Origin: a virus
Lineage: Duplodnaviria > Caudoviricetes
Strand: one strand, 5' to 3'
Virus record (IMG/VR): IMGVR_UViG_3300033485_000008
Coordinates: 1,861-65,860 of that record
DNA: 64,000 nucleotides
Below, piece after piece: positions 1-64,000 of the stretch (positions are counted from its first letter, which is position 1; each line of letters starts with the position of its first letter). The translations under genes were made by a program, and so were the position numbers. Under the pieces are notes generated by a model. It was not told where the DNA came from. It searched no databases and saw only the letters and a list, made by a program, of their open reading frames with translations.

Positions 1-3000
1 TTTCCGGTTGCTGGTATCAACGTCTCTCCGGGGACGATTGCGGGAACGATGGCTCGTGCGGGAATCGAGTATGCGCCTGCTGCTGCTGCGGCGGCAGTGA
101 CGGAGGGTGCTCTCGGCTTGCCGGCCATTGCAGGCAAGGCTGGTGCTCTCGCACGAGCACTCAACCTGGGCACGATGTTCGGCCTTCAAGATGCGGGGAT
201 GCAGAAGCTGAAGCAGGCGGCTCAGGAGTCACCCGCTCCGGTGAGCTTCGCGCCCGGGGAGCCAGCGCAGCCTCGTAAAGAAGGTTGGAAGTGGAATCCA
301 GAAACGAGTCGATACGACTGGCAGTCCAATATCGGGCCTGCCGAGCCTGACATCGAGTTTCCGATCAAGAGTGAGCATCCGACTCAAGACGTCATCGCAG
401 CCGGGTTGACCGGAATGACAGCGGGTGCCGCAGGACAGCTTCTATTCGGGGAGGCCATTCCCGCCGTGTTCCGAAGGGCGTTGGCACCTTTCAGGAAGGC
501 AGCGCCTGAAGTGGGCAGCGAGATGGCTCCTGAGCTGGCTGCTAGTGTGCAGACTCCAGTCAAGCCATCGGCTACCGAAGCTCACCCGGGCAGCTCGCAG
601 GGTGTCTTGCAGCGGTTGGGTCAGCGACTTGGGATCGGAAGGCGGGAAGAGCCGGCCTTCGCGGGACTGAAATACAACCCTCAAACCAAAGCTTGGGAGC
701 AGGCTGGGAGGCCGCCAGCAGAGCCACTGGCGGCACCTACACCTCCGACCGAGCCGGCTCCGCTAGGACCGGCTGAGCCCCTAGCTGGAGCTGTTCCACC
801 AGAGCCGGAACTCCGGTACGACTTCGCCACGAAGACGTGGGTTCGTGGTGAGGCTCCTCCGGGGCCTGCGCCCGAGCCGATCAGGGGTCCACTTCCCCCC
901 GAGCCCGAGATTCCGGCAGGACCAGCCGAGCCCCTGGCGGCTCCTAGTCCGGAAGATGCCTTTTGGGGACGGACCCTGCGTGTCGGGGGCCGAGGTCCCG
1001 GGAGGACTGAGTACCTTTCAGACTTCAGGGGCCGGTTCCCAAGGCACAGGGTCCGGGAAGTCGAGTCGAGGCCGTTCCCACCTGAGCCGGTACCGACTCC
1101 TACCGGGCCTCCGGCAGAACCTGGGTTGCCTCCTCCGATAGAGCCAGGACGCGAGCCTCTTTACAGTGCTCTCTACAGAGCTGCTGGGGCAACGCCGGAG
1201 GAGCCACGGGGTATGCGAGTACCCCCAGTCGGACCCGCCTCTGCCTTGCAACGTCCGTTGGAGCCCATCGTAGAGGTGCCTCCTCCAGTCACCCCACCTG
1301 AGGGACTTGAAGGTCCGAGCTTCGGTGCTCAGTATGAGATCCCGAGCCTTCAAGCCATTTCCCGGGCGCGTCGATACCGTCCGGGCGGATTGCCGGCTGC
1401 GGCATTCGAGCCCGGAGTCTTACCTACAACCCGCCCTAGAGCGCCGCTTCGGTCACTGACGCAGGCCGAAGCGGCTGCAAGGGCCGGCGTCGAACCCGAA
1501 GTGGTGCCACCCCCGGAGGTCGTTCCGGAACCTACGCCCGAGGTACTGCCCAAGATCGAGCCCGAGACTCCGCTACCACCTGACCTGGTGGCTACTCCAC
1601 CTGAGGAGGTCGGTATCCCTCCTCCAGCACCGGGACATAAGCCTCCCGCAGCCCCGCCGCCGAAGGCTGAAGCTCCACCACGGGAGCCTGGCCTAGCGCC
1701 TCCTGAGGAGTACCCTACCGAGAAGGACAAGCTGAACTTCGAGCAGTATTTCCTGAGTCAGAAGCCTGAGTATGGCGGAGTGTACGACCCGAAGCTGGCG
1801 AAGGCCGATCCCGACTACGAGACCATTCTCTCGGACTTCCGGGGTGAGTACCTTCCGGTACCCAAGACGAAGGTTCAAGAACTCAAGCAAGCCATTGCCG
1901 ACAACGAGTACACGGTACAGACCGGCAGGAACCGCATGGGCATCCAGTTGCCGGCACAGGCACGGGAATCCGCACAGCGATGGGCCGGCGAGCTGAGGGA
2001 GCGTCTTGCAAAGTTGCAAGCCACGGAAAGGGCGCTCAAGGCGAAGGTGCCTCCAGGGGTACCCACACAGGAAGGTGGCCGCCCGTACTTCGTCACCGAG
2101 GCGATCCGGAAGTATCGTGCCAGCCAGAAGGATAAGGACATCACGGACTTCTGGTTCTGGAGGACTCAGGGGGATCGGAAGCAGAAGTTCGAGGACTTCC
2201 TCGTGCAGAGCAAGGACCCGCTCGCTTCGGAGGCTGGGTCTCCACAGTCCCGGTTCACTGCGTATGTGAAGCGAGAAGCTGCCAAGACTCCTACAGAGGC
2301 TCCTCCAACCGAAGCGCCGACAGCCCCCAGCATCAAGTTGGGAACGACCCCGGAGAATCCGATTGCGACGGTGGACGAACTGCTCAACGAGGTGGGTCGT
2401 GTTGGTGGCCCGAGCCCGGCAGAGAGTTACAAGGGTGCAGCCGATGTCGTTCACACCGCGAGCCCGGAAGGAGATCCGAACCTTGAGTGGGGCACCCTGT
2501 CCTCTCCGGCTGGAAAGAAGGTCAAGGGTGCGTGGGCGAGTGTTCACGTACCGGCTCTGGGCAAGCGTGTGGTCTGGGATCCTCAGTCGTATCGCTGGAT
2601 TGCTGAGGATGCGTTCCTGAAGGGTCGTAACGTCAGCGTCGAGAGGATGTTCTTGAAGGCGGAAGTGGATGACTTCTACAAGGTGGCGGGTGAGGCACCG
2701 ACACCACGCCTGCTGACAACCTTCCGACGTCCGGAACCCACGGCGGAACCTAAAGAAGCCAGCGAGTGGCTGACGGAAGGTGCCAAAGGCGCTTATTCCG
2801 TTGGTGACGAGACTCAGATCGGCATAGCCGGGGAGAGGAATCCTCAGCGGGGGAGGTGGGAGCTGGTCGATGTGGCCGATCCGATAGCGTCCCACGATTT
2901 AGACTTTCGTCCCAATCCTGCCTTTCCGAAGGCGTTGCAGCGCCGTAATCGCGACCGGGTAGCGTCCAAGCAGCAGGTCATGGACCTGTCGAGAGAGGAT

Positions 3001-6000
3001 CGGTTCGACCCGATGCAGCTTGGACACGCTCCAACTGGTGACGTTGGAGCTCCGGTGCTTGGACCGGACGACCTAGTGGAGTCAGGCAACGGACGGACCC
3101 TCGTGTTGCGGAATATCGTCGGCAAGCCGCAGATGACGGCCTATCAGGAATGGCTGACCTTGAACGCTCGCACCTTCGGGCTCGACCCTGCCGTAGTGCA
3201 GAAGATGATTGCGGAGGGTCAGGTCCCGATCCTCATTCGTCGTCGTTTCGGAAAGCTGTCCATGAAGGAGCGGGCAGAACTGGTTGCCAAGTGGAACGTC
3301 TCTTCGGTTGCGGAGATGAGCGAGACCGAGTTGGCAATGGACGATGCGGCCAGGATGACCCCGGAGCTGGTCGGGTTGGTCCAGTCGGTAGAGACTGGGG
3401 ATCCCATCGAGGCGGCCAGCAACGCTCCGTTCCTGACGGCATTCGAGGACCGTATCGTCAGCACTTCCCAGGTAGGCCGTTTCAAGGATGCTAAGGGGAA
3501 GATCTCCGCTGCCGGGATGCGCCGGGCAAGGACCGCGCTATTCGCATACGTGTATGGAGGTGCCGATCCGGAGCGCACGGCTCTGCTGGCCCGCATGGCG
3601 GAATCCACGAACAACGAGATCAAGAACATCACGAACGCTCTCACGATGGCAGCTCCGAAGTTCGCACGTCTGCGGGCAGACGTTGCCAAAGGGGAGCTGT
3701 ACGAGGCGGCTGATCTGGGCAATGAGCTGGCGCGAGCTGCTGCCACGTATGCCAACATCAAGCAGACCCCGGGAGCGTCGATTGAAGGGTGGCTGAAGCA
3801 CGAGGATCTGGTCAGGCCGATCTCCGACGTTGACCGGCTCCTGGTGCGAATGTTCTCCGACAACTCGAAGAAGCCGAAGACTATCGCTGACATACTGAAT
3901 CAGTATTCCAGGGTGGCTGAGGAAGCTGGGCACCCGGGCCAGGGGAATATGTTCGGTGCCGGTGGCAATCCGGACAAGGCCAATATGCTGCGTACCGCAA
4001 TCGACCTGAGCAACAACGGTGGGGACGCTGCTGAGGTTGCTGCGTCGAACGAGGCGGTGGGTAGTCAGAAGCTCACCGACGACAGCGTGGCTCAGCTAGA
4101 GGCACGGAGCAAGGCCGAGAAGGCTGGTGGGCAGTTCGGAGCTGCTGACCTTACCGAGGCGGAGGCAAACCTGCTCAAGCCGGAACGGAAGGGCAGGAAG
4201 GGAAAGGTCATCACGAAGAAGGAGCCGAAGGGCGGCACCGTGGCGATCCCCAGGACGCCTGATGAGCTGAAGGCTGTTGCTCAGGCGCTGGCTCACGAAG
4301 CCGGCATCAAGTTCGATCCGGTGGTTTTCGATGAGGCAACAAGTGACATCCCGCGCTGGCTGTGGAAGTTCCTGGGACCGGACTTTCTGACGCGCCGGAG
4401 CGAGCACCAGTTCTGGTTCAACATCTTCCGGATGTACCAGAAGGCTACCGACAAGGGCACGCGGCTCAGGCGTATGTTCCTGACCCAGAGTGGCAGGGTG
4501 CCGTTCTGGGGGCGTACCCCGCAACCTCCGAAGGAACTGGCTGCTGCGTGGAGGAAACTGTCTCCGAAGCTGGTCGATGTCGAGGAGGCTGCTGGAGCTG
4601 CCCTCCGACGAGACAAGGTGCTCGATGCGATGCGGGGACTGATTACTCGCGATCAGCTCCGGGCACAGGCTGGTCGCGACGGTGTGGCCGCATACGACCT
4701 GTTCCAGAGAGTGCCGAAGGCAACACGTCAAGGTGTCCTCAAGACGCTCATGCGGCCTGAGATACCGGAAGGGTTCATTCCCGTCTGGCGCAGGGTTCCG
4801 TGGGGGGAGCGGGAGAAGGTGATCGAAGCCTTGTCGGAAGCTGACACCCTGGAGAGCCTGGCGGAGCGCAGCCACACCGTGGCGGAACTCCGTGAGATGG
4901 GCCTGAGTGACGCCGGCATCGTCGCCTACCGGAGAACCCAGGAGCTGCTGAGCGAGGCCCTGCGGACTGTGATCAACCCGTTGCGGAAGAGGCTCGGGAT
5001 GAAGCCTCTCGTGGGCCGTAAGAACTACCTGCCCCACAAGTGGCTTGGCAACTGGGAGATTCGGGAGCTGAAGCTGACGGTGCCGAAGCCGAAGCCTGGA
5101 GCCCCGCAGGGTAAGCTGTTCGAGCCGTCTCCTCCTGGTGGCGAGCCAGCTCCGGAGTGGACTGTTGGTCGTGCAGTCATGACCGAAGACGGCATGACGT
5201 TCGACACGGAGCATGAGGCGCTAGTTGCCGCGTACAAACTCGTACAGGCTGACCCGAATGCACGATTCAAGATCGTGCCGTCCTTCTATGCTCGGGCTGT
5301 GATGGAGGAACTGCCGGATACGGTACACGCCCGGGCTCTTGGGATAATGCTCAAGCGGCTTGGCAAGATAATGGAGATCTCAGACTCCGAGATACGGGAA
5401 GCCTCGAAGGCTGGGGTGCAGCCTCGTGGGTTCCCTGCCCACTTCGAGCGCCGTCTGGGGGCGAAGGGTTACAACAAGCGGGAGATGGCTCAGGTCATCG
5501 AGAATTACCTGGGGCAGTTGAGCCGGTACGCTCCTATGAGAGAGGCCCGGGAAGCCGCTCATCTCCTGCTGGAGTCCCCGGAAGGCATCGCTCTCCGGAA
5601 CAAACAGCCTGAAATAGCGGCGGCGATGGATCGCTATATCCGGTCATTGCACGGGGGTCAGACGGAGGCGGAGCGGGTGGTGGACTCGTTGCTCAAGAGC
5701 GTTCCCCTCCTCAAGAGTCGTCTTGGTATGCGACCCACCCGGGAGGTTAGCAGTGCCGTTAGGCAGGCGGTCTCCCAGATCAAGTTGGGCCTGTTCAGCA
5801 CGGCCTACATGATCACGAACCTGACCCAGTTCGTGACACACGCCGGGCCTGTCCTGGGGCCGACGTATGCCGCTCGCGGTGCGAAGATGTATATGCGGGC
5901 CATCTTCAACCCGAACGGTCCCGAAGGTCGGTTGCTGTCCCACCTGTCCCGCCGTGGCCTGATCGAGCCGATGTTCCTGAGTGGCGAGGCTCCAACCAGG

Positions 6001-7392
6001 GGCCTCAAGGTCGGTCGCACGCAGGCGGTAGGGAAGGCGATGGACGTCGGGACCTGGCTACTCGACCAGGCGTTCTTTGGCACCAAGGCAGAGCACTTCA
6101 ACCGGGGTGCCACGTTGCTGGGAGCGTTCGCCCGGCTTGTCGAGAGAGGGTTCAAGGCACCAAGCGAAGCGGTGGGGAAGGTCAGCCCGGCACAGGCGAA
6201 GATCCTCCAGGCGCTAGAGGCTCGCCTGCGGTCGATGGGCCTGAAGCCTGGCAAGGCGGTCGGTAACGACCGGCTGGCACTCATGGCAAGCGACCTGAAG
6301 CAGTCGGAGTGGGAGTGGATCCGGTCCACCGCGAACGGGGACAAGATCAACCACGACGTCATGCAGGCCATGATGGAAGCCATCAACAACAAGGTAAACT
6401 TCCAGTACCAGCGTGGTGCCAGGCCGGAGCTGATCCGTGGTCCGTTCGTGGAGCTGGCGAACCAGTTCCGGATGTTCAACGTGGGCACGATGCAGCTCTG
6501 GAAGAACCTCGCGGAATACGGTGCTCATCAAGGTGGCCTCAAGGGGTACGCACCTCTGGCTGGACATCTTGGTACGGTATTCGCACTTTCGGGAATCCTG
6601 GGGTTCCCGTTCTTCCGGCTGTTCGACTCCATCGTGCGTAACCTCAGCGGCCAGAAGCTTTCCCCGATGGACTACTTGCTCACTCAAGACATTCCCCAAT
6701 CCGTGGTCCGGGGCAGTCCCGCCCTGCTGGGAATCGACGCAAGCCGGCGACTGGGCTACGGAGACATCTCTCCGGAGGAAGTGTCAGACCTAGCAGGTCC
6801 AGCCATGAACACCGTGGCTGACATCCTGGGGGACATGGTTCGGCTCGACCTGGATATGGCTGCGAGAGAGCTGGCGGTTGGTCCTGGCAATCTGTATGCG
6901 GCCTGGAGGAGCTGGCGGGACCACAGCGTGCGGGAGAGGAGCACCCGGGCTCGGACCCGGTACATACCCACGGAGTCGGAGCTGCTTGCCAGGGCCATCG
7001 GCTTCAGGCCGATGTTCGAGTCGCGGTGGGCAGATGAAGTCCGGATGCAACGCCGCAAGGAGACAAGGCTCAAGTGGGATCGCTCCACGGCGATAGACGA
7101 GGCGATCCGTCTCGTTGACGAGTACGAGGGGGCGGAGAGGGCGGATCACTTACGAGCCTTCTTCAAGGAGCTGCACGACCAGAAGATCCCGGTGACCATG
7201 AAGGAGGTCATGCAGGAGCGGGGTCGGAAGAGGGTTCCCCAGGCCCTTCGTCAGGTTCCCCTGATACCGAAGGCGCTTCGGAGGGAGTACCTGGAGCGGG
7301 CTCGTCCCATCATGGAGCAGCAGCGGCAGCAGTACCGCCAGGTCGAGGCTTTGAGGAGGGCTCAGCAGTTCGGAGCGGAGCCTCGGCCATGA
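1..7392 (+). CDS. Large polyvalent virion/ejection-type protein (5'-truncated) with ddrB-like ParB domain and helical C-terminal region
   Basis: Frame 1 is open from base 1 (track ATG at 49). Pro/Glu/Ala-rich N-terminus. ddrB-ParB-like motifs WELVDVADPIASHD..NPAFPKALQRRNR..GAPVLGPDDLVESGNGR at about 2820-3100. C-terminal region resembles LPD38-like domains of large phage polyvalent proteins. Confidence 0.8.
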   Translation, partial: FPVAGINVSPGTIAGTMARAGIEYAPAAAAAAVTEGALGLPAIAGKAGALARALNLGTMFGLQDAGMQKLKQAAQESPAPVSFAPGEPAQPRKEGWKWNPETSRYDWQSNIGPAEPDIEFPIKSEHPTQDVIAAGLTGMTAGAAGQLLFGEAIPAVFRRALAPFRKAAPEVGSEMAPELAASVQTPVKPSATEAHPGSSQGVLQRLGQRLGIGRREEPAFAGLKYNPQTKAWEQAGRPPAEPLAAPTPPTEPAPLGPAEPLAGAVPPEPELRYDFATKTWVRGEAPPGPAPEPIRGPLPPEPEIPAGPAEPLAAPSPEDAFWGRTLRVGGRGPGRTEYLSDFRGRFPRHRVREVESRPFPPEPVPTPTGPPAEPGLPPPIEPGREPLYSALYRAAGATPEEPRGMRVPPVGPASALQRPLEPIVEVPPPVTPPEGLEGPSFGAQYEIPSLQAISRARRYRPGGLPAAAFEPGVLPTTRPRAPLRSLTQAEAAARAGVEPEVVPPPEVVPEPTPEVLPKIEPETPLPPDLVATPPEEVGIPPPAPGHKPPAAPPPKAEAPPREPGLAPPEEYPTEKDKLNFEQYFLSQKPEYGGVYDPKLAKADPDYETILSDFRGEYLPVPKTKVQELKQAIADNEYTVQTGRNRMGIQLPAQARESAQRWAGELRERLAKLQATERALKAKVPPGVPTQEGGRPYFVTEAIRKYRASQKDKDITDFWFWRTQGDRKQKFEDFLVQSKDPLASEAGSPQSRFTAYVKREAAKTPTEAPPTEAPTAPSIKLGTTPENPIATVDELLNEVGRVGGPSPAESYKGAADVVHTASPEGDPNLEWGTLSSPAGKKVKGAWASVHVPALGKRVVWDPQSYRWIAEDAFLKGRNVSVERMFLKAEVDDFYKVAGEAPTPRLLTTFRRPEPTAEPKEASEWLTEGAKGAYSVGDETQIGIAGERNPQRGRWELVDVADPIASHDLDFRPNPAFPKALQRRNRDRVASKQQVMDLSREDRFDPMQLGHAPTGDVGAPVLGPDDLVESGNGRTLVLRNIVGKPQMTAYQEWLTLNARTFGLDPAVVQKMIAEGQVPILIRRRFGKLSMKERAELVAKWNVSSVAEMSETELAMDDAARMTPELVGLVQSVETGDPIEAASNAPFLTAFEDRIVSTSQVGRFKDAKGKISAAGMRRARTALFAYVYGGADPERTALLARMAESTNNEIKNITNALTMAAPKFARLRADVAKGELYEAADLGNELARAAATYANIKQTPGASIEGWLKHEDLVRPISDVDRLLVRMFSDNSKKPKTIADILNQYSRVAEEAGHPGQGNMFGAGGNPDKANMLRTAIDLSNNGGDAAEVAASNEAVGSQKLTDDSVAQLEARSKAEKAGGQFGAADLTEAEANLLKPERKGRKGKVITKKEPKGGTVAIPRTPDELKAVAQALAHEAGIKFDPVVFDEATSDIPRWLWKFLGPDFLTRRSEHQFWFNIFRMYQKATDKGTRLRRMFLTQSGRVPFWGRTPQPPKELAAAWRKLSPKLVDVEEAAGAALRRDKVLDAMRGLITRDQLRAQAGRDGVAAYDLFQRVPKATRQGVLKTLMRPEIPEGFIPVWRRVPWGEREKVIEALSEADTLESLAERSHTVAELREMGLSDAGIVAYRRTQELLSEALRTVINPLRKRLGMKPLVGRKNYLPHKWLGNWEIRELKLTVPKPKPGAPQGKLFEPSPPGGEPAPEWTVGRAVMTEDGMTFDTEHEALVAAYKLVQADPNARFKIVPSFYARAVMEELPDTVHARALGIMLKRLGKIMEISDSEIREASKAGVQPRGFPAHFERRLGAKGYNKREMAQVIENYLGQLSRYAPMREAREAAHLLLESPEGIALRNKQPEIAAAMDRYIRSLHGGQTEAERVVDSLLKSVPLLKSRLGMRPTREVSSAVRQAVSQIKLGLFSTAYMITNLTQFVTHAGPVLGPTYAARGAKMYMRAIFNPNGPEGRLLSHLSRRGLIEPMFLSGEAPTRGLKVGRTQAVGKAMDVGTWLLDQAFFGTKAEHFNRGATLLGAFARLVERGFKAPSEAVGKVSPAQAKILQALEARLRSMGLKPGKAVGNDRLALMASDLKQSEWEWIRSTANGDKINHDVMQAMMEAINNKVNFQYQRGARPELIRGPFVELANQFRMFNVGTMQLWKNLAEYGAHQGGLKGYAPLAGHLGTVFALSGILGFPFFRLFDSIVRNLSGQKLSPMDYLLTQDIPQSVVRGSPALLGIDASRRLGYGDISPEEVSDLAGPAMNTVADILGDMVRLDLDMAARELAVGPGNLYAAWRSWRDHSVRERSTRARTRYIPTESELLARAIGFRPMFESRWADEVRMQRRKETRLKWDRSTAIDEAIRLVDEYEGAERADHLRAFFKELHDQKIPVTMKEVMQERGRKRVPQALRQVPLIPKALRREYLERARPIMEQQRQQYRQVEALRRAQQFGAEPRP

Positions 7393-7586
7393 TTCCCAGC
7401 TTCCTGAGGGATCGGTACGCCAAACTTTCGGAACGGTATCGAACTCGGGGATGGGATCCCCCCGAATTGCCTGGTAAAATCGAAGAAGCGGCGAATGTGA
7501 TCTACGAGATGGCTGGTCGGATCAACAACCGGGTGCCGTTGCGGGTGGTGGTGGACCCGGTACCGTCACGGCAGAAGGAGCAGTAG
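7389..7586 (+). CDS. Hypothetical protein (65 aa)
   Basis: ATGA overlap with the upstream stop; co-oriented. Confidence 0.6.
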   Translation: MIPSFLRDRYAKLSERYRTRGWDPPELPGKIEEAANVIYEMAGRINNRVPLRVVVDPVPSRQKEQ

Positions 7587-7963
7587 TGTCATCGGTCACC
7601 GCCACGGCCTTTGCTCTGGTTGGGGAGGAGGGGATCTTCCTCGATCCAGTGGTCATGAGGAAGAACGGCACCAAGCACTACGCCAGTCTGGGGGCGTTCC
7701 TCGATCCTCCGGCCTCCGGGGTGATCGAGGCGAAGCTCGCCTACCAGTATAACGATCTTCACCTGGACGAGCTGGCTGGAAGCTCGATTGTCCAGGCGGC
7801 AAGGAGCGCAAGCGACCATCCGTACCGCAAGGAGATCAGTGTCCCGGTTGAGGTGACCAAGTACGTGAACCGTCCGGAGCCTTTTGTCCTGCGGGTCGTC
7901 GCGAGAGTCACGTCGGGGACGGGTCACATCGTCCTGCCGACGATCAGCGTCGAGTCGAAATGA
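7586..7963 (+). CDS. Hypothetical protein (125 aa, beta-rich)
   Basis: Start overlaps the upstream stop; natural amino-acid composition. Confidence 0.65.
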   Translation: MSSVTATAFALVGEEGIFLDPVVMRKNGTKHYASLGAFLDPPASGVIEAKLAYQYNDLHLDELAGSSIVQAARSASDHPYRKEISVPVEVTKYVNRPEPFVLRVVARVTSGTGHIVLPTISVESK

Positions 7964-8011
7964 GCACTGGACTTGGCGCAGGAAGATGGCTGGGTGCTGG
8001 GGAAGGTGGGG

Positions 8012-8476
8012 ATGACAGGTGCCGAAATAACATTCAGGGAGTACGTCGAGCGTGCGTTGCAGGAGAGGGACCGCTTGTGCTGCGCGAAGATGAACGCTCA
8101 GGAGAGAGCTTTCGACCAGGCACTCATTGCCCTCAACAAGGCCGTGGACAAGGCCGAGGCGGCACAGCGCGAGTACAACGCACATGCCAACGAGTTCCGG
8201 GGGCAGCTCGACGATCAGGCCAAGCATCTCATGCCCCGCACCGAGACGATGGTCCTCATCAAGAACCTGGAGGACCGAATAGTTGCGCTGACTCTCAACA
8301 TGGACGCCAGGATGGAGGTGCTGCGTAACGACATTAGCGAATTGAGGGAGTTGCGTAGTGGGGTCGAGGGTCAGGGAACGGGTCGGGAAGCGTTGTGGAG
8401 TGGGATCCTGAGTGTGGTTGCCTTGCTGCTCTCGGTTGTCTCTGCGGTCGGGGTGGTACTGGCAATCGCGAAGTGA
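8012..8476 (+). CDS. Coiled-coil protein with C-terminal transmembrane helix (holin-associated type)
   Basis: Helical body followed by hydrophobic WSGILSVVALLLSVVSAVGVVLAIAK. ATG at 8012 preferred over track TTG at 7973. Confidence 0.7.
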   Translation: MTGAEITFREYVERALQERDRLCCAKMNAQERAFDQALIALNKAVDKAEAAQREYNAHANEFRGQLDDQAKHLMPRTETMVLIKNLEDRIVALTLNMDARMEVLRNDISELRELRSGVEGQGTGREALWSGILSVVALLLSVVSAVGVVLAIAK

Positions 8477-8489
8477 GGCTGGTGGAGCC

Positions 8490-8756
8490 ATGAACCCAGT
8501 GACGAGGTGGTTCGTTGGGAACAAGATCAAGTCGGTCGTTAAGGCCGAGAGGTTCACTGGGCACCGGACCCAGATCTGTGTTGGCATCTACCTTCTGGCC
8601 TTCTGCATTCAGTTCACGGCCTTGCAGTTCGGGGGAAGCGTGGAGCTGATCGACGCAATGGACTGGTTGAAAGAGCTTGCGCTTGGTCTGGGGGGTTTGG
8701 CCCTGGCAGCGAAGATAACGAGGAGTGGCCCGGAGGGGACACCGCAACCGAAGTGA
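8490..8756 (+). CDS. Putative holin-like membrane protein (2 TM)
   Basis: 88 aa, two hydrophobic segments, basic ends; GGAG SD before ATG 8490. Confidence 0.55.
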   Translation: MNPVTRWFVGNKIKSVVKAERFTGHRTQICVGIYLLAFCIQFTALQFGGSVELIDAMDWLKELALGLGGLALAAKITRSGPEGTPQPK

Positions 8757-8782
8757 GGGGGACCGTCATGGATGGAGCCACG

Positions 8783-9010
8783 ATGGGATTGGGGCAGCGT
8801 CACCAGCTCCGGCAGAAGATCGCAGGCGGCATGAACCGGCTGGAGAGGGTGAACACGAAGCTCGGACAGGCCCAGGCGGCAGGCAAGGCGGGTGCCGGCC
8901 TGGCGGCGAAGTCGGCTCGGGTGGAGCAAAGGGTGAACAACAGGATGAGCAGGCTGCAAGCGGGTGGCGGCAAGATCGGCACCCGATTCTACAACCGCTA
9001 TGGTCGGTAA
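8783..9010 (+). CDS. Small basic Arg/Gly/Ala-rich protein
   Basis: GGAG SD before ATG 8783; MGLGQRHQLRQK...FYNRYGR. Confidence 0.6.
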   Translation: MGLGQRHQLRQKIAGGMNRLERVNTKLGQAQAAGKAGAGLAAKSARVEQRVNNRMSRLQAGGGKIGTRFYNRYGR

Positions 9011-9164
9011 GACGCCCCGGGAGAAGGCTGCTGACCGGCTTCGAGCTCGAAGAGCTGGCCGGCAGCAGTCCCTTTCTCGATCTATCAAGCGAGCCCACGG
9101 CGGTCGCCAGGTGGCTCATGGTCTCGGCAAACTTGGGTCTCGCGTACTCTTCAGAAGAAAATAA
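9000..9164 (+). CDS. Small basic protein (54 aa)
   Basis: MVGKTPREKAADRLRARRAGR...VLFRRK; overlaps the upstream stop. Confidence 0.5.
   Translation: MVGKTPREKAADRLRARRAGRQQSLSRSIKRAHGGRQVAHGLGKLGSRVLFRRK
9021..9078 (+). other. Long imperfect hairpin with central 12-bp palindrome TTCGAGCTCGAA
   Basis: GAGAAGG-CTGCTG-A-CCGGC pairs with GCCGG-CAGCAG-TC-CCTTTCTC; palindrome at 9040-9051. Confidence 0.5.
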
Positions 9165-9205
9165 CTTGCAGCAAGTTTGACATTCCAAAAGCGTTGGAGT
9201 AGAAA
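9163..9205 (+). promoter_or_regulatory. Sigma70-type promoter with overlapping palindromic operator
   Basis: TTGACA (9177-9182)-N17-TAGAAA (9200-9205). AACTTGC-A-GCAAGTT palindrome at 9163-9177. AAGGAGG SD downstream. Confidence 0.75.
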
Positions 9206-9227
9206 CGGGGTCGGAAAGGAGGACCCC

Positions 9228-10091
9228 ATGCCAAAGCTTGAGGAATTGTTCGGTGAGCAGTGGTCTGCCGACGTAGCCAAAGAGGCAATGCCTGACGAGT
9301 TGCCTCAGGCCGATTCTCACGATCTTGTACCTACTCAGTCTGCGTTACCAACCTTTCTAGGTTTCGGTTCCAAGAGTTCGATCATTGGAGGCTTGGAGGA
9401 GTTCTCCCCGGCTCAGCTCCGGCTGGAACCTCCACGGCTCCGGATCATACACAAGAAGGAGAGGCGGGATCAGCTTGGGGAGCCTGGGCAGCTCCTGCTC
9501 GGTCAGAATGCTTGGGACGAACTGGACTGTGTGTTTGTCCGGGCTCATCCCGGGCGTGCCTACCCGGAAGGGAAGGGAAAGGATACGAGAATCTACTGCG
9601 CCTCCTCGAACAACCAGGTGCCTCATCCAAGTGTCGTGAGTCCGAAGGACACCGAATGCGCTCGTTGTGACTACGGCCAATGGATAACGGACGGTACTGG
9701 AGAAAGGCATGGGCCTAGCTGCAAGGAGTTCATTGCCTTGCTCGGGATAATCCCACCTGAGCTACGACCTTTCTGGTTCATCTGTCAGAGCACTGCCCAG
9801 AAGCCTGCTACGGAGTTTCTTTGCGAGGTTCAGAAGATACGGGAAGAGGGACTATCCCACATCTCCCAGCTCGCGGTGAGGATCACCACGGAGCCCAAGA
9901 GTAAAGGCGGGATCTCTTGGTACGTGCCAATCTTCTCGGTCACGGAACGGCTTCCTCGGGCGCTGTATCACGCTATCGCGATGGAGGCTAAGGGTCTGCA
10001 CTACCTGCCTCGCCTGGCGGTGATGGCCGATGATCTTGATGCGGCAGCGCCCGACAAGATCACTCCTCCAGAAGACGACCTTCCGTTCTGA
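9228..10091 (+). CDS. Putative phage single-stranded DNA-binding protein
   Basis: Strong SD. YCASSN..P..CARCDYGQW...GPSCK Zn-type motif. Acidic aromatic tail PPEDDLPF typical of SSBs. Confidence 0.6.
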   Translation: MPKLEELFGEQWSADVAKEAMPDELPQADSHDLVPTQSALPTFLGFGSKSSIIGGLEEFSPAQLRLEPPRLRIIHKKERRDQLGEPGQLLLGQNAWDELDCVFVRAHPGRAYPEGKGKDTRIYCASSNNQVPHPSVVSPKDTECARCDYGQWITDGTGERHGPSCKEFIALLGIIPPELRPFWFICQSTAQKPATEFLCEVQKIREEGLSHISQLAVRITTEPKSKGGISWYVPIFSVTERLPRALYHAIAMEAKGLHYLPRLAVMADDLDAAAPDKITPPEDDLPF

Positions 10092-10093
10092 GG

Positions 10094-10354
10094 ATGCAAC
10101 CGCTTGGTACGTATCTGGTGGCTTCGCAGTATCCTCCCCTGAGGCGGAAGACGCACCTTTGGGCAATCCTCACGCGGAGGTCTGGGGCTAAACTCGGCCA
10201 GGTGGGATGGTTCTCTAGGTGGCGGCAGTATTGTTTCTATGCGGAGAGGGGGACAATCTTCAATTCCGCATGTTTGCAGGAGATTTCGACTTTCCTGGTC
10301 AATCAGAACAGGGAGCATCGCGATAAGAAAAGATCGGTAAGCGATGGCCCGTGA
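10094..10354 (+). CDS. Hypothetical protein (86 aa)
   Basis: Co-oriented, tightly packed. Confidence 0.65.
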   Translation: MQPLGTYLVASQYPPLRRKTHLWAILTRRSGAKLGQVGWFSRWRQYCFYAERGTIFNSACLQEISTFLVNQNREHRDKKRSVSDGP

Positions 10355-10796
10355 AAGCACAGGCCGTCAAGTGTGCAAGTGCGCGTTCTGCGACTGGAGC
10401 ACTTCAGCCTGGGTTACGACGAAGAAGGGCAAACGCATCAATTGTTACCGGCGACTACAACTGCACGTTGACCGTGCCCATCCGGAGGAAGCGAAGAAGA
10501 TAAAACAGTGGGCGCAGGCCATGTGCAAAATTATTATCCTACTACTCATGCTCGCCCCTCTCGACCTTGCTGTAGCAGAAGAGGAACCCATACTGAATGG
10601 CGCTGCCAGCGTGGTCTCTTCTGACATTGCTGTTGGCAATCCCATCCTTTGCAGGTTTGGTATTAACGGCGAGTACGAACGTGGTGCTGAGTTCAGGAAC
10701 CATGCCTGTATGGACTACAAGGCCGCTGTCTTGAAACTGCGTCCGTTCTCTTGGTTCTGCTGGTGGTCTGACCCGTGCTCGGGGGAGAAGCCATAA
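10344..10796 (+). CDS. C2H2-like Zn finger N-terminus in frame with a signal-peptide-like segment (possible second start at 10521)
   Basis: CAFC...LQLHVDRAH, then MCKIIILLLMLAPLDLAVA-EEEP. Confidence 0.6.
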   Translation: MARESTGRQVCKCAFCDWSTSAWVTTKKGKRINCYRRLQLHVDRAHPEEAKKIKQWAQAMCKIIILLLMLAPLDLAVAEEEPILNGAASVVSSDIAVGNPILCRFGINGEYERGAEFRNHACMDYKAAVLKLRPFSWFCWWSDPCSGEKP

Positions 10797-10936
10797 TGTG
10801 CGAACACAAGTACGTTAGTCGAGTCGATTCGCTGGAGAGAGGGGTCACTCACTCACGGTGGTACTGTGACAAGTGCCGCTTGGAGTTCAAGCCTGTGTGG
10901 CCTGAGGAGTCTGACGTGTCAATGGAGGACGCATGA
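10796..10936 (+). CDS. Small Zn-binding-type protein (46 aa; not in ORF track)
   Basis: TAATG overlap; MCEHKYV...WYCDKCRLEF; ATGA overlap with the next gene. Confidence 0.6.
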   Translation: MCEHKYVSRVDSLERGVTHSRWYCDKCRLEFKPVWPEESDVSMEDA

Positions 10937-11823
10937 CTGTAGGGAGCGTCATGGATGACTGTGAAGTTCTGAAAGCGACAATGCTGGCGGATATTCGCAA
11001 GAAACGAATCTTGTCTCTTGAGGCGCAGCTCGCTGAGATGCGGGCGTTTATCATCAAGATGTGTCGTTCCCATGGAACGCATTGCGGTTGCGGCTGGTGT
11101 GAAGAGTCTGAACCCATCCTTACTTCCACCGACCTCGGCAAGGGCTGGGTGTCGCCGCAGGAACACCAGCAATTGAGTGCCAACTATCAAACGGCTGTGG
11201 CTCATTATGAGACTGGAATGCTGCAGGCCCAAGCAGAAGCGGCGGCGTGGCAAGATCCTGAACGCTTGGCCCGTATTTTCCACGAGACCTATGAGCGACT
11301 GGCTCCGACATTTTGCTACGAGACCAGAAAGGAATCAGCAGTTCCTTGGGATCAAGTGCCAGACACGAATAAGAAATTGATGATCGCGGTGTGCAGGGAA
11401 GTCGGAGGAAACATCGGCACCGCCGCCAAGGCGCTGCTGGAACGGTTGGAGAAGCTGGAAGCTGCGGCGAGTGCGGGAAAAGCAGTGAGAGACGAAATGG
11501 AGTTCGCTCCACCGAACTCTGGGTGCTCGGGATACATATGGGTGCCTAAGACAACGTGGCAGGAGTTTTGTGCCGCGCTCGACGCGCTGGTGGTCCTTAC
11601 CGTTGGTGGCAAGGGATGGATGTCGCGGGAGGAGCACAAGCAGATCCTCGACGAGTACGTTACGGAGCACGGGCGAATTACTGAGGTCTATTACAAAGCG
11701 ATGAAGCGAGCTGAAGCTCGGTTCTGCGAAGCGCATCGAGTCGCGGAGGTGGGAGAAACGTGTCCCTGCTGTGCTGCCGTGGCGATGTTCGACAAAGTTA
11801 AGCAAGCCAATGTGGTTCCTTGA
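10933..11823 (+). CDS. Mosaic hypothetical protein (296 aa)
   Basis: GGAGG SD. Internal repeat GKGWVSPQEH/GKGWMSREEH. Contains the segment LARIFHETYERLAP..PWDQVP. Confidence 0.7.
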   Translation: MTVGSVMDDCEVLKATMLADIRKKRILSLEAQLAEMRAFIIKMCRSHGTHCGCGWCEESEPILTSTDLGKGWVSPQEHQQLSANYQTAVAHYETGMLQAQAEAAAWQDPERLARIFHETYERLAPTFCYETRKESAVPWDQVPDTNKKLMIAVCREVGGNIGTAAKALLERLEKLEAAASAGKAVRDEMEFAPPNSGCSGYIWVPKTTWQEFCAALDALVVLTVGGKGWMSREEHKQILDEYVTEHGRITEVYYKAMKRAEARFCEAHRVAEVGETCPCCAAVAMFDKVKQANVVP

Positions 11824-12094
11824 GTGGTGTGCGCTAGGACCCCTGATCGCGTTTGCTCTGGGTTTCTGGCTAGGTATCTGGTGGCAGAGATGGGACAATG
11901 AAGGAGAAGCCATGACCTATTTACAACTGAAGGCTTTATGTGAGTTGCTGATGGTATCTGACCCCTTCCCACTAGATGCGAACAGCGAGGAGTTGCTGAA
12001 AGGCTTGGCCGACAAAGAAGCTAAGCAACACGGCTTCGACACCTGGATAGACGCATTCCACGGGCCTGATGAAAAAGAGGTACCCCATGACTAA
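11810..12094 (+). CDS. Hypothetical protein with N-terminal TM segment (alternative start 11912)
   Basis: Hydrophobic MWFLEWCALGPLIAFALGFWLGIWW. Internal ATG at 11912 has an AAGGAG SD. Confidence 0.55.
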   Translation: MWFLEWCALGPLIAFALGFWLGIWWQRWDNEGEAMTYLQLKALCELLMVSDPFPLDANSEELLKGLADKEAKQHGFDTWIDAFHGPDEKEVPHD

Positions 12095-12236
12095 ACCCGT
12101 TCCAGCTCGAACGATCTTCTGGCCGTGTGACCAGGAGAAACACGCAGCCTGTCCAGGTGAGGCTGCTGTCGGCCTCGAAGAGGATCCCAAGCGTCCTATC
12201 CTTCGCTGCGCCTGCGAATGCCACAAGAACCCCTAG
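12087..12236 (+). CDS. Small Cys/His protein (49 aa; not in ORF track)
   Basis: GAGG SD; MTKPVPARTIFWPCDQEKH...CACECHKNP. Confidence 0.55.
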   Translation: MTKPVPARTIFWPCDQEKHAACPGEAAVGLEEDPKRPILRCACECHKNP

Positions 12237-12562
12237 ACTGGCTCGAACCCGTCAAGCGTGAGTTTCACGGTGCGGGATGGCTCGACTGGTGCGTGAGGCA
12301 TTACGAGCAGGTCTTGCTAACTATGGAGGAGCCTCGAAGGAATGTCTTGACAGAGCGTGAGTTCGCCTCCGCCTGTGCGTTGCTGGACGTAGAGCCGCAG
12401 CCCACAACGCCAGCGGAGGCGAACCAGCGATGGTGTCAGTTTGTCGGGGCGGTACGAGATGCCCTGAAGCGGCACCGAGAGCGAGAGAAACGGGCGGAGG
12501 TAGCCCAAGAACGCAGGAAACAGCGGCTCGGAGGGAAGGATGATGCCAAAGGGCAAGGGTAA
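12218..12562 (+). CDS. Hypothetical protein (114 aa)
   Basis: Co-oriented, overlapping neighbours. Confidence 0.55.
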   Translation: MPQEPLDWLEPVKREFHGAGWLDWCVRHYEQVLLTMEEPRRNVLTEREFASACALLDVEPQPTTPAEANQRWCQFVGAVRDALKRHREREKRAEVAQERRKQRLGGKDDAKGQG

Positions 12563-12809
12563 GCAACCGGATCAACGTGGTGCTGGAGCCGAGAAGACGT
12601 CCCGGCAGAGGTTCATGGAGCTGGCTCCAGGCCGAACGGATCGAGTGTTGAAGGCACTCAACACGCTCGGCAAGTGTGCGAACCGGAGCACGTATGACTT
12701 CAGGGTGGACGAGGTCGCGAAGATCTTCGATGCCATCAACAAGAAGGTGACGACGGTCAAGTTCCGGTTCGAGCAGGCGAAGCCTCAGGAGGAGACCTTC
12801 ACCCTGTGA
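12540..12809 (+). CDS. Small helical protein of a widespread mobile-element hypothetical type
   Basis: RQRFMELAPGRTDRVLKALNTLGKCANRSTYDF..VAKIFDAI pattern. Confidence 0.7.
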   Translation: MMPKGKGKQPDQRGAGAEKTSRQRFMELAPGRTDRVLKALNTLGKCANRSTYDFRVDEVAKIFDAINKKVTTVKFRFEQAKPQEETFTL

Positions 12810-13066
12810 TGGTCGGCAGGGGCATCGCGACTGTCGGGATCTGGATGTCGCCGGCAGCGGTGCTTCATGCCCTGGTAAGGCCAGGGATCGAGATCTCCAC
12901 CGCGTTACCAAGCGGTCTGGTCTTGGTCCTTGGCCTTATCCTTCTGGGGGTAATGGTTCTCGCAACACTGATCGTCTGGACCGATCCACGAGGAGGCAGA
13001 CATGGGACCAAGAAGAGTAGTGGTGACGTTGGAGCTGAGCACGGATTTGGGCCTGCGATACCTTAG
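12806..13066 (+). CDS. Small membrane protein (2 TM)
   Basis: Two hydrophobic stretches; GTGA overlap. Confidence 0.6.
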   Translation: MMVGRGIATVGIWMSPAAVLHALVRPGIEISTALPSGLVLVLGLILLGVMVLATLIVWTDPRGGRHGTKKSSGDVGAEHGFGPAIP

Positions 13067-13181
13067 AGATAAGCGGTGGTGGTGGCCGAAGCTCAACACC
13101 GGCATAGTCGTGACTAACGTCCTTCAGGCACAGGCAAACGTAATCCGTTCGCAGAAGGTGTCTGCCAAGAAGAGGATGTAG
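13002..13181 (+). CDS. Hypothetical protein (59 aa; not in ORF track)
   Basis: GGAGG SD; [28 protein letters not shown]...QAQANV. Confidence 0.6.
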
Positions 13182-13186
13182 TAAGC

Positions 13187-13459
13187 ATGGAAAAGAAACT
13201 GCCGATCCTACTCAACGAACATCAGCATACACGCGCTTGTAGTATTCTTCGGCAGCTCACTCCGCGTGAAGAACAGATCGTGCGGTTACGGTTTGGGATA
13301 GGGGAGCGAGCTGCCTACTCCCTAGAGGAGATAAGGCAGAGGTTCGCCGTCACCCGTGAGCGTATTCGGCAGATCGAGGTTAAGGCTCTTCGGAAGCTGG
13401 GCATGACAGCTCATGAAGATCCGGTGGCCTTTCTTACCAAGCTCCTGCAAGGTGAGTAG
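13187..13459 (+). CDS. Stand-alone sigma70 region 4 (RpoD-like HTH) protein
   Basis: [15 protein letters not shown]...[27 protein letters not shown] closely matches RpoD region 4.1-4.2. No regions 2/3. Confidence 0.9.
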
Positions 13460-13461
13460 GC

Positions 13462-14007
13462 ATGAAGACTCGGGACCTTGAGGTCTCTCAGGTTCTCGAA
13501 GCCTTCCTCTGGCCCCTGGGGCGTTTCGGGCGTACTACCTGCCCACTGCACCAGGGCACCAACGCTCAGTCGTTCTGGTATCGGGGGGATCAGTGGCACT
13601 GTTTCTCCTGCGGGGAGGGGGGCAATGCGACTTCGCTGGGTCGCAGGCTCGGGATCGAGTCGCTGGGTTACAAGAAAGTCGAGTTCAAGTTAGGCGGCAC
13701 GGAGGAGATGGCCCACATGGGAAGCCGGAGTTCCGGTCATCCCGTCCGGGTTCGTTCCGTGGCCGAGACATTGCGAGCGAAGGGGTATCGGGAGCGCACG
13801 GATCAGTACGACAGGGCCTCCGAAGCTTGTCGGCTGGGACACGAGCTGGTAAACATCGGGCGCGAGTTGTTTCACTTGGATCCGGAGATCGCAGCCGAGA
13901 CCGTCTTCGCTGGAATGTCTCTTTCCGAACAGGCCGAGACGGCACTGAGTCACCTGGAAGACTGCCGGAGGGTGCTCAGCTCACCTGGCTATGATCAAGC
14001 TTCCTAG
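13462..14007 (+). CDS. CHC2 (DnaG-type) zinc-finger protein without TOPRIM domain
   Basis: CPLH...SF...WHCFSCGEGGN motif of the primase zinc-binding domain. Confidence 0.8.
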   Translation: MKTRDLEVSQVLEAFLWPLGRFGRTTCPLHQGTNAQSFWYRGDQWHCFSCGEGGNATSLGRRLGIESLGYKKVEFKLGGTEEMAHMGSRSSGHPVRVRSVAETLRAKGYRERTDQYDRASEACRLGHELVNIGRELFHLDPEIAAETVFAGMSLSEQAETALSHLEDCRRVLSSPGYDQAS

Positions 14008-14305
14008 ACGCAAACCTCACTGGGCTCGGTGCCCGAACTGCGGGTACGTCTGGTCCCTCCTCCAGGGGAAGCAATCCGTGAGGGTCTGTCCCCGGTGTGG
14101 CAAGCGTCGTGGCCTGGCGATGGCGGTGTCGAAGGGTAGGCCCCCGTACAGTGCTCAGTGCCCGTTCTGCCGGCACACCTGGATCCCTCGTGCCCGGACG
14201 AAAGGTAAGCCCACGCGCTGTCCAGCGTGCTACCACACGATTGAAGTCCTGAGGGTAAGGCAGCAGCCGGTTGCGACTGGGAGACAAGCGACAGGAGGGA
14301 CATGA
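13991..14305 (+). CDS. Double Zn-ribbon protein
   Basis: CPNCGYVW..CPRC and CPFCRHTW..CPAC. Confidence 0.75.
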   Translation: MIKLPRRKPHWARCPNCGYVWSLLQGKQSVRVCPRCGKRRGLAMAVSKGRPPYSAQCPFCRHTWIPRARTKGKPTRCPACYHTIEVLRVRQQPVATGRQATGGT

Positions 14306-14658
14306 TGATGCAGCTAAGGAAGTTGGGGGGTGTTTGTGGTGTGGTGCTGGTGTTGTTGCTGGCTGGCTCAGAGGTCCGGGCTGCGGGTGGGACTGCCTAT
14401 GTGGTTCGGTGGACTCAGCCGAACCAATGCGAGCTGGTGGACCACTGGGTGATGATGCTCGATGGCGTCGATTCCGCCAGCCTTGATGCCGCCTGCGACG
14501 GCACTATGGCGGTCCAGGCGATGATTGCCGGAGCTGGCCCGTACTCCGTGACCTTGAAGGCCGTGACGGCGAATGGCTTCGAGTCGGCCCCAAGCAACGC
14601 CATAGGGATCACGGTCCCTTTAGCTGCGCCGACCTTGTCGGCAATCGAGCCACTGTAA
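14302..14658 (+). CDS. Small secreted FN3/Ig-like protein
   Basis: Signal peptide ending VRA; beta-sandwich pattern VRWTQP...YSVTLKAVTANGFESAPSN. Confidence 0.7.
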   Translation: MMMQLRKLGGVCGVVLVLLLAGSEVRAAGGTAYVVRWTQPNQCELVDHWVMMLDGVDSASLDAACDGTMAVQAMIAGAGPYSVTLKAVTANGFESAPSNAIGITVPLAAPTLSAIEPL

Positions 14659-14767
14659 GGCGGGTCGTTCGGCTCTGGTGCCGGGACGTCCAGTGTCTCG
14701 GCAAGGGCCTCGGTTGCCGGCTGGCCTGTAGAGAAAGGTGCATGAAGGAATGGAGGAATAGTCAGCC

Positions 14768-14998
14768 ATGAGAGTTGTCGGCTTCAAATCTCCAGCGTTC
14801 GGTGAGATCGTCTTCGAGTTCCGTGTTAGCGATAACGACCTTGAACGTGCCGGTAAGGAGTCGGCTGTGAAGGCTCAGCAATTGTTCTACGGATGCACGG
14901 GAGCGCGGGTCTGCGACCGTGAGGTAATGGTGCCACTGGTGCTGGAGTTCTTGGTGCAATTGGTCAAGGAGCTGGGGCCTCCGGCACCTAAGAACTGA
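14768..14998 (+). CDS. Hypothetical protein (76 aa)
   Basis: GGAGG SD upstream. Confidence 0.65.
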   Translation: MRVVGFKSPAFGEIVFEFRVSDNDLERAGKESAVKAQQLFYGCTGARVCDREVMVPLVLEFLVQLVKELGPPAPKN

Positions 14999-15011
14999 CA
15001 AGGAGGTAAGC

Positions 15012-15512
15012 ATGGAAGATCGGAGGTCAGAGGATCAGTCAACGCTTGGCTTCCTGCCACGGGTGGACAGGAGGACGTCCTCGCTGGTCATTCCGGAGCG
15101 TCGGCCCCCGGTGGTGCGTCTGCCTGGCAACCAGCGTCCTGGCAGTCGCATCGTCATAAGTCGTTGCGATTCCATCAAGGCCGAGAACGTGTACGGTCGT
15201 TTGCGGTTACAGGGATACGTCGATCCGATCCTGCGAGTCTACAAGGGAGGCGGGGAGTCGGAGAACTTCTTCTGGGCCACGGACCACGGGGTGCTCATCA
15301 CCGTGTCGCTGGGGGTGAGGAGTCAGGTGCTCAAGCATCCTTGTGACGTCGAGTGGATCGAGATGGTGGATAACCGGAAGAACGCCTGCTACCGGACTGA
15401 CAGGCACACGTTCGAGACTCAAGGCGAGGAGTACCGTGCTCCGCGACCGGGGATGGTCACGAGGTACGGGGTCAACGTGCTGCTCTGGGACATGATCACA
15501 GGGCAGATATGA
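15012..15512 (+). CDS. Hypothetical protein (166 aa)
   Basis: AAGGAGG SD upstream. Confidence 0.7.
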   Translation: MEDRRSEDQSTLGFLPRVDRRTSSLVIPERRPPVVRLPGNQRPGSRIVISRCDSIKAENVYGRLRLQGYVDPILRVYKGGGESENFFWATDHGVLITVSLGVRSQVLKHPCDVEWIEMVDNRKNACYRTDRHTFETQGEEYRAPRPGMVTRYGVNVLLWDMITGQI

Positions 15513-15934
15513 GTAACGCAGCGAGGAAGGGTTTCTTCGCGAGGGCCAAGGCATTGACCGAGCGTCGTGCCCGGTTCGTCTACGAGGCAGCTCGTCTGGC
15601 CGCCCAGGCGAGCAAGGCACCTATCGTGCCAGCGTCTTGGGACGACCGGGAGCCAGCGTTCAAGAGGCAGTTCCTCAAGATCATCAAGCGTCAGTGTGGC
15701 TTGCAGAGGTCAACGTCCCCGGAGGAGTTACACGAGTCCTGGGTACAGGAGTACCTGAAGATGGGCTGGGTCTACGGGCAGACTTACGACCGGGGCAAGC
15801 GCACGCATCCTGACCTTGTGCCATACGCCAATCTAGGACGGCTGGAGCAAGACAAGGATACGGTCTTCATGCTCTTGTGCGACATCGCTCGCGAGTGGAT
15901 CTACGATGAGCTGGAGGAAGTGAGGCATGTATAA
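15509..15934 (+). CDS. RyR-domain protein
   Basis: ELHESWVQEYLKMGWVYGQTYDRGKRTHPDLVPYANLGRLEQDKD matches the RyR repeat signature H..W....GW.YG...D...THP.LVPY..L....KD. Confidence 0.85.
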   Translation: MSNAARKGFFARAKALTERRARFVYEAARLAAQASKAPIVPASWDDREPAFKRQFLKIIKRQCGLQRSTSPEELHESWVQEYLKMGWVYGQTYDRGKRTHPDLVPYANLGRLEQDKDTVFMLLCDIAREWIYDELEEVRHV

Positions 15935-16406
15935 GAAAGCAAGCGAGAGCCAGCAGTACCTGGGCACGTCGGGGTCGTTCAGCACACGTTCCAGCCGGAG
16001 AGGTTATCCGGTTGGTGAGGACAACGAGTACACCGCAAGCCAACTGGACAAGGTTGAGGAGGAGCGCATTGACCTCGTGGCCGAGAAGAAGGGTTTGGAA
16101 TACGACATTGCTCAGCTTACCTCCAAGCTGAAGGGAGCAAGGACGATGTACGCGAGGACGGAGGGCAAGGTCCTCGCTAAGGAGTGGACTCAGTGGGAGA
16201 TTGACAGGACCAGGAACCTGAGTCGGCTGGCGGAGATAGAGAGCAAGCTGTCGAAGCTGAAGAAGGTTCTTCGGAGGAGTCGTGATGTCCATTACGACGT
16301 ACCGTGGGAGTTCATGAAGCTTGCCGAGAAGTACGTCGATCAGGCTACGTTCGAGCGGTGGAAGGAAGAAGCCAAGTTGAGGGCCGAACAGCGTCGTTGG
16401 ACCTGA
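15927..16406 (+). CDS. Coiled-coil hypothetical protein (159 aa)
   Basis: Heptad pattern; GAGG SD. Confidence 0.7.
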   Translation: MYKKASESQQYLGTSGSFSTRSSRRGYPVGEDNEYTASQLDKVEEERIDLVAEKKGLEYDIAQLTSKLKGARTMYARTEGKVLAKEWTQWEIDRTRNLSRLAEIESKLSKLKKVLRRSRDVHYDVPWEFMKLAEKYVDQATFERWKEEAKLRAEQRRWT

Positions 16407-16496
16407 GGGAGGGGGTGAGGACAGTGGGACGTAAGGTTCGGAAGAAGGAGAAGGGCAAGAAGGGGAAGTAGTGGCTTCTCGTCTGGCTCTGATCCT

Positions 16497-16538
16497 GAGG
16501 ATCCCGGTTACACCGCGTCGTAGCCGGGGTCCTCTTCT
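16497..16538. terminator. Hairpin terminator between convergent genes
   Basis: 14-bp stem GAGGATCCCGGTTA / TAGCCGGGGTCCTC (2 G-U pairs) followed by TTCT. Confidence 0.65.
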
Positions 16539-16720
16539 CAATTCAGTTCCCGGTCTCGCTTGATGATCTCCGTAACCTTGCTGGCAAAGCGGGTGACCTC
16601 AACCTCTATCATCTGAAGGATCCGGTGCCCTTCGGATCGGCCTGGGGAGTCATCTGCTAGGACGGCTGTCTGCTGGATCTTGCCTTTCGAGTCGAGCACC
16701 ACGGCGAGTCTGTAGTCCAT
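16538..16720 (-). CDS. Small protein (60 aa), the only well-supported minus-strand gene
   Basis: AGGAGGT SD on the minus strand, then ATG at 16720; MDYRLAVVLDSKGKIQQ...RDRELN. Confidence 0.7.
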   Translation of the reverse strand: MDYRLAVVLDSKGKIQQTAVLADDSPGRSEGHRILQMIEVEVTRFASKVTEIIKRDRELN

Positions 16721-16907
16721 GAGTATACCTCCTACCCCGACAAGGACGGGATGGGTATAAGGCCGGGAAGTACAAGGAAAAGATGATCCCAAATCCTGTT
16801 GCATGGATCTTGCTTATGCGGTAAGGTCATTGTCGAACGCTCATGCTGCGTTCCTCCTTTCTTCCACGGGGTAGGGGGGTCCGCGAGCCCCCTCTACTCC
16901 ATACCTC

Positions 16908-16936
16908 TTGCAAAACTCAGTGACACTCAGTAGATC
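16908..16936 (+). promoter_or_regulatory. Putative sigma70 promoter with direct repeats in the spacer
   Basis: TTGCAA-N17-TAGATC; ACTCAGT repeated at a 10-bp period. Confidence 0.5.
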
Positions 16937-16994
16937 TAGGTAAGCCATACCGCACCCCACACTGCTCTGATGCCATGGACGGTTGGGTTGCCAC

Positions 16995-17020
16995 AGAGAG
17001 GGGGCTTCGGCCCCCTTTCT
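16995..17020 (+). terminator. cUUCGg-tetraloop hairpin terminator
   Basis: AGAGAGGGGGC-TTCG-GCCCCCTTTCT, 11-bp stem. Confidence 0.7.
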
Positions 17021-17103
17021 GCTTCAAGATCTTGACTTTCCGCCCAGCTCCGTGAGAGGATCGCCGGCAATGGCATTAGAGAAGTTGTGGAGGGGCGGCG
17101 GCG

Positions 17104-17628
17104 GTGGCATCTTCTAACGGCAACGGTCGCCGGCCTCATCAGTCCCTTCCAAGTCAGCGGATCTTTCCGGAACTCACACGCCACCAGGAGATGGTGTTGC
17201 TCAACAAGATCGTGGGCATTACTCCGGGTCAGGTTCTCCTTGCTCTAGGCCACAGGTTCCGTCCCAAATACATGGACGAAAAGGGCTGGACCTACGTCAG
17301 CTACAATTCCTTAACTGAACAGATTGGCCTGAACTACTATTGGCAAGCGAAGCGAGCCCTCTATTACTTACGACGGTTGGGGGTAGTTCACCGTGAGACC
17401 AGGGTCCACCGAAGTTACGGATGGAGAAACTGGTGGTGGATCGACCGGGAGAGACTTACCCAGATGCGGTACTACGTCGCGCAGCATGGCCCACGACGTT
17501 TCCAACCAGGGCCAGGATGTTATCGCAAATGGGACCCTTCGGATCTCTCGAAGCTAGACGGTGGGTCCGATTTGATGGGGGGAGAAGGGGGGAGGGGAGA
17601 TTCTAATTCGCTCGGAGGGGGGGGCTAA
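17104..17628 (+). CDS. Putative replication initiator (winged-helix type)
   Basis: WTYVSYNSLTEQIGL..YWQAKRALYYLRRLGVV wHTH-like segment followed by a low-complexity tail that overlaps iteron-like repeats. Confidence 0.5.
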   Translation: MASSNGNGRRPHQSLPSQRIFPELTRHQEMVLLNKIVGITPGQVLLALGHRFRPKYMDEKGWTYVSYNSLTEQIGLNYYWQAKRALYYLRRLGVVHRETRVHRSYGWRNWWWIDRERLTQMRYYVAQHGPRRFQPGPGCYRKWDPSDLSKLDGGSDLMGGEGGRGDSNSLGGGG

Positions 17629-17812
17629 CTCGCTCGGAGCTGGGGGTCAATTCGCTCTATGGCAGATATTCCTACAGCCTTCGGACATGGGTACTTAGGT
17701 ATTTCAGTGCTTAGGTACTCAGATATTCCAGTCCTTGAGTATCTGAATGTGTCTCCCCGGAATGACATGGTATTAAGTTCTTACGTACTTAGGTACTAGA
17801 GTCCTAAGGTAC
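17605..17812. repeat. Putative replication origin: three iterons at 22-bp period plus TTAGGTAC-like repeats
   Basis: AATTCGCTCGGAG (17605), AACTCGCTCGGAG (17627), AATTCGCTCTATG (17649). Then an AT-richer tract with four near-identical repeats (GTACTTAGGTATT, GTGCTTAGGTACT, GTACTTAGGTACT, GTCCTAAGGTACT). Confidence 0.6.
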
Positions 17813-17976
17813 TCGCCCGTGCGTAGGGGGGCAACGGGTGATCAGCATTGAGGACGAGCGGAGGCTCCGGGGGGCGAGCAGGTTACCGCAGGGGGGTCTC
17901 ACCTTCCGGGTCTCATGGGGTATGATAAAGAGACTCTGGGGGCTGTTTCCGCTGAGGCGTAGAAGGAGGTCGGAAC

Positions 17977-18723
17977 ATGACAAGGACGAGATGGATTCTG
18001 GTGGGCCTACTGCTGGCAGCGACGGCATGTCTGGATAGGAGCTGCGCCTGGGCAGCGCCTCCCTCGGAACCGACTCACGTCATTGCCGCCGCAGACTCGT
18101 GCGTCTGGTTCTCTCAGGACCAATGCGTCTGTCCCGTCCGGATCTACTGGGATCCCCCTGCCGATGACGGCGGGTACCCCATCGTCAGGTACTCCCTCTA
18201 CGAGGACGGCTCGCTGTCGGAGCTCGATGCCGGGTCGTGGAGCAACATCCAGTTGGAGCATGAGAGTACCATCCGGAGCTGGTCCGTCACGGCGACCAAC
18301 CAGAACGAGGAAGAGGGTGCCATGAGTAGCCAGGTCACGGTCGAGACTCCGGCTTGCAGTGGGGACCTTAGGCCGACTACTCCGGGGGAGTTCTCCGCTA
18401 CTGCGCTGGACTGCGACTCGGTAGGTCTGGCCTGGTTGCCATCGACCTGCCTCAAGCTGAAGCCACTCATCAGGACGTCTGCCGGCTGGAGGATCCAAAG
18501 GAACGGCCTGGGGGCGTACCGGGTCTTCAGGACGACCCCGGAAGGCCCGAACCTGGGGTCTCGGCTGTCGTTCATCGCCTGGCTCGGCAGCGGGGCGATG
18601 ACTTTCCTCGATACTCCGGTACCTCCTGGGCTCTATCGGTACGGCATCGAAGCGTTCTGCAATTCCGGTACTCTTTCCCCCCTGGCGGTATCGGAACAGG
18701 TCGAGGTACCGTCTTGCCCGTGA
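17977..18723 (+). CDS. Secreted protein with two fibronectin type III-like domains
   Basis: Signal peptide; IYWDPPADDGGYPIVRYSL..WSVTATNQ..EG and a second LAW..AYRVFR..YRYGIEAF..SPL repeat. Confidence 0.8.
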   Translation: MTRTRWILVGLLLAATACLDRSCAWAAPPSEPTHVIAAADSCVWFSQDQCVCPVRIYWDPPADDGGYPIVRYSLYEDGSLSELDAGSWSNIQLEHESTIRSWSVTATNQNEEEGAMSSQVTVETPACSGDLRPTTPGEFSATALDCDSVGLAWLPSTCLKLKPLIRTSAGWRIQRNGLGAYRVFRTTPEGPNLGSRLSFIAWLGSGAMTFLDTPVPPGLYRYGIEAFCNSGTLSPLAVSEQVEVPSCP

Positions 18724-18765
18724 TGCCGAAACTCCTGGGGCTCGTTCCGGCCCGGGAAAAAAATG

Positions 18766-18807
18766 CTTGCAGTAAGTTTGACATCTGGCTGAGGTTCGTG
18801 GTACAAG
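18766..18807 (+). promoter_or_regulatory. Sigma70-type promoter sharing the operator of the SSB promoter
   Basis: CTTGCAGTAAGT-TTGACA (18778-18783)-N18-TACAAG with TGn extension; A-tract upstream. Confidence 0.7.
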
Positions 18808-18813
18808 CTCCGC

Positions 18814-19338
18814 ATGATTTACCATATCGGGATCGACGTCGGACTGCATGGGGCACTGGCGATTATCGACGATCAGGGAAGGCTGTTGGAAGAGCCGGTG
18901 TCGGACATGCCGGTCTACACGTATGCTGCCGGCAAGCGGTCGGCGCGAACCTACGATGCGGCTCGCATCTTTCGGATTCTCAGCGAGTGGCAACTCTGGT
19001 TGAAGGCGAGGCACAAGGAAGTTTTCGCGGGCCTAGCGGTGTTCGAGCGTCTGCACGCGATGCCAAAGGGGTCCGTCGCCGGGTTCTCTATGGGCCTGGG
19101 ATCTGGCCTGGTGGAGATGGCATTGGTCGCTCATCAGATCCCGTACCGGAAGGTGCCGCCACCGACCTGGAAGAAGCATTTCGGGTTGCTTCGTTGCGGG
19201 AAGGGGAAAAGCAGGGAGATAGCTCAGCAAGCTTTCCCGGGAGTGGACCTGGGGAAGAGGTCGGACGAGGGTCGAGCGGAGGCCCTACTTCTGGCCTTGT
19301 ACGCCAAGCTCGTGAACGATGGTAAGTGCCAACTTTGA
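18814..19338 (+). CDS. RuvC-like Holliday junction resolvase
   Basis: HIGIDVG, VFERL, VPPPTWKK, DEGRAEALLLA catalytic pattern. Confidence 0.85.
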   Translation: MIYHIGIDVGLHGALAIIDDQGRLLEEPVSDMPVYTYAAGKRSARTYDAARIFRILSEWQLWLKARHKEVFAGLAVFERLHAMPKGSVAGFSMGLGSGLVEMALVAHQIPYRKVPPPTWKKHFGLLRCGKGKSREIAQQAFPGVDLGKRSDEGRAEALLLALYAKLVNDGKCQL

Positions 19339-20213
19339 AGGGAGGAACGCTCGTGGAGACTTACGGATTTACCCGGTCGGTCAGTCAGCGCCGCCTTTAC
19401 CGGGAGTGCGGCGTGAAGTGGTATCACCGCTATGTGGGCGGCTGGACCTTGAAGACGAAGAAGGCCCAGTACCAGTTCGGAAACATCATCGAGCAGGTCT
19501 GCGGGGAGGTGATCATGAAGGCAATCACTTCCCCCACTGCGGCATCGACCCGGTTCTCGGAGCTTTGGGATCCGTACCGGATGGATGCCACGTTGACGTA
19601 TCGCCAGAACCTGACGTGGAAGACGCTGAACGACCGGGGGAAGATCCTCGCGCAGCACATCTGCGTTCAGTTGCCGAACGTCATACGGGTGGATGACTGG
19701 TATCAGCTTCAGCAGCAGCTCCGGTATCGGATCGGAGAGGCTGACGAGCTGTGCTATCTGGACTTCTGCGGTTTCGGGAGGCAGGACGCGAGCGAGCCCT
19801 GGAAGTTCGGCATCCTCGATTTCAAGACGGCTGACAGGACGGAGCAGCAGACGCTCGTCGAGAAGGACGAGCAGTTGACCACGTACCAACTGGCGGTCGA
19901 GACCAACTTCAACCGCAAGGTGGAGTGGCTGGCCCTCTTCCGTTGCATCTGGACGACGGAGCCGAAGATCCAGGTCTTGTGGACCCCGGCACGGACCCCG
20001 GAGGAGATCGAGAAGTTCAAGGCAGCGGCCATCGATGTGGACCGTCAGATCAAGGCCGGGGTCTTTCACGAGAACCAGTCAGCTTGTCACGCCTGGGGTG
20101 GCTGTCAGTACCAGCCGCTTTGTTTCCCATCGCAGAAGCACCGTTTGGATACGGAACTGATTCAAGACCCCCGTAAGATCGGGGGGGAACTCGACACTGA
20201 CATCGAGATCTAG
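19326..20213 (+). CDS. PD-(D/E)XK exonuclease (RecB/Cas4-like superfamily)
   Basis: SVSQRRLYRECGVKW..G..ILDFKT..QLTTYQLA..CHAWGGCQYQPLC. Confidence 0.85.
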   Translation: MPTLKGGTLVETYGFTRSVSQRRLYRECGVKWYHRYVGGWTLKTKKAQYQFGNIIEQVCGEVIMKAITSPTAASTRFSELWDPYRMDATLTYRQNLTWKTLNDRGKILAQHICVQLPNVIRVDDWYQLQQQLRYRIGEADELCYLDFCGFGRQDASEPWKFGILDFKTADRTEQQTLVEKDEQLTTYQLAVETNFNRKVEWLALFRCIWTTEPKIQVLWTPARTPEEIEKFKAAAIDVDRQIKAGVFHENQSACHAWGGCQYQPLCFPSQKHRLDTELIQDPRKIGGELDTDIEI

Positions 20214-20226
20214 GAAGGGAGGAGCA

Positions 20227-21543
20227 ATGCCGTCGAAGAGTCACAAGAAGAAGGTGCCGCCAGTCCAACCTGTCGTCGAGAAGGCCGCCAAGCCTGCCGA
20301 GCCCATACTGCCAGACAGTGGCGGTATGCTGCCGGGAGATGCCTGGTGGCGCGAAGCCGAGAAGATCCTGTCCCTGTTCTACGACGCTGGATACCTGAAA
20401 GAGGAGAAGCTACCGCCGAAGCTCGCGATGATCTTCTTGTTGAAGGCTCGCGAAGTGGACATCAAGCCGATGGTCGCTCTCAAGTCATTCAGCGTTCTGG
20501 AGAACGGGGAGATCGGATTTCAGTCGGCGGAATTGATGCGGGCGCTCATCCAGCGGGCTGGTGGGTCTATCATCCCCGTGGAGATGACCAACGAGAAGTG
20601 TGTCGTACACGCCATCCGGGGGGCGCTCAAGCAGCCGTTTCAGTTCACGGCGCAGGATGCTGCTGCGCTGGGACTCCTCCAGGTCTGGGACAAGAAGAAG
20701 ATGTCGAGGTCGGACATGCTCTTCGCCCGTGCCTCCAGTCGTGCAGCCCGGGCGATGTTCGCAGACATCATCTCCGGCCTGTCGTACACCGAGGAGGAGA
20801 TGGCAACTGCCTATCAGATTCAAGCTGGCGCAGGCGAGCCTGTAGGTTCGTCTCCTACCGTTACGACCACATCGGACTCGCCTGCGCCTCCCGTGGCTGG
20901 GCCTCCGGAGCCACGGACGGAGCAGCCGAAGCCGCAGTCTCATGAGTTTGCCAAGGGGACGAACGAGAAGACCGGCGAGGAGAGGTCTCTCACCCGTTCG
21001 ATAACGGTGAGGACGGCCCAGGGGCCGCAGCCGTTCTGGTCTGCTGGTATCAGTGGGGATCAGATCGACGCGATCAGGATGTTCGCTTCTCAGCGGAAGG
21101 AGCACCAGCAGGCGGTCCAAGCGTGGATGACCGAAGTGGGGTGGACCAAGTTGACTCACCTGACGGAAGCCGAAGCGTCGGAGTGTATCGCGTTCATGCA
21201 GAGCCCGTTTGGTGAGCAGACGCCCCTGGCGGAAGCTTCGGACGAGAAGAGGCTGGTCCGTGAGGTTCACCAGCCCACGACGGTAGAAGCAGCGATAGCC
21301 GAGTTCGAGCGCGTGGTGAGTGCCATCGAGCTGGGCGACTTTTCGTGGCAGGGAAAGATGGTACCCGCACTGCACGTCGCGGCTGGCCTCATGCACCATG
21401 AGGACATAAACACGCTCACTCCCGCCGAGATCATTACTGCCGCAGATACGCTCCGGCACGTTGCCAGGACGCGCCCTGAGGTAATCAAGCACACGATGGA
21501 ACGGGCGATACAGATACTGTCTAAGGAAGGTCCGTTTACTTGA
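20227..21543 (+). CDS. RecT/Red-beta-like single-strand annealing protein with C-terminal extension
   Basis: AREVDIKPMVALKSF..SAELMRALI..FTAQDAAALGL..MLFARASSRAAR..ISGLSYTEEE; adjacent to the exonuclease. Confidence 0.65.
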   Translation: MPSKSHKKKVPPVQPVVEKAAKPAEPILPDSGGMLPGDAWWREAEKILSLFYDAGYLKEEKLPPKLAMIFLLKAREVDIKPMVALKSFSVLENGEIGFQSAELMRALIQRAGGSIIPVEMTNEKCVVHAIRGALKQPFQFTAQDAAALGLLQVWDKKKMSRSDMLFARASSRAARAMFADIISGLSYTEEEMATAYQIQAGAGEPVGSSPTVTTTSDSPAPPVAGPPEPRTEQPKPQSHEFAKGTNEKTGEERSLTRSITVRTAQGPQPFWSAGISGDQIDAIRMFASQRKEHQQAVQAWMTEVGWTKLTHLTEAEASECIAFMQSPFGEQTPLAEASDEKRLVREVHQPTTVEAAIAEFERVVSAIELGDFSWQGKMVPALHVAAGLMHHEDINTLTPAEIITAADTLRHVARTRPEVIKHTMERAIQILSKEGPFT

Positions 21544-23471
21544 TGCTGGATCAGTATCAGCAAGAGGCTGCTACGTGCCAGGCGCAACGTGTTCGTGTGC
21601 TCGCGGGTGCTGGCAGTGGCAAGACTCTTACCCTCATCGAGAGGATCAACAATCTTGTGAAGGACGGCGGTGTTCCGGCTGAGAAGATCCTGGCGGTCAC
21701 CTTCAGCCGGAAAGCTGCCGAGGACATGCGGCAGCGGGTACGGGTGCCGGGGGTCGCCGTGATGACCCTCCATGCGCTCGGGCTCAGGATCCTCAAGAGC
21801 CGGATGCCGACGTGGGAAGTGGCCGATGCTGCCGAGAAGAGGAGGCTCATCAAGAGGGTTCTTCGAGAGGTGGACACGAAGGTCAAGTTTGGGCAGATTC
21901 CCAAGCTGATTTCTCATGCCAAGCGGGTGTCGTGCCCCCTGGAACATGCGGAACTCTTCCAGACGTATGAGTTCCTTCGGCAGGAGAGCCAACTGTGGGA
22001 CTTCGACGACTTGCTCGTCGTGTCGGAGGCATGGTTGAGGACGACGCCTGAGGTCCGGACGTCATGGCAGCGGTGGTCGTACATCGCGGTGGACGAGACA
22101 CAGGACACCGACCCTCTTCAGTGGGCGATGCTCTCGCATCTTGTGACGCCTGACACCAGCCTGTTCGTCGTGGGCGACTACTCCCAGTCGATCTATCGGT
22201 TCCGGGGTGCCGTGCCCGACGAGATGTTGAAGGGGATAGATTCTCGGTTCGGGTGCTTCCAGCAACTGGAGCTGCCTTGCAACTATCGGTCGGTACCTGC
22301 GGTTGTGAACCTGGCAAACGACGTCGTGGTCGGCAAGCCGGGGGCGCTGTCGTTGAAGGCTGTACGTCAGCAGCCAGGGCGGATCTGGTGGCAGCATTTC
22401 AACCATTCCTCCGATGAGGCCGATTGGGTGCTTGAGGAGCTTTGGGACCATCATCATGCCGGGGGCGAGTGGAACGAGTGTGCCATCTTGTACCGGACGA
22501 ACGCGCAGAGTGAGCGGTTCGAGAACCGGCTGTTGAAGGCCGGGATACCTTACGACGTTGCTGGGGACTTCTCTTTCTACGCTCGGGCCGAGATCAAGGA
22601 CATCGTGGCGTACTTGAGGCTTGCGATGGGTTGGGACCGGGAGTCTGCTGACAGGGTTTACAACCGTCCCAGCCGGTATCTTGGTGTGGCGTTCATGAAG
22701 GAGCTGGAGCGGCAGGGTGGCTGGACGGCAGCGGCCCGGCACAGCCCGTTTCACTTTTCGAGAGCGTACATGGCTGATCGGCTGTCCGAGTTCGTTCATT
22801 CCGTCGAGACCTTGCAGGGCAGGGTCAGCAGGCAAAGGCCGGAGGAGCTGGTCCGGTACATCTACGACGACATCGGGTATCGGCGCTGGCTGGTCGGGGA
22901 GGAGCCTGATTCCGAGGACGAGGTGAAGGACGAGAACCTGGAGATGTTTCTGGAGAGTGTGAAGGAGCAATCGAGTCTCCAGATGGTGCTCGACCTGGCG
23001 AAGCGGGCTCAGGACCGTCGTCGGAGCCAGTTGCAGGCCGTGCAGCTCCTGACGATTCATCGGGCGAAGGGACTTGAGTGGAAGAAGGTCTGGTTGGTTG
23101 GCTGCAACGAAGGGATCATGCCGCATCGGTACGGAGATCCGGAGGAGGAGGTAAGGATTTTCTACGTGGGCCTGACGAGGGCCAAGGACAAGCTGACGAT
23201 CACGTCTTACGAGGTGCCGTCTGTGTTCAGCAAACATGCAATGCGGGGGGGCTGGTATGGAGAGGCTGAGCCGAGCGTTGCCAATGGGCATGAGAATAAC
23301 GTCAGTGCATCAGCAAAGCGGAATGGAGGAGCCGGTAGCTACCGTAACGATGACGTTGCCAATGGGAGTGTTGGACATCTTCTCGGACGCGCTGGAGTAC
23401 GCGGCCCGGATAACGGGAAACGAAAAGCTTCCCGTCAGGATCCGGGCGATCAGCGAAGAATGCTTGGGTGA
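21540..23471 (+). CDS. uvrD: UvrD/PcrA/Rep-like SF1 helicase
   Basis: AGAGSGKT, VDETQD, VGDYSQSIYRFRGA, NYRS, LYRTN, TIHRAKGLEW, EEVRIFYVGLTRAK. Homology ends near 23230. Confidence 0.95.
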   Translation: MMLDQYQQEAATCQAQRVRVLAGAGSGKTLTLIERINNLVKDGGVPAEKILAVTFSRKAAEDMRQRVRVPGVAVMTLHALGLRILKSRMPTWEVADAAEKRRLIKRVLREVDTKVKFGQIPKLISHAKRVSCPLEHAELFQTYEFLRQESQLWDFDDLLVVSEAWLRTTPEVRTSWQRWSYIAVDETQDTDPLQWAMLSHLVTPDTSLFVVGDYSQSIYRFRGAVPDEMLKGIDSRFGCFQQLELPCNYRSVPAVVNLANDVVVGKPGALSLKAVRQQPGRIWWQHFNHSSDEADWVLEELWDHHHAGGEWNECAILYRTNAQSERFENRLLKAGIPYDVAGDFSFYARAEIKDIVAYLRLAMGWDRESADRVYNRPSRYLGVAFMKELERQGGWTAAARHSPFHFSRAYMADRLSEFVHSVETLQGRVSRQRPEELVRYIYDDIGYRRWLVGEEPDSEDEVKDENLEMFLESVKEQSSLQMVLDLAKRAQDRRRSQLQAVQLLTIHRAKGLEWKKVWLVGCNEGIMPHRYGDPEEEVRIFYVGLTRAKDKLTITSYEVPSVFSKHAMRGGWYGEAEPSVANGHENNVSASAKRNGGAGSYRNDDVANGSVGHLLGRAGVRGPDNGKRKASRQDPGDQRRMLG

Positions 23472-23547
23472 GTGGCAGCGCCAGCACGAGGAGCGGGTCA
23501 GGGCGATGGTTGCAGGCGTTTCGGCTTGGGGATTGGAGATCAGGTGA
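23257..23547 (+). CDS. Hypothetical protein (96 aa) overlapping the helicase tail
   Basis: Natural composition MERLSRALPMG..VLDIFSDALEYAAR, in a different frame from the helicase. Confidence 0.6.
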   Translation: MERLSRALPMGMRITSVHQQSGMEEPVATVTMTLPMGVLDIFSDALEYAARITGNEKLPVRIRAISEECLGEWQRQHEERVRAMVAGVSAWGLEIR

Positions 23548-23558
23548 AAGGAGACATC

Positions 23559-23783
23559 ATGGTGAAGGGTAAGGTGATCGAAGCGGTGACGTTCGTGGGG
23601 GAGATGGTTGACCGTCATTCCAAGACGACCGTGAACGCGCAGACTGGCGCTCGCAGCCAGGCAATCGAGATCAAGGTCAAAACTCCGGAGAGTCCGGAAT
23701 TGGCCGCCAACCTGTCGAGGCTGGCGAAGGAGGCGGAGCTGAAGGTCACCATCGAGGTGGTTCAGTCGAGCCTGGAACTCTAG
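23559..23783 (+). CDS. Hypothetical protein (74 aa)
   Basis: AAAGGAG SD. Confidence 0.65.
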   Translation: MVKGKVIEAVTFVGEMVDRHSKTTVNAQTGARSQAIEIKVKTPESPELAANLSRLAKEAELKVTIEVVQSSLEL

Positions 23784-23788
23784 GAGGG

Positions 23789-24088
23789 GTGATGAACATT
23801 CTCGTGACGCAACTGATTCAGATGCTCGTTGGCACTCTTGGTCGCATGTTGATCCAGGCGATCCAGAAGCTTGCGAGTCGTGAGGTTCTGGACCCGGTTA
23901 CCGCGATTGCTGTCAAGCATGTCCAGGCGCTCATGAGCAGTGCTCTGGAGGGTCCCGAGCGCAAGGCGATGGCGTTCAAGGGCATCAAGGAGGACTGCGA
24001 GATGCTGGGCCTGAAGGTCAAGGATTGGCTGATCGACACGGCGATCCAGGCTGCGGTGGGCGACTACAAGGCGAAGCTTCTGGAGTAG
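23789..24088 (+). CDS. LL-H-family holin-like protein
   Basis: AVKHVQALMSSALEGPERKAMA..IK..LGL...LIDTAIQAAV resembles the LL-H holin pattern. Confidence 0.5.
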   Translation: MMNILVTQLIQMLVGTLGRMLIQAIQKLASREVLDPVTAIAVKHVQALMSSALEGPERKAMAFKGIKEDCEMLGLKVKDWLIDTAIQAAVGDYKAKLLE

Positions 24089-24099
24089 GGGATACCGTC

Positions 24100-24627
24100 G
24101 TGGCACGTTCCAGGGCGCACCGGCCTTACGTTTCGTCCCGGGAGGAGCATGAGGCTGCGGTTCGCAAGCTACGGGAACTCTTCCCGCTCACTGACGAGGA
24201 GCCTACGTGCGTCAACCTGAAGGAGGCGTTCCCCCGCTACCGGATCTTCTGGGAAGCTGACGGAGTGACCAAGCGGGACTGGCGTCGGGACGAGTGGCCG
24301 TGGCTCATGGAAATCAGGTGCAAATGGGGCCTCGTTCACCCGCATGGTGAGGACATCCTGACGGCGGTGGTGCCTCACAGTAAGATCGCTGGCCGGATGC
24401 TCCGGTCGGGTATTAAGTTCCTCCGTGTGATGGGGGCTCCGGTCTACCCGACTGATACCTGGGGGGACGAGCCGAGGTTTTGGTTTCGCATGGACCAAGC
24501 GGAAGCGGTGTTCGCCTTCTTGAAGCCGAAGTTGAAGAGGCCCGGAAACGCCGGATCGAGGAACCTGGCGGAGTGGCGGTTGAAGAAGGCTCAGGCCAAG
24601 TCGGAAGGGGGCATTTCCCATGCCTGA
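24100..24627 (+). CDS. Hypothetical protein (175 aa)
   Basis: GTG start; Trp-rich globular sequence. Confidence 0.65.
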   Translation: MARSRAHRPYVSSREEHEAAVRKLRELFPLTDEEPTCVNLKEAFPRYRIFWEADGVTKRDWRRDEWPWLMEIRCKWGLVHPHGEDILTAVVPHSKIAGRMLRSGIKFLRVMGAPVYPTDTWGDEPRFWFRMDQAEAVFAFLKPKLKRPGNAGSRNLAEWRLKKAQAKSEGGISHA

Positions 24628-24746
24628 GAGCCAGTACATAAGCCTCCTGCCGACTTCACGGGAGCGACCCTACCCTGGGGGTGGACCTGACCTGTTGCGG
24701 CTGTTGTGGACCTAAGAAGTAAGCCTGAGCTTACGTGAGGAGGCAG

Positions 24747-25040
24747 ATGGTACGCATCCCGGGTCCGGTACTTGTGGATCATCCCAAGGTCGGGCTCTTA
24801 TGGGTGCTGTCGAGGTGGTCGCAGATGGCAGCTGCTGTTCAAGAATGTGCAGCACCGGCTGCTCTTGCGGGGGAGGTTGAAGCCTGGTGGGGGAAGCGAG
24901 CTTTCCCTCTGGAGGCTGTTGTCATGGTGAAGAAGGTGTTCCCCGGGGCCGAGGTCGTGGGTCACCGCCTGCTGCGGGAGAAGGCGAAGGTGAACGTCGG
25001 CCTGACGACCTGGGCGCGAGACAGCTCCGAGGACGAATGA
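24747..25040 (+). CDS. Hypothetical protein (97 aa)
   Basis: GAGGAGG SD. Confidence 0.65.
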   Translation: MVRIPGPVLVDHPKVGLLWVLSRWSQMAAAVQECAAPAALAGEVEAWWGKRAFPLEAVVMVKKVFPGAEVVGHRLLREKAKVNVGLTTWARDSSEDE

Positions 25041-25339
25041 CCTGGGAAGTCTGGGGAAGGTGGCAGGGGTTCATGCCGAAGCGGAAAGGGGCATTGCCTC
25101 CGGACGAGTATGTCAAGATACTGGAAGCGGTCTATGAGCGGGACGGCTGGAAGTGCCGGGAGTGCGGCAGTCGCAAGCACCTCGTCGCTCACCACGTCAT
25201 GAGGAGAAGCAAGGGGGGACCTGACTCCCTGAGTAACCTGGAGACCTTGTGTTCGACATGCCACGAAAAAAGACACCAGGGAAGGTTGAGAAAGACGGCA
25301 GCGACGTTCTCATCGTGGATCGGAAGACGAACGCCGTAG
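25037..25339 (+). CDS. HNH endonuclease
   Basis: RDGWKCRECG..AHHV..GGPDSLSNLETLCSTCHEKRH. Confidence 0.9.
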   Translation: MTWEVWGRWQGFMPKRKGALPPDEYVKILEAVYERDGWKCRECGSRKHLVAHHVMRRSKGGPDSLSNLETLCSTCHEKRHQGRLRKTAATFSSWIGRRTP

Positions 25340-25632
25340 TGCGTCATTCCGGCGACCTCGTACCCGAGATCCGAGAGTGGTGGAACAAGCAATCCCTGCC
25401 GGAGATCATCGCGGAAGTCGGCACGGTCGAGGCCATGAAGGCGCTGTCCCTGGGATGCACGGTTCACCTCCTTCGCCGGCTGACCAATCCTCACACTCCG
25501 CTCGACGTTAAGGACCGGATCGCTCTCACGATGGGTCCTCGATTCACTGCGGAGATTAAAGGCCGGGTCAGCGACTCCGGCCCCCGAGGAGCATCCATCA
25601 CCGACCTGCTGAGCGGTTACCGCATAGACTGA
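25258..25632 (+). CDS. Hypothetical helical protein, possible terminase small subunit
   Basis: Basic N-terminus, helical core, adjacent to the HNH gene. Assignment is weak. Confidence 0.4.
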   Translation: MPRKKTPGKVEKDGSDVLIVDRKTNAVVRHSGDLVPEIREWWNKQSLPEIIAEVGTVEAMKALSLGCTVHLLRRLTNPHTPLDVKDRIALTMGPRFTAEIKGRVSDSGPRGASITDLLSGYRID

Positions 25633-25967
25633 TGTCCAAGCCACTGGCCCTCGATCAGATTCCCCCGAACATTCAGGCTGGGTCATTCGAGCCCGTGAGC
25701 TTGAACTCCCCCACGAGTATCATTCACCTGGCTGTCGGAGCTCCAGGCTCGCGCCGTATCGTCTGCGGCGTGAAGATCGTGGATTTACGCGACCCCCCGG
25801 CCATCTATCCACGACCTGACTTCGAGAAACCAGGCCGTCATATCTGCACCGCATGTGTCACCCGCTACCAGGAAAGACTCGCGGAACTGCGTTTGCTCAA
25901 GAAGGGCAGCGGTAGCACGGTGCTGGCCGATGGGAAGAAAGCTCAGCCTCAGAAGGCGACTGGCTAG
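25632..25967 (+). CDS. Hypothetical protein with Cys/His Zn-type motif
   Basis: TGATG overlap; HL..VCG..HICTAC. Confidence 0.6.
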   Translation: MSKPLALDQIPPNIQAGSFEPVSLNSPTSIIHLAVGAPGSRRIVCGVKIVDLRDPPAIYPRPDFEKPGRHICTACVTRYQERLAELRLLKKGSGSTVLADGKKAQPQKATG

Positions 25968-26778
25968 AAGGCCGCCCCCGTCACTTCCTTCGGCGTACCT
26001 CTTCATACACCGGCGTACCCGGACCTCCCGTAAGGCGGCCCAGGATGGCCTTCCCTGGGGTCGTCCCTCATGGACCATTCCCATAGCCGACCTGTATGTG
26101 CTCTGGGATGCACCTATCGCACTCAGGACGTTGGCTCACACCTGTCGGTGGACGTCACTTCTTCACCCTCCCATACCGCCGTCCTTCACAGGTTCGCTGC
26201 CATTCACGAAGCAAGGATACAAAAAGGTCCCTGGCATCTGGGAACATGCACGGAGTCTTGGCGTCTGGGTCGAGAGGGGGCGGGAGACGTTCTGCAAGTG
26301 CCCATCTTGCCATCGGCCAGCTTCCAGCATCGTCTATCTTGGGGAGTGGGTCTGCTCGGCGTGCTCTGACCAATTCCCTGTGGGCATAGATCGGGTACTC
26401 GCACGCTATGAGTTTGCCCTCATGATCGGAGCAGCCGGCGAAGAAACGATCAGGCAACGCCGGAAGATCATCAAGTGGGCCGAGGAGAAGATGTCGAGTC
26501 GCAAGGCCCTCGACGGCTCTACGATCCGGAACATTCAGATCGCGGCAGAACTCGTTGTGATACCGCCGCACTGGGCGAAGATCAGATCCCAGAGACTAGC
26601 TCAACGCAGACCCCGGTCCTTGCCTCCGGTGAGCAGGTATCGTGACCGGATCTGGACGGCTCTTGCGCCTCTTGTACCCGCCTCGCTCGTGGAGTGCTTG
26701 TTGAAGCCGGATGTGTACCTGGCGTTTCGCCAGAAATGCCTGCGGGAAACGGCACTTAGAAGCGCCCAGCAGCGTTGA
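25930..26778 (+). CDS. Zn-finger-containing hypothetical protein
   Basis: CKCPSC..WVCSAC; start uncertain (track 25855). Confidence 0.55.
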   Translation: MGRKLSLRRRLARRPPPSLPSAYLFIHRRTRTSRKAAQDGLPWGRPSWTIPIADLYVLWDAPIALRTLAHTCRWTSLLHPPIPPSFTGSLPFTKQGYKKVPGIWEHARSLGVWVERGRETFCKCPSCHRPASSIVYLGEWVCSACSDQFPVGIDRVLARYEFALMIGAAGEETIRQRRKIIKWAEEKMSSRKALDGSTIRNIQIAAELVVIPPHWAKIRSQRLAQRRPRSLPPVSRYRDRIWTALAPLVPASLVECLLKPDVYLAFRQKCLRETALRSAQQR

Positions 26779-26786
26779 TTTACGTA

Positions 26787-26795
26787 TGCTATAGT
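26787..26795 (+). promoter_or_regulatory. Extended -10 promoter
   Basis: TGcTATAGT, followed by CAGATTGGAGGA (SD) and ATG 26816. Confidence 0.6.
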
Positions 26796-26815
26796 CCCCG
26801 CAGATTGGAGGACAA

Positions 26816-27016
26816 ATGGACCCGGACGAGACACTGAGGCTGATCCAAGAAGAGCTGATGAGTGAGGAAGGCCCGGACCTTCACTGCTTCGATCTGTATT
26901 GCTGGTTGGAGCGTGGGGGGTTTGAGCCGACGTGGTATCGGTACCCCAGTGCCACCGGGTACTACAAGTGCTTTGCAGCGCAGCAGAAGAGAAGGGAGGT
27001 GAAAAAGCATGACTGA
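26816..27016 (+). CDS. Small early-type hypothetical protein
   Basis: GGAGG SD; MDPDETLRLI.. pattern common in phage early genes. Confidence 0.7.
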   Translation: MDPDETLRLIQEELMSEEGPDLHCFDLYCWLERGGFEPTWYRYPSATGYYKCFAAQQKRREVKKHD

Positions 27017-27383
27017 GATCGACTGGAACAAGGTGGTGAGGAAGCTGGGAGCCGAGAAGCCGGAGGAGGGGATAAGACGGGTGTACCTGGGCACGGTCTT
27101 CTCCCTATATCCCAGCGGCAAGTTCTACACGCCGTTTGCTCACAGCAACGTCGAGGTGTGCATCGCGTGTGCGATGTCCGGTGACGCTCCATGCGATGAC
27201 AAGCACCCCTGCGTGCCCGATGCCGATTGGGAAGGAGACCCCGGGGAGTACCACTGCGAGGTGTGTCAGGATGCCGAGTACCGGGAAGCTCTGGAGCGCG
27301 AGGCAACCGAACATGGCGGGTGGGTGGAGTCGGGGGAGGGAGACCCGTGTGACATATTTTTTGCACTGAAGGAGGAGCAATGA
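27009..27383 (+). CDS. Cys-rich hypothetical protein (124 aa)
   Basis: GGAGG SD; overlapping junctions. Confidence 0.7.
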   Translation: MTEIDWNKVVRKLGAEKPEEGIRRVYLGTVFSLYPSGKFYTPFAHSNVEVCIACAMSGDAPCDDKHPCVPDADWEGDPGEYHCEVCQDAEYREALEREATEHGGWVESGEGDPCDIFFALKEEQ

Positions 27384-27631
27384 CCTACGAGGAGGAGCGC
27401 GATTGCAAGGCGATGATGACGTGCAGGGCCGTGAGGTGCTGGGAACTAATGGACGACAACGACATCGTTGTGGTCCGGGTTGGGATGATTCCTGCGTGGA
27501 CTGCCGAGGAGGATCTTGGAGGGAAGGCTCCAGGGGAAGGCTGGAGGAAAATCGAGGGGGAGGAGCACCGTTTGCAGGCGCTTGCTCTCTACGACGAGGC
27601 AGAGCGACGAGGTAAGCCTCTGGTGGTGTGA
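27380..27631 (+). CDS. Hypothetical protein (83 aa)
   Basis: ATGA overlap; AAGGAGG SD. Confidence 0.7.
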   Translation: MTYEEERDCKAMMTCRAVRCWELMDDNDIVVVRVGMIPAWTAEEDLGGKAPGEGWRKIEGEEHRLQALALYDEAERRGKPLVV

Positions 27632-27963
27632 TGCGACCGACGACGTGTCACCACTGCTGGCGTTACTTTCCTAGTCGGGCTGCTTACGAGCGGCATTGGA
27701 TCGCTGGGTGCTGTCGAAGGCCAACGCACATTGCGTGCAGTGAATGTTCAACGGCCCTGGGAGCAACGGCCCAGGGCCTAAACCAACTGCTGAAAGGAAA
27801 GTCGAGGATGAAGGACAAAGCTGAACAGGTAGACATCGGCTGCTGGACGATGGCGGAAATGAGCAAGATGCTGGCAAAGCTCGTGGTAGAGCTGGACCCC
27901 GAGGTGATCCGTGAGGTTTTGCAGAAGGAGGGTGTCTGGAAGCGGGTCATCGGTGAGGAGTGA
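27628..27963 (+). CDS. Hypothetical protein with C2H2-like N-terminus (alternative start 27808)
   Basis: CHHCWRYF..YERH. Confidence 0.55.
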   Translation: MMRPTTCHHCWRYFPSRAAYERHWIAGCCRRPTHIACSECSTALGATAQGLNQLLKGKSRMKDKAEQVDIGCWTMAEMSKMLAKLVVELDPEVIREVLQKEGVWKRVIGEE

Positions 27964-27967
27964 GGAG

Positions 27968-28201
27968 ATGCCAGACAAACAAGCAATCGTCATTGTGGGA
28001 AACGTCATCGACGGCCTGACCATTTGGGGACCGTTTACCAACAGCGAGCAAGCTAACGCCTGGGCTGATGGCAACGAGGACACCGACCTGAAGCACGAGG
28101 AATGGCTCATCGTGAGCCTGGAGCCTCCGACGCTCGCGGACTGGATGCTGGAGGACTACGGGTCCGTGACTGCGCCTCTTGTCGAGGCACGGGATGGCTA
28201 A
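27968..28201 (+). CDS. Hypothetical protein (77 aa)
   Basis: GAGGAG SD; IVGNVIDGLTIWGPF motif. Confidence 0.7.
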   Translation: MPDKQAIVIVGNVIDGLTIWGPFTNSEQANAWADGNEDTDLKHEEWLIVSLEPPTLADWMLEDYGSVTAPLVEARDG

Positions 28202-28406
28202 CAAGTGGGTGGAGGTGACGCCTGCGCTCCTGGCTGACAACGTGGTTGGCTGGGTGCGCGATCATCCGTCCTGGTCGTGGCGCTGGGTGCTGTCGCACTA
28301 TGCTAGAGTCTGGAGCGTCAGCAAACCAGACACGGCCAGGGCACGGAGGTTGATCCGACGCCGGCTGCAAACGGAGGAGGACACGACGCATGGACGAAAC
28401 GCCTGA
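28194..28406 (+). CDS. Hypothetical protein (70 aa)
   Basis: Overlapping junctions. Confidence 0.55.
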   Translation: MANKWVEVTPALLADNVVGWVRDHPSWSWRWVLSHYARVWSVSKPDTARARRLIRRRLQTEEDTTHGRNA

Positions 28407-28653
28407 CACGAGGACGATGCACGACCTGTATCAAGAAGCGATAGTAGTGCAGGACGCCTGCAACCTTAGCGGGGTTGTTCTGGGGTTCTCGCGTGCCATC
28501 CGGCGCTTGCGTCAGCTCACACCTGACGCGGGGACCGATACCATAAACAAGCATCCCCTCTGCGTGCTCTGGGCGAGCAAGGTGGCAAGCCTGACCGACT
28601 GTGAGAATCACGAGCGGTTCTTCTCGGCTTGCGACGAAGCAGAGAAGGTCTAA
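28390..28653 (+). CDS. Hypothetical protein (87 aa)
   Basis: GGAGG SD; AIVVQDACNLSGVV motif. Confidence 0.7.
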   Translation: MDETPDTRTMHDLYQEAIVVQDACNLSGVVLGFSRAIRRLRQLTPDAGTDTINKHPLCVLWASKVASLTDCENHERFFSACDEAEKV

Positions 28654-28898
28654 TGGGCTGGTACTACCTACCGCTGGTTGGTTCGCAATACGGCCCTTGT
28701 GTGCCCAACGAGTTTGGCGACTGTAAGCATCGGGCCTGCGAGTGTACCCGCCAGCAATTCCGGGCCATCTGTAAGCTCTGCGGCAAGGCCATTGGAGAAG
28801 GGGCTCGGGTGTACTTTGGGCCTAAGCACGAGCTGACACATGCCAGGTGCGAGGAGACAGCCGAAGAAAGGAGAAGGACGGATGGAAGAAACGACTGA
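28653..28898 (+). CDS. Cys/His-rich Zn-binding hypothetical protein
   Basis: TAATG overlap; CKH..C and CKLC..HARC. Confidence 0.65.
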   Translation: MGWYYLPLVGSQYGPCVPNEFGDCKHRACECTRQQFRAICKLCGKAIGEGARVYFGPKHELTHARCEETAEERRRTDGRND

Positions 28899-29676
28899 TA
28901 AGCAGAGGTTCACGGCGCTTTACGACTCTGTACTGAAGTCAATGCGGCAGCATCGGCCCGACTTGCGTTGGACTCTGGAGGACCGTGAGACCGACATGGC
29001 GGCCACCTACGCAACGCTTGTTGCGTCCCAGTACGACGGCCAGCTTGAACCCCTGCCCCGGATCTTACTGATCCGGGCGCATGACTCCCGAGGACCAAGA
29101 CTCAAGGCCGTTATTAGCTACTGCCCCACTTACCGTGCTTACGTCAGCCTCAGCGACATGAGCTTGCCTGGTATTTCATTCAGTTTGAACCGTCACCCGG
29201 ACCAAATTGCCCGACGCATCCTCAAGGAGGTGTTCCCTGCCGCTGAAGACCTTGCAAACAGGCTCAAGGGGGAAATCCTGGGCGTGACGCGGTGCAAGGC
29301 GAAGCTTGCCTCGATCCGGCACGAAGTAAGGAAGCTCGCCGGATCGCTAATCCGTCACGAGCCTGACCCTCGAAGTGAGTACGCTTGGAAGGCAACGCTC
29401 GGGACCTATGGCAGCAGTGTGTGTGTCGCTGACCTTGCGGTGACGGTGTACGAAGCTGGGGAGAACGTCTCTTGTAGTTTCCGCTCAGACAACCTGGCTC
29501 TTGCCCCGTTCCTGAATCTGGTCATGCAAGCTGCGCTCATCAACAACCATCTGGGCAGCAATGTCTGCGCTCGCCTTGACGATCAGGTGAATGTCGTCCG
29601 TGCTAAGGTGTACCCGAAGGAGGAGAAAGCCAATGAGGAAGCAGCGAGCGACCCAGAAGGAACAACCGACTGTTAA
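28882..29676 (+). CDS. Hypothetical protein (264 aa)
   Basis: AAGGA SD; long globular ORF. Confidence 0.7.
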   Translation: MEETTDKQRFTALYDSVLKSMRQHRPDLRWTLEDRETDMAATYATLVASQYDGQLEPLPRILLIRAHDSRGPRLKAVISYCPTYRAYVSLSDMSLPGISFSLNRHPDQIARRILKEVFPAAEDLANRLKGEILGVTRCKAKLASIRHEVRKLAGSLIRHEPDPRSEYAWKATLGTYGSSVCVADLAVTVYEAGENVSCSFRSDNLALAPFLNLVMQAALINNHLGSNVCARLDDQVNVVRAKVYPKEEKANEEAASDPEGTTDC

Positions 29677-29839
29677 GCTCATCTGTCTGACGTGCCGAGC
29701 TGTCCATGATGCCCAGCCAGGCGACGGCCAGGTACACCGGGAGTGTCCAGAGTGCGACTCCAGTGACCTGGACGTGGCAGAGTACGGCATCGACATCGAG
29801 GACGATCTAGGACGGGAACGCTGGCACAGGAAATACTGA
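29633..29839 (+). CDS. Small Zn-ribbon protein
   Basis: CLTC..CPEC. Confidence 0.6.
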   Translation: MRKQRATQKEQPTVKLICLTCRAVHDAQPGDGQVHRECPECDSSDLDVAEYGIDIEDDLGRERWHRKY

Positions 29840-29853
29840 GAAGGAGGGAGGTA

Positions 29854-30309
29854 ATGCTAACGCCAATGCAGGTGCGAGCGGTTCGGAGAGCCGCCAAGGA
29901 GCTGAAGGGGCGGGCTGTCTGGGGTGCTGATAACGTGGTGCGGGTGTACCTGCCAAGTGGAGCCCGGTTCGCAGCCTGGACGGAGCCGGAGGGTGACAAG
30001 CTGATTGAGGAGCTTTCGCAGAGGGTTCTGGCCCAGCATGGAGCGACCCGGGAGCCATGCAACGCGGTGATCGACTTGTCCCGTCCTTGTGGGAGTAAGC
30101 GGGTGCGGGGGTTTCAGCCGCCCTGGCACACTGTGTTCTTGTACCGCTGCCCGGACTGTGGCGGGGTTACCACGGTTCGGGCTGGTGCGTTTCACGGCAA
30201 GACCCCCGTGCCCGGGGTTGGTGCTATCCTATGCCCGCGTCTGATCTACAGACCCTCGGACCCTGGAGGACGTCCGAGCGAGGTAAACGTGTGTGGTAGA
30301 GTCAGCTAA
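29854..30309 (+). CDS. Hypothetical protein with Zn-ribbon C-terminus
   Basis: GGAGGT SD; CPDC. Confidence 0.65.
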   Translation: MLTPMQVRAVRRAAKELKGRAVWGADNVVRVYLPSGARFAAWTEPEGDKLIEELSQRVLAQHGATREPCNAVIDLSRPCGSKRVRGFQPPWHTVFLYRCPDCGGVTTVRAGAFHGKTPVPGVGAILCPRLIYRPSDPGGRPSEVNVCGRVS

Positions 30310-30336
30310 ACGACCGCAGCAGAAGGAGGGAGGAAC

Positions 30337-30852
30337 ATGAAGAGCCTTGACGAGTACGAGCAGAGGTTGAGGGAACTCACGCCGCTGTCGGGCCACACTG
30401 GCCCGGAGTCGGCATTCGTGGTGCCTGACTACCCCTACGGTTTCGTGCTGCGCTGCACGATCCGGTATTGGATCGAGCACAGTAAGCACGGCTGGCGCAT
30501 GGTGAGCCAGACCACGAACCCTAGGCGACCGACAACGGTATGGAACAAGCCGAAGCCGAGCACCTACACGGCGGGCCTGGTGATGCTCGCCATCGAGGAA
30601 CGGACCAGGCACGTTGTCAGGATGGACCTTGACCAGTTCGCGGAGGAGGCTTACGCCTGGGCGTATATGCAATGGGCAGGCGAGAACCTTGACGCGGCCC
30701 AGCGCCGCCGCCTGCTTGAGATTGTCGCCGCTGACCGTGCCCGCGTTGAGAAGCACGCAACGACCCGCGAGGTGGTGCTCGCCTTCCGGGCGCACCTTGC
30801 CACCCTGGTTGCGGCGGATCGACCGACTAATGGAGCGGCGCAGCCAGCATGA
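30337..30852 (+). CDS. Hypothetical protein (171 aa)
   Basis: GGAGG SD; DYPYGF.LRC.IRYWIE..RMVSQTTNP motif. Confidence 0.75.
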   Translation: MKSLDEYEQRLRELTPLSGHTGPESAFVVPDYPYGFVLRCTIRYWIEHSKHGWRMVSQTTNPRRPTTVWNKPKPSTYTAGLVMLAIEERTRHVVRMDLDQFAEEAYAWAYMQWAGENLDAAQRRRLLEIVAADRARVEKHATTREVVLAFRAHLATLVAADRPTNGAAQPA

Positions 30853-31040
30853 CCCTGGTGGTGGGTCTGCTGTTGATGGTCATGGGTGCGGTGCAGGTCA
30901 GCCATGCTTTTGAACCTCGGGAGACACACCGGCCAGTTCCCCCGCGTCCCGTCGTATGGCCCGCGTTCTTTCTTGGAGCGGGTCTCCTTCTTGTCGGGGC
31001 GTTTCTGGCCGTGGTCTCCCTGGGACCCCCCGGCAAATAA
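30849..31040 (+). CDS. Small 2-TM membrane protein
   Basis: Two hydrophobic segments; ATGA overlap. Confidence 0.6.
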   Translation: MTLVVGLLLMVMGAVQVSHAFEPRETHRPVPPRPVVWPAFFLGAGLLLVGAFLAVVSLGPPGK

Positions 31041-31111
31041 CCGGAGTTGCGAGGACCCCCAGCGTCAGGATGGGCCTGGCGCTGGGGTGCCGGGGGGGCT
31101 GTGCCTGGGCG

Positions 31112-31120
31112 TGCTATGAT
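31112..31120 (+). promoter_or_regulatory. Extended -10 promoter
   Basis: TGcTATGAT in the intergenic gap upstream of the DUF932-like gene. Confidence 0.55.
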
Positions 31121-31191
31121 CGACGTTCGGCACCGCTCCACGGGGGGGCGGTGGCGGGGGGCGATCATGCCCCAGCAACAAGGGGGAAGCC

Positions 31192-32292
31192 ATGAGTGAG
31201 AGCATCATTCGAGACAAGTTAGAAGCTGCGATCAGGAGCCGCGAGGCAACGGCGGGGACCGTGGTTGCTCGCACGCTCGAAGAGGTACCCGTTGACAGCA
31301 TTGTCAGGGGCTCGGCCTTGAGCTGGCAACACCGGCCCGTCAATCTGCCAGCCATCCGGCCCGCGAACTACCAGGACCCGGTCCCCGTGCTTGAGGCTGC
31401 GTATCCTGACCAAGATGGGCGCACGGTGGCGCTCGGGATGCACCCTCACGCTTTCCGCCAGGTGGCGGAGCGGGCGGGGGTCCCCACCCAGTATGCCGAG
31501 GCTCTGAACGGGGGGGAGGAGTGGCAGCGTGCTTTGTTGCGTCACACCCTGGCGGAGAGCTATCAGCACGCCGCTGGGCGGTACCTGGTGCGGTCCGTGA
31601 AGGGGGAGATGAGGGGTTTTCTTTCCGACCGTTTCCGCCGCCTCGATGTGCGGCCTTTGCTTGAGACCTTCGTGTCAGAGGCAACGGCCCGGGGGGCGGT
31701 CCCGTTCGAGGGGTTGGCCTCGGACGTCAGAGTCCAGTTGAAGGCCCTCATCCCCACGCCGGTTGAGGTCGTCCCTGGGGAGTGGGTTGCACTGGGGGCG
31801 GAGTGGGCCAACAGCGACTACGGGGCGGGTAAGTACCGGCTTGCCCTGTTCATTTTGCGCGTGCTCTGTATCAACGGCCTGGTCGGGTCTGACTTGATTT
31901 CGCAGGTGCATCTCGGGGGACGGCTCGACTCCCGGCTTGAATACTCGCGCCGGACTTACGAGCTGGACACCGCGACCATGAGGAGCGCAACCCGGGACCT
32001 GGTCAAGGTGGCGTTCAGTGAAGAGACCCGCCAGGCTCAGATCGGCAAGATCCGCGAGGTGGCGGCCAAGCAGATTGACGCGGGCCATCTGGCCCGGAAC
32101 TGGGGGAAGGCCCTAACCAAGGATGAGCTCGCCAAGGTCCGCGAGGCATACGAAGGCCCGGACGTCGAAAACTTGCCCCCCGGCCCTACCGCCTGGAGGG
32201 CGACTCAAGCCTTGGCGTGGGTTGCTCGCACCCTCCCCGATGATCGGCGTCTTGACCTTGAACGGCTCGCCGGCCAATCCCTCGCCGCCTGA
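31192..32292 (+). CDS. DUF932-like protein
   Basis: HAFRQVAERAGVP..YLVRSV..RGFLSDRFRRLD..LFILRVLCINGLV (R..C.NG signature). Confidence 0.7.
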   Translation: MSESIIRDKLEAAIRSREATAGTVVARTLEEVPVDSIVRGSALSWQHRPVNLPAIRPANYQDPVPVLEAAYPDQDGRTVALGMHPHAFRQVAERAGVPTQYAEALNGGEEWQRALLRHTLAESYQHAAGRYLVRSVKGEMRGFLSDRFRRLDVRPLLETFVSEATARGAVPFEGLASDVRVQLKALIPTPVEVVPGEWVALGAEWANSDYGAGKYRLALFILRVLCINGLVGSDLISQVHLGGRLDSRLEYSRRTYELDTATMRSATRDLVKVAFSEETRQAQIGKIREVAAKQIDAGHLARNWGKALTKDELAKVREAYEGPDVENLPPGPTAWRATQALAWVARTLPDDRRLDLERLAGQSLAA

Positions 32293-32316
32293 TCGCCCGC
32301 TAGACGCCCGCAACCT

Positions 32317-32338
32317 GGGGGGGACGGCCTTCCCCCCC
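32317..32338 (+). terminator. G/C hairpin after the DUF932-like gene
   Basis: GGGGGGGA-CGGCCT-TCCCCCCC; no clear U-tract. Confidence 0.45.
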
Positions 32339-32399
32339 GGGCCTCCTCCCCGAGCCCGCAGCAGACCCGCCAGCACGCCGCCAGCCATGCCCCCGAGTG

Positions 32400-32408
32400 T
32401 GCTATGAT
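32400..32408 (+). promoter_or_regulatory. Extended -10 promoter
   Basis: TGcTATGAT, followed by CAGATTGGAGGA (SD) before ATG 32455. Confidence 0.6.
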
Positions 32409-32454
32409 GCAAACCGGCCGGAAGCCTAACCCCTCCGGCCAGATTGGAGGAACG

Positions 32455-32736
32455 ATGGCACGAGCCAAGAAGAAGCCCGCGAACCCCGAGCCCCCGGCCT
32501 CAGTGGTCGAGCCCGTCACCTCGGAGCCCGCCCGCCTGTGCGCCCTCTGCGGTGTCGTGATCTCCACCCCGCTGGATGGCTTCCGCTTCCTCAAGGGCGA
32601 CCAGGAAGCCTGCGAGCGTTGCGGCTGGAATCTCCGAGCCCGCACATGTCAACACCGCTGGGTGCACGACGCACGCGGCCAGAAGCCCGCAACCTGCGCC
32701 CGGTGCGGCTCCGTCCGAGAGCCCGCCCTCCTCTGA
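32455..32736 (+). CDS. Multi-CxxC Zn-ribbon protein
   Basis: CALC, CERC, CQHRW..CARC. Confidence 0.7.
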   Translation: MARAKKKPANPEPPASVVEPVTSEPARLCALCGVVISTPLDGFRFLKGDQEACERCGWNLRARTCQHRWVHDARGQKPATCARCGSVREPALL

Positions 32737-32754
32737 CCCTCCCCCTCCCTCAGC

Positions 32755-32792
32755 GCGGGGGGTTGACCCTTCGGGGTCTCCCCCCGCATAAT
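32755..32792 (+). promoter_or_regulatory. cUUCGg hairpin overlapping a sigma70-type promoter
   Basis: GCGGGGGG-TT-GACCC-TTCG-GGGTC-T-CCCCCCGC; TTGACC (32763)-N18-CATAAT (32787). Confidence 0.55.
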
Positions 32793-32802
32793 CCCCAACA
32801 GA

Positions 32803-33051
32803 GTGCTACCCCTCACCTCATTAAGCCCTCCCCCCTCACCTCCCCCCCTCCGCCCCCTCCGCCTGTGCGTTAGATGTTCTCATGCCTGGCTGGGGAGGAA
32901 GAGGGGGACCACCGACCAGTGCCCACGCTGCCGCACCCGTCACCGCACAACTCCGCGAAATCCCAGGCGATCCCGGCGCGTTGCTTCGGAGCGATCACTC
33001 CGGCTCGCTCGCGCCCGGGCGCTCTTCCTCCAGCTCTCCGGCCTGTGGTGA
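32803..33051 (+). CDS. Zn-ribbon protein with Pro-rich N-terminus
   Basis: CVRCSHAW..CPRC; GTG 10 nt after the -10 box. Confidence 0.55.
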   Translation: MLPLTSLSPPPSPPPLRPLRLCVRCSHAWLGRKRGTTDQCPRCRTRHRTTPRNPRRSRRVASERSLRLARARALFLQLSGLW

Positions 33052-33256
33052 AGTCCCGAACCCCAGCACTCCGAAGCCTTCGAGCCCTCCGGCTCCGGTG
33101 AGCCCTGCCCGGCCCTCCGGCCTTCGGCGCTCCGTGGCCCGAGCTATCGGCGCTGGCTGGCTGCGCTGGCCGCAGGAGACCGGCAAACTCTGAATCCAAG
33201 GCGAGCTGTGGCCCAATTTCAGGTCTACCCCTCACCCGCGCCACCCAAAAAAATAA

Positions 33257-33294
33257 AAAGCGCATTGACGGACTGAAAGCGCACTGACGGACTG
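33257..33294. repeat. Tandem 19-bp direct repeat
   Basis: AAAGCGCATTGACGGACTG / AAAGCGCACTGACGGACTG, one mismatch. Confidence 0.85.
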
Positions 33295-33343
33295 GGGGAG
33301 GCATTTCGTGGAGGGCTGAAGGTTTGACAGTAGGCGCAGGTAT

Positions 33344-33694
33344 ATGAGAAGGTGGGTGGCGTTGGAGGGTTTTGGGATGTGGAAGCGAGTTTTAGTGGCA
33401 TTTCTGGTTCTTTTTGGGGCATTTTTCAGTGGGAAGGCATTTGCGAGTGTGATGGTGACGTCACCGGACGGGCAGTGGGGGTGTGAGGCGTACACGAAGG
33501 CGGAGAGCAGGGAGCAGTGGGGCGAGCGTAATGGTCATGTGGTGTTGTGTTTTGATGGGAGTGGGCAGTTGGCGGGGTATGTGTTGAGGAAGAACGGGGC
33601 GGTGCGGTGTACGATTCACGGGGAGTTGGAGCCGATGTATCAATGTGGGTGGTTGCAGTGGTGTGGTGAGCTGGCGAGTGAGCCGTGTGAGTGA
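33344..33694 (+). CDS. Small secreted Cys-containing protein (alternative start 33377)
   Basis: Signal peptide MWKRVLVAFLVLFGAFFSGKAFA. Confidence 0.6.
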   Translation: MRRWVALEGFGMWKRVLVAFLVLFGAFFSGKAFASVMVTSPDGQWGCEAYTKAESREQWGERNGHVVLCFDGSGQLAGYVLRKNGAVRCTIHGELEPMYQCGWLQWCGELASEPCE

Positions 33695-33704
33695 GGGGGG
33701 AGTC

Positions 33705-33899
33705 ATGTCGGAGCAGGGTGAGGGTAAGGATTTGACGGAGGAGGGGCGGAGGATCGTGGATGAGTTGAGCAAGCCGGAGGAGGGGCAGGGGGAGCGGAAG
33801 CCGGACTATGAGGCTGTGTTCAATACTTTCGGGTTTCGTTGTCCGCACTGCAAGAGCATACTCTCGGTGGTCGTGCATATTCACGGTTTTCCTTCTTGA
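33705..33899 (+). CDS. Small acidic protein with CxxC/His motif
   Basis: GGGGGAG SD; CPHC..HIH. Confidence 0.6.
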   Translation: MSEQGEGKDLTEEGRRIVDELSKPEEGQGERKPDYEAVFNTFGFRCPHCKSILSVVVHIHGFPS

Positions 33900-33919
33900 C
33901 GTGGGGTGGGGGCTGATGA

Positions 33920-35752
33920 GTGCTCTCCTGCAATGAATTATTGAAGCTCATGGCCGCTACGCGGAAGGATCCGCGTACATGGCTTGAGCGTGCGTTCTAC
34001 ATCACGACGAAGGGCAATCCGGGGCAGGCTCCGGTGATGACCCTTCGGCTGAACGATCCCCAGGCAGACATCAACGCAGCGATTCTTGAGAGGCGCAAGG
34101 CGGGCCGTCCTCCGCGCCTGATCGTGTTGAAGGCGCGACAGCCGGGAGTTTCGACTTTCTGTTGCGGGATCGTGACGGCGACGGCCTGGTCGATACCGCA
34201 CAGCACGTCGATGATCCTGACCCACCTGGACGAGTCTTCGGAGAAGATGCTCGCGAAGTGTGCGTTTGGCGTTGACAACCTTCCGGTGGAGATCAAGCCG
34301 GTCGAGAAGCGGCGGAAGACCGACCTGATCAAGTTCGATTACATTCAGTGTTCCGATGGGCGTGTGAAGCTCAATTCCGAGATCCAGGTCGCGACGGCCT
34401 CCGGCAAGGAACTCTGGAGGGGCATGACGATCCGGGTGGCTCACTGCTCGGAGTTCGCCCGCTTCCCGTATCCGGCCAGGACTCTCGGAGGGTTGATCCA
34501 GGCGGTGCCGAAGATTCCCGAGAGTCTTGTCGTGATCGAGAGCACGGCACAGGGAGAGGGAGACGTCTTTCACAGCGAGTGGCTGCGTGCGGAGAGCGGG
34601 GAGAGCGACTTCGTGCCGATCTTCATTCCGTGGTGGCGTCTTCCCGATGCGACGATGGTCGTGCCTCCCAATTTCCGGCTGACTCCCGAGGAGAGGGCGC
34701 TCAAGAAGAAGTACAACCTCACCGATCCTCAGCTCTCGTGGTATCGCTACGTGCTCAGGACGGAATGTCAGGGAGACAAGGATCTTTTCGACCAGGAGTT
34801 TCCCGGCAGTCCCCAGATGGCGTTCCTCACGTCGGGCAGGCCGTCGTTTCCGACCAAGCCACTGGCCGAGATGTACGAACGGGCTCGCAAGATCGAGCCG
34901 ATGCGCGGGGAACTCGTCGAGTTCGCCGATGGCATCCGGTTTTCCAAGTCCCGGGACGGATGCCTCGCGATCTACGTTGGTCCGAAGCGGGACCACGAGT
35001 ATTGCATCGGCGGTGACTGCTCAGCGGGTGTCGAGGGCGGCGACTTCTCGTGTTCCGCCGTGTACGACAGGCAGACTTCCGAGATCGTCGCGGTCTGGCA
35101 CGGGAAGATAACGCCAATAGAGTTCGGGCAGAGGATGATGGCCCTGGGCCGTTACTACAACACGGCCTGGCTGGCTCCTGAGGTCAGCGGCGGTCATGGT
35201 TTCGTCGTCATAGCGGAAATAAAGCAGAACTTCTATCCCAGGATCTACGTCTACACGCGCCAGGACAAGATCCGGAACACGATCACGAACTTTCTCGGCT
35301 GGGAGACGACGTACCGCACCCGGGGCCTCCTTCTCGACTCGATGCACTGGGCGATCTCCAATCACGAGATCATGGTCTGGGACATCGGCACGATCAAGGA
35401 GCTGCGCGAGATGCGCTACGTCGATGCCCGTCGTGCGGAAGGTCTTCACTACGACGACCGGGCGTTTGCGACCATGATCGCGTACCGTTGCCACTTGGAG
35501 ATGCCGATGGAGGCGACCGGGATGCCCCCGCGTCTGCGGATACCTCCGGACCCGAAGATTGATGACGACCTGCCTCCGTTGCCGGAGGAACCCCTTGCCC
35601 GTGAGATATGGCAGGAGACCGATCAGATCCTGCGAACGATGGTCACTTCGAGGCAGCGTATGCTTGACGAGTATGGGCAAATACCGGATCCTAAAGATGA
35701 GGCGACGTGGGATCCCGGTGGTAGAGACTGGCTTCCGGAGGTCCCTTACTGA
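33920..35752 (+). CDS. terL: Terminase large subunit
   Basis: Walker A LKARQPGVST, Walker B HCSE, ESTAQG coupling motif, nuclease GGDCSAG and HYDDRAFA. Confidence 0.95.
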   Translation: MLSCNELLKLMAATRKDPRTWLERAFYITTKGNPGQAPVMTLRLNDPQADINAAILERRKAGRPPRLIVLKARQPGVSTFCCGIVTATAWSIPHSTSMILTHLDESSEKMLAKCAFGVDNLPVEIKPVEKRRKTDLIKFDYIQCSDGRVKLNSEIQVATASGKELWRGMTIRVAHCSEFARFPYPARTLGGLIQAVPKIPESLVVIESTAQGEGDVFHSEWLRAESGESDFVPIFIPWWRLPDATMVVPPNFRLTPEERALKKKYNLTDPQLSWYRYVLRTECQGDKDLFDQEFPGSPQMAFLTSGRPSFPTKPLAEMYERARKIEPMRGELVEFADGIRFSKSRDGCLAIYVGPKRDHEYCIGGDCSAGVEGGDFSCSAVYDRQTSEIVAVWHGKITPIEFGQRMMALGRYYNTAWLAPEVSGGHGFVVIAEIKQNFYPRIYVYTRQDKIRNTITNFLGWETTYRTRGLLLDSMHWAISNHEIMVWDIGTIKELREMRYVDARRAEGLHYDDRAFATMIAYRCHLEMPMEATGMPPRLRIPPDPKIDDDLPPLPEEPLAREIWQETDQILRTMVTSRQRMLDEYGQIPDPKDEATWDPGGRDWLPEVPY

Positions 35753-35795
35753 GGGGTGCGGAATGACGCCCTATGGCAGGCACGCCGGCTAGAAA

Positions 35796-35939
35796 ATGCG
35801 TTTCAGGCGCAGGAAAAGCGAAGGTTTCAAGCTCCGGAGGGAACAACGGATCCGCACGGGGCCGGAGCGCACGAGAATGGAGCCCCGGTCAGCCCGTGAG
35901 AACAGGCGCGACCTTCGCCTCTCGAATAGGACGTCGTGA
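35796..35939 (+). CDS. Arg-rich micro-ORF (47 aa; not in ORF track)
   Basis: MRFRRRKSEGFKLRREQRIR...; stop overlaps the next ATG (TGATG). Confidence 0.4.
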   Translation: MRFRRRKSEGFKLRREQRIRTGPERTRMEPRSARENRRDLRLSNRTS

Positions 35940-36109
35940 TGGCGGTTCGCACAGTAGACAACATCAGCGAGACCGCCAGCACGATGAAAACTCGGTACCC
36001 TCAACCCCGTCAGAAGAGAGACCCCTTTGGGATCAAGTTCCGCAGGGGATTTCGGACCCACCAGAGGGTCGAAGGTGTCAGGCCGCTCTTTCGCTCGCCG
36101 AAGCGTTAG
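35939..36109 (+). CDS. Arg-rich micro-ORF (56 aa; not in ORF track)
   Basis: MAVRTVDNISE...FRRGFRTHQR...RSPKR; coupled by TGATG. Confidence 0.45.
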   Translation: MAVRTVDNISETASTMKTRYPQPRQKRDPFGIKFRRGFRTHQRVEGVRPLFRSPKR

Positions 36110-36138
36110 GCGTGTACCGTTCCGAAGAGGAAACGTGC

Positions 36139-36528
36139 GTGCCTCTTGCCGTGAGACCTGAGCAGTGGATCGCAAGTGGCCTGGGGCATCCCTCCTGGCG
36201 TTTCATACGGTCCTTCTACTCAGCCCTTCTCATCAACCTCCTTGCCGACATGCAGGCCGGCTTCGAGGACTGGAGGCCGAAGCCCATCGTGAGGCAGCGT
36301 AACCTCCGGAAGGCGTTGCAGTGGATTGCCTACCCGGATGAGTCGGACGTGCCCATCAACTTCCACACCGTCTGCACCGTGCTCGGCTTCGACGAGCAGT
36401 ACCTTCGGGATCGACTTCGGAACTTTTTCATCGAGCTCAACGGAAAGATGGACAAGCACGACGAGACAGGCTTGCCGGTCGCCGTCTGCGGCCTGCCCGG
36501 TCGTCCTCGTCGTGTCGCCTGTGGCTAG
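36139..36528 (+). CDS. Helical hypothetical protein, possible transcription regulator
   Basis: GAGGA SD before GTG 36139; ALLINLLAD..KALQWI..INFHTVCTVLGFDEQYLRDRL pattern. Confidence 0.65.
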   Translation: MPLAVRPEQWIASGLGHPSWRFIRSFYSALLINLLADMQAGFEDWRPKPIVRQRNLRKALQWIAYPDESDVPINFHTVCTVLGFDEQYLRDRLRNFFIELNGKMDKHDETGLPVAVCGLPGRPRRVACG

Positions 36529-36610
36529 TCCGATGAACTGGCTAGATGGAGCTTGGCAATACCGATAGACTGAAACAGCCCGGAACCTTCGAGTGAGAGG
36601 GACGACCGAG

Positions 36611-37033
36611 ATGAAGATTCAACGATTTCTGCCGTGTCTCGTCATCGTGGCGCTGCTGGCCGTGCTGCCCGGAGTTGCCAGCTCAGCTCCAGCCGGAAAG
36701 ATACTCACCTGTCGAGATTGGGGAAGGTTGACGCCTGTGGCCGGCCAGACGGGAGACGGAGACTCCTTGAACTGGGTCGATACCGGCGAGGGCTTCAACT
36801 CGATCACCTTTTGCTACTTCTACGACTCCGGGCTCGCGACCACGACCATCTTTCTTTCGATAGATGGGGGCGAGCACTGGGATGACGTTGAGAACACTCA
36901 GTTTGGCGGTGGAACGGCGCAGGAGTGTGTCAGCATCACGTATCCCACAGGCATGTATAAGGCTGTCGTCACCAGCTCGGCAGCTCCAGTGGAACACATT
37001 CTTTTCAGGTGCGGTCCAAGGACGGGGAGGTAG
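36611..37033 (+). CDS. Secreted beta-sandwich-type protein
   Basis: Signal peptide MKIQRFLPCLVIVALLAVLPGVASS. Confidence 0.75.
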   Translation: MKIQRFLPCLVIVALLAVLPGVASSAPAGKILTCRDWGRLTPVAGQTGDGDSLNWVDTGEGFNSITFCYFYDSGLATTTIFLSIDGGEHWDDVENTQFGGGTAQECVSITYPTGMYKAVVTSSAAPVEHILFRCGPRTGR

Positions 37034-37036
37034 GAG

Positions 37037-38278
37037 ATGGATTACCGTCGATCTCGTCTGGTCCCATTGCTGATAACGGTGCTCGCGGCGTTTTTGGTCT
37101 TCCAGATTCCAGGTCACCGGGCACAGGGTCAATCATCGGGTCTGGGTGGAGGCAGTTCCGGGTGCGGCGTCTCGGTCTGCGAGGAGCCAACGGAGAGTAC
37201 CTGTTTTTGCGGAACCACCATGTGCCCAACGGGCATGTGGTGCTGTGGTGTTACGAACTCCTGCGAGGTGAGCGAAGCTCTCTGTGTCGCTCATGCCGGC
37301 TGTACGACCACGACTTCCACGACCACAACGACGGTGACGACCAGTACGACCACGAGCACGACAACCACCACCACGACGACAAGCACCAGCACGACGACCA
37401 CGACACTTCCGGCCTGTGGTTCCGTGGACTGCGACATCCCGGTTACAGAGCACTGCGCCTGTGGCGGTACCAGTTGCGCCCTGGGCGAGTATTGCTGTGC
37501 GGCGAACGATGCTTGTTACACCTGGAAGGTTTTCTGTCAGGTCATAGGTTGCGCGACCACGACCACGACCACGGTTGAGGAAACCACGACGACGGTCGAA
37601 GAGACGACGACCACGGTTGAAGAGACGACGACCACAGTAGAGGAGACGACGAGCACGACCACGACGACCACCACCACGACAACGACGACTCTTGCGGCTT
37701 GTGCGGAACCGAGTTGCGGTGCTGTGGCTCCACCTGGTGGGTGTGCGTGCGGAACCGACAACTGCTCGATCAATGAATACTGCTGTGAGGCGAACGACCT
37801 CTGTTACGCGACACAGCAAGAGTGCGAGGTTGACGCTTGCTCGACAACGACCACGACAACTGAGGAAGAGACTACCACCACGAGTACGACCACGACCACT
37901 ACGACCACTACGTCAACGACGACGACAACGCTGCCGACGTGCAGTCCGGTTGACTGTAGTGATCGGGTTATCGAAATCTGCCTCTGCGGTTCCGCGACCT
38001 GTGCGGGCGATGATTACTGCTGCGCTGCCGAGAACGTGTGCGATGCCACTCTCGTCGGTTGCGAGGTCGGTGCCTGCTCGACCACGACGACCACGACCAC
38101 GACCACAAGCACGACGACAACGGTTGAAGCGACCACGACCACGACCGAAGAGGTAACTACGACCACGAGCACGACTACGACCACCACGACGGTTGAGGAG
38201 ACCACCACCACGACCGAAGAGGTGACCACGAGTACGACGACAACGACACTCGAATCGACGACGACCACGACGCTGTAG
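37037..38278 (+). CDS. Secreted protein with four 10-Cys modules separated by poly-Thr linkers
   Basis: Hydrophobic signal; C-x4-C-x7/8-C-x-C-x4-C-x5-CC-x5-C-x6-C-x4/5-C four times; Thr/Glu-rich linkers. Confidence 0.85.
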   Translation: MDYRRSRLVPLLITVLAAFLVFQIPGHRAQGQSSGLGGGSSGCGVSVCEEPTESTCFCGTTMCPTGMWCCGVTNSCEVSEALCVAHAGCTTTTSTTTTTVTTSTTTSTTTTTTTTSTSTTTTTLPACGSVDCDIPVTEHCACGGTSCALGEYCCAANDACYTWKVFCQVIGCATTTTTTVEETTTTVEETTTTVEETTTTVEETTSTTTTTTTTTTTTLAACAEPSCGAVAPPGGCACGTDNCSINEYCCEANDLCYATQQECEVDACSTTTTTTEEETTTTSTTTTTTTTTSTTTTTLPTCSPVDCSDRVIEICLCGSATCAGDDYCCAAENVCDATLVGCEVGACSTTTTTTTTTSTTTTVEATTTTTEEVTTTTSTTTTTTTVEETTTTTEEVTTSTTTTTLESTTTTTL

Positions 38279-38289
38279 GTCTGACGCTT

Positions 38290-38688
38290 ATGGTCCTTGC
38301 TCGTGGTGTAGATGAACGTGCTCACATTCACGAGCAAGCAGCTCGCGTCGAGGCCGGGCGTCTTCGGAAAACTTACGAGTGCCACGAGTTCAACATTCCT
38401 GTTTCGACGGTGGGGGTATCCCTCACGGTGGCTCCGCTTGGCGGTGTTCACACGGTCAACTGTAGCTGCGGGGATGCAGCGTTCGTTCGGTTGACGCTGG
38501 CGCAGCGGGTCGTCATCAGCAATCTGGGCGGGATCTCGTGCCAGGCATCATTCAACGCGGTGACCAATCACAAGGTCACGGTTGGCGACGGTGAGACATT
38601 GGACTGGAACTTTGTAGAGGTTGGTTCGATCTATCTCTGGAACGCCTCTGGCTCGATTGTGGTGCCGGTTAGAATCGTTCTGTGCTGA
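38290..38688 (+). CDS. Hypothetical beta-rich, possibly virion-associated protein
   Basis: Beta-strand pattern ..NHKVTVGDGETLDWNF..SIYLWN. Confidence 0.65.
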   Translation: MVLARGVDERAHIHEQAARVEAGRLRKTYECHEFNIPVSTVGVSLTVAPLGGVHTVNCSCGDAAFVRLTLAQRVVISNLGGISCQASFNAVTNHKVTVGDGETLDWNFVEVGSIYLWNASGSIVVPVRIVLC

Positions 38689-38702
38689 GGCTTGGAGGTG
38701 GC

Positions 38703-39773
38703 ATGGAGAAGGTGACTCCTGATCGAAGTCAGGACCGAGCGTCGGCGGCTGCTGGGCTCTTGAAAGACCACGCCGAGGCCCAGGCCCTCAGTGGACAGAT
38801 CGAACGCCTGAAGAGTACGAAGAGGGACCTGGAGTTTGGCATTGCCGAGCTTCAGAGGAAGCATGACAGTACCTATGTGAGACTCTTCGCAAGCGAGGCG
38901 GAGCAGTGCCAGAAGCTTCAGGAAGCGAGTCGAGCCTACGAACAGGCCGTCAAGGACCGGGATTGCGTTCATAACGAGGCAGCTAGTCTGCAAGATGCAA
39001 TTCAGCACCTGAGGGGGGAGAGGCAGTATCTCAAGGAGCAGATTTCCGAATCCAGGGTCATGCTGGAACAACTCCAGTCGGCAATCGAGGAAGCTCGCGA
39101 GCAGAGCCAGTGGATACAGACCGTTCATGAGAAGCACCGGGAGTTGAGGGAAGAGCTGGCAACAGCCATGAGCGAGCTTGATGGGGTTAAGGCCCAGAAG
39201 CTCAGTCTGGAAAAGCTCATCGAGCAAGAGGGTGAGGCAGCGCGTCAACGGTTTGAGCTGGCAAAACGTCAGCTTGCGGAGGTGGCGGTCGTGGCGGAGG
39301 AGAACCGGCTGATGAAGCAGCAGATCACTGCTGACGAGAAATTGACCAATGACGCCTGGGCCAGACTGGCGACTCGCGAGCAGGAGCTTGTCGAGCGCGA
39401 GAAGGCCGTGGAGGCCGGGCGCTTCGTAGTCGATCAGGAAGTTAAGCTCCAGCGCGGCAGAGAGGCGCAGCTCGACCAGCACGAGGCCAACCTGAAGAAA
39501 GCTGCGGTTGAGGTCGCGTCTCGCGTCGAGGAGCTGATCTCGAAGGACCAGGCTTTGGAGGCCAAAGTTGTCGAGTTCGGGGCGTTCGTCAACGTCGTGA
39601 CCAACAGGGACCGTCAGCTCCTAGAGAAGATTGAGGAGTTGGAAAAGCGTGAGGCCAAGCTCGCCGCTGCCGAGGCGGAAAATGATGACCGGTTGATGAA
39701 GTTGCGGGAATCGGCGGAGGAACTGTACCGACGTGAACAGGCCATCAAGCAGCGCGAGAAGAATCTGGCTTAG
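38703..39773 (+). CDS. Long coiled-coil protein
   Basis: GGAGGTG SD; heptad-rich E/Q/K/R/L/A sequence throughout. Confidence 0.8.
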   Translation: MEKVTPDRSQDRASAAAGLLKDHAEAQALSGQIERLKSTKRDLEFGIAELQRKHDSTYVRLFASEAEQCQKLQEASRAYEQAVKDRDCVHNEAASLQDAIQHLRGERQYLKEQISESRVMLEQLQSAIEEAREQSQWIQTVHEKHRELREELATAMSELDGVKAQKLSLEKLIEQEGEAARQRFELAKRQLAEVAVVAEENRLMKQQITADEKLTNDAWARLATREQELVEREKAVEAGRFVVDQEVKLQRGREAQLDQHEANLKKAAVEVASRVEELISKDQALEAKVVEFGAFVNVVTNRDRQLLEKIEELEKREAKLAAAEAENDDRLMKLRESAEELYRREQAIKQREKNLA

Positions 39774-42282
39774 CCTCCTCGCGGCAGTCATCCTACAGTT
39801 TGGCTTTCACAATCCTGCCCTGGGTCAGCCTGCCTTCAGTAAGCCTGGCTACGGGACCATCTACTATGGCGGGGCCAATATGCCGGCCCGTAGGATCCTC
39901 AAGTTCGATGGCACGGGAGTCACATGCGCTGACGATCCTGTGCTTTTGATGAGCGTTTGCACCATTACCGGGACTGGCGGTGGAACCATAGATGGTTCTG
40001 GTGCGGCTGGGGAGGTTACCGTTTGGGCTGACGCCGATACTCTCACATCGGAAAGTGCCTTTAGCTACAAGAGCCACGAGGGGATGAAGTTCCTGAATTT
40101 CGTGGATGAGGCTGGACGGCAACTTCAGATTGGTGTCACTGGCAATTCCGGAGTCTGCAACGGCGATTGCGACGATCCTGGTCTTCTTTGCGCAATTCAC
40201 GCGAATTGCACCGGATGTAGTAACGGCTGCACGCAGATCTGGGATAAGACAAAACCTAGTATTTTTTCAGGTAATTCATGGAGCTTAGGATTAGCTACTG
40301 GTAACGCAAGCGGTACAATGTACTTTCAGTCCTATGACAATATGACCTTTTACAATGCCGATGCGACCGTTAAACGTCTTGAGCTTCACTCTACGGGTGG
40401 CGTACCGGACTACGCTACGATTTATGGAGACACCTACGTAGATGATCTTACAGGTACTGGAACACGTTGCGTGAATGTAAGCGACACTGGACTTCTTGGG
40501 GCTGCTGCCTGTGGAACCGTAGATGGTTCTGGTACGGCTGGAGAAGTCACCTTTTGGTCTGACACTGACACTGTCACATCTGATAGTGGTTTTTGTTACG
40601 ATCCGACAGAGAATCAGTTCTTTGTTAATCGTTCATGTGTTGACCCTGGAGTTGGTGGAGATGCCTCTGGCATAGTTGTCGACCGCAATGTTTGGGTTAT
40701 TGGTGACGGAGCCGATAGCAACTATTACTTTATGGCTTACGGAGCTGATCCTCAGTGGCTGGGATACCGTGCTCAGGGGAGGGAAGCTACTCCGACGATT
40801 GTCACTGATGGTAATCGACTGATTCATATACGAGGAACTGGTTACGACGGCGCACCAACAAATGGCTACTGGGCTATCGGTGGTTACATGGACATCGTTG
40901 CCGATGGCAACTGGGTCGCAGATACCAGTTCGCCGGCAAAGTGGATGCTTTACCTTACCCCTTCGGGTAGTCAGACGCCGATCAAAGTCGGTGAGTGGAA
41001 ACCGGGAGAATTTCGTATCTTATCTGCTGGTACAACGCCGTCATTGTATCTTGAGGGCTCTGGTGGCGATGGGGCGATTTCTTACGACAGCAGTGGCACA
41101 CCCGAGTTCCGGCCCAATAGAGCCTGGAGGATGGTCGAGGACTTGCCTCTTCACATTGGTGGCGCTGCTGGCTACTGGTCCTTGAAGTATGACGAGGCCG
41201 TAGACGATCAACTTCTTTTGAGTACCACCAAGACAGGAACGGCTTCGATTACTGATCCCATGTATGAAATCTTGGTAGGGGCCACGCCAACAGCGGACCA
41301 GCAGGTCTTCGGCATCGCCAAGGGCACGCAGGATAGCAACACGCCGTTGTTCACAGTGGACGAAGATGGAGACGTAGAGTTCGCAGGTTCACTTACGGCA
41401 ACTGATCTGGAATGTGCTGGTTGTGTTGATGGAGATGATGTTCATAGTTCGATTGCTGGTGCTGGACTTCAGTGGGTTGCTGGAAGTCCAGATACCCTTG
41501 CAACGGAATCGACGGAAAGTGAGTTCCTGCATCCAGACGTTATTGGAGATGCGCTCGTCTGTGGTGCTGGAACTGCTGGGCAGGTGCAATTGCGTGTTGG
41601 CAAACCTATGGAGTATTGTGATAATTCGGCTACGCCAGCGATCAAGTATGCTGCTTATGGCAATTCCAGCGGAGATGCCACTACCGTCTCTTGCGCGAGT
41701 TGTGTAGCATTGGGCACTGAGACGGCTGGAGACTACGTCGATTCAGCGACAGCAGACCAGGGACTTGTTGCTGCTGGTACGGAGAAATTGAATCTTGGCC
41801 TCAAGGTTTGTTCCTCCGGTCAGGTTCTGAAGCGAACCGCAGATAGTAAATGGGACTGTGCGGCAGATGCCACTGGCGGCGGTGGGACTGGTATTCTTTC
41901 GGCATCGACGTGCATGAAACTCTCGGGTGTGAACAACGTCTACGTTGCCAGCGGGACATGCGCTGATTCGAGTGAGTCACTGGTTCTGACTCAGGTTGAG
42001 AACGCGATTACGCTTTCAGATCTCCGATGTCGTGGATCTGTGGATCCAGGTGCTGGTAAGAGTGTTTCAATCACGGGTCGGTATGGTGCCTGCGGATCTC
42101 TGTCCACATCAGGGACTTTCACATGCTCTTTGACTGGAGGTTCGGGAGTACCACCGAGCTGTACTGCTGGTGCGGCTACGATGGCAGTTGGTGACGAGGA
42201 GTGCTGGAGCTTGCTCCTGCAACCTGGTGGAGCGTTCACATCGAAGATGGCGGTTAATTGTACTCTGGCAGCTACTGGATAG
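39733..42282 (+). CDS. Tail-fibre-like protein with N-terminal signal peptide
   Basis: IWLSLLAAVILQFGFHNPALG signal; duplicated GT(I/V)DGSG.AGEVT.W.D.DT module; Gly/Thr-rich; Cys-rich C-terminal beta domain. Confidence 0.7.
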   Translation: MNRPSSSARRIWLSLLAAVILQFGFHNPALGQPAFSKPGYGTIYYGGANMPARRILKFDGTGVTCADDPVLLMSVCTITGTGGGTIDGSGAAGEVTVWADADTLTSESAFSYKSHEGMKFLNFVDEAGRQLQIGVTGNSGVCNGDCDDPGLLCAIHANCTGCSNGCTQIWDKTKPSIFSGNSWSLGLATGNASGTMYFQSYDNMTFYNADATVKRLELHSTGGVPDYATIYGDTYVDDLTGTGTRCVNVSDTGLLGAAACGTVDGSGTAGEVTFWSDTDTVTSDSGFCYDPTENQFFVNRSCVDPGVGGDASGIVVDRNVWVIGDGADSNYYFMAYGADPQWLGYRAQGREATPTIVTDGNRLIHIRGTGYDGAPTNGYWAIGGYMDIVADGNWVADTSSPAKWMLYLTPSGSQTPIKVGEWKPGEFRILSAGTTPSLYLEGSGGDGAISYDSSGTPEFRPNRAWRMVEDLPLHIGGAAGYWSLKYDEAVDDQLLLSTTKTGTASITDPMYEILVGATPTADQQVFGIAKGTQDSNTPLFTVDEDGDVEFAGSLTATDLECAGCVDGDDVHSSIAGAGLQWVAGSPDTLATESTESEFLHPDVIGDALVCGAGTAGQVQLRVGKPMEYCDNSATPAIKYAAYGNSSGDATTVSCASCVALGTETAGDYVDSATADQGLVAAGTEKLNLGLKVCSSGQVLKRTADSKWDCAADATGGGGTGILSASTCMKLSGVNNVYVASGTCADSSESLVLTQVENAITLSDLRCRGSVDPGAGKSVSITGRYGACGSLSTSGTFTCSLTGGSGVPPSCTAGAATMAVGDEECWSLLLQPGGAFTSKMAVNCTLAATG

Positions 42283-42300
42283 CGACGAGAGGAGTCTGGA

Positions 42301-43194
42301 ATGAAGAAGGTTCAAGGACTGAGGTTGGCGTGGCAGTTTTACGTGTGGGTCGTCTTGATGCTTGGCCTGCCTATTCTGGCGTTTGGGTTCCAGGCCACGA
42401 GCCCGATCACACTTGAGGATGGTTCGATTACCATCACCGATCCGCTGCCGGTGGATAACGGTGGTACCGAGCGACAGACCTTGACTCTTTACAATGTTCT
42501 ACTCGGTGCCGGCACAGGACCGATTGACTACGCTGCTCCAGGGGCCAATCCACAAGCGTTGATCTCCAATGGAGCCGCTTTCAATCCTACCTTCCAGGCG
42601 TTGGACCTGGCAGGTACGTCAGCCGTGACTGGGCTCCTGCCTCTGGCAAATGGTGGCACTAACAAGAACGTCACGCCGCTCAACGGTGCTCTGCTATACA
42701 CAGATGCCGACTCCGCAGAGGTGATGGCTAGTGTTGGTACCTCCGGTCAGTGTCTCAAGTCCCAAGGCGCTGCGAACCCTCCGACCTTTGGAACCTGCAC
42801 GACATCTGGCTCACCACTGGTGGCCTTCAGCACCGTTGGTAACGTAAGTAACTCGACTGTGTACGTGAACTTCGCCGGAGGCGTCGATACGACTGAGGTT
42901 CGTGTTCAGATGCCAATGCCTGCGGCCACGTTTGCCAACCTTCGGTGTGTGAGTTCCGTGGCACCTGGCGGTACTCAGACCATCATCATCACCGGCAGGT
43001 ACGGGGCTTGTGGCGGTCAGGGACCGGACGCAGATCACACTTGTACCATTACTGGAGCTGCGACCACTTGTGATCCAGACCCCGATACCGATCCAGTCGT
43101 GGTAACGGCTGGTCAGTGTCTGGATTACTCGATCGCTTCCTCGGCGACTGCGGCTAACGCAGTTGTCAACTGCACGGTGGAGCGCACTGCATGA
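42301..43194 (+). CDS. Short tail-fibre-like protein with signal peptide
   Basis: Hydrophobic N-terminus; LPVDNGGT/LPLANGGT fibre repeats; C-terminal domain paralogous to 39733..42282. Confidence 0.7.
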   Translation: MKKVQGLRLAWQFYVWVVLMLGLPILAFGFQATSPITLEDGSITITDPLPVDNGGTERQTLTLYNVLLGAGTGPIDYAAPGANPQALISNGAAFNPTFQALDLAGTSAVTGLLPLANGGTNKNVTPLNGALLYTDADSAEVMASVGTSGQCLKSQGAANPPTFGTCTTSGSPLVAFSTVGNVSNSTVYVNFAGGVDTTEVRVQMPMPAATFANLRCVSSVAPGGTQTIIITGRYGACGGQGPDADHTCTITGAATTCDPDPDTDPVVVTAGQCLDYSIASSATAANAVVNCTVERTA

Positions 43195-44978
43195 TTCTGT
43201 GGCTGTTGCTGGTTACTTTCCTTTGTTTACCGACTCAGGGTTGGGCACTCTCGGTTAGTGCGCCTATCAGCCTTGAGGACGGTACCATTGGGATGGTTGC
43301 TGGCGCGAACGATAACACCATAGAACTGTACGACACGGACACGTCTGCGTGGATACCTAGATACTTACTCAGCACGGACTTCACGGTCACGGGAGAGTAC
43401 GTTAGTCTCAGCGAAACCGTCAACCGCTGTGGTACATTTTGCTTCGATGAGTGTGCGGAGGTTCCGGCCACGGTGGACATTTGCGATAAAGCTCTTGACT
43501 TGGGCGGTGGCACAGTTTTCATACCAGATGGTGGGACAACGAGTCTAACCTGCACGGCTTTGACTCCCACGCAACTTCAGGTGCTCGACAATGGTACCCT
43601 CGAATGGTGTGACGGCGCGGGATCGACTACGGAACGCAGCGTTGCTCCGTTTGGTCCAACCATAGACGACACTGAGTTGACTGCTGAGAACTTTGGCGCA
43701 TTTACGTGCTCGGGTTCTGAGGATGGATGCGAGATAAACTCTTCTATTGCGGCTGCAGGACTTGCTTTAGATACGAGCACGACTCCGGACAGTATCAAGA
43801 CAGCTTCACAAGAGGCTGCGTTCTTCGCTGATGGGGGAACGACCAGCTTGACTTGCACGTCAGCACAAGGGGCGGGCAGTGCTCAGGTGATGGACAGCGG
43901 GAATATGCAGGTGTGCTCAGGCGCATCCACGCCACTGTTGGGGATGATCGCACCCAACATACCGATGGCTGGTTGGGGAGGTACGGCAGGCGCGGCTTTC
44001 ACCTATGCCGGTCAAGGTACGGGAGCGTGTAGTGGTGACATTTGTCGTGGTGGTGTTTGTTCCGGTACTACACCGAATGGAACGTGCACGCTTACCCCCA
44101 ACAGCGAGTATTGGAAGAATCTTGTAAATCTCATCAATGATCCCTCCGATCAGGCTTATTACGCGAGGGTAGACAGCTTCACCGTTACTGGCGGAACGAT
44201 CACGATCAGTAATGCTTCTATTGGCACGAACGGCATGGTGGTCGTTTTTCTAGTGCGAGACAATGTGAGCATAGATGAAACTACGTCAGCAGTAACCTTC
44301 AACCTTGAAGGAAGAGGGGCTGCGGGGGGATGTGCAACTCCAGCCGCTGTAGATGACAACGCTCAGGGTGGTTTTGGTGGAAGCACGGCGTTTAATCTTG
44401 GTGGCTGGCCTTCTCTATCTGCTGGCAACGGAAATGTTGGTAACGCATTCAACTCTGCTAGTCCAATCAACACGCCCTATATTCTTTGGACAAGCGGTTT
44501 CATGCCCGTATTTCCGGGGACGGGCGGTGGCTGTGCAAAGATGACCTCGGGAACGTCTGGTGGAATCGGAACCAATTTAAGTTACGGTCGTGGACTCATA
44601 GGGTCAACGGGTGGAGGAGGTCCTTGGTGCCCTGTAGCAGCATCTGGCACTGTTGGTACCGCTGGACGTGGTGGTGGTGGGATAGCCTTTGTTGTCGGTG
44701 GGTCGTATTCATGCGTTGCTTCTGGAACTCCAAGCAATGAGTTTGATCTTGATGGCACTGCTGGAGGTACGGGTGCTGCTGGTGGAGGCGGTGGAATACT
44801 GACTGTGATCGCTCGTGCCTTTGGTACGACGACTTGTGACATAGAAGCAGAAGGTGGTGCTGCTGGTGCTAGTCTTACGGACTGCTCATCATACGTCGGT
44901 GGGGTGGGTGGGCACGGCGGATGGTGGTTCGTGAACACAACAACTGGTGCTTTTTCGGATAACACCGACGATGACTAA
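43191..44978 (+). CDS. Gly-rich tail-fibre-like protein with signal peptide
   Basis: MILWLLLVTFLCLPTQGWA signal; duplicated DGGTTSLTCT module; poly-Gly C-terminal region (GGGGGIL..) typical of phage fibres. Confidence 0.7.
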   Translation: MILWLLLVTFLCLPTQGWALSVSAPISLEDGTIGMVAGANDNTIELYDTDTSAWIPRYLLSTDFTVTGEYVSLSETVNRCGTFCFDECAEVPATVDICDKALDLGGGTVFIPDGGTTSLTCTALTPTQLQVLDNGTLEWCDGAGSTTERSVAPFGPTIDDTELTAENFGAFTCSGSEDGCEINSSIAAAGLALDTSTTPDSIKTASQEAAFFADGGTTSLTCTSAQGAGSAQVMDSGNMQVCSGASTPLLGMIAPNIPMAGWGGTAGAAFTYAGQGTGACSGDICRGGVCSGTTPNGTCTLTPNSEYWKNLVNLINDPSDQAYYARVDSFTVTGGTITISNASIGTNGMVVVFLVRDNVSIDETTSAVTFNLEGRGAAGGCATPAAVDDNAQGGFGGSTAFNLGGWPSLSAGNGNVGNAFNSASPINTPYILWTSGFMPVFPGTGGGCAKMTSGTSGGIGTNLSYGRGLIGSTGGGGPWCPVAASGTVGTAGRGGGGIAFVVGGSYSCVASGTPSNEFDLDGTAGGTGAAGGGGGILTVIARAFGTTTCDIEAEGGAAGASLTDCSSYVGGVGGHGGWWFVNTTTGAFSDNTDDD

Positions 44979-45011
44979 TGATGGGACATTTGTGGAAGTG
45001 GCTGATAGCTA

Positions 45012-48000
45012 ATGGCGTGGATATTGATTGCCTTGCTTTTGGTTTGTAGTCCTGCTCTTGCTGGCGATCCCGTTTGGATGACCGCCTTTAGCTCGGCTGA
45101 CGAGGACGATGCTACCAATGGGTACGACTCCTTTGAGTTCTTACAGCGTCTTGATGGAGATGCCGAGGATGCTGACATTAGACTCCAGATGACGACGATC
45201 TGTGGAGCTGTAAATGGCTGCGATGCTACGTCTTTGTGGGCTCTTGAGGTTGATGTGGGCCAGAACGAGCAGGCGTACTACGAGCCGGTGAACACCACGG
45301 CTGGAATGTGCGCTACTACTGCCACGGACGAGTGTGATGAAAATTCCGACTGTCCTGGCGCGGATCATTATGGTTGTCGTATTGCGGAGCAATCTCCCTT
45401 TCCATTGGACACTTATGAGATGGCCGTTGACGGGAGGTTGTACTTGGCAAGCGCAGGGAGCAACCGGCCTATCCTAGAGATCATTGAGAGTGATGGAGGC
45501 ACGGGAGCGAATCTCGTGTGGAACACAGACCGGACGTTTACCGTCCGTTATGATACGACGACGCTTGGAACTCCTACGTTCATTGCACACGATACGGCTT
45601 GCACGACGCCGTACACTCACTTGCCATGTCTGGACAACTCCTATTGTCCATCTGGCTATCCGTGTACCGCCAATAAATACTGGGCTCCGGTGAAGCTGTA
45701 TCAGTATTCTCAAAGTCCAACGGTCAACGTGGATTTGTACGTGGCAGGCCATCGGATAGCACATTATACACCCATACCTGCTTCCGCACCGAGCAAGCCA
45801 GCGACGTTTAGAATTGGCGGAACGACGGACGATCCTAACGGAGCTATCCATTTCTATGCTGCCAGCATGGTAGCATACGCATGTTCTGAGAGTAGTTGCC
45901 CGATCAATTCCGCCTGGGGATATGTTGCGACTGCTTACGCAGATACCGATGGTGATGACAAGGAATGGGGAGAAACTAGCGGCGGAGGGTGCCTCTCGTC
46001 AACCCATTGGGATTGTTTGAACGATTACAGCGACACGGACGAGGCCCCTGACTATACCTACGGAAGCGGTCGGGTGACTTCTACACAAAAGGGAAAGCTT
46101 GAGGAGATAGCCGGCTTTACCTCGGTTACTGTCTCAGGAGACCGAACGGTTGATGCGATTGACATTGTGGGATTTGGGGATGCTGGGGATGGTAACGCCG
46201 CCACCACGCATCAGTTTGAACTCACGGGCTATGTAAATAGCATAGACCCGGCTTACACCATGTCGTCTGGCATGATTACGGTTGGCAACGCGAGTCCACA
46301 CGACGACGAGAACAATAATGACCGCCAAGTGGTGCGTGTTCTCGGCTCACGTCCATCTATGCTATTCGATAACTGGTCTACTACGGACATTGACTCCCTG
46401 ACCATCTCGCTTAATTCTTCTTCAACCAACACCAATCTAACCAGGCTTGGTGTCGTCGAGGTCTACGTCCATGTCGTCGAGCCGGGTCAACTGCCGGATA
46501 CGATCCCAGAAGGGAACAAAGGCACGGATGACAACGAGCGGACCGTAGCTATCGTTGGCGATTCGACAAGTGTGCCCGATCAGACTTTGCAGGGCCAGTG
46601 CGACAACGATCCATCAGTATTCTGCACGCAACGAAGTCATTGCTCCTGGGACCCCGAGAAGGACACCCCAACAGGCGGCTGCGGCTCGAATGAGCAGTGC
46701 ATTACGTGCAGCGGCTCGCAAGGCGCGACTGTTGGATACCGATGTAACACAGCCGATCCTACGGATGCCGATGCGTTGCTCTGCCACTCGATCTGCTCTG
46801 GCGGAACTGCTCCACCGGATACCAACTGCACGGTTGATGGCGATTGCTCCGGTGGCGGAACGTGTGAGATCAACGATTGCGTAGCCGGTCACTGCACGAG
46901 AAACCCAACAGTGACCTGTAGCTCGCGGACGACCTGCGAGAATCTTGGCACCTGTAGCATGACTGCAACCTGTGACGATAGCTGCCCAGGGGGAGACTGC
47001 CCACCTACTTTGAGCTGGTCTGACTACATTCCTGGCAACGTCCGTGTAGACAACCTGATTAACTGTGCGCATGGCGGCTGGGGCACCTGGCACCAGAATG
47101 AACACTTCGAGCGAGTATTGGATGCCGAGGCGAAGACGTGTCAGAACACCGGGAGTGGATATTTTGGAGACGCCTGCGATGATTCTTCTGACTGTGGTGG
47201 AACGCTATGCTTGCCATTTTGTGATGTCATTCAAGGTGAGAGGAAGAAACCCGATGTCATTGCGGTTGACCTCGCTGTAAATGACTCGGCGATTTACTCG
47301 AATGCTCCCAACTGTGATGGTATCGGGGCTGCTCATGGAGGTTCAATAGCTGGTACTGGTGCCTGTAGTCCACCAACCCAGGTCAACTGTGCTCGTCACC
47401 AGGATTGCATAGATCAGGTTGGACCTGACTCCGTTTGCGCGGGAAGACTGCCCAACAGTTCAAGCACATGCTACTCAAACATCATCCAATATGGCGTGTC
47501 CGGCACTTGTAGTGTCGTCCATCGTATCTGCCGTCAAGGCTCAGATTGCTACTTCTATGGCATGGACACTTGCACGGTAGATGAGCCAACGAAAGATTAC
47601 CCGAGGGGCAACTGCAAGTGCGTAGATAATGATGACTGTCCCGATCCTCTTTCTGCGAGTGATCCTGGCTGGGTGTGCGCTAAGGTGTGCGTTGGCGGAA
47701 GCGCCGATGACAAGGGTTGCCTCGTGGCAAGCGACTGTCCTGGTGGGACATGCACCAATACTGAGATTTGCCATCGTGGTTGCACGACCGATGCTCAATG
47801 TTATGGCGCGGGTGCTTGCAACAACGCTGGTACGCAAGACTGGTGCCAGGGTACTTGCACATACCCCGGTAGCGAGCAGGACTGCGACGACCCCACGGAC
47901 TGCGACTCGCTCAACCTCATGGTGACGAACCGGGTATTTAGCTGGAATGGAACGTGCTCGTCTGGTCATTGCCTGTGCTCAGGTCCATCTTACTGTTATG

Positions 48001-48767
48001 GTGATGGCGCTTGTGCCACTCAGTACGAAACGGGTTGGCTAAACGCTCTAAAGGGACATGCCGTTGCGATTGAATACTACGACCGCTGGCAGTCGGTGAT
48101 CGACGGACTCAGCGAGAGCGATGGCAGGCCCAAGCTCTTATTCAGCACGGTGCCGGATACTTACGCTGCGGAATGTGATCCGTCACGAGGCGACAAGCAG
48201 TATGTCGCCCGAGTCAACGAGCATCTGCGGGGTGACGCCTATTGCTCAGGCGGGACCGATGTTGGAGAGAACTGCACTGAGGACAGTCAGTGTAGTGGCG
48301 GTACGTGCAATCGGCGGTATCGCTATGTTGCCGACTGTGCCGATGATTTCGACCACGATAAGGCAACGCACCTTCAACCAGATGGTCTTCATTTCTCCGC
48401 TCCTGGCTCAGAATCACTGGGCATGTGTATGGTTGACCGTTTGCTGAGCTGGAATACGTGTTCCCTAGACGCGGGTACAGAAGACACTATTCCTCAATAT
48501 TATTGCCGCAATGCTAATGGGACATGGCCTTCACCACAGGTACCATGTACGGTCGAAACGGAACAGACGGACTGTACTGGAATCCAGACGTGCGAGCTTC
48601 AAGGCTGTACCTGCGATTGTGTTGGGAGTGTGTGTGCCGGAACGGCCTATCCAGGGCAAGCGTGTAGTATAGATAATGACTGCTGCTCACCGTTTGGTGG
48701 CGTGTGCAGCGGAGGGATCTGCACGTCCGCATGTTATGGAAGTGCCGAGTGCAACGTGGTGAGTTGA
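45012..48767 (+). CDS. Secreted Cys-rich SGNH/GDSL hydrolase (tailspike/esterase-like)
   Basis: Signal MAWILIALLLVCSPALA; IVGDS (46551-46565), HGGWG (about 47070), LAVND (about 47280), PDGLH (about 48380); many C-x-GG..C..DC-x-GG-x-C repeats. Confidence 0.8.
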   Translation: MAWILIALLLVCSPALAGDPVWMTAFSSADEDDATNGYDSFEFLQRLDGDAEDADIRLQMTTICGAVNGCDATSLWALEVDVGQNEQAYYEPVNTTAGMCATTATDECDENSDCPGADHYGCRIAEQSPFPLDTYEMAVDGRLYLASAGSNRPILEIIESDGGTGANLVWNTDRTFTVRYDTTTLGTPTFIAHDTACTTPYTHLPCLDNSYCPSGYPCTANKYWAPVKLYQYSQSPTVNVDLYVAGHRIAHYTPIPASAPSKPATFRIGGTTDDPNGAIHFYAASMVAYACSESSCPINSAWGYVATAYADTDGDDKEWGETSGGGCLSSTHWDCLNDYSDTDEAPDYTYGSGRVTSTQKGKLEEIAGFTSVTVSGDRTVDAIDIVGFGDAGDGNAATTHQFELTGYVNSIDPAYTMSSGMITVGNASPHDDENNNDRQVVRVLGSRPSMLFDNWSTTDIDSLTISLNSSSTNTNLTRLGVVEVYVHVVEPGQLPDTIPEGNKGTDDNERTVAIVGDSTSVPDQTLQGQCDNDPSVFCTQRSHCSWDPEKDTPTGGCGSNEQCITCSGSQGATVGYRCNTADPTDADALLCHSICSGGTAPPDTNCTVDGDCSGGGTCEINDCVAGHCTRNPTVTCSSRTTCENLGTCSMTATCDDSCPGGDCPPTLSWSDYIPGNVRVDNLINCAHGGWGTWHQNEHFERVLDAEAKTCQNTGSGYFGDACDDSSDCGGTLCLPFCDVIQGERKKPDVIAVDLAVNDSAIYSNAPNCDGIGAAHGGSIAGTGACSPPTQVNCARHQDCIDQVGPDSVCAGRLPNSSSTCYSNIIQYGVSGTCSVVHRICRQGSDCYFYGMDTCTVDEPTKDYPRGNCKCVDNDDCPDPLSASDPGWVCAKVCVGGSADDKGCLVASDCPGGTCTNTEICHRGCTTDAQCYGAGACNNAGTQDWCQGTCTYPGSEQDCDDPTDCDSLNLMVTNRVFSWNGTCSSGHCLCSGPSYCYGDGACATQYETGWLNALKGHAVAIEYYDRWQSVIDGLSESDGRPKLLFSTVPDTYAAECDPSRGDKQYVARVNEHLRGDAYCSGGTDVGENCTEDSQCSGGTCNRRYRYVADCADDFDHDKATHLQPDGLHFSAPGSESLGMCMVDRLLSWNTCSLDAGTEDTIPQYYCRNANGTWPSPQVPCTVETEQTDCTGIQTCELQGCTCDCVGSVCAGTAYPGQACSIDNDCCSPFGGVCSGGICTSACYGSAECNVVS

Positions 48768-48776
48768 GAAAGAGGT

Positions 48777-49235
48777 TTGGGTGGAGTGGGCAAGCTTGTT
48801 GAGATCCGTTACATCGTGATCCATCACAGTGCGACCCGGGATGGTGAGACGATGTCTTGGCCCGCCATCCGGCGCTTCCATACGACGCCTCCTCCGGACG
48901 GTCGGGGTTGGGCGGACATCGGTTACCACATCGGGATCGAGCAGATTGCTCAGACGTGGGAGGTGTTCATTGGGCGACCCTGGACGGTGGCTGGTGCTCA
49001 CGCTCCGGGCCGGAACTCTGACAGTCTTGGCATCTGTCTGGTGGGTGATTTCGACCAGACTGCGGTGCCTGCTCAACAGTGGGCTGCTGCTGTTAGATTG
49101 GTCCGATGGCTTCGTGGACGGTTTACAGTGCCTGTGGATCGGGTAGTCGGGCACAGGGAGGTGCAGAAGGGACGGACTTGCCCGGGGAGGTACTTTGATC
49201 TGGCGGCCTTCAGAGATGCGGTAGCCAAAGGGTAG
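48777..49235 (+). CDS. Endolysin, N-acetylmuramoyl-L-alanine amidase (Amidase_2)
   Basis: IVIHHSAT, GWADIGYH, GAHAPGRN.DSLGICLVGDF, VGHREV..CPG. Likely start is GTG 48786. Confidence 0.95.
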   Translation: MGGVGKLVEIRYIVIHHSATRDGETMSWPAIRRFHTTPPPDGRGWADIGYHIGIEQIAQTWEVFIGRPWTVAGAHAPGRNSDSLGICLVGDFDQTAVPAQQWAAAVRLVRWLRGRFTVPVDRVVGHREVQKGRTCPGRYFDLAAFRDAVAKG

Positions 49236-49264
49236 GAAAAGCTTTAACCTTGAGGAGGTAAGCG

Positions 49265-49465
49265 ATGGCTCGGAAATGGGTTCAAGGGGCCATAAAGCAT
49301 CCAGGCGCGTTGCACGAGGATCTGGGGATTCCTCAGGGGAAGAAGATTCCACGGGACACGCTGGAGGCGGCGGCGAAGCGCAAGGGAACGGTGGGCCGTC
49401 GGGCGCGACTGGCGATTGCGATGCGGGGATTCCGCCACGGGGGGAACCGGAGTTCGAGGAAGTGA
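49265..49465 (+). CDS. Small basic protein (66 aa)
   Basis: GAGGAGG SD; KWVQGAIKHPGALH..GKKIP..GRRARLA pattern seen in tailed-phage structural regions. Confidence 0.75.
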   Translation: MARKWVQGAIKHPGALHEDLGIPQGKKIPRDTLEAAAKRKGTVGRRARLAIAMRGFRHGGNRSSRK

Positions 49466-49782
49466 TGAGTTGTGCTGGCTGTGAGGCGAAGGACGACGAG
49501 ATCCGGTTCTTACGGTCCCAGATCGTGGAGATGCAGGATCGGCTTCTGGCCTTGACTAACCCGGCGTCATTTCAGATCTATAAGGGGTTGCCGGTGTCGG
49601 GGGGTCCTACCGTTCCAGGTGTTGGCGCAGAGCAGACGTTTCCTGATCCAACGACGGGCGAGTTGATGATGTTCGTCGGCGGTCAGGTCGTGAAGGCGGC
49701 TGAATACAGCAAGGCGATGGGAAAACTTGAGGAACAGATGTCCGGGCGAAGCCCGGGAGATGGCGAGCAAGGGTTGCTCTAG
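49465..49782 (+). CDS. Hypothetical protein (105 aa)
   Basis: TGATG overlap; short coiled coil. Confidence 0.7.
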   Translation: MSCAGCEAKDDEIRFLRSQIVEMQDRLLALTNPASFQIYKGLPVSGGPTVPGVGAEQTFPDPTTGELMMFVGGQVVKAAEYSKAMGKLEEQMSGRSPGDGEQGLL

Positions 49783-49796
49783 GGAGGGGAATAGAG

Positions 49797-50120
49797 ATGG
49801 CTGTGACGTTCACGTTTACGGAGGCGGTTTCAGGTAAGCAGAACATGGGCAGTTTGTTCGCCCGGATCGGTACGTTGAACTTGAGTGGGACGGCTAGTGC
49901 TGGGGGCGATACCATCACAGCAGCCCTGGTCGGACTGAGCAGGATCCTTCACGTCAACACCGAAGGTTGCACGGCTGAGGGTTTCGTACCGGCGATTTCC
50001 TACTCGGGTGTGAACGCGGTGCTGAAGCTGTTCCAGCAGACCGGCACGGCAGCGGCCCTAGTGGTAGCGACCGGGGCCACCGTGACTGGTTCGATGCCTG
50101 TCATCATCTACGGCCTATAG
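49797..50120 (+). CDS. Small beta-rich structural protein (possible head decoration)
   Basis: GGAGG SD; Ala/Thr/Gly/Val-rich, located before the portal. Confidence 0.6.
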   Translation: MAVTFTFTEAVSGKQNMGSLFARIGTLNLSGTASAGGDTITAALVGLSRILHVNTEGCTAEGFVPAISYSGVNAVLKLFQQTGTAAALVVATGATVTGSMPVIIYGL

Positions 50121-50163
50121 AGGCTGGTTGGTCTATTCGTGCATGGGGAGGTGGTCATGAGGA

Positions 50164-52437
50164 TTGGCGGAGGCTGACGCACAACAGCTTGTAGGCCCCC
50201 AGCTTGCTGGCTCCAGTGTTTCTGAGCCTCGTGCCCCTCGTCCGGGGTACGCTGGTTTTCTGACTCCAGAGGACCGCAAACTTCTCCAGAGAGTCGAAGA
50301 GCGGCTTGGCGTCAACAGTCGCCAGATGAGCCGCTGGGCTCTCGAACGCCAGTATTTCGAGTGTGTTGCCTTCTACCTGGGGATCCAGTGGATCGAGTAC
50401 ATGGAGACGGGCAAGCGTTGGGTGCGTGCCCAGTTTCCGAGCTGGTTCCCCACCCCGACGTCGAACGCCCTCAAGCCTCGTGCCAACGGCATGATCAGCC
50501 GGCTGCTGCGGTCCAGGCCGCAGGGCCGGGTCCGTCCCGAGTCCAATGAGATCGCTGACCGTCAGGCGGCTGACGTCGGCGAGAAGATGATCCAGCACAT
50601 CTACGACGTCACCAATGAGCTGGAGGTACGCCAGCTCGCGGCTGTCTATGCCGTGTTGACCGGGACGGTCATCGCTGAGGACTATTTCAATCCCAAAGCC
50701 GGGATGGCCCGGATCATTCCACGGACGAAGTTACAGGAGACTCCGGTGCAGGAGCCCAAGGGGACCTGTGCGACCTGCAACTACGTGGGGGACGTGAACG
50801 AGGTTGGAGGGGCTTGTCCTCAGTGTGGGGGCATCCTCCAGCAGGGGTCAATGCCCCGGCTGCTGCCTGACGGCACTCCGGCGATAGACGTGACCACGGT
50901 TCCGGAGCTCGATCCAGAGACCTTGCAGCCGATGTTCGATGTCGTCACCGAGGGCGAGATCGAGTCTCGGATGCTGATGCTGTTCAACTTCTTCTGGGAC
51001 CCGAAGGCGAGCACCCTCAAGGATGCCCAGTGGTGCGGGGAGGTCCGGTACGTCGATCTGGACTGGATCGACATGAACTTTCCGGACTTCGGTCCCTATG
51101 TGGCTGCTCAGGGGGGCATCGAGGCCGGGAGCTTCTTCGAGGCGAGTCTGTTGTCTTTGGTCGGGCCAAGCGTGCCCGGGACGGCTCATTACGGCGGTCT
51201 TCAGCAATTCACCAACGGGGCCGTCTTGATGAAGTACCAGGAGAAACCCTCGCAGCAGTTGCCACGCGGCCTGCACATGATCGTCGCCAATGGGGTGATC
51301 CTCTATAAGGGCGACCTGCCCGTCAAGGATCAGTACGATCTCGTGACCGGGGACTTCACTTATACGGAGTTCCGGTACGACATCGCACCAGGCCGGTTCC
51401 CTGGTTCTACCCCTGTCGAGGACATGGTTGCCCTCCAGCGTCGGATCAACGGGATAGACTCCCAGGTGATCTTGAACCGCAAGACGATGATGAACCCCTG
51501 GCTGCTGGCTCCGAAGGGTAGCGGCCTCAATCCTGGCAATGTTGCCATGAGGCCCGGGGCCACGGTGCTCTACAACTTCGTCGGTGTCGGTGCGGCCCCT
51601 CAGGTGGTTCAAGGCACCCCTCTCCCCGAGACTGTCTACACGGAGCGTCAGAAGTGCCTGGACGGCATGGACGAGCTGGCGGAGGACCCTCGTGTCAGCA
51701 GCATGACCTTCCCTCAGAACACTCGCAGCGGTGTGGCTCTCCACTGGCTCAAGGAGCAGGTCGATGAGTTTGGTGTTCCGAGACTGGAGCGATGGGCTCA
51801 GTGGATCGCGGCCCGGGACCGCAAGCGACTACTGCTGGCTCAGCGCCACTACCGCGAGCAGCGGGCGATTAGACTCCTGGGGGAGGGAAGGAACTGGGAG
51901 ATTAGGAAATGGGCAGGCTCTGACCTTGCCGGCAACACGGACGTCGTTGTTGATCCAGGGACTCTGGTTCCGAGATCCCGCTCCGCTCAGACCCAGATCG
52001 TCTTCGATGCCGTCGAGGCGGGAATCATCGACCTCTCGAACCCCGTCGATAAGCAGAAGGTGATCGAGGAGCTTCAGCTCGGTCGGTTCGAGTCGGACAT
52101 CGGCCCGGATCGTCGTCATGCGTTGATGGAGAACGCGATGATGGACGACCAGATGGCCGCGATGGTGAACCCGGAGGACAACCACGACATTCACGCCCTG
52201 GAGCACTTGATGGTCATGAAGGACCCGTCCTTCACGATGAAGGATCAGATGGTCCAGAAACTCTACCGGTACCACTTGGCCGCTCACCACGAGGCGAAGG
52301 CGATGCTTGTGGCCGCCACCCAGCAGGGAGCCCCAGCTCCGGCTGGGGAGGAGCCTCGTGCCCAGATCCCAACTGGAGAGAGCGGCGAGGTAGCTGCCGG
52401 TGGGCAGGGTGGAGAGGGTCCAGTACCGCCCACATGA
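50164..52437 (+). CDS. Portal protein (P22-like)
   Basis: 757 aa; FYLGIQW..NALKPRANGMISRLL..DRQAA..; located before scaffold and capsid; low-complexity tail. Confidence 0.85.
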   Translation: MAEADAQQLVGPQLAGSSVSEPRAPRPGYAGFLTPEDRKLLQRVEERLGVNSRQMSRWALERQYFECVAFYLGIQWIEYMETGKRWVRAQFPSWFPTPTSNALKPRANGMISRLLRSRPQGRVRPESNEIADRQAADVGEKMIQHIYDVTNELEVRQLAAVYAVLTGTVIAEDYFNPKAGMARIIPRTKLQETPVQEPKGTCATCNYVGDVNEVGGACPQCGGILQQGSMPRLLPDGTPAIDVTTVPELDPETLQPMFDVVTEGEIESRMLMLFNFFWDPKASTLKDAQWCGEVRYVDLDWIDMNFPDFGPYVAAQGGIEAGSFFEASLLSLVGPSVPGTAHYGGLQQFTNGAVLMKYQEKPSQQLPRGLHMIVANGVILYKGDLPVKDQYDLVTGDFTYTEFRYDIAPGRFPGSTPVEDMVALQRRINGIDSQVILNRKTMMNPWLLAPKGSGLNPGNVAMRPGATVLYNFVGVGAAPQVVQGTPLPETVYTERQKCLDGMDELAEDPRVSSMTFPQNTRSGVALHWLKEQVDEFGVPRLERWAQWIAARDRKRLLLAQRHYREQRAIRLLGEGRNWEIRKWAGSDLAGNTDVVVDPGTLVPRSRSAQTQIVFDAVEAGIIDLSNPVDKQKVIEELQLGRFESDIGPDRRHALMENAMMDDQMAAMVNPEDNHDIHALEHLMVMKDPSFTMKDQMVQKLYRYHLAAHHEAKAMLVAATQQGAPAPAGEEPRAQIPTGESGEVAAGGQGGEGPVPPT

Positions 52438-52543
52438 GAGGTACTGCGGGTGAGCTGGCACCCACACAACCAGCCGGGCACGGGTCGGCCCATAGACGGC
52501 CTGCGGTGGTCGTTCCGGCCATACAGGAACGAGGTGGTGGACA

Positions 52544-53515
52544 ATGGCGGGTGAAGCGACAGCAGCGGACGTAATTGGCGGTCAGGCTGAAGTAGGTCAG
52601 CCTGAAGGTGGGGCGGCTCAAGCGCCAACAGGAGAGCCTGTTAGCGGTGGGCAGCCAGGTGGCGTAACTGCTCCTCCAGCAAAGCCTGGAGGGCCGACAG
52701 CGGACGCTCGCGAGCCCGCCCCATCACCCGCAGGGGTAGAGGAGCCCCACGTCCCCTGGGCGCGTTTTAGGACGGCCCAGACCGAGCGGACCCAGGCCAT
52801 GCGCGAGTTGGCCTCGGCCCGTGAGGAGTGGAACAGGCGGGAGCAGGAGCTGACGTCTCAGATCGGGGAACTCACGGGAGGTTCCGAGCAGACCCGCCAG
52901 ATCGTGGACGACTACCGGGTTCTTTGCCAGATGCTTCAGGCGAACCCGGACCTGACCCAGGCTTTGATGCAGCGTTCCGGCACCGGGGTCGGGGGCGAGC
53001 CGGGAGCCGGGATTGCCTGGCCTGGTCAGCCACGTCGTCCGGAGCCTACCCCAGCCGCGCCGGGATTGGACAAGGTCGGGGAGGCCATCAACAAGCTCAA
53101 CGAAAGACTCGCGCAGCAGGAGCAGGCCCAGCAGGAGGCGGCTCGAACTCGACGTAATGCCGAGACAGACCGACAGCTCAGCGAGGCTTGCACGCAGTTT
53201 CTGGATGCCCGGGGGTACGACCATTCCTTTCTGGAGGATGCGAAGGAGCACGTCTTGAAGATGGCTTCAAAGCATCCCGACCTGGAGATGGAGGACGTGC
53301 CGTTCGTGCTGGGTACGTGGTTCAAGAACACGGACGGCAAGATCCGAAGCCAGGTGAACAAGTTCTTGGAGGGCAAGCGTCAGGACGCTGGCCTTCCCAT
53401 CAGCCCGGGTGGAGCGGCAGCGCCGGTAAGAACGGAGGCACCAGCGGGAGCAAACGACAACATGACCGCTCAGCGCGTGGAGGAGGCTCTGCGGCGGATC
53501 GGTTGGACCAACTAA
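52544..53515 (+). CDS. Capsid scaffolding protein
   Basis: Pro/Gly/Ala-rich N-terminus, VPWARF motif, coiled coils; lies between portal and MCP. Confidence 0.75.
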   Translation: MAGEATAADVIGGQAEVGQPEGGAAQAPTGEPVSGGQPGGVTAPPAKPGGPTADAREPAPSPAGVEEPHVPWARFRTAQTERTQAMRELASAREEWNRREQELTSQIGELTGGSEQTRQIVDDYRVLCQMLQANPDLTQALMQRSGTGVGGEPGAGIAWPGQPRRPEPTPAAPGLDKVGEAINKLNERLAQQEQAQQEAARTRRNAETDRQLSEACTQFLDARGYDHSFLEDAKEHVLKMASKHPDLEMEDVPFVLGTWFKNTDGKIRSQVNKFLEGKRQDAGLPISPGGAAAPVRTEAPAGANDNMTAQRVEEALRRIGWTN

Positions 53516-53527
53516 AGGAGAGATCAG

Positions 53528-54829
53528 ATGGCCTTGCCAGGAGTAGTGGACAACATTTCCGAACTGAGCGCGATCATGAAGACCGTGTTCGGTGACGGGA
53601 TCCAGCAGCAGCAGAACTTGGCTGCGATGATCTACAAGCGGTTCTCGCAGAACACCACGCGGTTCGGAGGCAACTCATACGAGTTCCCGGCCCGGATGGT
53701 GAACACTCAGTCGGTCGGTGCCCGTGGCTATCGGTTGAGCCTGCCGGAGCCGATCCTCAACGTGGATGTGACCTGCCGCGTCAGGCACAAGTTCATCTAC
53801 GGAACCTTCGACATCCCCGGACCCGATGTGGAGAAGGGCAAGGGGAACGTGAATGCGTTCGTGAACACCTTGACGGACAAGATGCGGTCCCTGACTGAGA
53901 TGGTCCTCAAGGACATGAACATGCAGTGCTACCTCGACGGTACCGGGGTCAGGTCAACGCTCACGAGTGCCACCACGACGGGTGGGAGCTGTGCGGTTGA
54001 CCGGGTGAAGTACCTCCGGACAGGGATGCACGTAAACGTGGTCTCGACCACTGACGGAGCGACCCTGAGGGCTGGTGCGACAGCGGTGGATAGCGATCCC
54101 GGTGACACTGGCGGAACATATTTCCAGAAGCGGTGGACGGTGATGTCAATCACACCGCCAACCACGGTCGTTCTCGGAGGCGGATCTCCACCGACCGGAT
54201 ATGCCATCACCAATTCAGCCATTGGCGACATGATCGTGCGTCACAAGGCGATGGGTGTCGAGATGACGGGCCTCGGGGCAATCGTGGACGACGGCGTGTG
54301 GAACGCCGGAGCTGCCGTCATGCAGGACATCGACCGGACGGTGAGCCCTCTGTGGAAGGCGAAGGTGTTCGACAACAACGGAGCCACGCTGACGTTGAAC
54401 CAGATGCAGCTCGGCATGGACGTTCCCGAGATCGTTTCCGGTCGAAGGATCGACACCATAGTCGGGAGCTACAACGGGAGGGACCAGTACCTCCAGTTGG
54501 TCGTGCCTCAGAAGCGGTTCCAAGACCTGCGGCTCGACGGCGGCTTCCAGGTGCTGGAGTACAACGGTCGCGACTTCATCGTCGATGTGGACTGCCCGGA
54601 CGACCAGATCTACTTCTTGAACCGGGCCTCCATCCAGAAGTTCGGCCTGTTCGATCTGGCCTTCGTGGAGCAGACGGGCGGGATCCTGAAGCACTCCAGC
54701 CTCAGCGCCGGGGATGTCTTCTACGGGTTCATGCGGGCAATCTGCAACCTGGGAACCACCCAGGCGAATGCGAACGCGAAGATCGCCGAGTTGGCTGTTG
54801 ATTCGGCGTACAGTGGAGTCAGCATCTAA
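53528..54829 (+). CDS. Major capsid protein (HK97 fold)
   Basis: 433 aa; AAGGAG SD; NAFVNTLTDKMRSLTEMVLKDMNMQCYLDGTG long helix; position after the scaffold. Confidence 0.9.
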   Translation: MALPGVVDNISELSAIMKTVFGDGIQQQQNLAAMIYKRFSQNTTRFGGNSYEFPARMVNTQSVGARGYRLSLPEPILNVDVTCRVRHKFIYGTFDIPGPDVEKGKGNVNAFVNTLTDKMRSLTEMVLKDMNMQCYLDGTGVRSTLTSATTTGGSCAVDRVKYLRTGMHVNVVSTTDGATLRAGATAVDSDPGDTGGTYFQKRWTVMSITPPTTVVLGGGSPPTGYAITNSAIGDMIVRHKAMGVEMTGLGAIVDDGVWNAGAAVMQDIDRTVSPLWKAKVFDNNGATLTLNQMQLGMDVPEIVSGRRIDTIVGSYNGRDQYLQLVVPQKRFQDLRLDGGFQVLEYNGRDFIVDVDCPDDQIYFLNRASIQKFGLFDLAFVEQTGGILKHSSLSAGDVFYGFMRAICNLGTTQANANAKIAELAVDSAYSGVSI

Positions 54830-54842
54830 CAGTGCTGATCCT

Positions 54843-54890
54843 GCGGGCGTAACCCGGGGGTGACTCCCCATGCCGCCCCCGGGTGCCTGC
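54843..54890 (+). terminator. Hairpin after the MCP gene (attenuator/terminator-like, no U-tract)
   Basis: ACCCGGGGG (54852-54860) / CCCCCGGGT (54876-54884), extended by GCGGGC/GCCTGC. Confidence 0.45.
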
Positions 54891-54902
54891 GAAGGAGGGT
54901 AG

Positions 54903-55169
54903 ATGGCGACAATCACACTGGCGGCCAAGCTGAACCAGTACAAGTGGCTCTTCTTCGAGAAGGGCATGATGCACGTCTGGAACGAGCTGAAGCGACTGTC
55001 GAACGCCGCCAACACGACCCAACTGGGTAGCGGACTCGCATTCGGCACTCTGGACTTTCAGGACAACTGCAATCCTGACGTGGCCGAGCTGGTGAACGAC
55101 CCGAATCCGGTTGGGTATGCGGGATCAAACGTTTTCGGAACCTCTCCGCCGACACAGGCGCAGAGCTAA
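54903..55169 (+). CDS. Small capsid-proximal protein, paralog A
   Basis: AAGGAGG SD; LNQYKWLFFEKGMMHVWNEL. Confidence 0.75.
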   Translation: MATITLAAKLNQYKWLFFEKGMMHVWNELKRLSNAANTTQLGSGLAFGTLDFQDNCNPDVAELVNDPNPVGYAGSNVFGTSPPTQAQS

Positions 55170-55185
55170 TAGGAGGAGCTGAAAG

Positions 55186-55473
55186 ATGGCGGTACCTACA
55201 ACCTTGAAAATCTACCTCAACCAGTTGCGCTGGCAGTTCTACGAAAAGGGAATGCAGCGTGTCTGGAACGACCTCGTGAAGTTCGCGAACTCCACGACGG
55301 AAGGGACCATCGCCAACGGGGTCAAGGTCAACACGATCAGCATGACAACCAATTGTTCTCCTGACTTCGTTCCCGGGATTTCGGACGTCACCGAGGGCAG
55401 GGATGGGGTCGGCGGCTTGTATGCTGACAAGAAGTACCCGTCGTTCAATGCCGGCTTCATCGCACAATCGTAA
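55186..55473 (+). CDS. Small capsid-proximal protein, paralog B
   Basis: AGGAG SD; LNQLRWQFYEKGMQRVWNDL. Confidence 0.75.
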   Translation: MAVPTTLKIYLNQLRWQFYEKGMQRVWNDLVKFANSTTEGTIANGVKVNTISMTTNCSPDFVPGISDVTEGRDGVGGLYADKKYPSFNAGFIAQS

Positions 55474-56120
55474 TGACGCCGGATTGGGGAGTGGTAAAGG
55501 CGCTCAGGCGCATCGACCCGAAACTCTCGGTTCGGTGGGTGAAGGAGCGTGGGGTGTGGGGTGTCTTCCACGATGCCCCATACCCCGCTCGACTGGACGC
55601 ACTGGTACGCGAGAACGGAACACAGATCCAGCTTGAGCTGCTGAAACGGGGCTACGTCGTCACGAGGGGCTGTGCGGAGGAGTACGCCTGGCTCCAGATC
55701 CAAGATGCCACCCTCGTCTTCTACGTCACCGAAGAGGACGGGTCGTACCGTCCACTCGACAATCGCGTGGTCGAGAAGATGATGAGGATGGACAGCTTCC
55801 GGCGCAATTTCAGCATCAAGGACTGGAAGGACTTCATGAACGTGAAGGCGCGGGCTCAGAAGGAGATGCGCGAGAGGACGTGGGAGGACTTTAACCAGCA
55901 GGTTCACAAGGACAAGGTTTACAAGCAACAGATGGCTGAGGCATTGCGTGGGGATTCTCACCTCCGTTCTGTCGGCGTTACTCAGCCAGAGAAAGAGCCG
56001 CGATATTCGCTTGCTGAGTTGCGGCAGGGAGGAGAGCAAGAAAATGCGGATACTGAGTGCGATACCCGGAGTGACATTGGCGAAGGTCTTCGCGAGGCGG
56101 TCGGTCCAGTTGGGGCCTGA
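55473..56120 (+). CDS. Hypothetical protein (215 aa)
   Basis: TAATG overlap; globular. Confidence 0.7.
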   Translation: MTPDWGVVKALRRIDPKLSVRWVKERGVWGVFHDAPYPARLDALVRENGTQIQLELLKRGYVVTRGCAEEYAWLQIQDATLVFYVTEEDGSYRPLDNRVVEKMMRMDSFRRNFSIKDWKDFMNVKARAQKEMRERTWEDFNQQVHKDKVYKQQMAEALRGDSHLRSVGVTQPEKEPRYSLAELRQGGEQENADTECDTRSDIGEGLREAVGPVGA

Positions 56121-56607
56121 GGAGATCGTCTTTCCTCCGAAGGGGATCCAGTTGCTGGAGGGGCAACCCGTCACGGTGACGGAGCCTGAGGGAGAGGCGA
56201 TCCTGCTGAAGTTCGGGATGAAGGGAGTGATCCGGATTCCCGACGAGGCGACTCCGGACCAGATACCGGAGCTGCTGCTGACGGCACAGCGCATCCGGTA
56301 CAACTTTCTTCGGAAGCAGCTAGACGCCTACCGGATGGAGCAGGGCAATCGTCAGGCTACCAACGTCCCGATCATGATGCCGACTGATTCCCTGCGGTCG
56401 AAGTTCAACGAGGCGAAGGCGCTGAGGGAGACATTGATCGCGCAGGATCCCGTCATTCAGGAGACCCTTACCGCGTTGCCGGGGGAGAAGCGGGAGATGG
56501 CCGAGCCTGACACGCTGGCTGAGGAACTGCGGGCGTTCGGGATCAGTCCGAAGGCAGCGCCACTGGAGCCCGGGATCACGGCATGGGATCAGGGAGTACC
56601 CGTCTGA
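56044..56607 (+). CDS. Hypothetical protein (187 aa)
   Basis: GGAG SD before ATG 56044; overlaps the previous gene by 77 nt. Confidence 0.7.
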   Translation: MRILSAIPGVTLAKVFARRSVQLGPEEIVFPPKGIQLLEGQPVTVTEPEGEAILLKFGMKGVIRIPDEATPDQIPELLLTAQRIRYNFLRKQLDAYRMEQGNRQATNVPIMMPTDSLRSKFNEAKALRETLIAQDPVIQETLTALPGEKREMAEPDTLAEELRAFGISPKAAPLEPGITAWDQGVPV

Positions 56608-56816
56608 TGCCGATCAGTTGTCCAGGCGGGGGCAAGGCGCGGTTCCGGTACAAGAAGGGCACGGACATGCGTCTTGCGTTCTGCGGGGCGGGCAAGGTCG
56701 TCGAGGCGAAGAACACCGCGACCGGAGCGGTGCATACTCCCGAGGAGTTTGCGGCTGACCGAAGAGCAGGTCGCAAGGGATCCAGAAGTCAGGGTCGAAG
56801 CACCAGCAGGCGGTAA
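56607..56816 (+). CDS. Small basic protein (69 aa)
   Basis: TGATG overlap; ends GRKGSRSQGRSTSRR. Confidence 0.65.
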   Translation: MPISCPGGGKARFRYKKGTDMRLAFCGAGKVVEAKNTATGAVHTPEEFAADRRAGRKGSRSQGRSTSRR

Positions 56817-57139
56817 TGTCGGACGCGGGTAAGGACTACAACGAGAAGGTGGCGAGGAAGGCTGGTCTTCGCCCGGATGAGACTGGACACATGCCAAGTC
56901 GGGTGCCGAGCGGGGAGCGTGAGGGTTTGATCCTGAAGCGTCCCTCGCACCCGACATTCGGGAAGACCATCGAGGGGGAGAGGGTTTGGGGAGGCACGTT
57001 CTATCGAAGGGGCGGTCGGCTGTACTCATTCGATCAGAAGCCAGACGAGTCTTTCAGGCCGGTTCCGTATGACCGATTGGAGCGGAAGGTGGAGCGAGCC
57101 CAAGCTCACCGGCAGGAGTCACGAGGGGGACGACGATAA
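56816..57139 (+). CDS. Basic protein (107 aa)
   Basis: TAATG overlap; GHMPSR..LILKRPSHPTFGKT..GRLYS; ends ESRGGRR. Confidence 0.7.
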   Translation: MSDAGKDYNEKVARKAGLRPDETGHMPSRVPSGEREGLILKRPSHPTFGKTIEGERVWGGTFYRRGGRLYSFDQKPDESFRPVPYDRLERKVERAQAHRQESRGGRR

Positions 57140-57204
57140 TGGGATGTGGCAAGGGTGGGAAGAAGACTGGCCGTAGCGGCGGAGGCAGGGGTGGAAGGCG
57201 CTGA
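57139..57204 (+). CDS. Protamine-like micro-ORF (21 aa; not in ORF track)
   Basis: TAATG overlap; MGCGKGGKKTGRSGGGRGGRR. Confidence 0.55.
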   Translation: MGCGKGGKKTGRSGGGRGGRR

Positions 57205-57344
57205 TGGGCCTGCTGATCGTTATCGGCGGTGGTCGAGGGCTGGTCCCGAAGAAGCCTTCGTCGGGCGTACCCAGAGCGGCACCCCGGCCACCGACAGGCA
57301 AGCCTCGTCCGATGGTACGTGTGACGAGGAGGACGGGTCGCTAG
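57204..57344 (+). CDS. Basic micro-ORF (46 aa; not in ORF track)
   Basis: TGATG overlap; MGLLIVIGGGRG...VRVTRRTGR. Confidence 0.55.
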   Translation: MGLLIVIGGGRGLVPKKPSSGVPRAAPRPPTGKPRPMVRVTRRTGR

Positions 57345-57354
57345 GTCTGAGTTG

Positions 57355-57396
57355 ATGGCTAAACGGCGGGATCGGAAGCCCTTGCGGGCTGGTTGA
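57355..57396 (+). CDS. Basic micro-ORF (13 aa; not in ORF track)
   Basis: MAKRRDRKPLRAG. Confidence 0.3.
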   Translation: MAKRRDRKPLRAG

Positions 57397-57432
57397 CCGC
57401 TCGCGAGGAAGATTCCCGGGAGGGATCTGAGG

Positions 57433-57570
57433 ATGACGAAGGTCAAGAACCCGAAGGGCGATCAGGGCGCGATGGCTCTCATGAAGCGAGAGCAGGTAAA
57501 GCGCAAGGAAGTGAGTTCTCCATTCAACCGCTTTATGGGGAGGCGTGTTGGTAGTCGGACTGGGAGGTAG
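57433..57570 (+). CDS. Basic micro-ORF (45 aa; not in ORF track)
   Basis: GGAGG/GAGG upstream; MTKVKNPKG...GRRVGSRTGR; its stop overlaps the SD of the adaptor gene. Confidence 0.55.
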   Translation: MTKVKNPKGDQGAMALMKREQVKRKEVSSPFNRFMGRRVGSRTGR

Positions 57571-57575
57571 TCGCT

Positions 57576-58601
57576 GTGGTAGTCGGGGTGCCGGTAACGC
57601 TTGCGGAGCTTCGGGACCGGCTGGCGAATATCACAAATCTGACTGCCACGTACTCCCGTGACGAGGTTCGGGACGCGATCAACTACGGCTACGGCAAGAT
57701 TCTTCGAGCGATTCATTCGGTAAACGCCGAGCAGTTCGTAACCTTCCGCGACAACTTCACTTTCGTCGGAGCCGAGAGCGAGCACGACATCAGCGACTTC
57801 TTCCCGCCTGTGGGGCGGCTGACGAAGCTCGTCGTGCCCGGGATCCCGGCGAACTCCGGCACCAGCCAGAACATCGTCAGCTTCCGGTATCGAGACTTCC
57901 GGTCGGCTGACTTCGAGAGTGCCGAGGCAATGAACCGGGGCGGCGAGGCCGGGGTCGTGTACGACATCATGACGGGTAGGATCCCACAGCGGAACACAGC
58001 GGTTCCGACTGCTGCGGGAACTGCTGAGGTCGCCGTTCAGGTGGATTACGACAGCTTCAGGGTCGTGAGCCCGATTTCTGGTGGGATCTACTTCGGACAG
58101 CCTATTTCCATACCAGGCGTTGGCCCTCCTCACTGGATGGATGCTGACGGAGAGTCGGAACCAACGGTGGGGATAACGAGCGATTATCTCGGGACCGTAT
58201 CCTCTTTCGTCGATGCTGGCGGCTACGTCACAATTGGTGTGACTCCTAGAATGTCTTTATGGCCGGCTGTTGGAGCGTGGATTCAACTCTACCGGACACG
58301 GATGCTCATGATCGCCCCGGTCTTCTCGGCATCGGTGACGGGACGACTGTACTACGTCTATCATCCATCGCGACTGGTGAAGGATACGGAGACCCTGGAT
58401 CCGGTTGCGTCCGAGCACGCTGACGCTTTGATCGCCTACGCGGCATCGTGGCTGCTCCGCTCAAGCAACGACGGTCAGGCGGAGCGGTGGTACCTCGAAG
58501 GTCAGGAGATGCGGTCGGAACTCATGCAGGCGCTCGATCCGGTGGCCGATCAGGGGAGCCAGGCTCTTGGGAGCGCGTTTGACTGGATGAGAGACTACTG
58601 A
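57576..58601 (+). CDS. Head-to-tail adaptor / tail tubular protein A-like
   Basis: TLAELRDRL..EVRDAINYGY N-terminus and LYYVYHP.RL..HADALIAYAA C-terminus; located before the nozzle. Confidence 0.7.
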   Translation: MVVGVPVTLAELRDRLANITNLTATYSRDEVRDAINYGYGKILRAIHSVNAEQFVTFRDNFTFVGAESEHDISDFFPPVGRLTKLVVPGIPANSGTSQNIVSFRYRDFRSADFESAEAMNRGGEAGVVYDIMTGRIPQRNTAVPTAAGTAEVAVQVDYDSFRVVSPISGGIYFGQPISIPGVGPPHWMDADGESEPTVGITSDYLGTVSSFVDAGGYVTIGVTPRMSLWPAVGAWIQLYRTRMLMIAPVFSASVTGRLYYVYHPSRLVKDTETLDPVASEHADALIAYAASWLLRSSNDGQAERWYLEGQEMRSELMQALDPVADQGSQALGSAFDWMRDY

Positions 58602-58604
58602 GTC

Positions 58605-61058
58605 ATGGCTCGTGACTGGCAGAAGCTCGACTTCGAGCACGGCTGGGCCGGCTTGGTGGATCGTCGCCAGCGGCTCGACTACGGGCTCAATATCGCCTCC
58701 ATCGCCAAGAACATCGACTTCTTCGGAGGCAGCATCGGAAGACGTCTCGGGAGCCAGTATTTGAACGGCTGGGGAACGATCACGGAGAGCGGCTGGACCA
58801 CTTGGGCGGGTCTGCTGGTTGACGCGAGCGGATTGGATACCACGGACACGTTGACCTTCTATTTTGCTAACGGTACGAGCGAGACCAAAGCCATTAGTAC
58901 CATCGTCGGGAATCTGGTCACTCTCGCAACTGCTCTTAGTGCTGCACCGGAAGGTGCCGTCCCGGTCATCGCTCGCCGTCCTTTGGGTGGTGGAGCTGGA
59001 ACGAGAGTTGATGGCTTGTTCCAGGCCAACTTTCGAGACGGAACCGCCAAGCTGCTCGCTGCCGCTGGTGCTGTGCTCTACGAGCTTCCGGCACTGGGTG
59101 CGGGTGACGGGGCAGCAACAGTATCGACTCAGTTTCCGGTAACGACCGTGCTTGCAAACTGGACCGTGACGAACACGGGAACGATTACGAGCGTCGAGGG
59201 ACTTCAGGTCGGAGACAAGATCCAGATCGCTGGTCGGATGGGAGCGAACAAGTACATGACGATTACGGGTATCGCCCCGATCACCCGTGCGATCTCTATC
59301 TATCCCTATGCTTCGTCCAATCCTCAGCTCGGTGATGTGGTGACGTTCTATCCGATCTCCATTGCTGGGGACACGCACTTTGTGCAGCACAACAACGTCA
59401 CTCATATCGTGGTCGATCACAGCGTTCTGGGTCTTGGCAGTGCCGGCGATACGCCTCCGGTGAAGTATTACAAGCCATCGGCGAGCTACGTGATTCAGCG
59501 CAGCGGCATCAAACCTCCGGTTCAAGGTGGTACCGCTCCTACGGCGACTCTTGCCACGAGCTCGGAGGCGACTGGTCTCGGGCAGGGGGACTACAGTTGG
59601 CGGATCAAGTTCGTGAACTCCGTCACTCACCAGGAGTCCGAACCGGGACCTGAGATCACCGTTACCGGCCTGAGTGCGAGCGTTTATCACCATGTGAACC
59701 TGGCGAACCTTCCGGTCTCCGTAGATCCTCAAGTAACGCACAAGCGGATCTACCGGAGCATGGCGCTGCCTTCCGGCGAGGCATCCGGGGCCTGGTACTA
59801 CGAGGGGGAGATAACGAACGTCACGACCACGTTTCATTCGGAGATGGGAGACACGTTGCTTGGCACCTTGATGCGCGAGTTTCTGGACGTGTGCATCCCT
59901 GACGGCGTTTCCAACATCATACTCTGGCCTCAGGCCAACCGCCTGGTTGCTGTCGATGCAGAGCACAACACGGTGATTTTCAGCGATCAGTTCGACGTAG
60001 AGGACGGCACGTTCAAGTCGGAGTCATGGCCGTCCGACAACTTCATTCTCGTCAGCTACGATGATGGGGACCGGGTGCGGGCGGTTGCTGCGTTTTATGA
60101 CAGTTTGATCGTTTTCAAGGAGAGATCCGTCTTCAAGGTCTCCGGCACTCCTCCTGAGATCAGCATCGAGCCCGTGATCTTCCGTCAGGACTTGACCAGC
60201 GTCGGCACGTTCAACGCGAAGGCTGTTGCGGTGGATCAGAACGAGATGATCTTTCCGGCTGCTGACGGAGTGTACGTGCTGAGCCGGTGGGAGGGTGGCG
60301 AGAAGTCATTCAACAGTGCTCGCCTCTCCCGTGAGATTGACAACGGTTGGTCCGACGTGAACACGAGCAAGGCGAAGCGAACCCACGCGGTGTTCTTCCG
60401 TGAACGTCGTCAGTACCGGGTGTTCATACCGATCAACCTGGAGACCGAATGCCAGCGTGCGTATGTCTTTCAGTTCGAGGGGGACATCCAGGGCAATCCG
60501 TATGGCTGGACTCAGTGGGCAATCGAGAGGAACACCGTGCCTGCGAACATCACGGCTTCTCATGTCGGTGCCGGCAACCCGGATACCAACTATATCGGCA
60601 CGGATACTGGGGACGTGATCTGTCTCGACAACGGCAGGGCCGATCTTGGTGGGTTCCCGATTGATGTGGACTATGCGACCGGCTGGTTCACTCCAGCCGG
60701 CAAGGGTGCTCCAGCCAGGGGCCGTGCCGTCGATATTGCCTTCGGCCTGGAGGAAGATCTCAACATCGACCTTTCCGTCGAGACCGACTTCGGATCTCCG
60801 GACTTTCCGGTCAGCATGTCTGCGAGTGCTCCGACTGGCTTCCACCTGGACGTCAGCCACCTTGATGTCGATGGGCTGGCAACCGAGGTGAAGGAGGTTC
60901 GGGGTTCGGTCATCCTGCGTGCTCTTGGCGAGTACCATCGGATCCGGCTCCGTGAGTACAGCGCAACGGGCGCGTTTCTGATCCAGAACATGACGTACTG
61001 GTTCCAGGCGCTGCCGGAACAGGCCAAGCGCAGGGATTGGATACAGGACAGGGGATGA
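58605..61058 (+). CDS. Tail nozzle / tubular protein B (P22 gp10-like beta-propeller)
   Basis: 817 aa; repeated beta-blade pattern (VIFSD..ESWP..LIVFKERSVFKVSG..IFPAADGVYVL..GWTQW). Confidence 0.75.
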   Translation: MARDWQKLDFEHGWAGLVDRRQRLDYGLNIASIAKNIDFFGGSIGRRLGSQYLNGWGTITESGWTTWAGLLVDASGLDTTDTLTFYFANGTSETKAISTIVGNLVTLATALSAAPEGAVPVIARRPLGGGAGTRVDGLFQANFRDGTAKLLAAAGAVLYELPALGAGDGAATVSTQFPVTTVLANWTVTNTGTITSVEGLQVGDKIQIAGRMGANKYMTITGIAPITRAISIYPYASSNPQLGDVVTFYPISIAGDTHFVQHNNVTHIVVDHSVLGLGSAGDTPPVKYYKPSASYVIQRSGIKPPVQGGTAPTATLATSSEATGLGQGDYSWRIKFVNSVTHQESEPGPEITVTGLSASVYHHVNLANLPVSVDPQVTHKRIYRSMALPSGEASGAWYYEGEITNVTTTFHSEMGDTLLGTLMREFLDVCIPDGVSNIILWPQANRLVAVDAEHNTVIFSDQFDVEDGTFKSESWPSDNFILVSYDDGDRVRAVAAFYDSLIVFKERSVFKVSGTPPEISIEPVIFRQDLTSVGTFNAKAVAVDQNEMIFPAADGVYVLSRWEGGEKSFNSARLSREIDNGWSDVNTSKAKRTHAVFFRERRQYRVFIPINLETECQRAYVFQFEGDIQGNPYGWTQWAIERNTVPANITASHVGAGNPDTNYIGTDTGDVICLDNGRADLGGFPIDVDYATGWFTPAGKGAPARGRAVDIAFGLEEDLNIDLSVETDFGSPDFPVSMSASAPTGFHLDVSHLDVDGLATEVKEVRGSVILRALGEYHRIRLREYSATGAFLIQNMTYWFQALPEQAKRRDWIQDRG

Positions 61059-61678
61059 GCCGGTTCACGACGCCTAAGGTGTTCGCATCCAACGAGCCGG
61101 TGCTGAAGTCTGCCGATCTCAACGCGATCACTGCGGCGATTGCGGCCAGCTTGAACGGGATCACCAATGAGCAGGTTGCGTCCTGGGCTGCGATCCAGGG
61201 GACGAAGCTACTCGACAACACCTTGACGTCCACGAAGTTCAACGACCGGGCGGTTGACCAGGCGGCCCTGGCGGTGAACTCGATGACCTATGGCGTGGAC
61301 TCCGATCAGGCCAACAGCATAAGTCATGTCGTCACCCTTGCGTGGGAAGTCCTGGCTACTGTTGGCCTTACCGTTGCGGGTGGCCCGGTACTGCTCCTGG
61401 GAGATTTCGGCGGCTACTTTGGGCACGTAGGTGTTGGTTTTGGTGCGGTGGAGGCGCGACTATCGAGGACTGGATACGGAGTAATCACAACAGTTCTGGA
61501 GCAAGAATCGACGATGGTGGCGGCGAATGCACAGCGTCCCATGTGCTTGGCGATAGTCGGGGTGGATCGCAGTCTGTCGGCAGGCGCATATACGTGGACT
61601 TTGGACGTTCGATGTTCAAGTACGTACAACGTGCCGGTAGTTCGGAGTTTTCAGCTCTTCGCAGTGGAGTTGCGTTAG
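61055..61678 (+). CDS. Short tail fibre/needle protein, paralog A
   Basis: FTTPKVFAS..LKSADLNAITAAIAASLN..IQGTKL. Confidence 0.6.
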   Translation: MSRFTTPKVFASNEPVLKSADLNAITAAIAASLNGITNEQVASWAAIQGTKLLDNTLTSTKFNDRAVDQAALAVNSMTYGVDSDQANSISHVVTLAWEVLATVGLTVAGGPVLLLGDFGGYFGHVGVGFGAVEARLSRTGYGVITTVLEQESTMVAANAQRPMCLAIVGVDRSLSAGAYTWTLDVRCSSTYNVPVVRSFQLFAVELR

Positions 61679-61679
61679 C

Positions 61680-62300
61680 ATGGCGACGTTCACGATACCG
61701 AAGGTGTGGGCATACGGGGCGGAACTCACGTCCACGGACCTCAATGCTCTGGTTGCTGCGATTGCCGCGAGCTTGAACTCGATCAGTGATTCTCAGGTAG
61801 GTGCGAGTGCCAACATCGACGGCTCGAAACTGGCTGACGCTCCGAATGGCATTCCTGGCGGGAAGGTACAGGCGGGAGCGATTCTCCAATCCAAGCTGGC
61901 TGCTGGAGCTTCGGATGTCGGGGTCACTTCCAGCGAGAGCTATTCAGCCGGCACGAAGGCGGCCAATCCCGGGCCGACGACGATTGCCACTGCGGCACGC
62001 ACGGTCTTGGGCGGCTCGGTGATTCTTCTGGCGACCTGCACGGTCGAGCTGACACACACCGACACGGGGCTGACAGCAGTGAGTGCTCGTATCAAGCGTG
62101 ACGGATCGGCGATCAGTACCGATGTGCAGGCAAGCGCGTCCGGACCTGTAAACGACATAGATGCGCTCTCGATGACGGTCTTTTTCGTGGACACGGGACA
62201 GACGGGATCGAAGACCTGGACGTTGGAGGTTCAGCGGGCGAGTGGGAACGCAACGGTTCTCATCCGTGACTGGCAACTGTTTGCCTGGGAGTTGACGTGA
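61680..62300 (+). CDS. Short tail fibre/needle protein, paralog B
   Basis: FTIPKVWAY..LTSTDLNALVAAIAASLN..IDGSKL. Confidence 0.6.
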   Translation: MATFTIPKVWAYGAELTSTDLNALVAAIAASLNSISDSQVGASANIDGSKLADAPNGIPGGKVQAGAILQSKLAAGASDVGVTSSESYSAGTKAANPGPTTIATAARTVLGGSVILLATCTVELTHTDTGLTAVSARIKRDGSAISTDVQASASGPVNDIDALSMTVFFVDTGQTGSKTWTLEVQRASGNATVLIRDWQLFAWELT

Positions 62301-63421
62301 TGGCTTGGGGCGATACCGAATTAGGCAAGGGCGCGTACAAGAACCCGATGGCAATTGGCAAGCAGGAGCGCAAGGCTCAGCGCCAGGAGCTGAAGGGGCA
62401 GGGTTTGCAGGGCAAGGAACTGAAGCAGGGGATGCAGGGCTGGAAGCAGGAGACTCGGGGCGAGCGTGCGGCTGCTGCTACCCAGGCGATGGTTCCCAGT
62501 GCTCTTCAGGGCTACGTGAAGCCAAAAGCGTTCGTCAAGAAGGTATTGCGTGGCAAGGAGCCGTACCAGGCGATCAAGCGGATTGGGGGGATCGAGGCTG
62601 CGAAGGAACTCTTCGGTTACAACGAGCCTCGTGCTCCTCTCCAAGAGAAGCTGCTGGGCGAGCTGGAGACTGGGCCGCAAGTGAACCTCATGAGAGGGGA
62701 AGGAGAGCAGCCTCTGTACGAGCTTGCGAGCCAGTACATGCAGGGGGCCAGTCCTGACGTCGATTACATGCGGGAGTCTTCGGCCACACTTCCGACTTTG
62801 GGTGCGTATGCGCGGGAACGGCTGGCTGAGGGGGGTCTCACGCCAGTCGAGGAGGCTGCGATCCGGGGCAGGGAACGGGGGACTGTCGAGAGTGGGTATC
62901 GTGAGGCCAGTCGAGCTGAGGCAGGCCGGCTGGCAGCGGCTGGGATGGATCCCCGCTCCGGAATCGCAGCTCAAAGGGCTCTTCAGCTACAGCGAACGAG
63001 GGCTGGGGGTCTGACCGACGTCGAGCGTGGCATTACCGAGCAGGAGTTGGCCCGCAAGCAGCAGATCGAGGAGTTGAACAAGGGTGTTGCCGGCCTTGAG
63101 GAGACGAGTCGGCTGGGTGACATCGCGGCGCAGCTCCGTGGTCGCGAGGGGTACGAGAACCTGATCACGAGCGGTGCTGGGCTGGGGGAGGCCGCTCGCA
63201 GGTTCGACGTGGGTGCTCTCACGGGTCGTCAGACGTCTTACGAGGGTTTGCTTGCCGATCTGGCGCGGCAGAGGGCGGCTGAGGGTCAGTGGGCTCTGGA
63301 GACTGCGGAGGGTGGTCGTCAGGCCAGGATGGCTAGGGAGGCATACAAGCAAGCCGGGAAGGCGATGGAGCCGGGAGCTTTGGATTACACCGGGGCGGTT
63401 CTCGGTGGTCTGTTTGGGTAG
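62297..63421 (+). CDS. DNA ejection/pilot-type protein
   Basis: Ala/Gly/Gln/Glu-rich helical protein ending LGGLFG; located after the tail genes. Confidence 0.65.
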   Translation: MMAWGDTELGKGAYKNPMAIGKQERKAQRQELKGQGLQGKELKQGMQGWKQETRGERAAAATQAMVPSALQGYVKPKAFVKKVLRGKEPYQAIKRIGGIEAAKELFGYNEPRAPLQEKLLGELETGPQVNLMRGEGEQPLYELASQYMQGASPDVDYMRESSATLPTLGAYARERLAEGGLTPVEEAAIRGRERGTVESGYREASRAEAGRLAAAGMDPRSGIAAQRALQLQRTRAGGLTDVERGITEQELARKQQIEELNKGVAGLEETSRLGDIAAQLRGREGYENLITSGAGLGEAARRFDVGALTGRQTSYEGLLADLARQRAAEGQWALETAEGGRQARMAREAYKQAGKAMEPGALDYTGAVLGGLFG

Positions 63422-63430
63422 GAGTGAGCC

Positions 63431-64000
63431 ATGCCAAGTCTTGCGGAACTTGCTCTTGAGAGGCGGCGGCGGATGTCGCAGCCGGAGGGTCCGTCGGGGG
63501 GTGGGGGGATAGCACCTTCGTTGTCGGAAGCTGCTGCGGGTCCGACTGCGAGTGGAGTGGCGGAGGGGCCTCCTGGGGTACCTCCTGAGCTTCAGGAGAG
63601 TCCCACGCCAACTCCACAAGCTGAGGCGGCACAGCCTCCATCCCCAGCGGCGGAGGCGCAGCGGCAGGCGGCTGACAGGATGCCTCAGAAGCCGGCTGTC
63701 GAGCCGAAGGCACCTCCACCCGAGATCGGGTACAGCACGAGCCCAGCCGCTTCTCAGGCGATGGCTGAGGCTGGGGCGAAGCAGCGGAAGGCGCAGGATA
63801 TTGGTCAGATAGTGAGGGCGGGTAAGAACATCATCGGAGCGGCGGTTGGTGGTGCCGTAGGTGGTGCTGCCAGCTCTGGCGCAGGCGCTGGGGGTGTTGG
63901 AGGGGCTGGAGGGGCTGTCGCCCCTGGCACGGCTGCGGGAGCCTCCAGTGCTGGTGGTCAGCTTGGTGCCTTGGCGTCACTCCGGGCGGGCATGAGTCGC
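63431..64000 (+). CDS. Second ejection/internal virion protein (3'-truncated; not in ORF track)
   Basis: GGAG SD, ATG 63431, 190 codons with no stop to the window end; Pro/Ala-rich then Gly/Ala-rich. Confidence 0.7.
   Translation, partial: MPSLAELALERRRRMSQPEGPSGGGGIAPSLSEAAAGPTASGVAEGPPGVPPELQESPTPTPQAEAAQPPSPAAEAQRQAADRMPQKPAVEPKAPPPEIGYSTSPAASQAMAEAGAKQRKAQDIGQIVRAGKNIIGAAVGGAVGGAASSGAGAGGVGGAGGAVAPGTAAGASSAGGQLGALASLRAGMSR

Follow-up and report, generated by a model that had tools for sequence, protein, structure and literature searches.

A phage late-operon cassette of fibre-like and other proteins predicted to be exported and disulfide-bonded

Introduction

In the textbook account, tailed phages assemble wholly in the cytoplasm, and their host-range proteins are assumed to be poor in cysteine and to lack signal peptides. 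T7 gp17 and P22 gp9 are the canonical podovirus fibre and spike; both, like the fibres of R-type pyocins, fold in the cytoplasm, are signal-less and Cys-poor, and have their genes in the tail module. The proteins described here share NGGT-type repeats, a C-terminal head, paralogs and hypervariability with them, but differ in each of those four respects. In phage N4, the block gp64-gp67, comprising gp67, gp66 (appendage), gp65 (receptor binding) and gp64, lies between the terminase gp68 and the lysis genes; like the cassette, it is a large block that includes fibre or appendage proteins. In contrast to the signal-bearing proteins of our cassette, gp64-67 lack hydrophobic N-termini, and their Cys content is 0.5-1.7%.

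Other phage products, namely Shiga toxin subunits, PBSX XepA and products of Porphyromonas phage genes, resemble the cassette in being exported by or at lysis and encoded near lysis genes; none of them, however, is fibre-like with modularity of the receptor-binding-protein type. XepA has no classical signal and is placed among non-classically secreted proteins (PMC1266369), and the paper on the signal-peptide genes of Porphyromonas phages names no tail parts (PMC10367356). Signal-bearing, tail-fibre-like trimeric adhesins are known from Bdellovibrio bacteriovorus as the MAT fibres (Caulton et al. 2024, PMC10769870). Like the cassette proteins as predicted here, these combine a signal, a conserved N-terminal module, a phage-fibre-like shaft and variable tips with an extracytoplasmic location. 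In the MAT superfamily the module after the signal is a beta-rich domain of ~130 aa, the shaft a beta-helix or prism, and the tips are S74 or other domains. They are, however, chromosomally encoded, belong to the predator cell and often have S74 chaperone-protease ends, whereas the cassette lies in a phage late operon and has 8-Cys jelly-roll tips; no S74 domain was detected in its proteins. Agrobacterium phage Milano has extensive disulfides in outer virion parts, but these bonds lie within a cytoplasm-assembled tail, and no signal peptide or periplasm is mentioned (PMC10811340). Searches of the literature for tail fibres with signal peptides yielded no description, and we could not find an earlier account of an export route for tailed-phage fibre-like proteins.

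Results

The window analysed, a stretch of 64,000 nucleotides, comes from the complete, circular, 65.9-kb genome of an uncultured phage of metagenomic origin, which is of the short-tailed type. The cassette (positions 36611-48767) and its neighbours are listed below; ORFs are named by their start positions.

33920..35752, + strand: large terminase, 610 aa (phrog_2, E 2e-21; 247 homologs), bounding the cassette upstream
35936..36109, + strand: small basic conserved ORF, 57 aa (tblastn, 47% identity to a 58-aa gene of L005)
36611..37033, + strand: small protein, predicted exported, 140 aa (signal, 4 mature Cys; signal-bearing homologs in L003 and L004)
37037..38278, + strand: mucin-like protein, predicted exported, 413 aa (signal; four 10-Cys modules, poly-Thr linkers, 40 Cys)
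38290..38688, + strand: conserved signal-less protein, 132 aa (N-terminal helix and small jelly roll; AF2 pLDDT 77)
38682..39773, + strand: coiled-coil protein, 363 aa, signal-less, 2 Cys (synteny; weak matches of SMC/Rad50 coiled-coil type)
39733..42282, + strand: fibre-like protein, predicted exported, 849 aa, 28 Cys (signal; Gly tract; head homologous to that of ORF 42301)
42301..43194, + strand: short fibre, predicted exported, 297 aa, 8 Cys (signal helix, NGGT hairpin-repeat shaft, 8-Cys jelly-roll head)
43191..44978, + strand: fibre-like protein, predicted exported, 595 aa, 20 mature Cys (signal; Gly-rich C-terminal region)
45012..48767, + strand: Cys-rich protein, predicted exported, 1251 aa, 94 mature Cys (SGNH esterase blocks)
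48777..49235, + strand: single-domain Amidase_2 endolysin, 152 aa (PF01510, E 2e-21; phrog_822), bounding the cassette downstream
50164..52437, + strand: portal protein, 757 aa (phrog_156, PF16510; 55% identity to the L006 portal)

A first-pass annotation of this DNA had proposed that six of the eight ORFs between terminase and endolysin carry signal peptides and are mostly Cys-rich, that three have fibre hallmarks, and that the products are exported for disulfide formation. Both flanking genes kept their identities in profile searches (phrog_2; PF01510 and phrog_822), and no strong terminator was found within the block. ORF 35773-36528 (251 aa), which overlaps 35936..36109, is probably in part spurious.

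A heuristic scan of the whole genome, which is not a trained predictor, bears out the six signals. ORFs 36611, 37037, 39733, 42301, 43191 and 45012, all on the + strand, have predicted n/h/c-type signal peptides with a short, mostly basic n-region, a hydrophobic core of 10-20 residues and a small-x-small site, in keeping with the sequence features of Sec/signal peptidase I substrates (basic n-region, h-region of 7-15 residues, small residues at -3/-1). Predicted cleavage falls, in ORF order, at VAS/S, AQG/Q, ALG/Q, AFG/F, GWA/L and ALA/G; ORFs 38290 and 38682 have no signal. By the same scan signals occur in 6/8 ORFs of the block vs about 2 of ~65 elsewhere, with a single clear case outside it (14302-14658). 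GGAG-type ribosome-binding sites are present, and the cassette ORFs are spaced by a 3-nt gap, a 41-nt overlap, an 18-nt gap, an ATGA overlap and a 33-nt gap; the called starts are credible because of these sites and this tight packing, rather than lying past the hydrophobic segments. Such segments are also kept in homologs of 30-40% identity. Lipoprotein signals were ruled out, as no lipobox precedes a Cys in the signals of ORFs 43191 or 45012. Tat export was considered, since several n-regions contain RR; many signals have no RR, and Sec is a better fit for Cys-rich proteins that oxidise after transport.

The cysteine content of the six signal-bearing proteins, in ORF order, is 3.4, 9.7, 3.3, 2.7, 3.5 and 7.6%, so that they range from 2.7 to 9.7% vs a nearly Cys-free capsid and tail core: virion-module proteins of 2590, 341, 374 and 361 aa contain 0 Cys, an 817-aa virion protein 0.4% and the portal 0.9%. 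Some signals contain 1-2 Cys, and parity was counted on the mature part. An even number of mature Cys is found in 33/33 full-length members of the ORF 42301 family and in 35/37 signal-bearing cassette proteins; signal-less cassette proteins have no parity bias (8 odd vs 3 even). Even counts appear only past the predicted cleavage site. The positional ortholog of the first fibre in L006 begins at a PGFSxPG motif and has no signal and 0 Cys; this joint loss of the signal and all Cys is a natural control.

ORF 42301 is the founding member of a newly defined family (alignment A2), a search with which returned 1767 matches at E<=1e-3. Signal and AxA-type cleavage site persist in each of its 33 full-length homologs, with Ala at -1 in 31/33, Gly in two, and mostly Ala at -3. 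The announced fibre hallmarks are indeed present: LPVDNGGT and LPLANGGT in ORF 42301, Gly tracts in ORFs 39733 and 43191, and a C-terminal domain common to ORFs 39733 and 42301 (BLASTP E 3e-9) that AlphaFold models as a jelly roll (pLDDT >90). The AF2 model of ORF 42301 (pLDDT 85.8) has a hairpin-repeat shaft and a jelly-roll head, which ends in CTVERTA. Its fold matches include phage receptor-binding heads and TNF/C1q-like trimers; for the head, the best VIA match is PBSX XepA (Z 9.9) and the best Foldseek match the secreted chlamydial Pgp3, with a weak Foldseek match to Bdellovibrio Bd1399 (E 6e-3). Between the family profile and the R2 pyocin fibre there is a weak match (E 0.12), and a long homolog with tail-fibre PHROG domains has repeats in common with the family. 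The AF2 model, the fold matches and these repeats thus give the combination of repeats and a distal globular domain expected of a fibre. Mature N-termini are common to paralogs within one phage, and ORFs 43191 and 42301 have one motif. QPAFSKPGY, the mature N-terminus of ORF 39733, recurs in its positional orthologs. The closest ESM Atlas clusters to ORF 43191 are viral, one with Mtd_N, a lead only.

Database searches were otherwise largely silent. The fibre-like proteins matched no curated fibre family in Pfam, PHROG or NCBIfam, where the cassette proteins returned coiled-coil noise only, even at E 1-10; ORF 37037 had no match there or in PDB. Phmmer against PDB sequences with ORFs 37037, 39733, 43191 and 45012 gave nothing useful, a word-indexed search with ORF 39733 returned no homolog but itself, and tblastn of the fibre-like proteins against 50,697 deposited phage records found no match. 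IMG/VR and JGI metagenome scans with the terminase and the 849-aa protein yielded two short contigs only. For ORF 38290, orthologs of which are lineage-specific (L004, L005, L006 and L089), the fold was dropped as a clue to mechanism, since it gave only generic viral jelly-roll or cupin matches.

ORF 45012 is a putative SGNH esterase. Blocks I (GDS), II (G), III (GxND) and V (DxxH) are all present, in order, separated by Cys-rich insertions, and the L089 ortholog, 24% identical, retains all four. There is no Pfam match, including PF00657/PF13472, as expected if large insertions split the SGNH domain. Its ESM neighbours are all GDSL/SGNH clusters (0.85), again a lead only.

The same terminase-cassette-portal layout was found in eight further phages (L003-L007, L089, L094 and L095), seven of them terminase-related (44-60% identity where the terminase is among the homologs) and one with an unrelated packaging module. 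Their cassettes contain 37 or more signal-bearing proteins, with ORF 36611 as a conserved first gene and counterparts of ORF 38682 of 336-490 aa in the same position. Relatives thus keep their signals, in these eight phages as in the 33-member family, and the full-length orthologs differ from ordinary cytoplasmic fibres. The same cassette occurs in L090, a phage of different packaging and portal type, and so resembles a self-contained mobile module.

Late-gene order is collinear with that of N4 (terminase, appendage block, lysin, portal, major capsid, tail, giant Cys-free virion protein), and the cassette occupies the slot of gp64-gp67. Gene order alone is common, as BLASTP against N4 gp50-gp68 was blank. 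The core genes of Schitoviridae, including the giant virion RNA polymerase, do not support membership of that family: the giant virion protein contains a ddrB-ParB domain, and no virion RNA polymerase was detected in it. The cassette adjoins the lysin gene, apart from the tail module, which yielded no further candidate for a fibre or spike; accessory cassettes often occupy such a place.

Discussion

The best explanation for the block 36611-48767 is a host-surface toolkit for the oxidising side of the membrane. Signals with AxA sites in eight phages and the 33-member family, Cys parity and the L006 ortholog strongly support the proposed export for disulfide formation, and we consider it very probable that the six late-operon proteins are exported and disulfide-bonded. 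Sec would translocate them unfolded, signal peptidase I would cut at the conserved AxA-type sites, and the proteins would fold in the periplasm with every Cys in a disulfide. Three of the set appear to be fibres, with NGGT-type repeats and tips that are jelly rolls or rich in Gly; the others would be an SGNH esterase, a mucin-like protein of 10-Cys repeats and the small conserved product of ORF 36611.

Our overall best explanation, that this exported toolkit supplies virion appendages, is put forward as a tentative one that falls somewhat short of even chances. As a single fate, appendages or receptor-binding proteins joined to the particle at lysis are likeliest, if by themselves still rather uncertain; this fate is favoured because of the synteny with the N4 appendage slot and because no other fibre gene was found. 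The exported proteins would wait in the periplasm until holin breaches the inner membrane, and would then dock onto DNA-filled particles built in the cytoplasm, with the two conserved signal-less proteins (132-aa jelly roll, 363-aa coiled coil) or the conserved mature N-termini as possible contact points; on the particle, the esterase could act as a receptor-modifying or receptor-destroying enzyme. The cassette proteins are thus candidate particle components. The fuller picture, a two-compartment particle with a cytoplasmic head and tail core to which the whole receptor-binding arsenal is added when holin opens the inner membrane, is possible but more speculative; under it, the timing of lysis would belong to virion morphogenesis. 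Several observations sit uneasily with a virion fate: the compartments do not match, assembly would have to occur at lysis within seconds or after dilution, and the mucin-like repeat protein and the esterase could serve as free exported factors. The place of the cassette beside the lysin gene, its behaviour as a mobile module and a likeness to N4 that stops at gene order weigh on the same side. Virion disulfides, moreover, form without export in Milano (PMC10811340).

It is also possible, albeit doubtful, that the proteins are exported and never join the virion, acting as free or envelope-bound lectin-like fibres and enzymes in the periplasm or after release at lysis. They might destroy or mask receptors, so that progeny are saved from debris, exclude superinfection, loosen surface glycans or prime neighbouring cells; periplasmic Shiga toxin freed by phage lysis and SM1 PblA/PblB are the models. 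Signals and disulfides do put the proteins outside the assembly compartment, their genes adjoin the endolysin and not the tail genes, and the module recurs in an unrelated phage type. The head's best fold matches are themselves exported or secreted (XepA, from the PBSX lytic cassette, and Pgp3), and SGNH esterases are classic receptor-destroying enzymes. However, the phage would then be left without any recognisable receptor-binding protein, the N4-like slot is an appendage slot, and the common mature N-termini of the paralogs resemble those of interchangeable receptor-binding proteins. Hypervariable fibres in multiple paralogs, which take up some 12 kb (18%) of this lytic genome, are likewise typical of host-range determinants rather than exclusion factors. 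Neither an integrase nor a repressor nor a related prophage turned up, which argues against lysogenic conversion.

That the virion or effector roles are mistaken, and that these are captured cellular adhesin genes like those of the Bdellovibrio MAT fibres, carried as cargo without a role in the phage cycle, is improbable. Bacteria do have signal-bearing tail-fibre-like trimeric adhesins (PMC10769870), about half of the top 150 family matches are long repeat proteins, many with signals, Bd1399 is a weak structural match, and GC falls to 52-56% over 40-48 kb. Yet cassette core and order are conserved across phages with 44-60% terminase identity, the 297-aa family lies in a phage terminase-to-portal interval at 6/6 loci examined, and its profile found nothing full-length and two weak repeat matches in 306 genomes (5 + 301; Planctomycetota and others). 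Slightly less probable again are uncleaved signal anchors tethering periplasm-facing proteins to the inner membrane, perhaps to serve as a scaffold for docking or at the lysis site. The core of ORF 42301 is long enough to suggest this (~20 residues, modelled as a single helix 3-26), but most cores, at 10-15 residues, are short for a membrane span, a near-invariant AxA at the core end in 33 homologs would be purposeless in an anchor, and Cys parity requires excluding the residues before the cleavage site. An artefact of mis-called starts or chance hydrophobic N-termini is very improbable: high-GC genomes do give long spurious ORF extensions, as 35773-36528 seems to illustrate, but distant homologs preserve the signals in their protein sequences, ribosome-binding sites and packing agree with the upstream starts, and the enrichment in the block is far beyond chance.

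We thus describe conserved, apparently widespread fibre-like phage proteins that seem made for export and disulfide formation. Joined to particles at lysis, they would represent a new morphogenetic route; otherwise, they would be exported phage effectors of a new class, with the shape of receptor-binding proteins. Each of these readings bears on host-range prediction and on the discovery of receptor-binding proteins in viromes, where these sequences have no Pfam or PHROG match and are absent from the deposited records, and either implies that such fibres should be expressed in the periplasm, not the cytoplasm. The 297-aa family, with its signal, NGGT shaft and 8-Cys jelly-roll head, offers a compact experimental model.

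When the terminase was used to scan all of GTDB, no prophage came closer than 36%, and the hosts belonged to many phyla. Among deposited phages, the closest are actinophages and phages from spring metagenomes, at 20-25% identity. Small single-domain Amidase_2 lysins point to a diderm host envelope, and the lysin of this phage suggests that its host is a diderm.

Signal peptides in the terminase-endolysin cassette

The eight-ORF block between the large terminase and the Amidase_2 endolysin (36611-48767, hereafter the cassette) lies on a single 65,860-bp contig, of which the window spans bases 1861-65860 and whose 21-bp terminal repeat indicates a complete, circularly assembled virus with nearly all genes on the + strand. 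The principal late genes are as follows.

33920-35752, +, large terminase (phrog_2)
48777-49235, Amidase_2 endolysin
50164-52437, P22-type portal
53528-54829, major capsid protein
58605-61058, nozzle-like tail protein, 817 aa
genome 1480-9252 (window up to 7392), +, 2590-aa protein with a ddrB-ParB domain and no Cys, across the junction

The first-pass annotation had proposed that six cassette ORFs, named by window start (36611, 37037, 39733, 42301, 43191 and 45012), open with signal peptides and that some carry fibre hallmarks such as NGGT repeats. Translations confirm that all six have an n-region ahead of a hydrophobic core, with a small-x-small site after it, and the listed hallmarks were found as well; ORF 38290 (132 aa) and ORF 38682 (363 aa, all coiled coil) have no signal. 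A single heuristic applied genome-wide flagged all six versus about 2 of ~65 other ORFs, so that the clustering is real and much above chance. The upstream starts agree with GGAG-type ribosome-binding sites and very tight operon packing, in which ORF 43191 starts in an ATGA overlap. Outside the cassette just one signal is convincing (MMMQLRKLGGVCGVVLVLLLAGSEVRA/A); it belongs to a 118-aa early-region protein (14302-14658, +), possibly a factor for superinfection exclusion or acting on the envelope.

Conservation of the cassette in related phages

Long metagenomic phage contigs were reached through terminase homologs. Five of them (L003-L007, terminase 45-60% identical) have the same kind of cassette between terminase and portal, as do L089, L094 and L095, which share the terminase-cassette-portal layout of the window phage. 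The order in these relatives is a small signal-bearing protein, a signal-less protein of ~130 aa with an HIHE..AGRLR helix, a coiled coil of 336-490 aa, and finally a run of large, signal-bearing, Cys-containing proteins that varies in number. The cassette also recurs between terminase and portal in L090, a 59-kb contig with Terminase_3, an HK97-type portal and an S78 protease, where a signal-bearing 299-aa member of the ORF 42301 family and its 1036-aa, 40-Cys partner adjoin a response-regulator receiver gene. Because this phage has another terminase and portal type, the cassette appears to act as a portable module. GC content falls to 52-56% over the fibre genes (40001-48000) compared with about 60% elsewhere, consistent with horizontally exchanged host-range modules.

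With ORF 42301 (297 aa) as query, an exhaustive phmmer search matched 1767 proteins at E<=1e-3, and the best 150 of these include about 35 homologs that are full-length (230-340 aa). Aligned with one another, these homologs show a conserved signal, cleavage region and mature N-terminus, (L/I)(S/T)G.xNEIxVQNGxIGIVDPL. NGGT repeats follow, and the C-terminal domain, which ends in C(T/S)VERTA, has conserved cysteines. A cleavage site is predicted in all 33 homologs with intact N-termini (-1 is Ala in 31 and Gly in 2; -3 is mostly Ala). Across the cassettes, Gln is frequent at +1 (AQG/Q, ALG/Q, ALA/Q, AFA/Q), both at 37037 and 39733 of the window and in L003-L006, L089, L090, L094 and L095, which suggests that mature N-termini are capped by pyroglutamate.

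Cysteine content and parity

Cysteine content splits the proteins into two classes: the six signal-bearing proteins contain 2.7-9.7% Cys, whereas cytoplasmic virion proteins are nearly Cys-free (none in those of 2590, 341, 374 and 361 aa, three in that of 817 aa). In the ORF 42301 family the mature Cys count is even (4-12) in 33/33 members, even when the signal itself holds 1-2 Cys. Among signal-bearing cassette proteins from eight phages, 35 of 37 have even counts, the two exceptions being neighbouring genes with 7 and 9 Cys; L094 and L095 add further even cases plus two odd ones. Cassette proteins that lack a signal are not biased towards either parity. A natural control comes from L006, whose positional ortholog of the first fibre (14446-15087) starts at a PGFSLPG motif, has no hydrophobic extension upstream and contains no Cys; in both ORF 39733 and L004 the cleavage site is followed by a motif of the PGFSxPG type. 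The L006 protein could be a cytoplasmic anchor form of an otherwise exported protein. Taken together, the conserved signals and cleavage sites, the even Cys counts and the signal-less, Cys-less L006 ortholog leave export, cleavage and complete disulfide pairing as the sole economical reading. The earlier proposal that these proteins are exported for disulfide formation is therefore well supported, and we regard it as very probable.

Structure and similarity of cassette proteins

Structure prediction for ORF 42301 from the family alignment gave a confident model (pLDDT 85.8), in which the signal forms an N-terminal helix, ahead of an extended run of short beta-hairpins and a jelly roll at 169-297 (pLDDT >90). 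Fold searches returned trimeric jelly-roll heads: chlamydial secreted Pgp3 (Foldseek E 1e-4), PBSX XepA (Z 9.9) and TNF/C1q-type ligands were among them, and so were receptor-binding heads of phages, for instance PRD1 P5, the fibre of phage 7-7-1 and the receptor-binding protein of lactococcal phage 1358. Since this architecture is common, the model supports no more than a "fibre with a distal head". The family profile weakly matches the R2 pyocin fibre, and one long homolog sharing the ORF 42301 repeats contains tail-fibre PHROG domains.

ORF 42301 has its head in common with ORF 39733 and its mature N-terminal motif with ORF 43191; the nearest ESM Atlas clusters of ORF 43191 are viral, one with Mtd_N (a lead only). 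ORF 45012 contains four SGNH blocks in order, all kept in its L089 ortholog (1233 aa, 88 Cys) at just 24% identity, and its nearest ESM clusters are all GDSL/SGNH (again a lead only). It has no Pfam match, presumably owing to Cys-rich insertions that interrupt the domain. In ORF 37037, four 10-Cys modules are joined by poly-Thr linkers, and no library searched contains anything like it. The 132-aa protein (ORF 38290), made of a helix and a small jelly roll, is confined to this lineage.

Virion components or free factors

The late genes follow the N4 order: terminase, gp67/66/65/64 (structural protein, appendage, receptor-binding sheath and assembly), lysis genes, portal, capsid, tail and gp50, a giant virion protein devoid of Cys. 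The cassette thus occupies exactly N4's appendage and receptor-binding slot. The 2590-aa Cys-free protein takes the position of N4's virion RNA polymerase, likewise giant and Cys-free, and may be ejected from the virion. The slot of the cassette, a tail module in which no other fibre or spike candidate was found, and the resemblance to host-range modules (several paralogs per phage with common N-termini and hypervariable distal parts, and the GC dip) favour a virion role. Against it count the N4 slot proteins, whose N-termini are not hydrophobic and whose Cys content is normal, the lack of sequence similarity between this phage and N4, the portability seen in L090 and the adjoining lysin. Attachment to virions after export is our tentative reading, held at somewhat below even confidence. 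That the proteins act free or cell-bound is only slightly less likely: the esterase (ORF 45012) and the mucin-like protein (ORF 37037) could work unattached, and the lysin adjoins the cassette. That they are uncleaved anchors, cargo or artefact is, taking the three jointly, unlikely.

A full-text literature search found no description of signal peptides on tailed-phage tail fibres. Bdellovibrio MAT fibres are signal-bearing, phage-fibre-like trimeric adhesins but are chromosomal (PMC10769870). In Porphyromonas phages signal peptides were noted on unassigned genes, tail parts not being named (PMC10367356), and the phage Milano tail has disulfide networks, with export not mentioned (PMC10811340). 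The cassette products make up a new form of host-recognition protein in phages; if they do join virions, the assembly route is new as well.

Other features of the genome

Capsid and portal are just 20-25% identical to those of the nearest deposited phages, and a search of one genome for each of 185,579 species turned up no related prophage. No integrase or repressor was noticed in the genome, and a virulent lifestyle is probable. Near the lysin, neither a holin nor a spanin was recognised. The gene that follows it (49276-49782) probably starts at the internal Met of MSCAGCEAK, which fits a 95-aa gene in L006 and a 109-aa gene in L095. Two ORFs in different frames follow the terminase.

35773-36528, +, 251-aa low-complexity ORF, probably spurious at least in part
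35936-36109, +, 57-aa basic ORF, conserved, 47% identical to a 58-aa gene in L005
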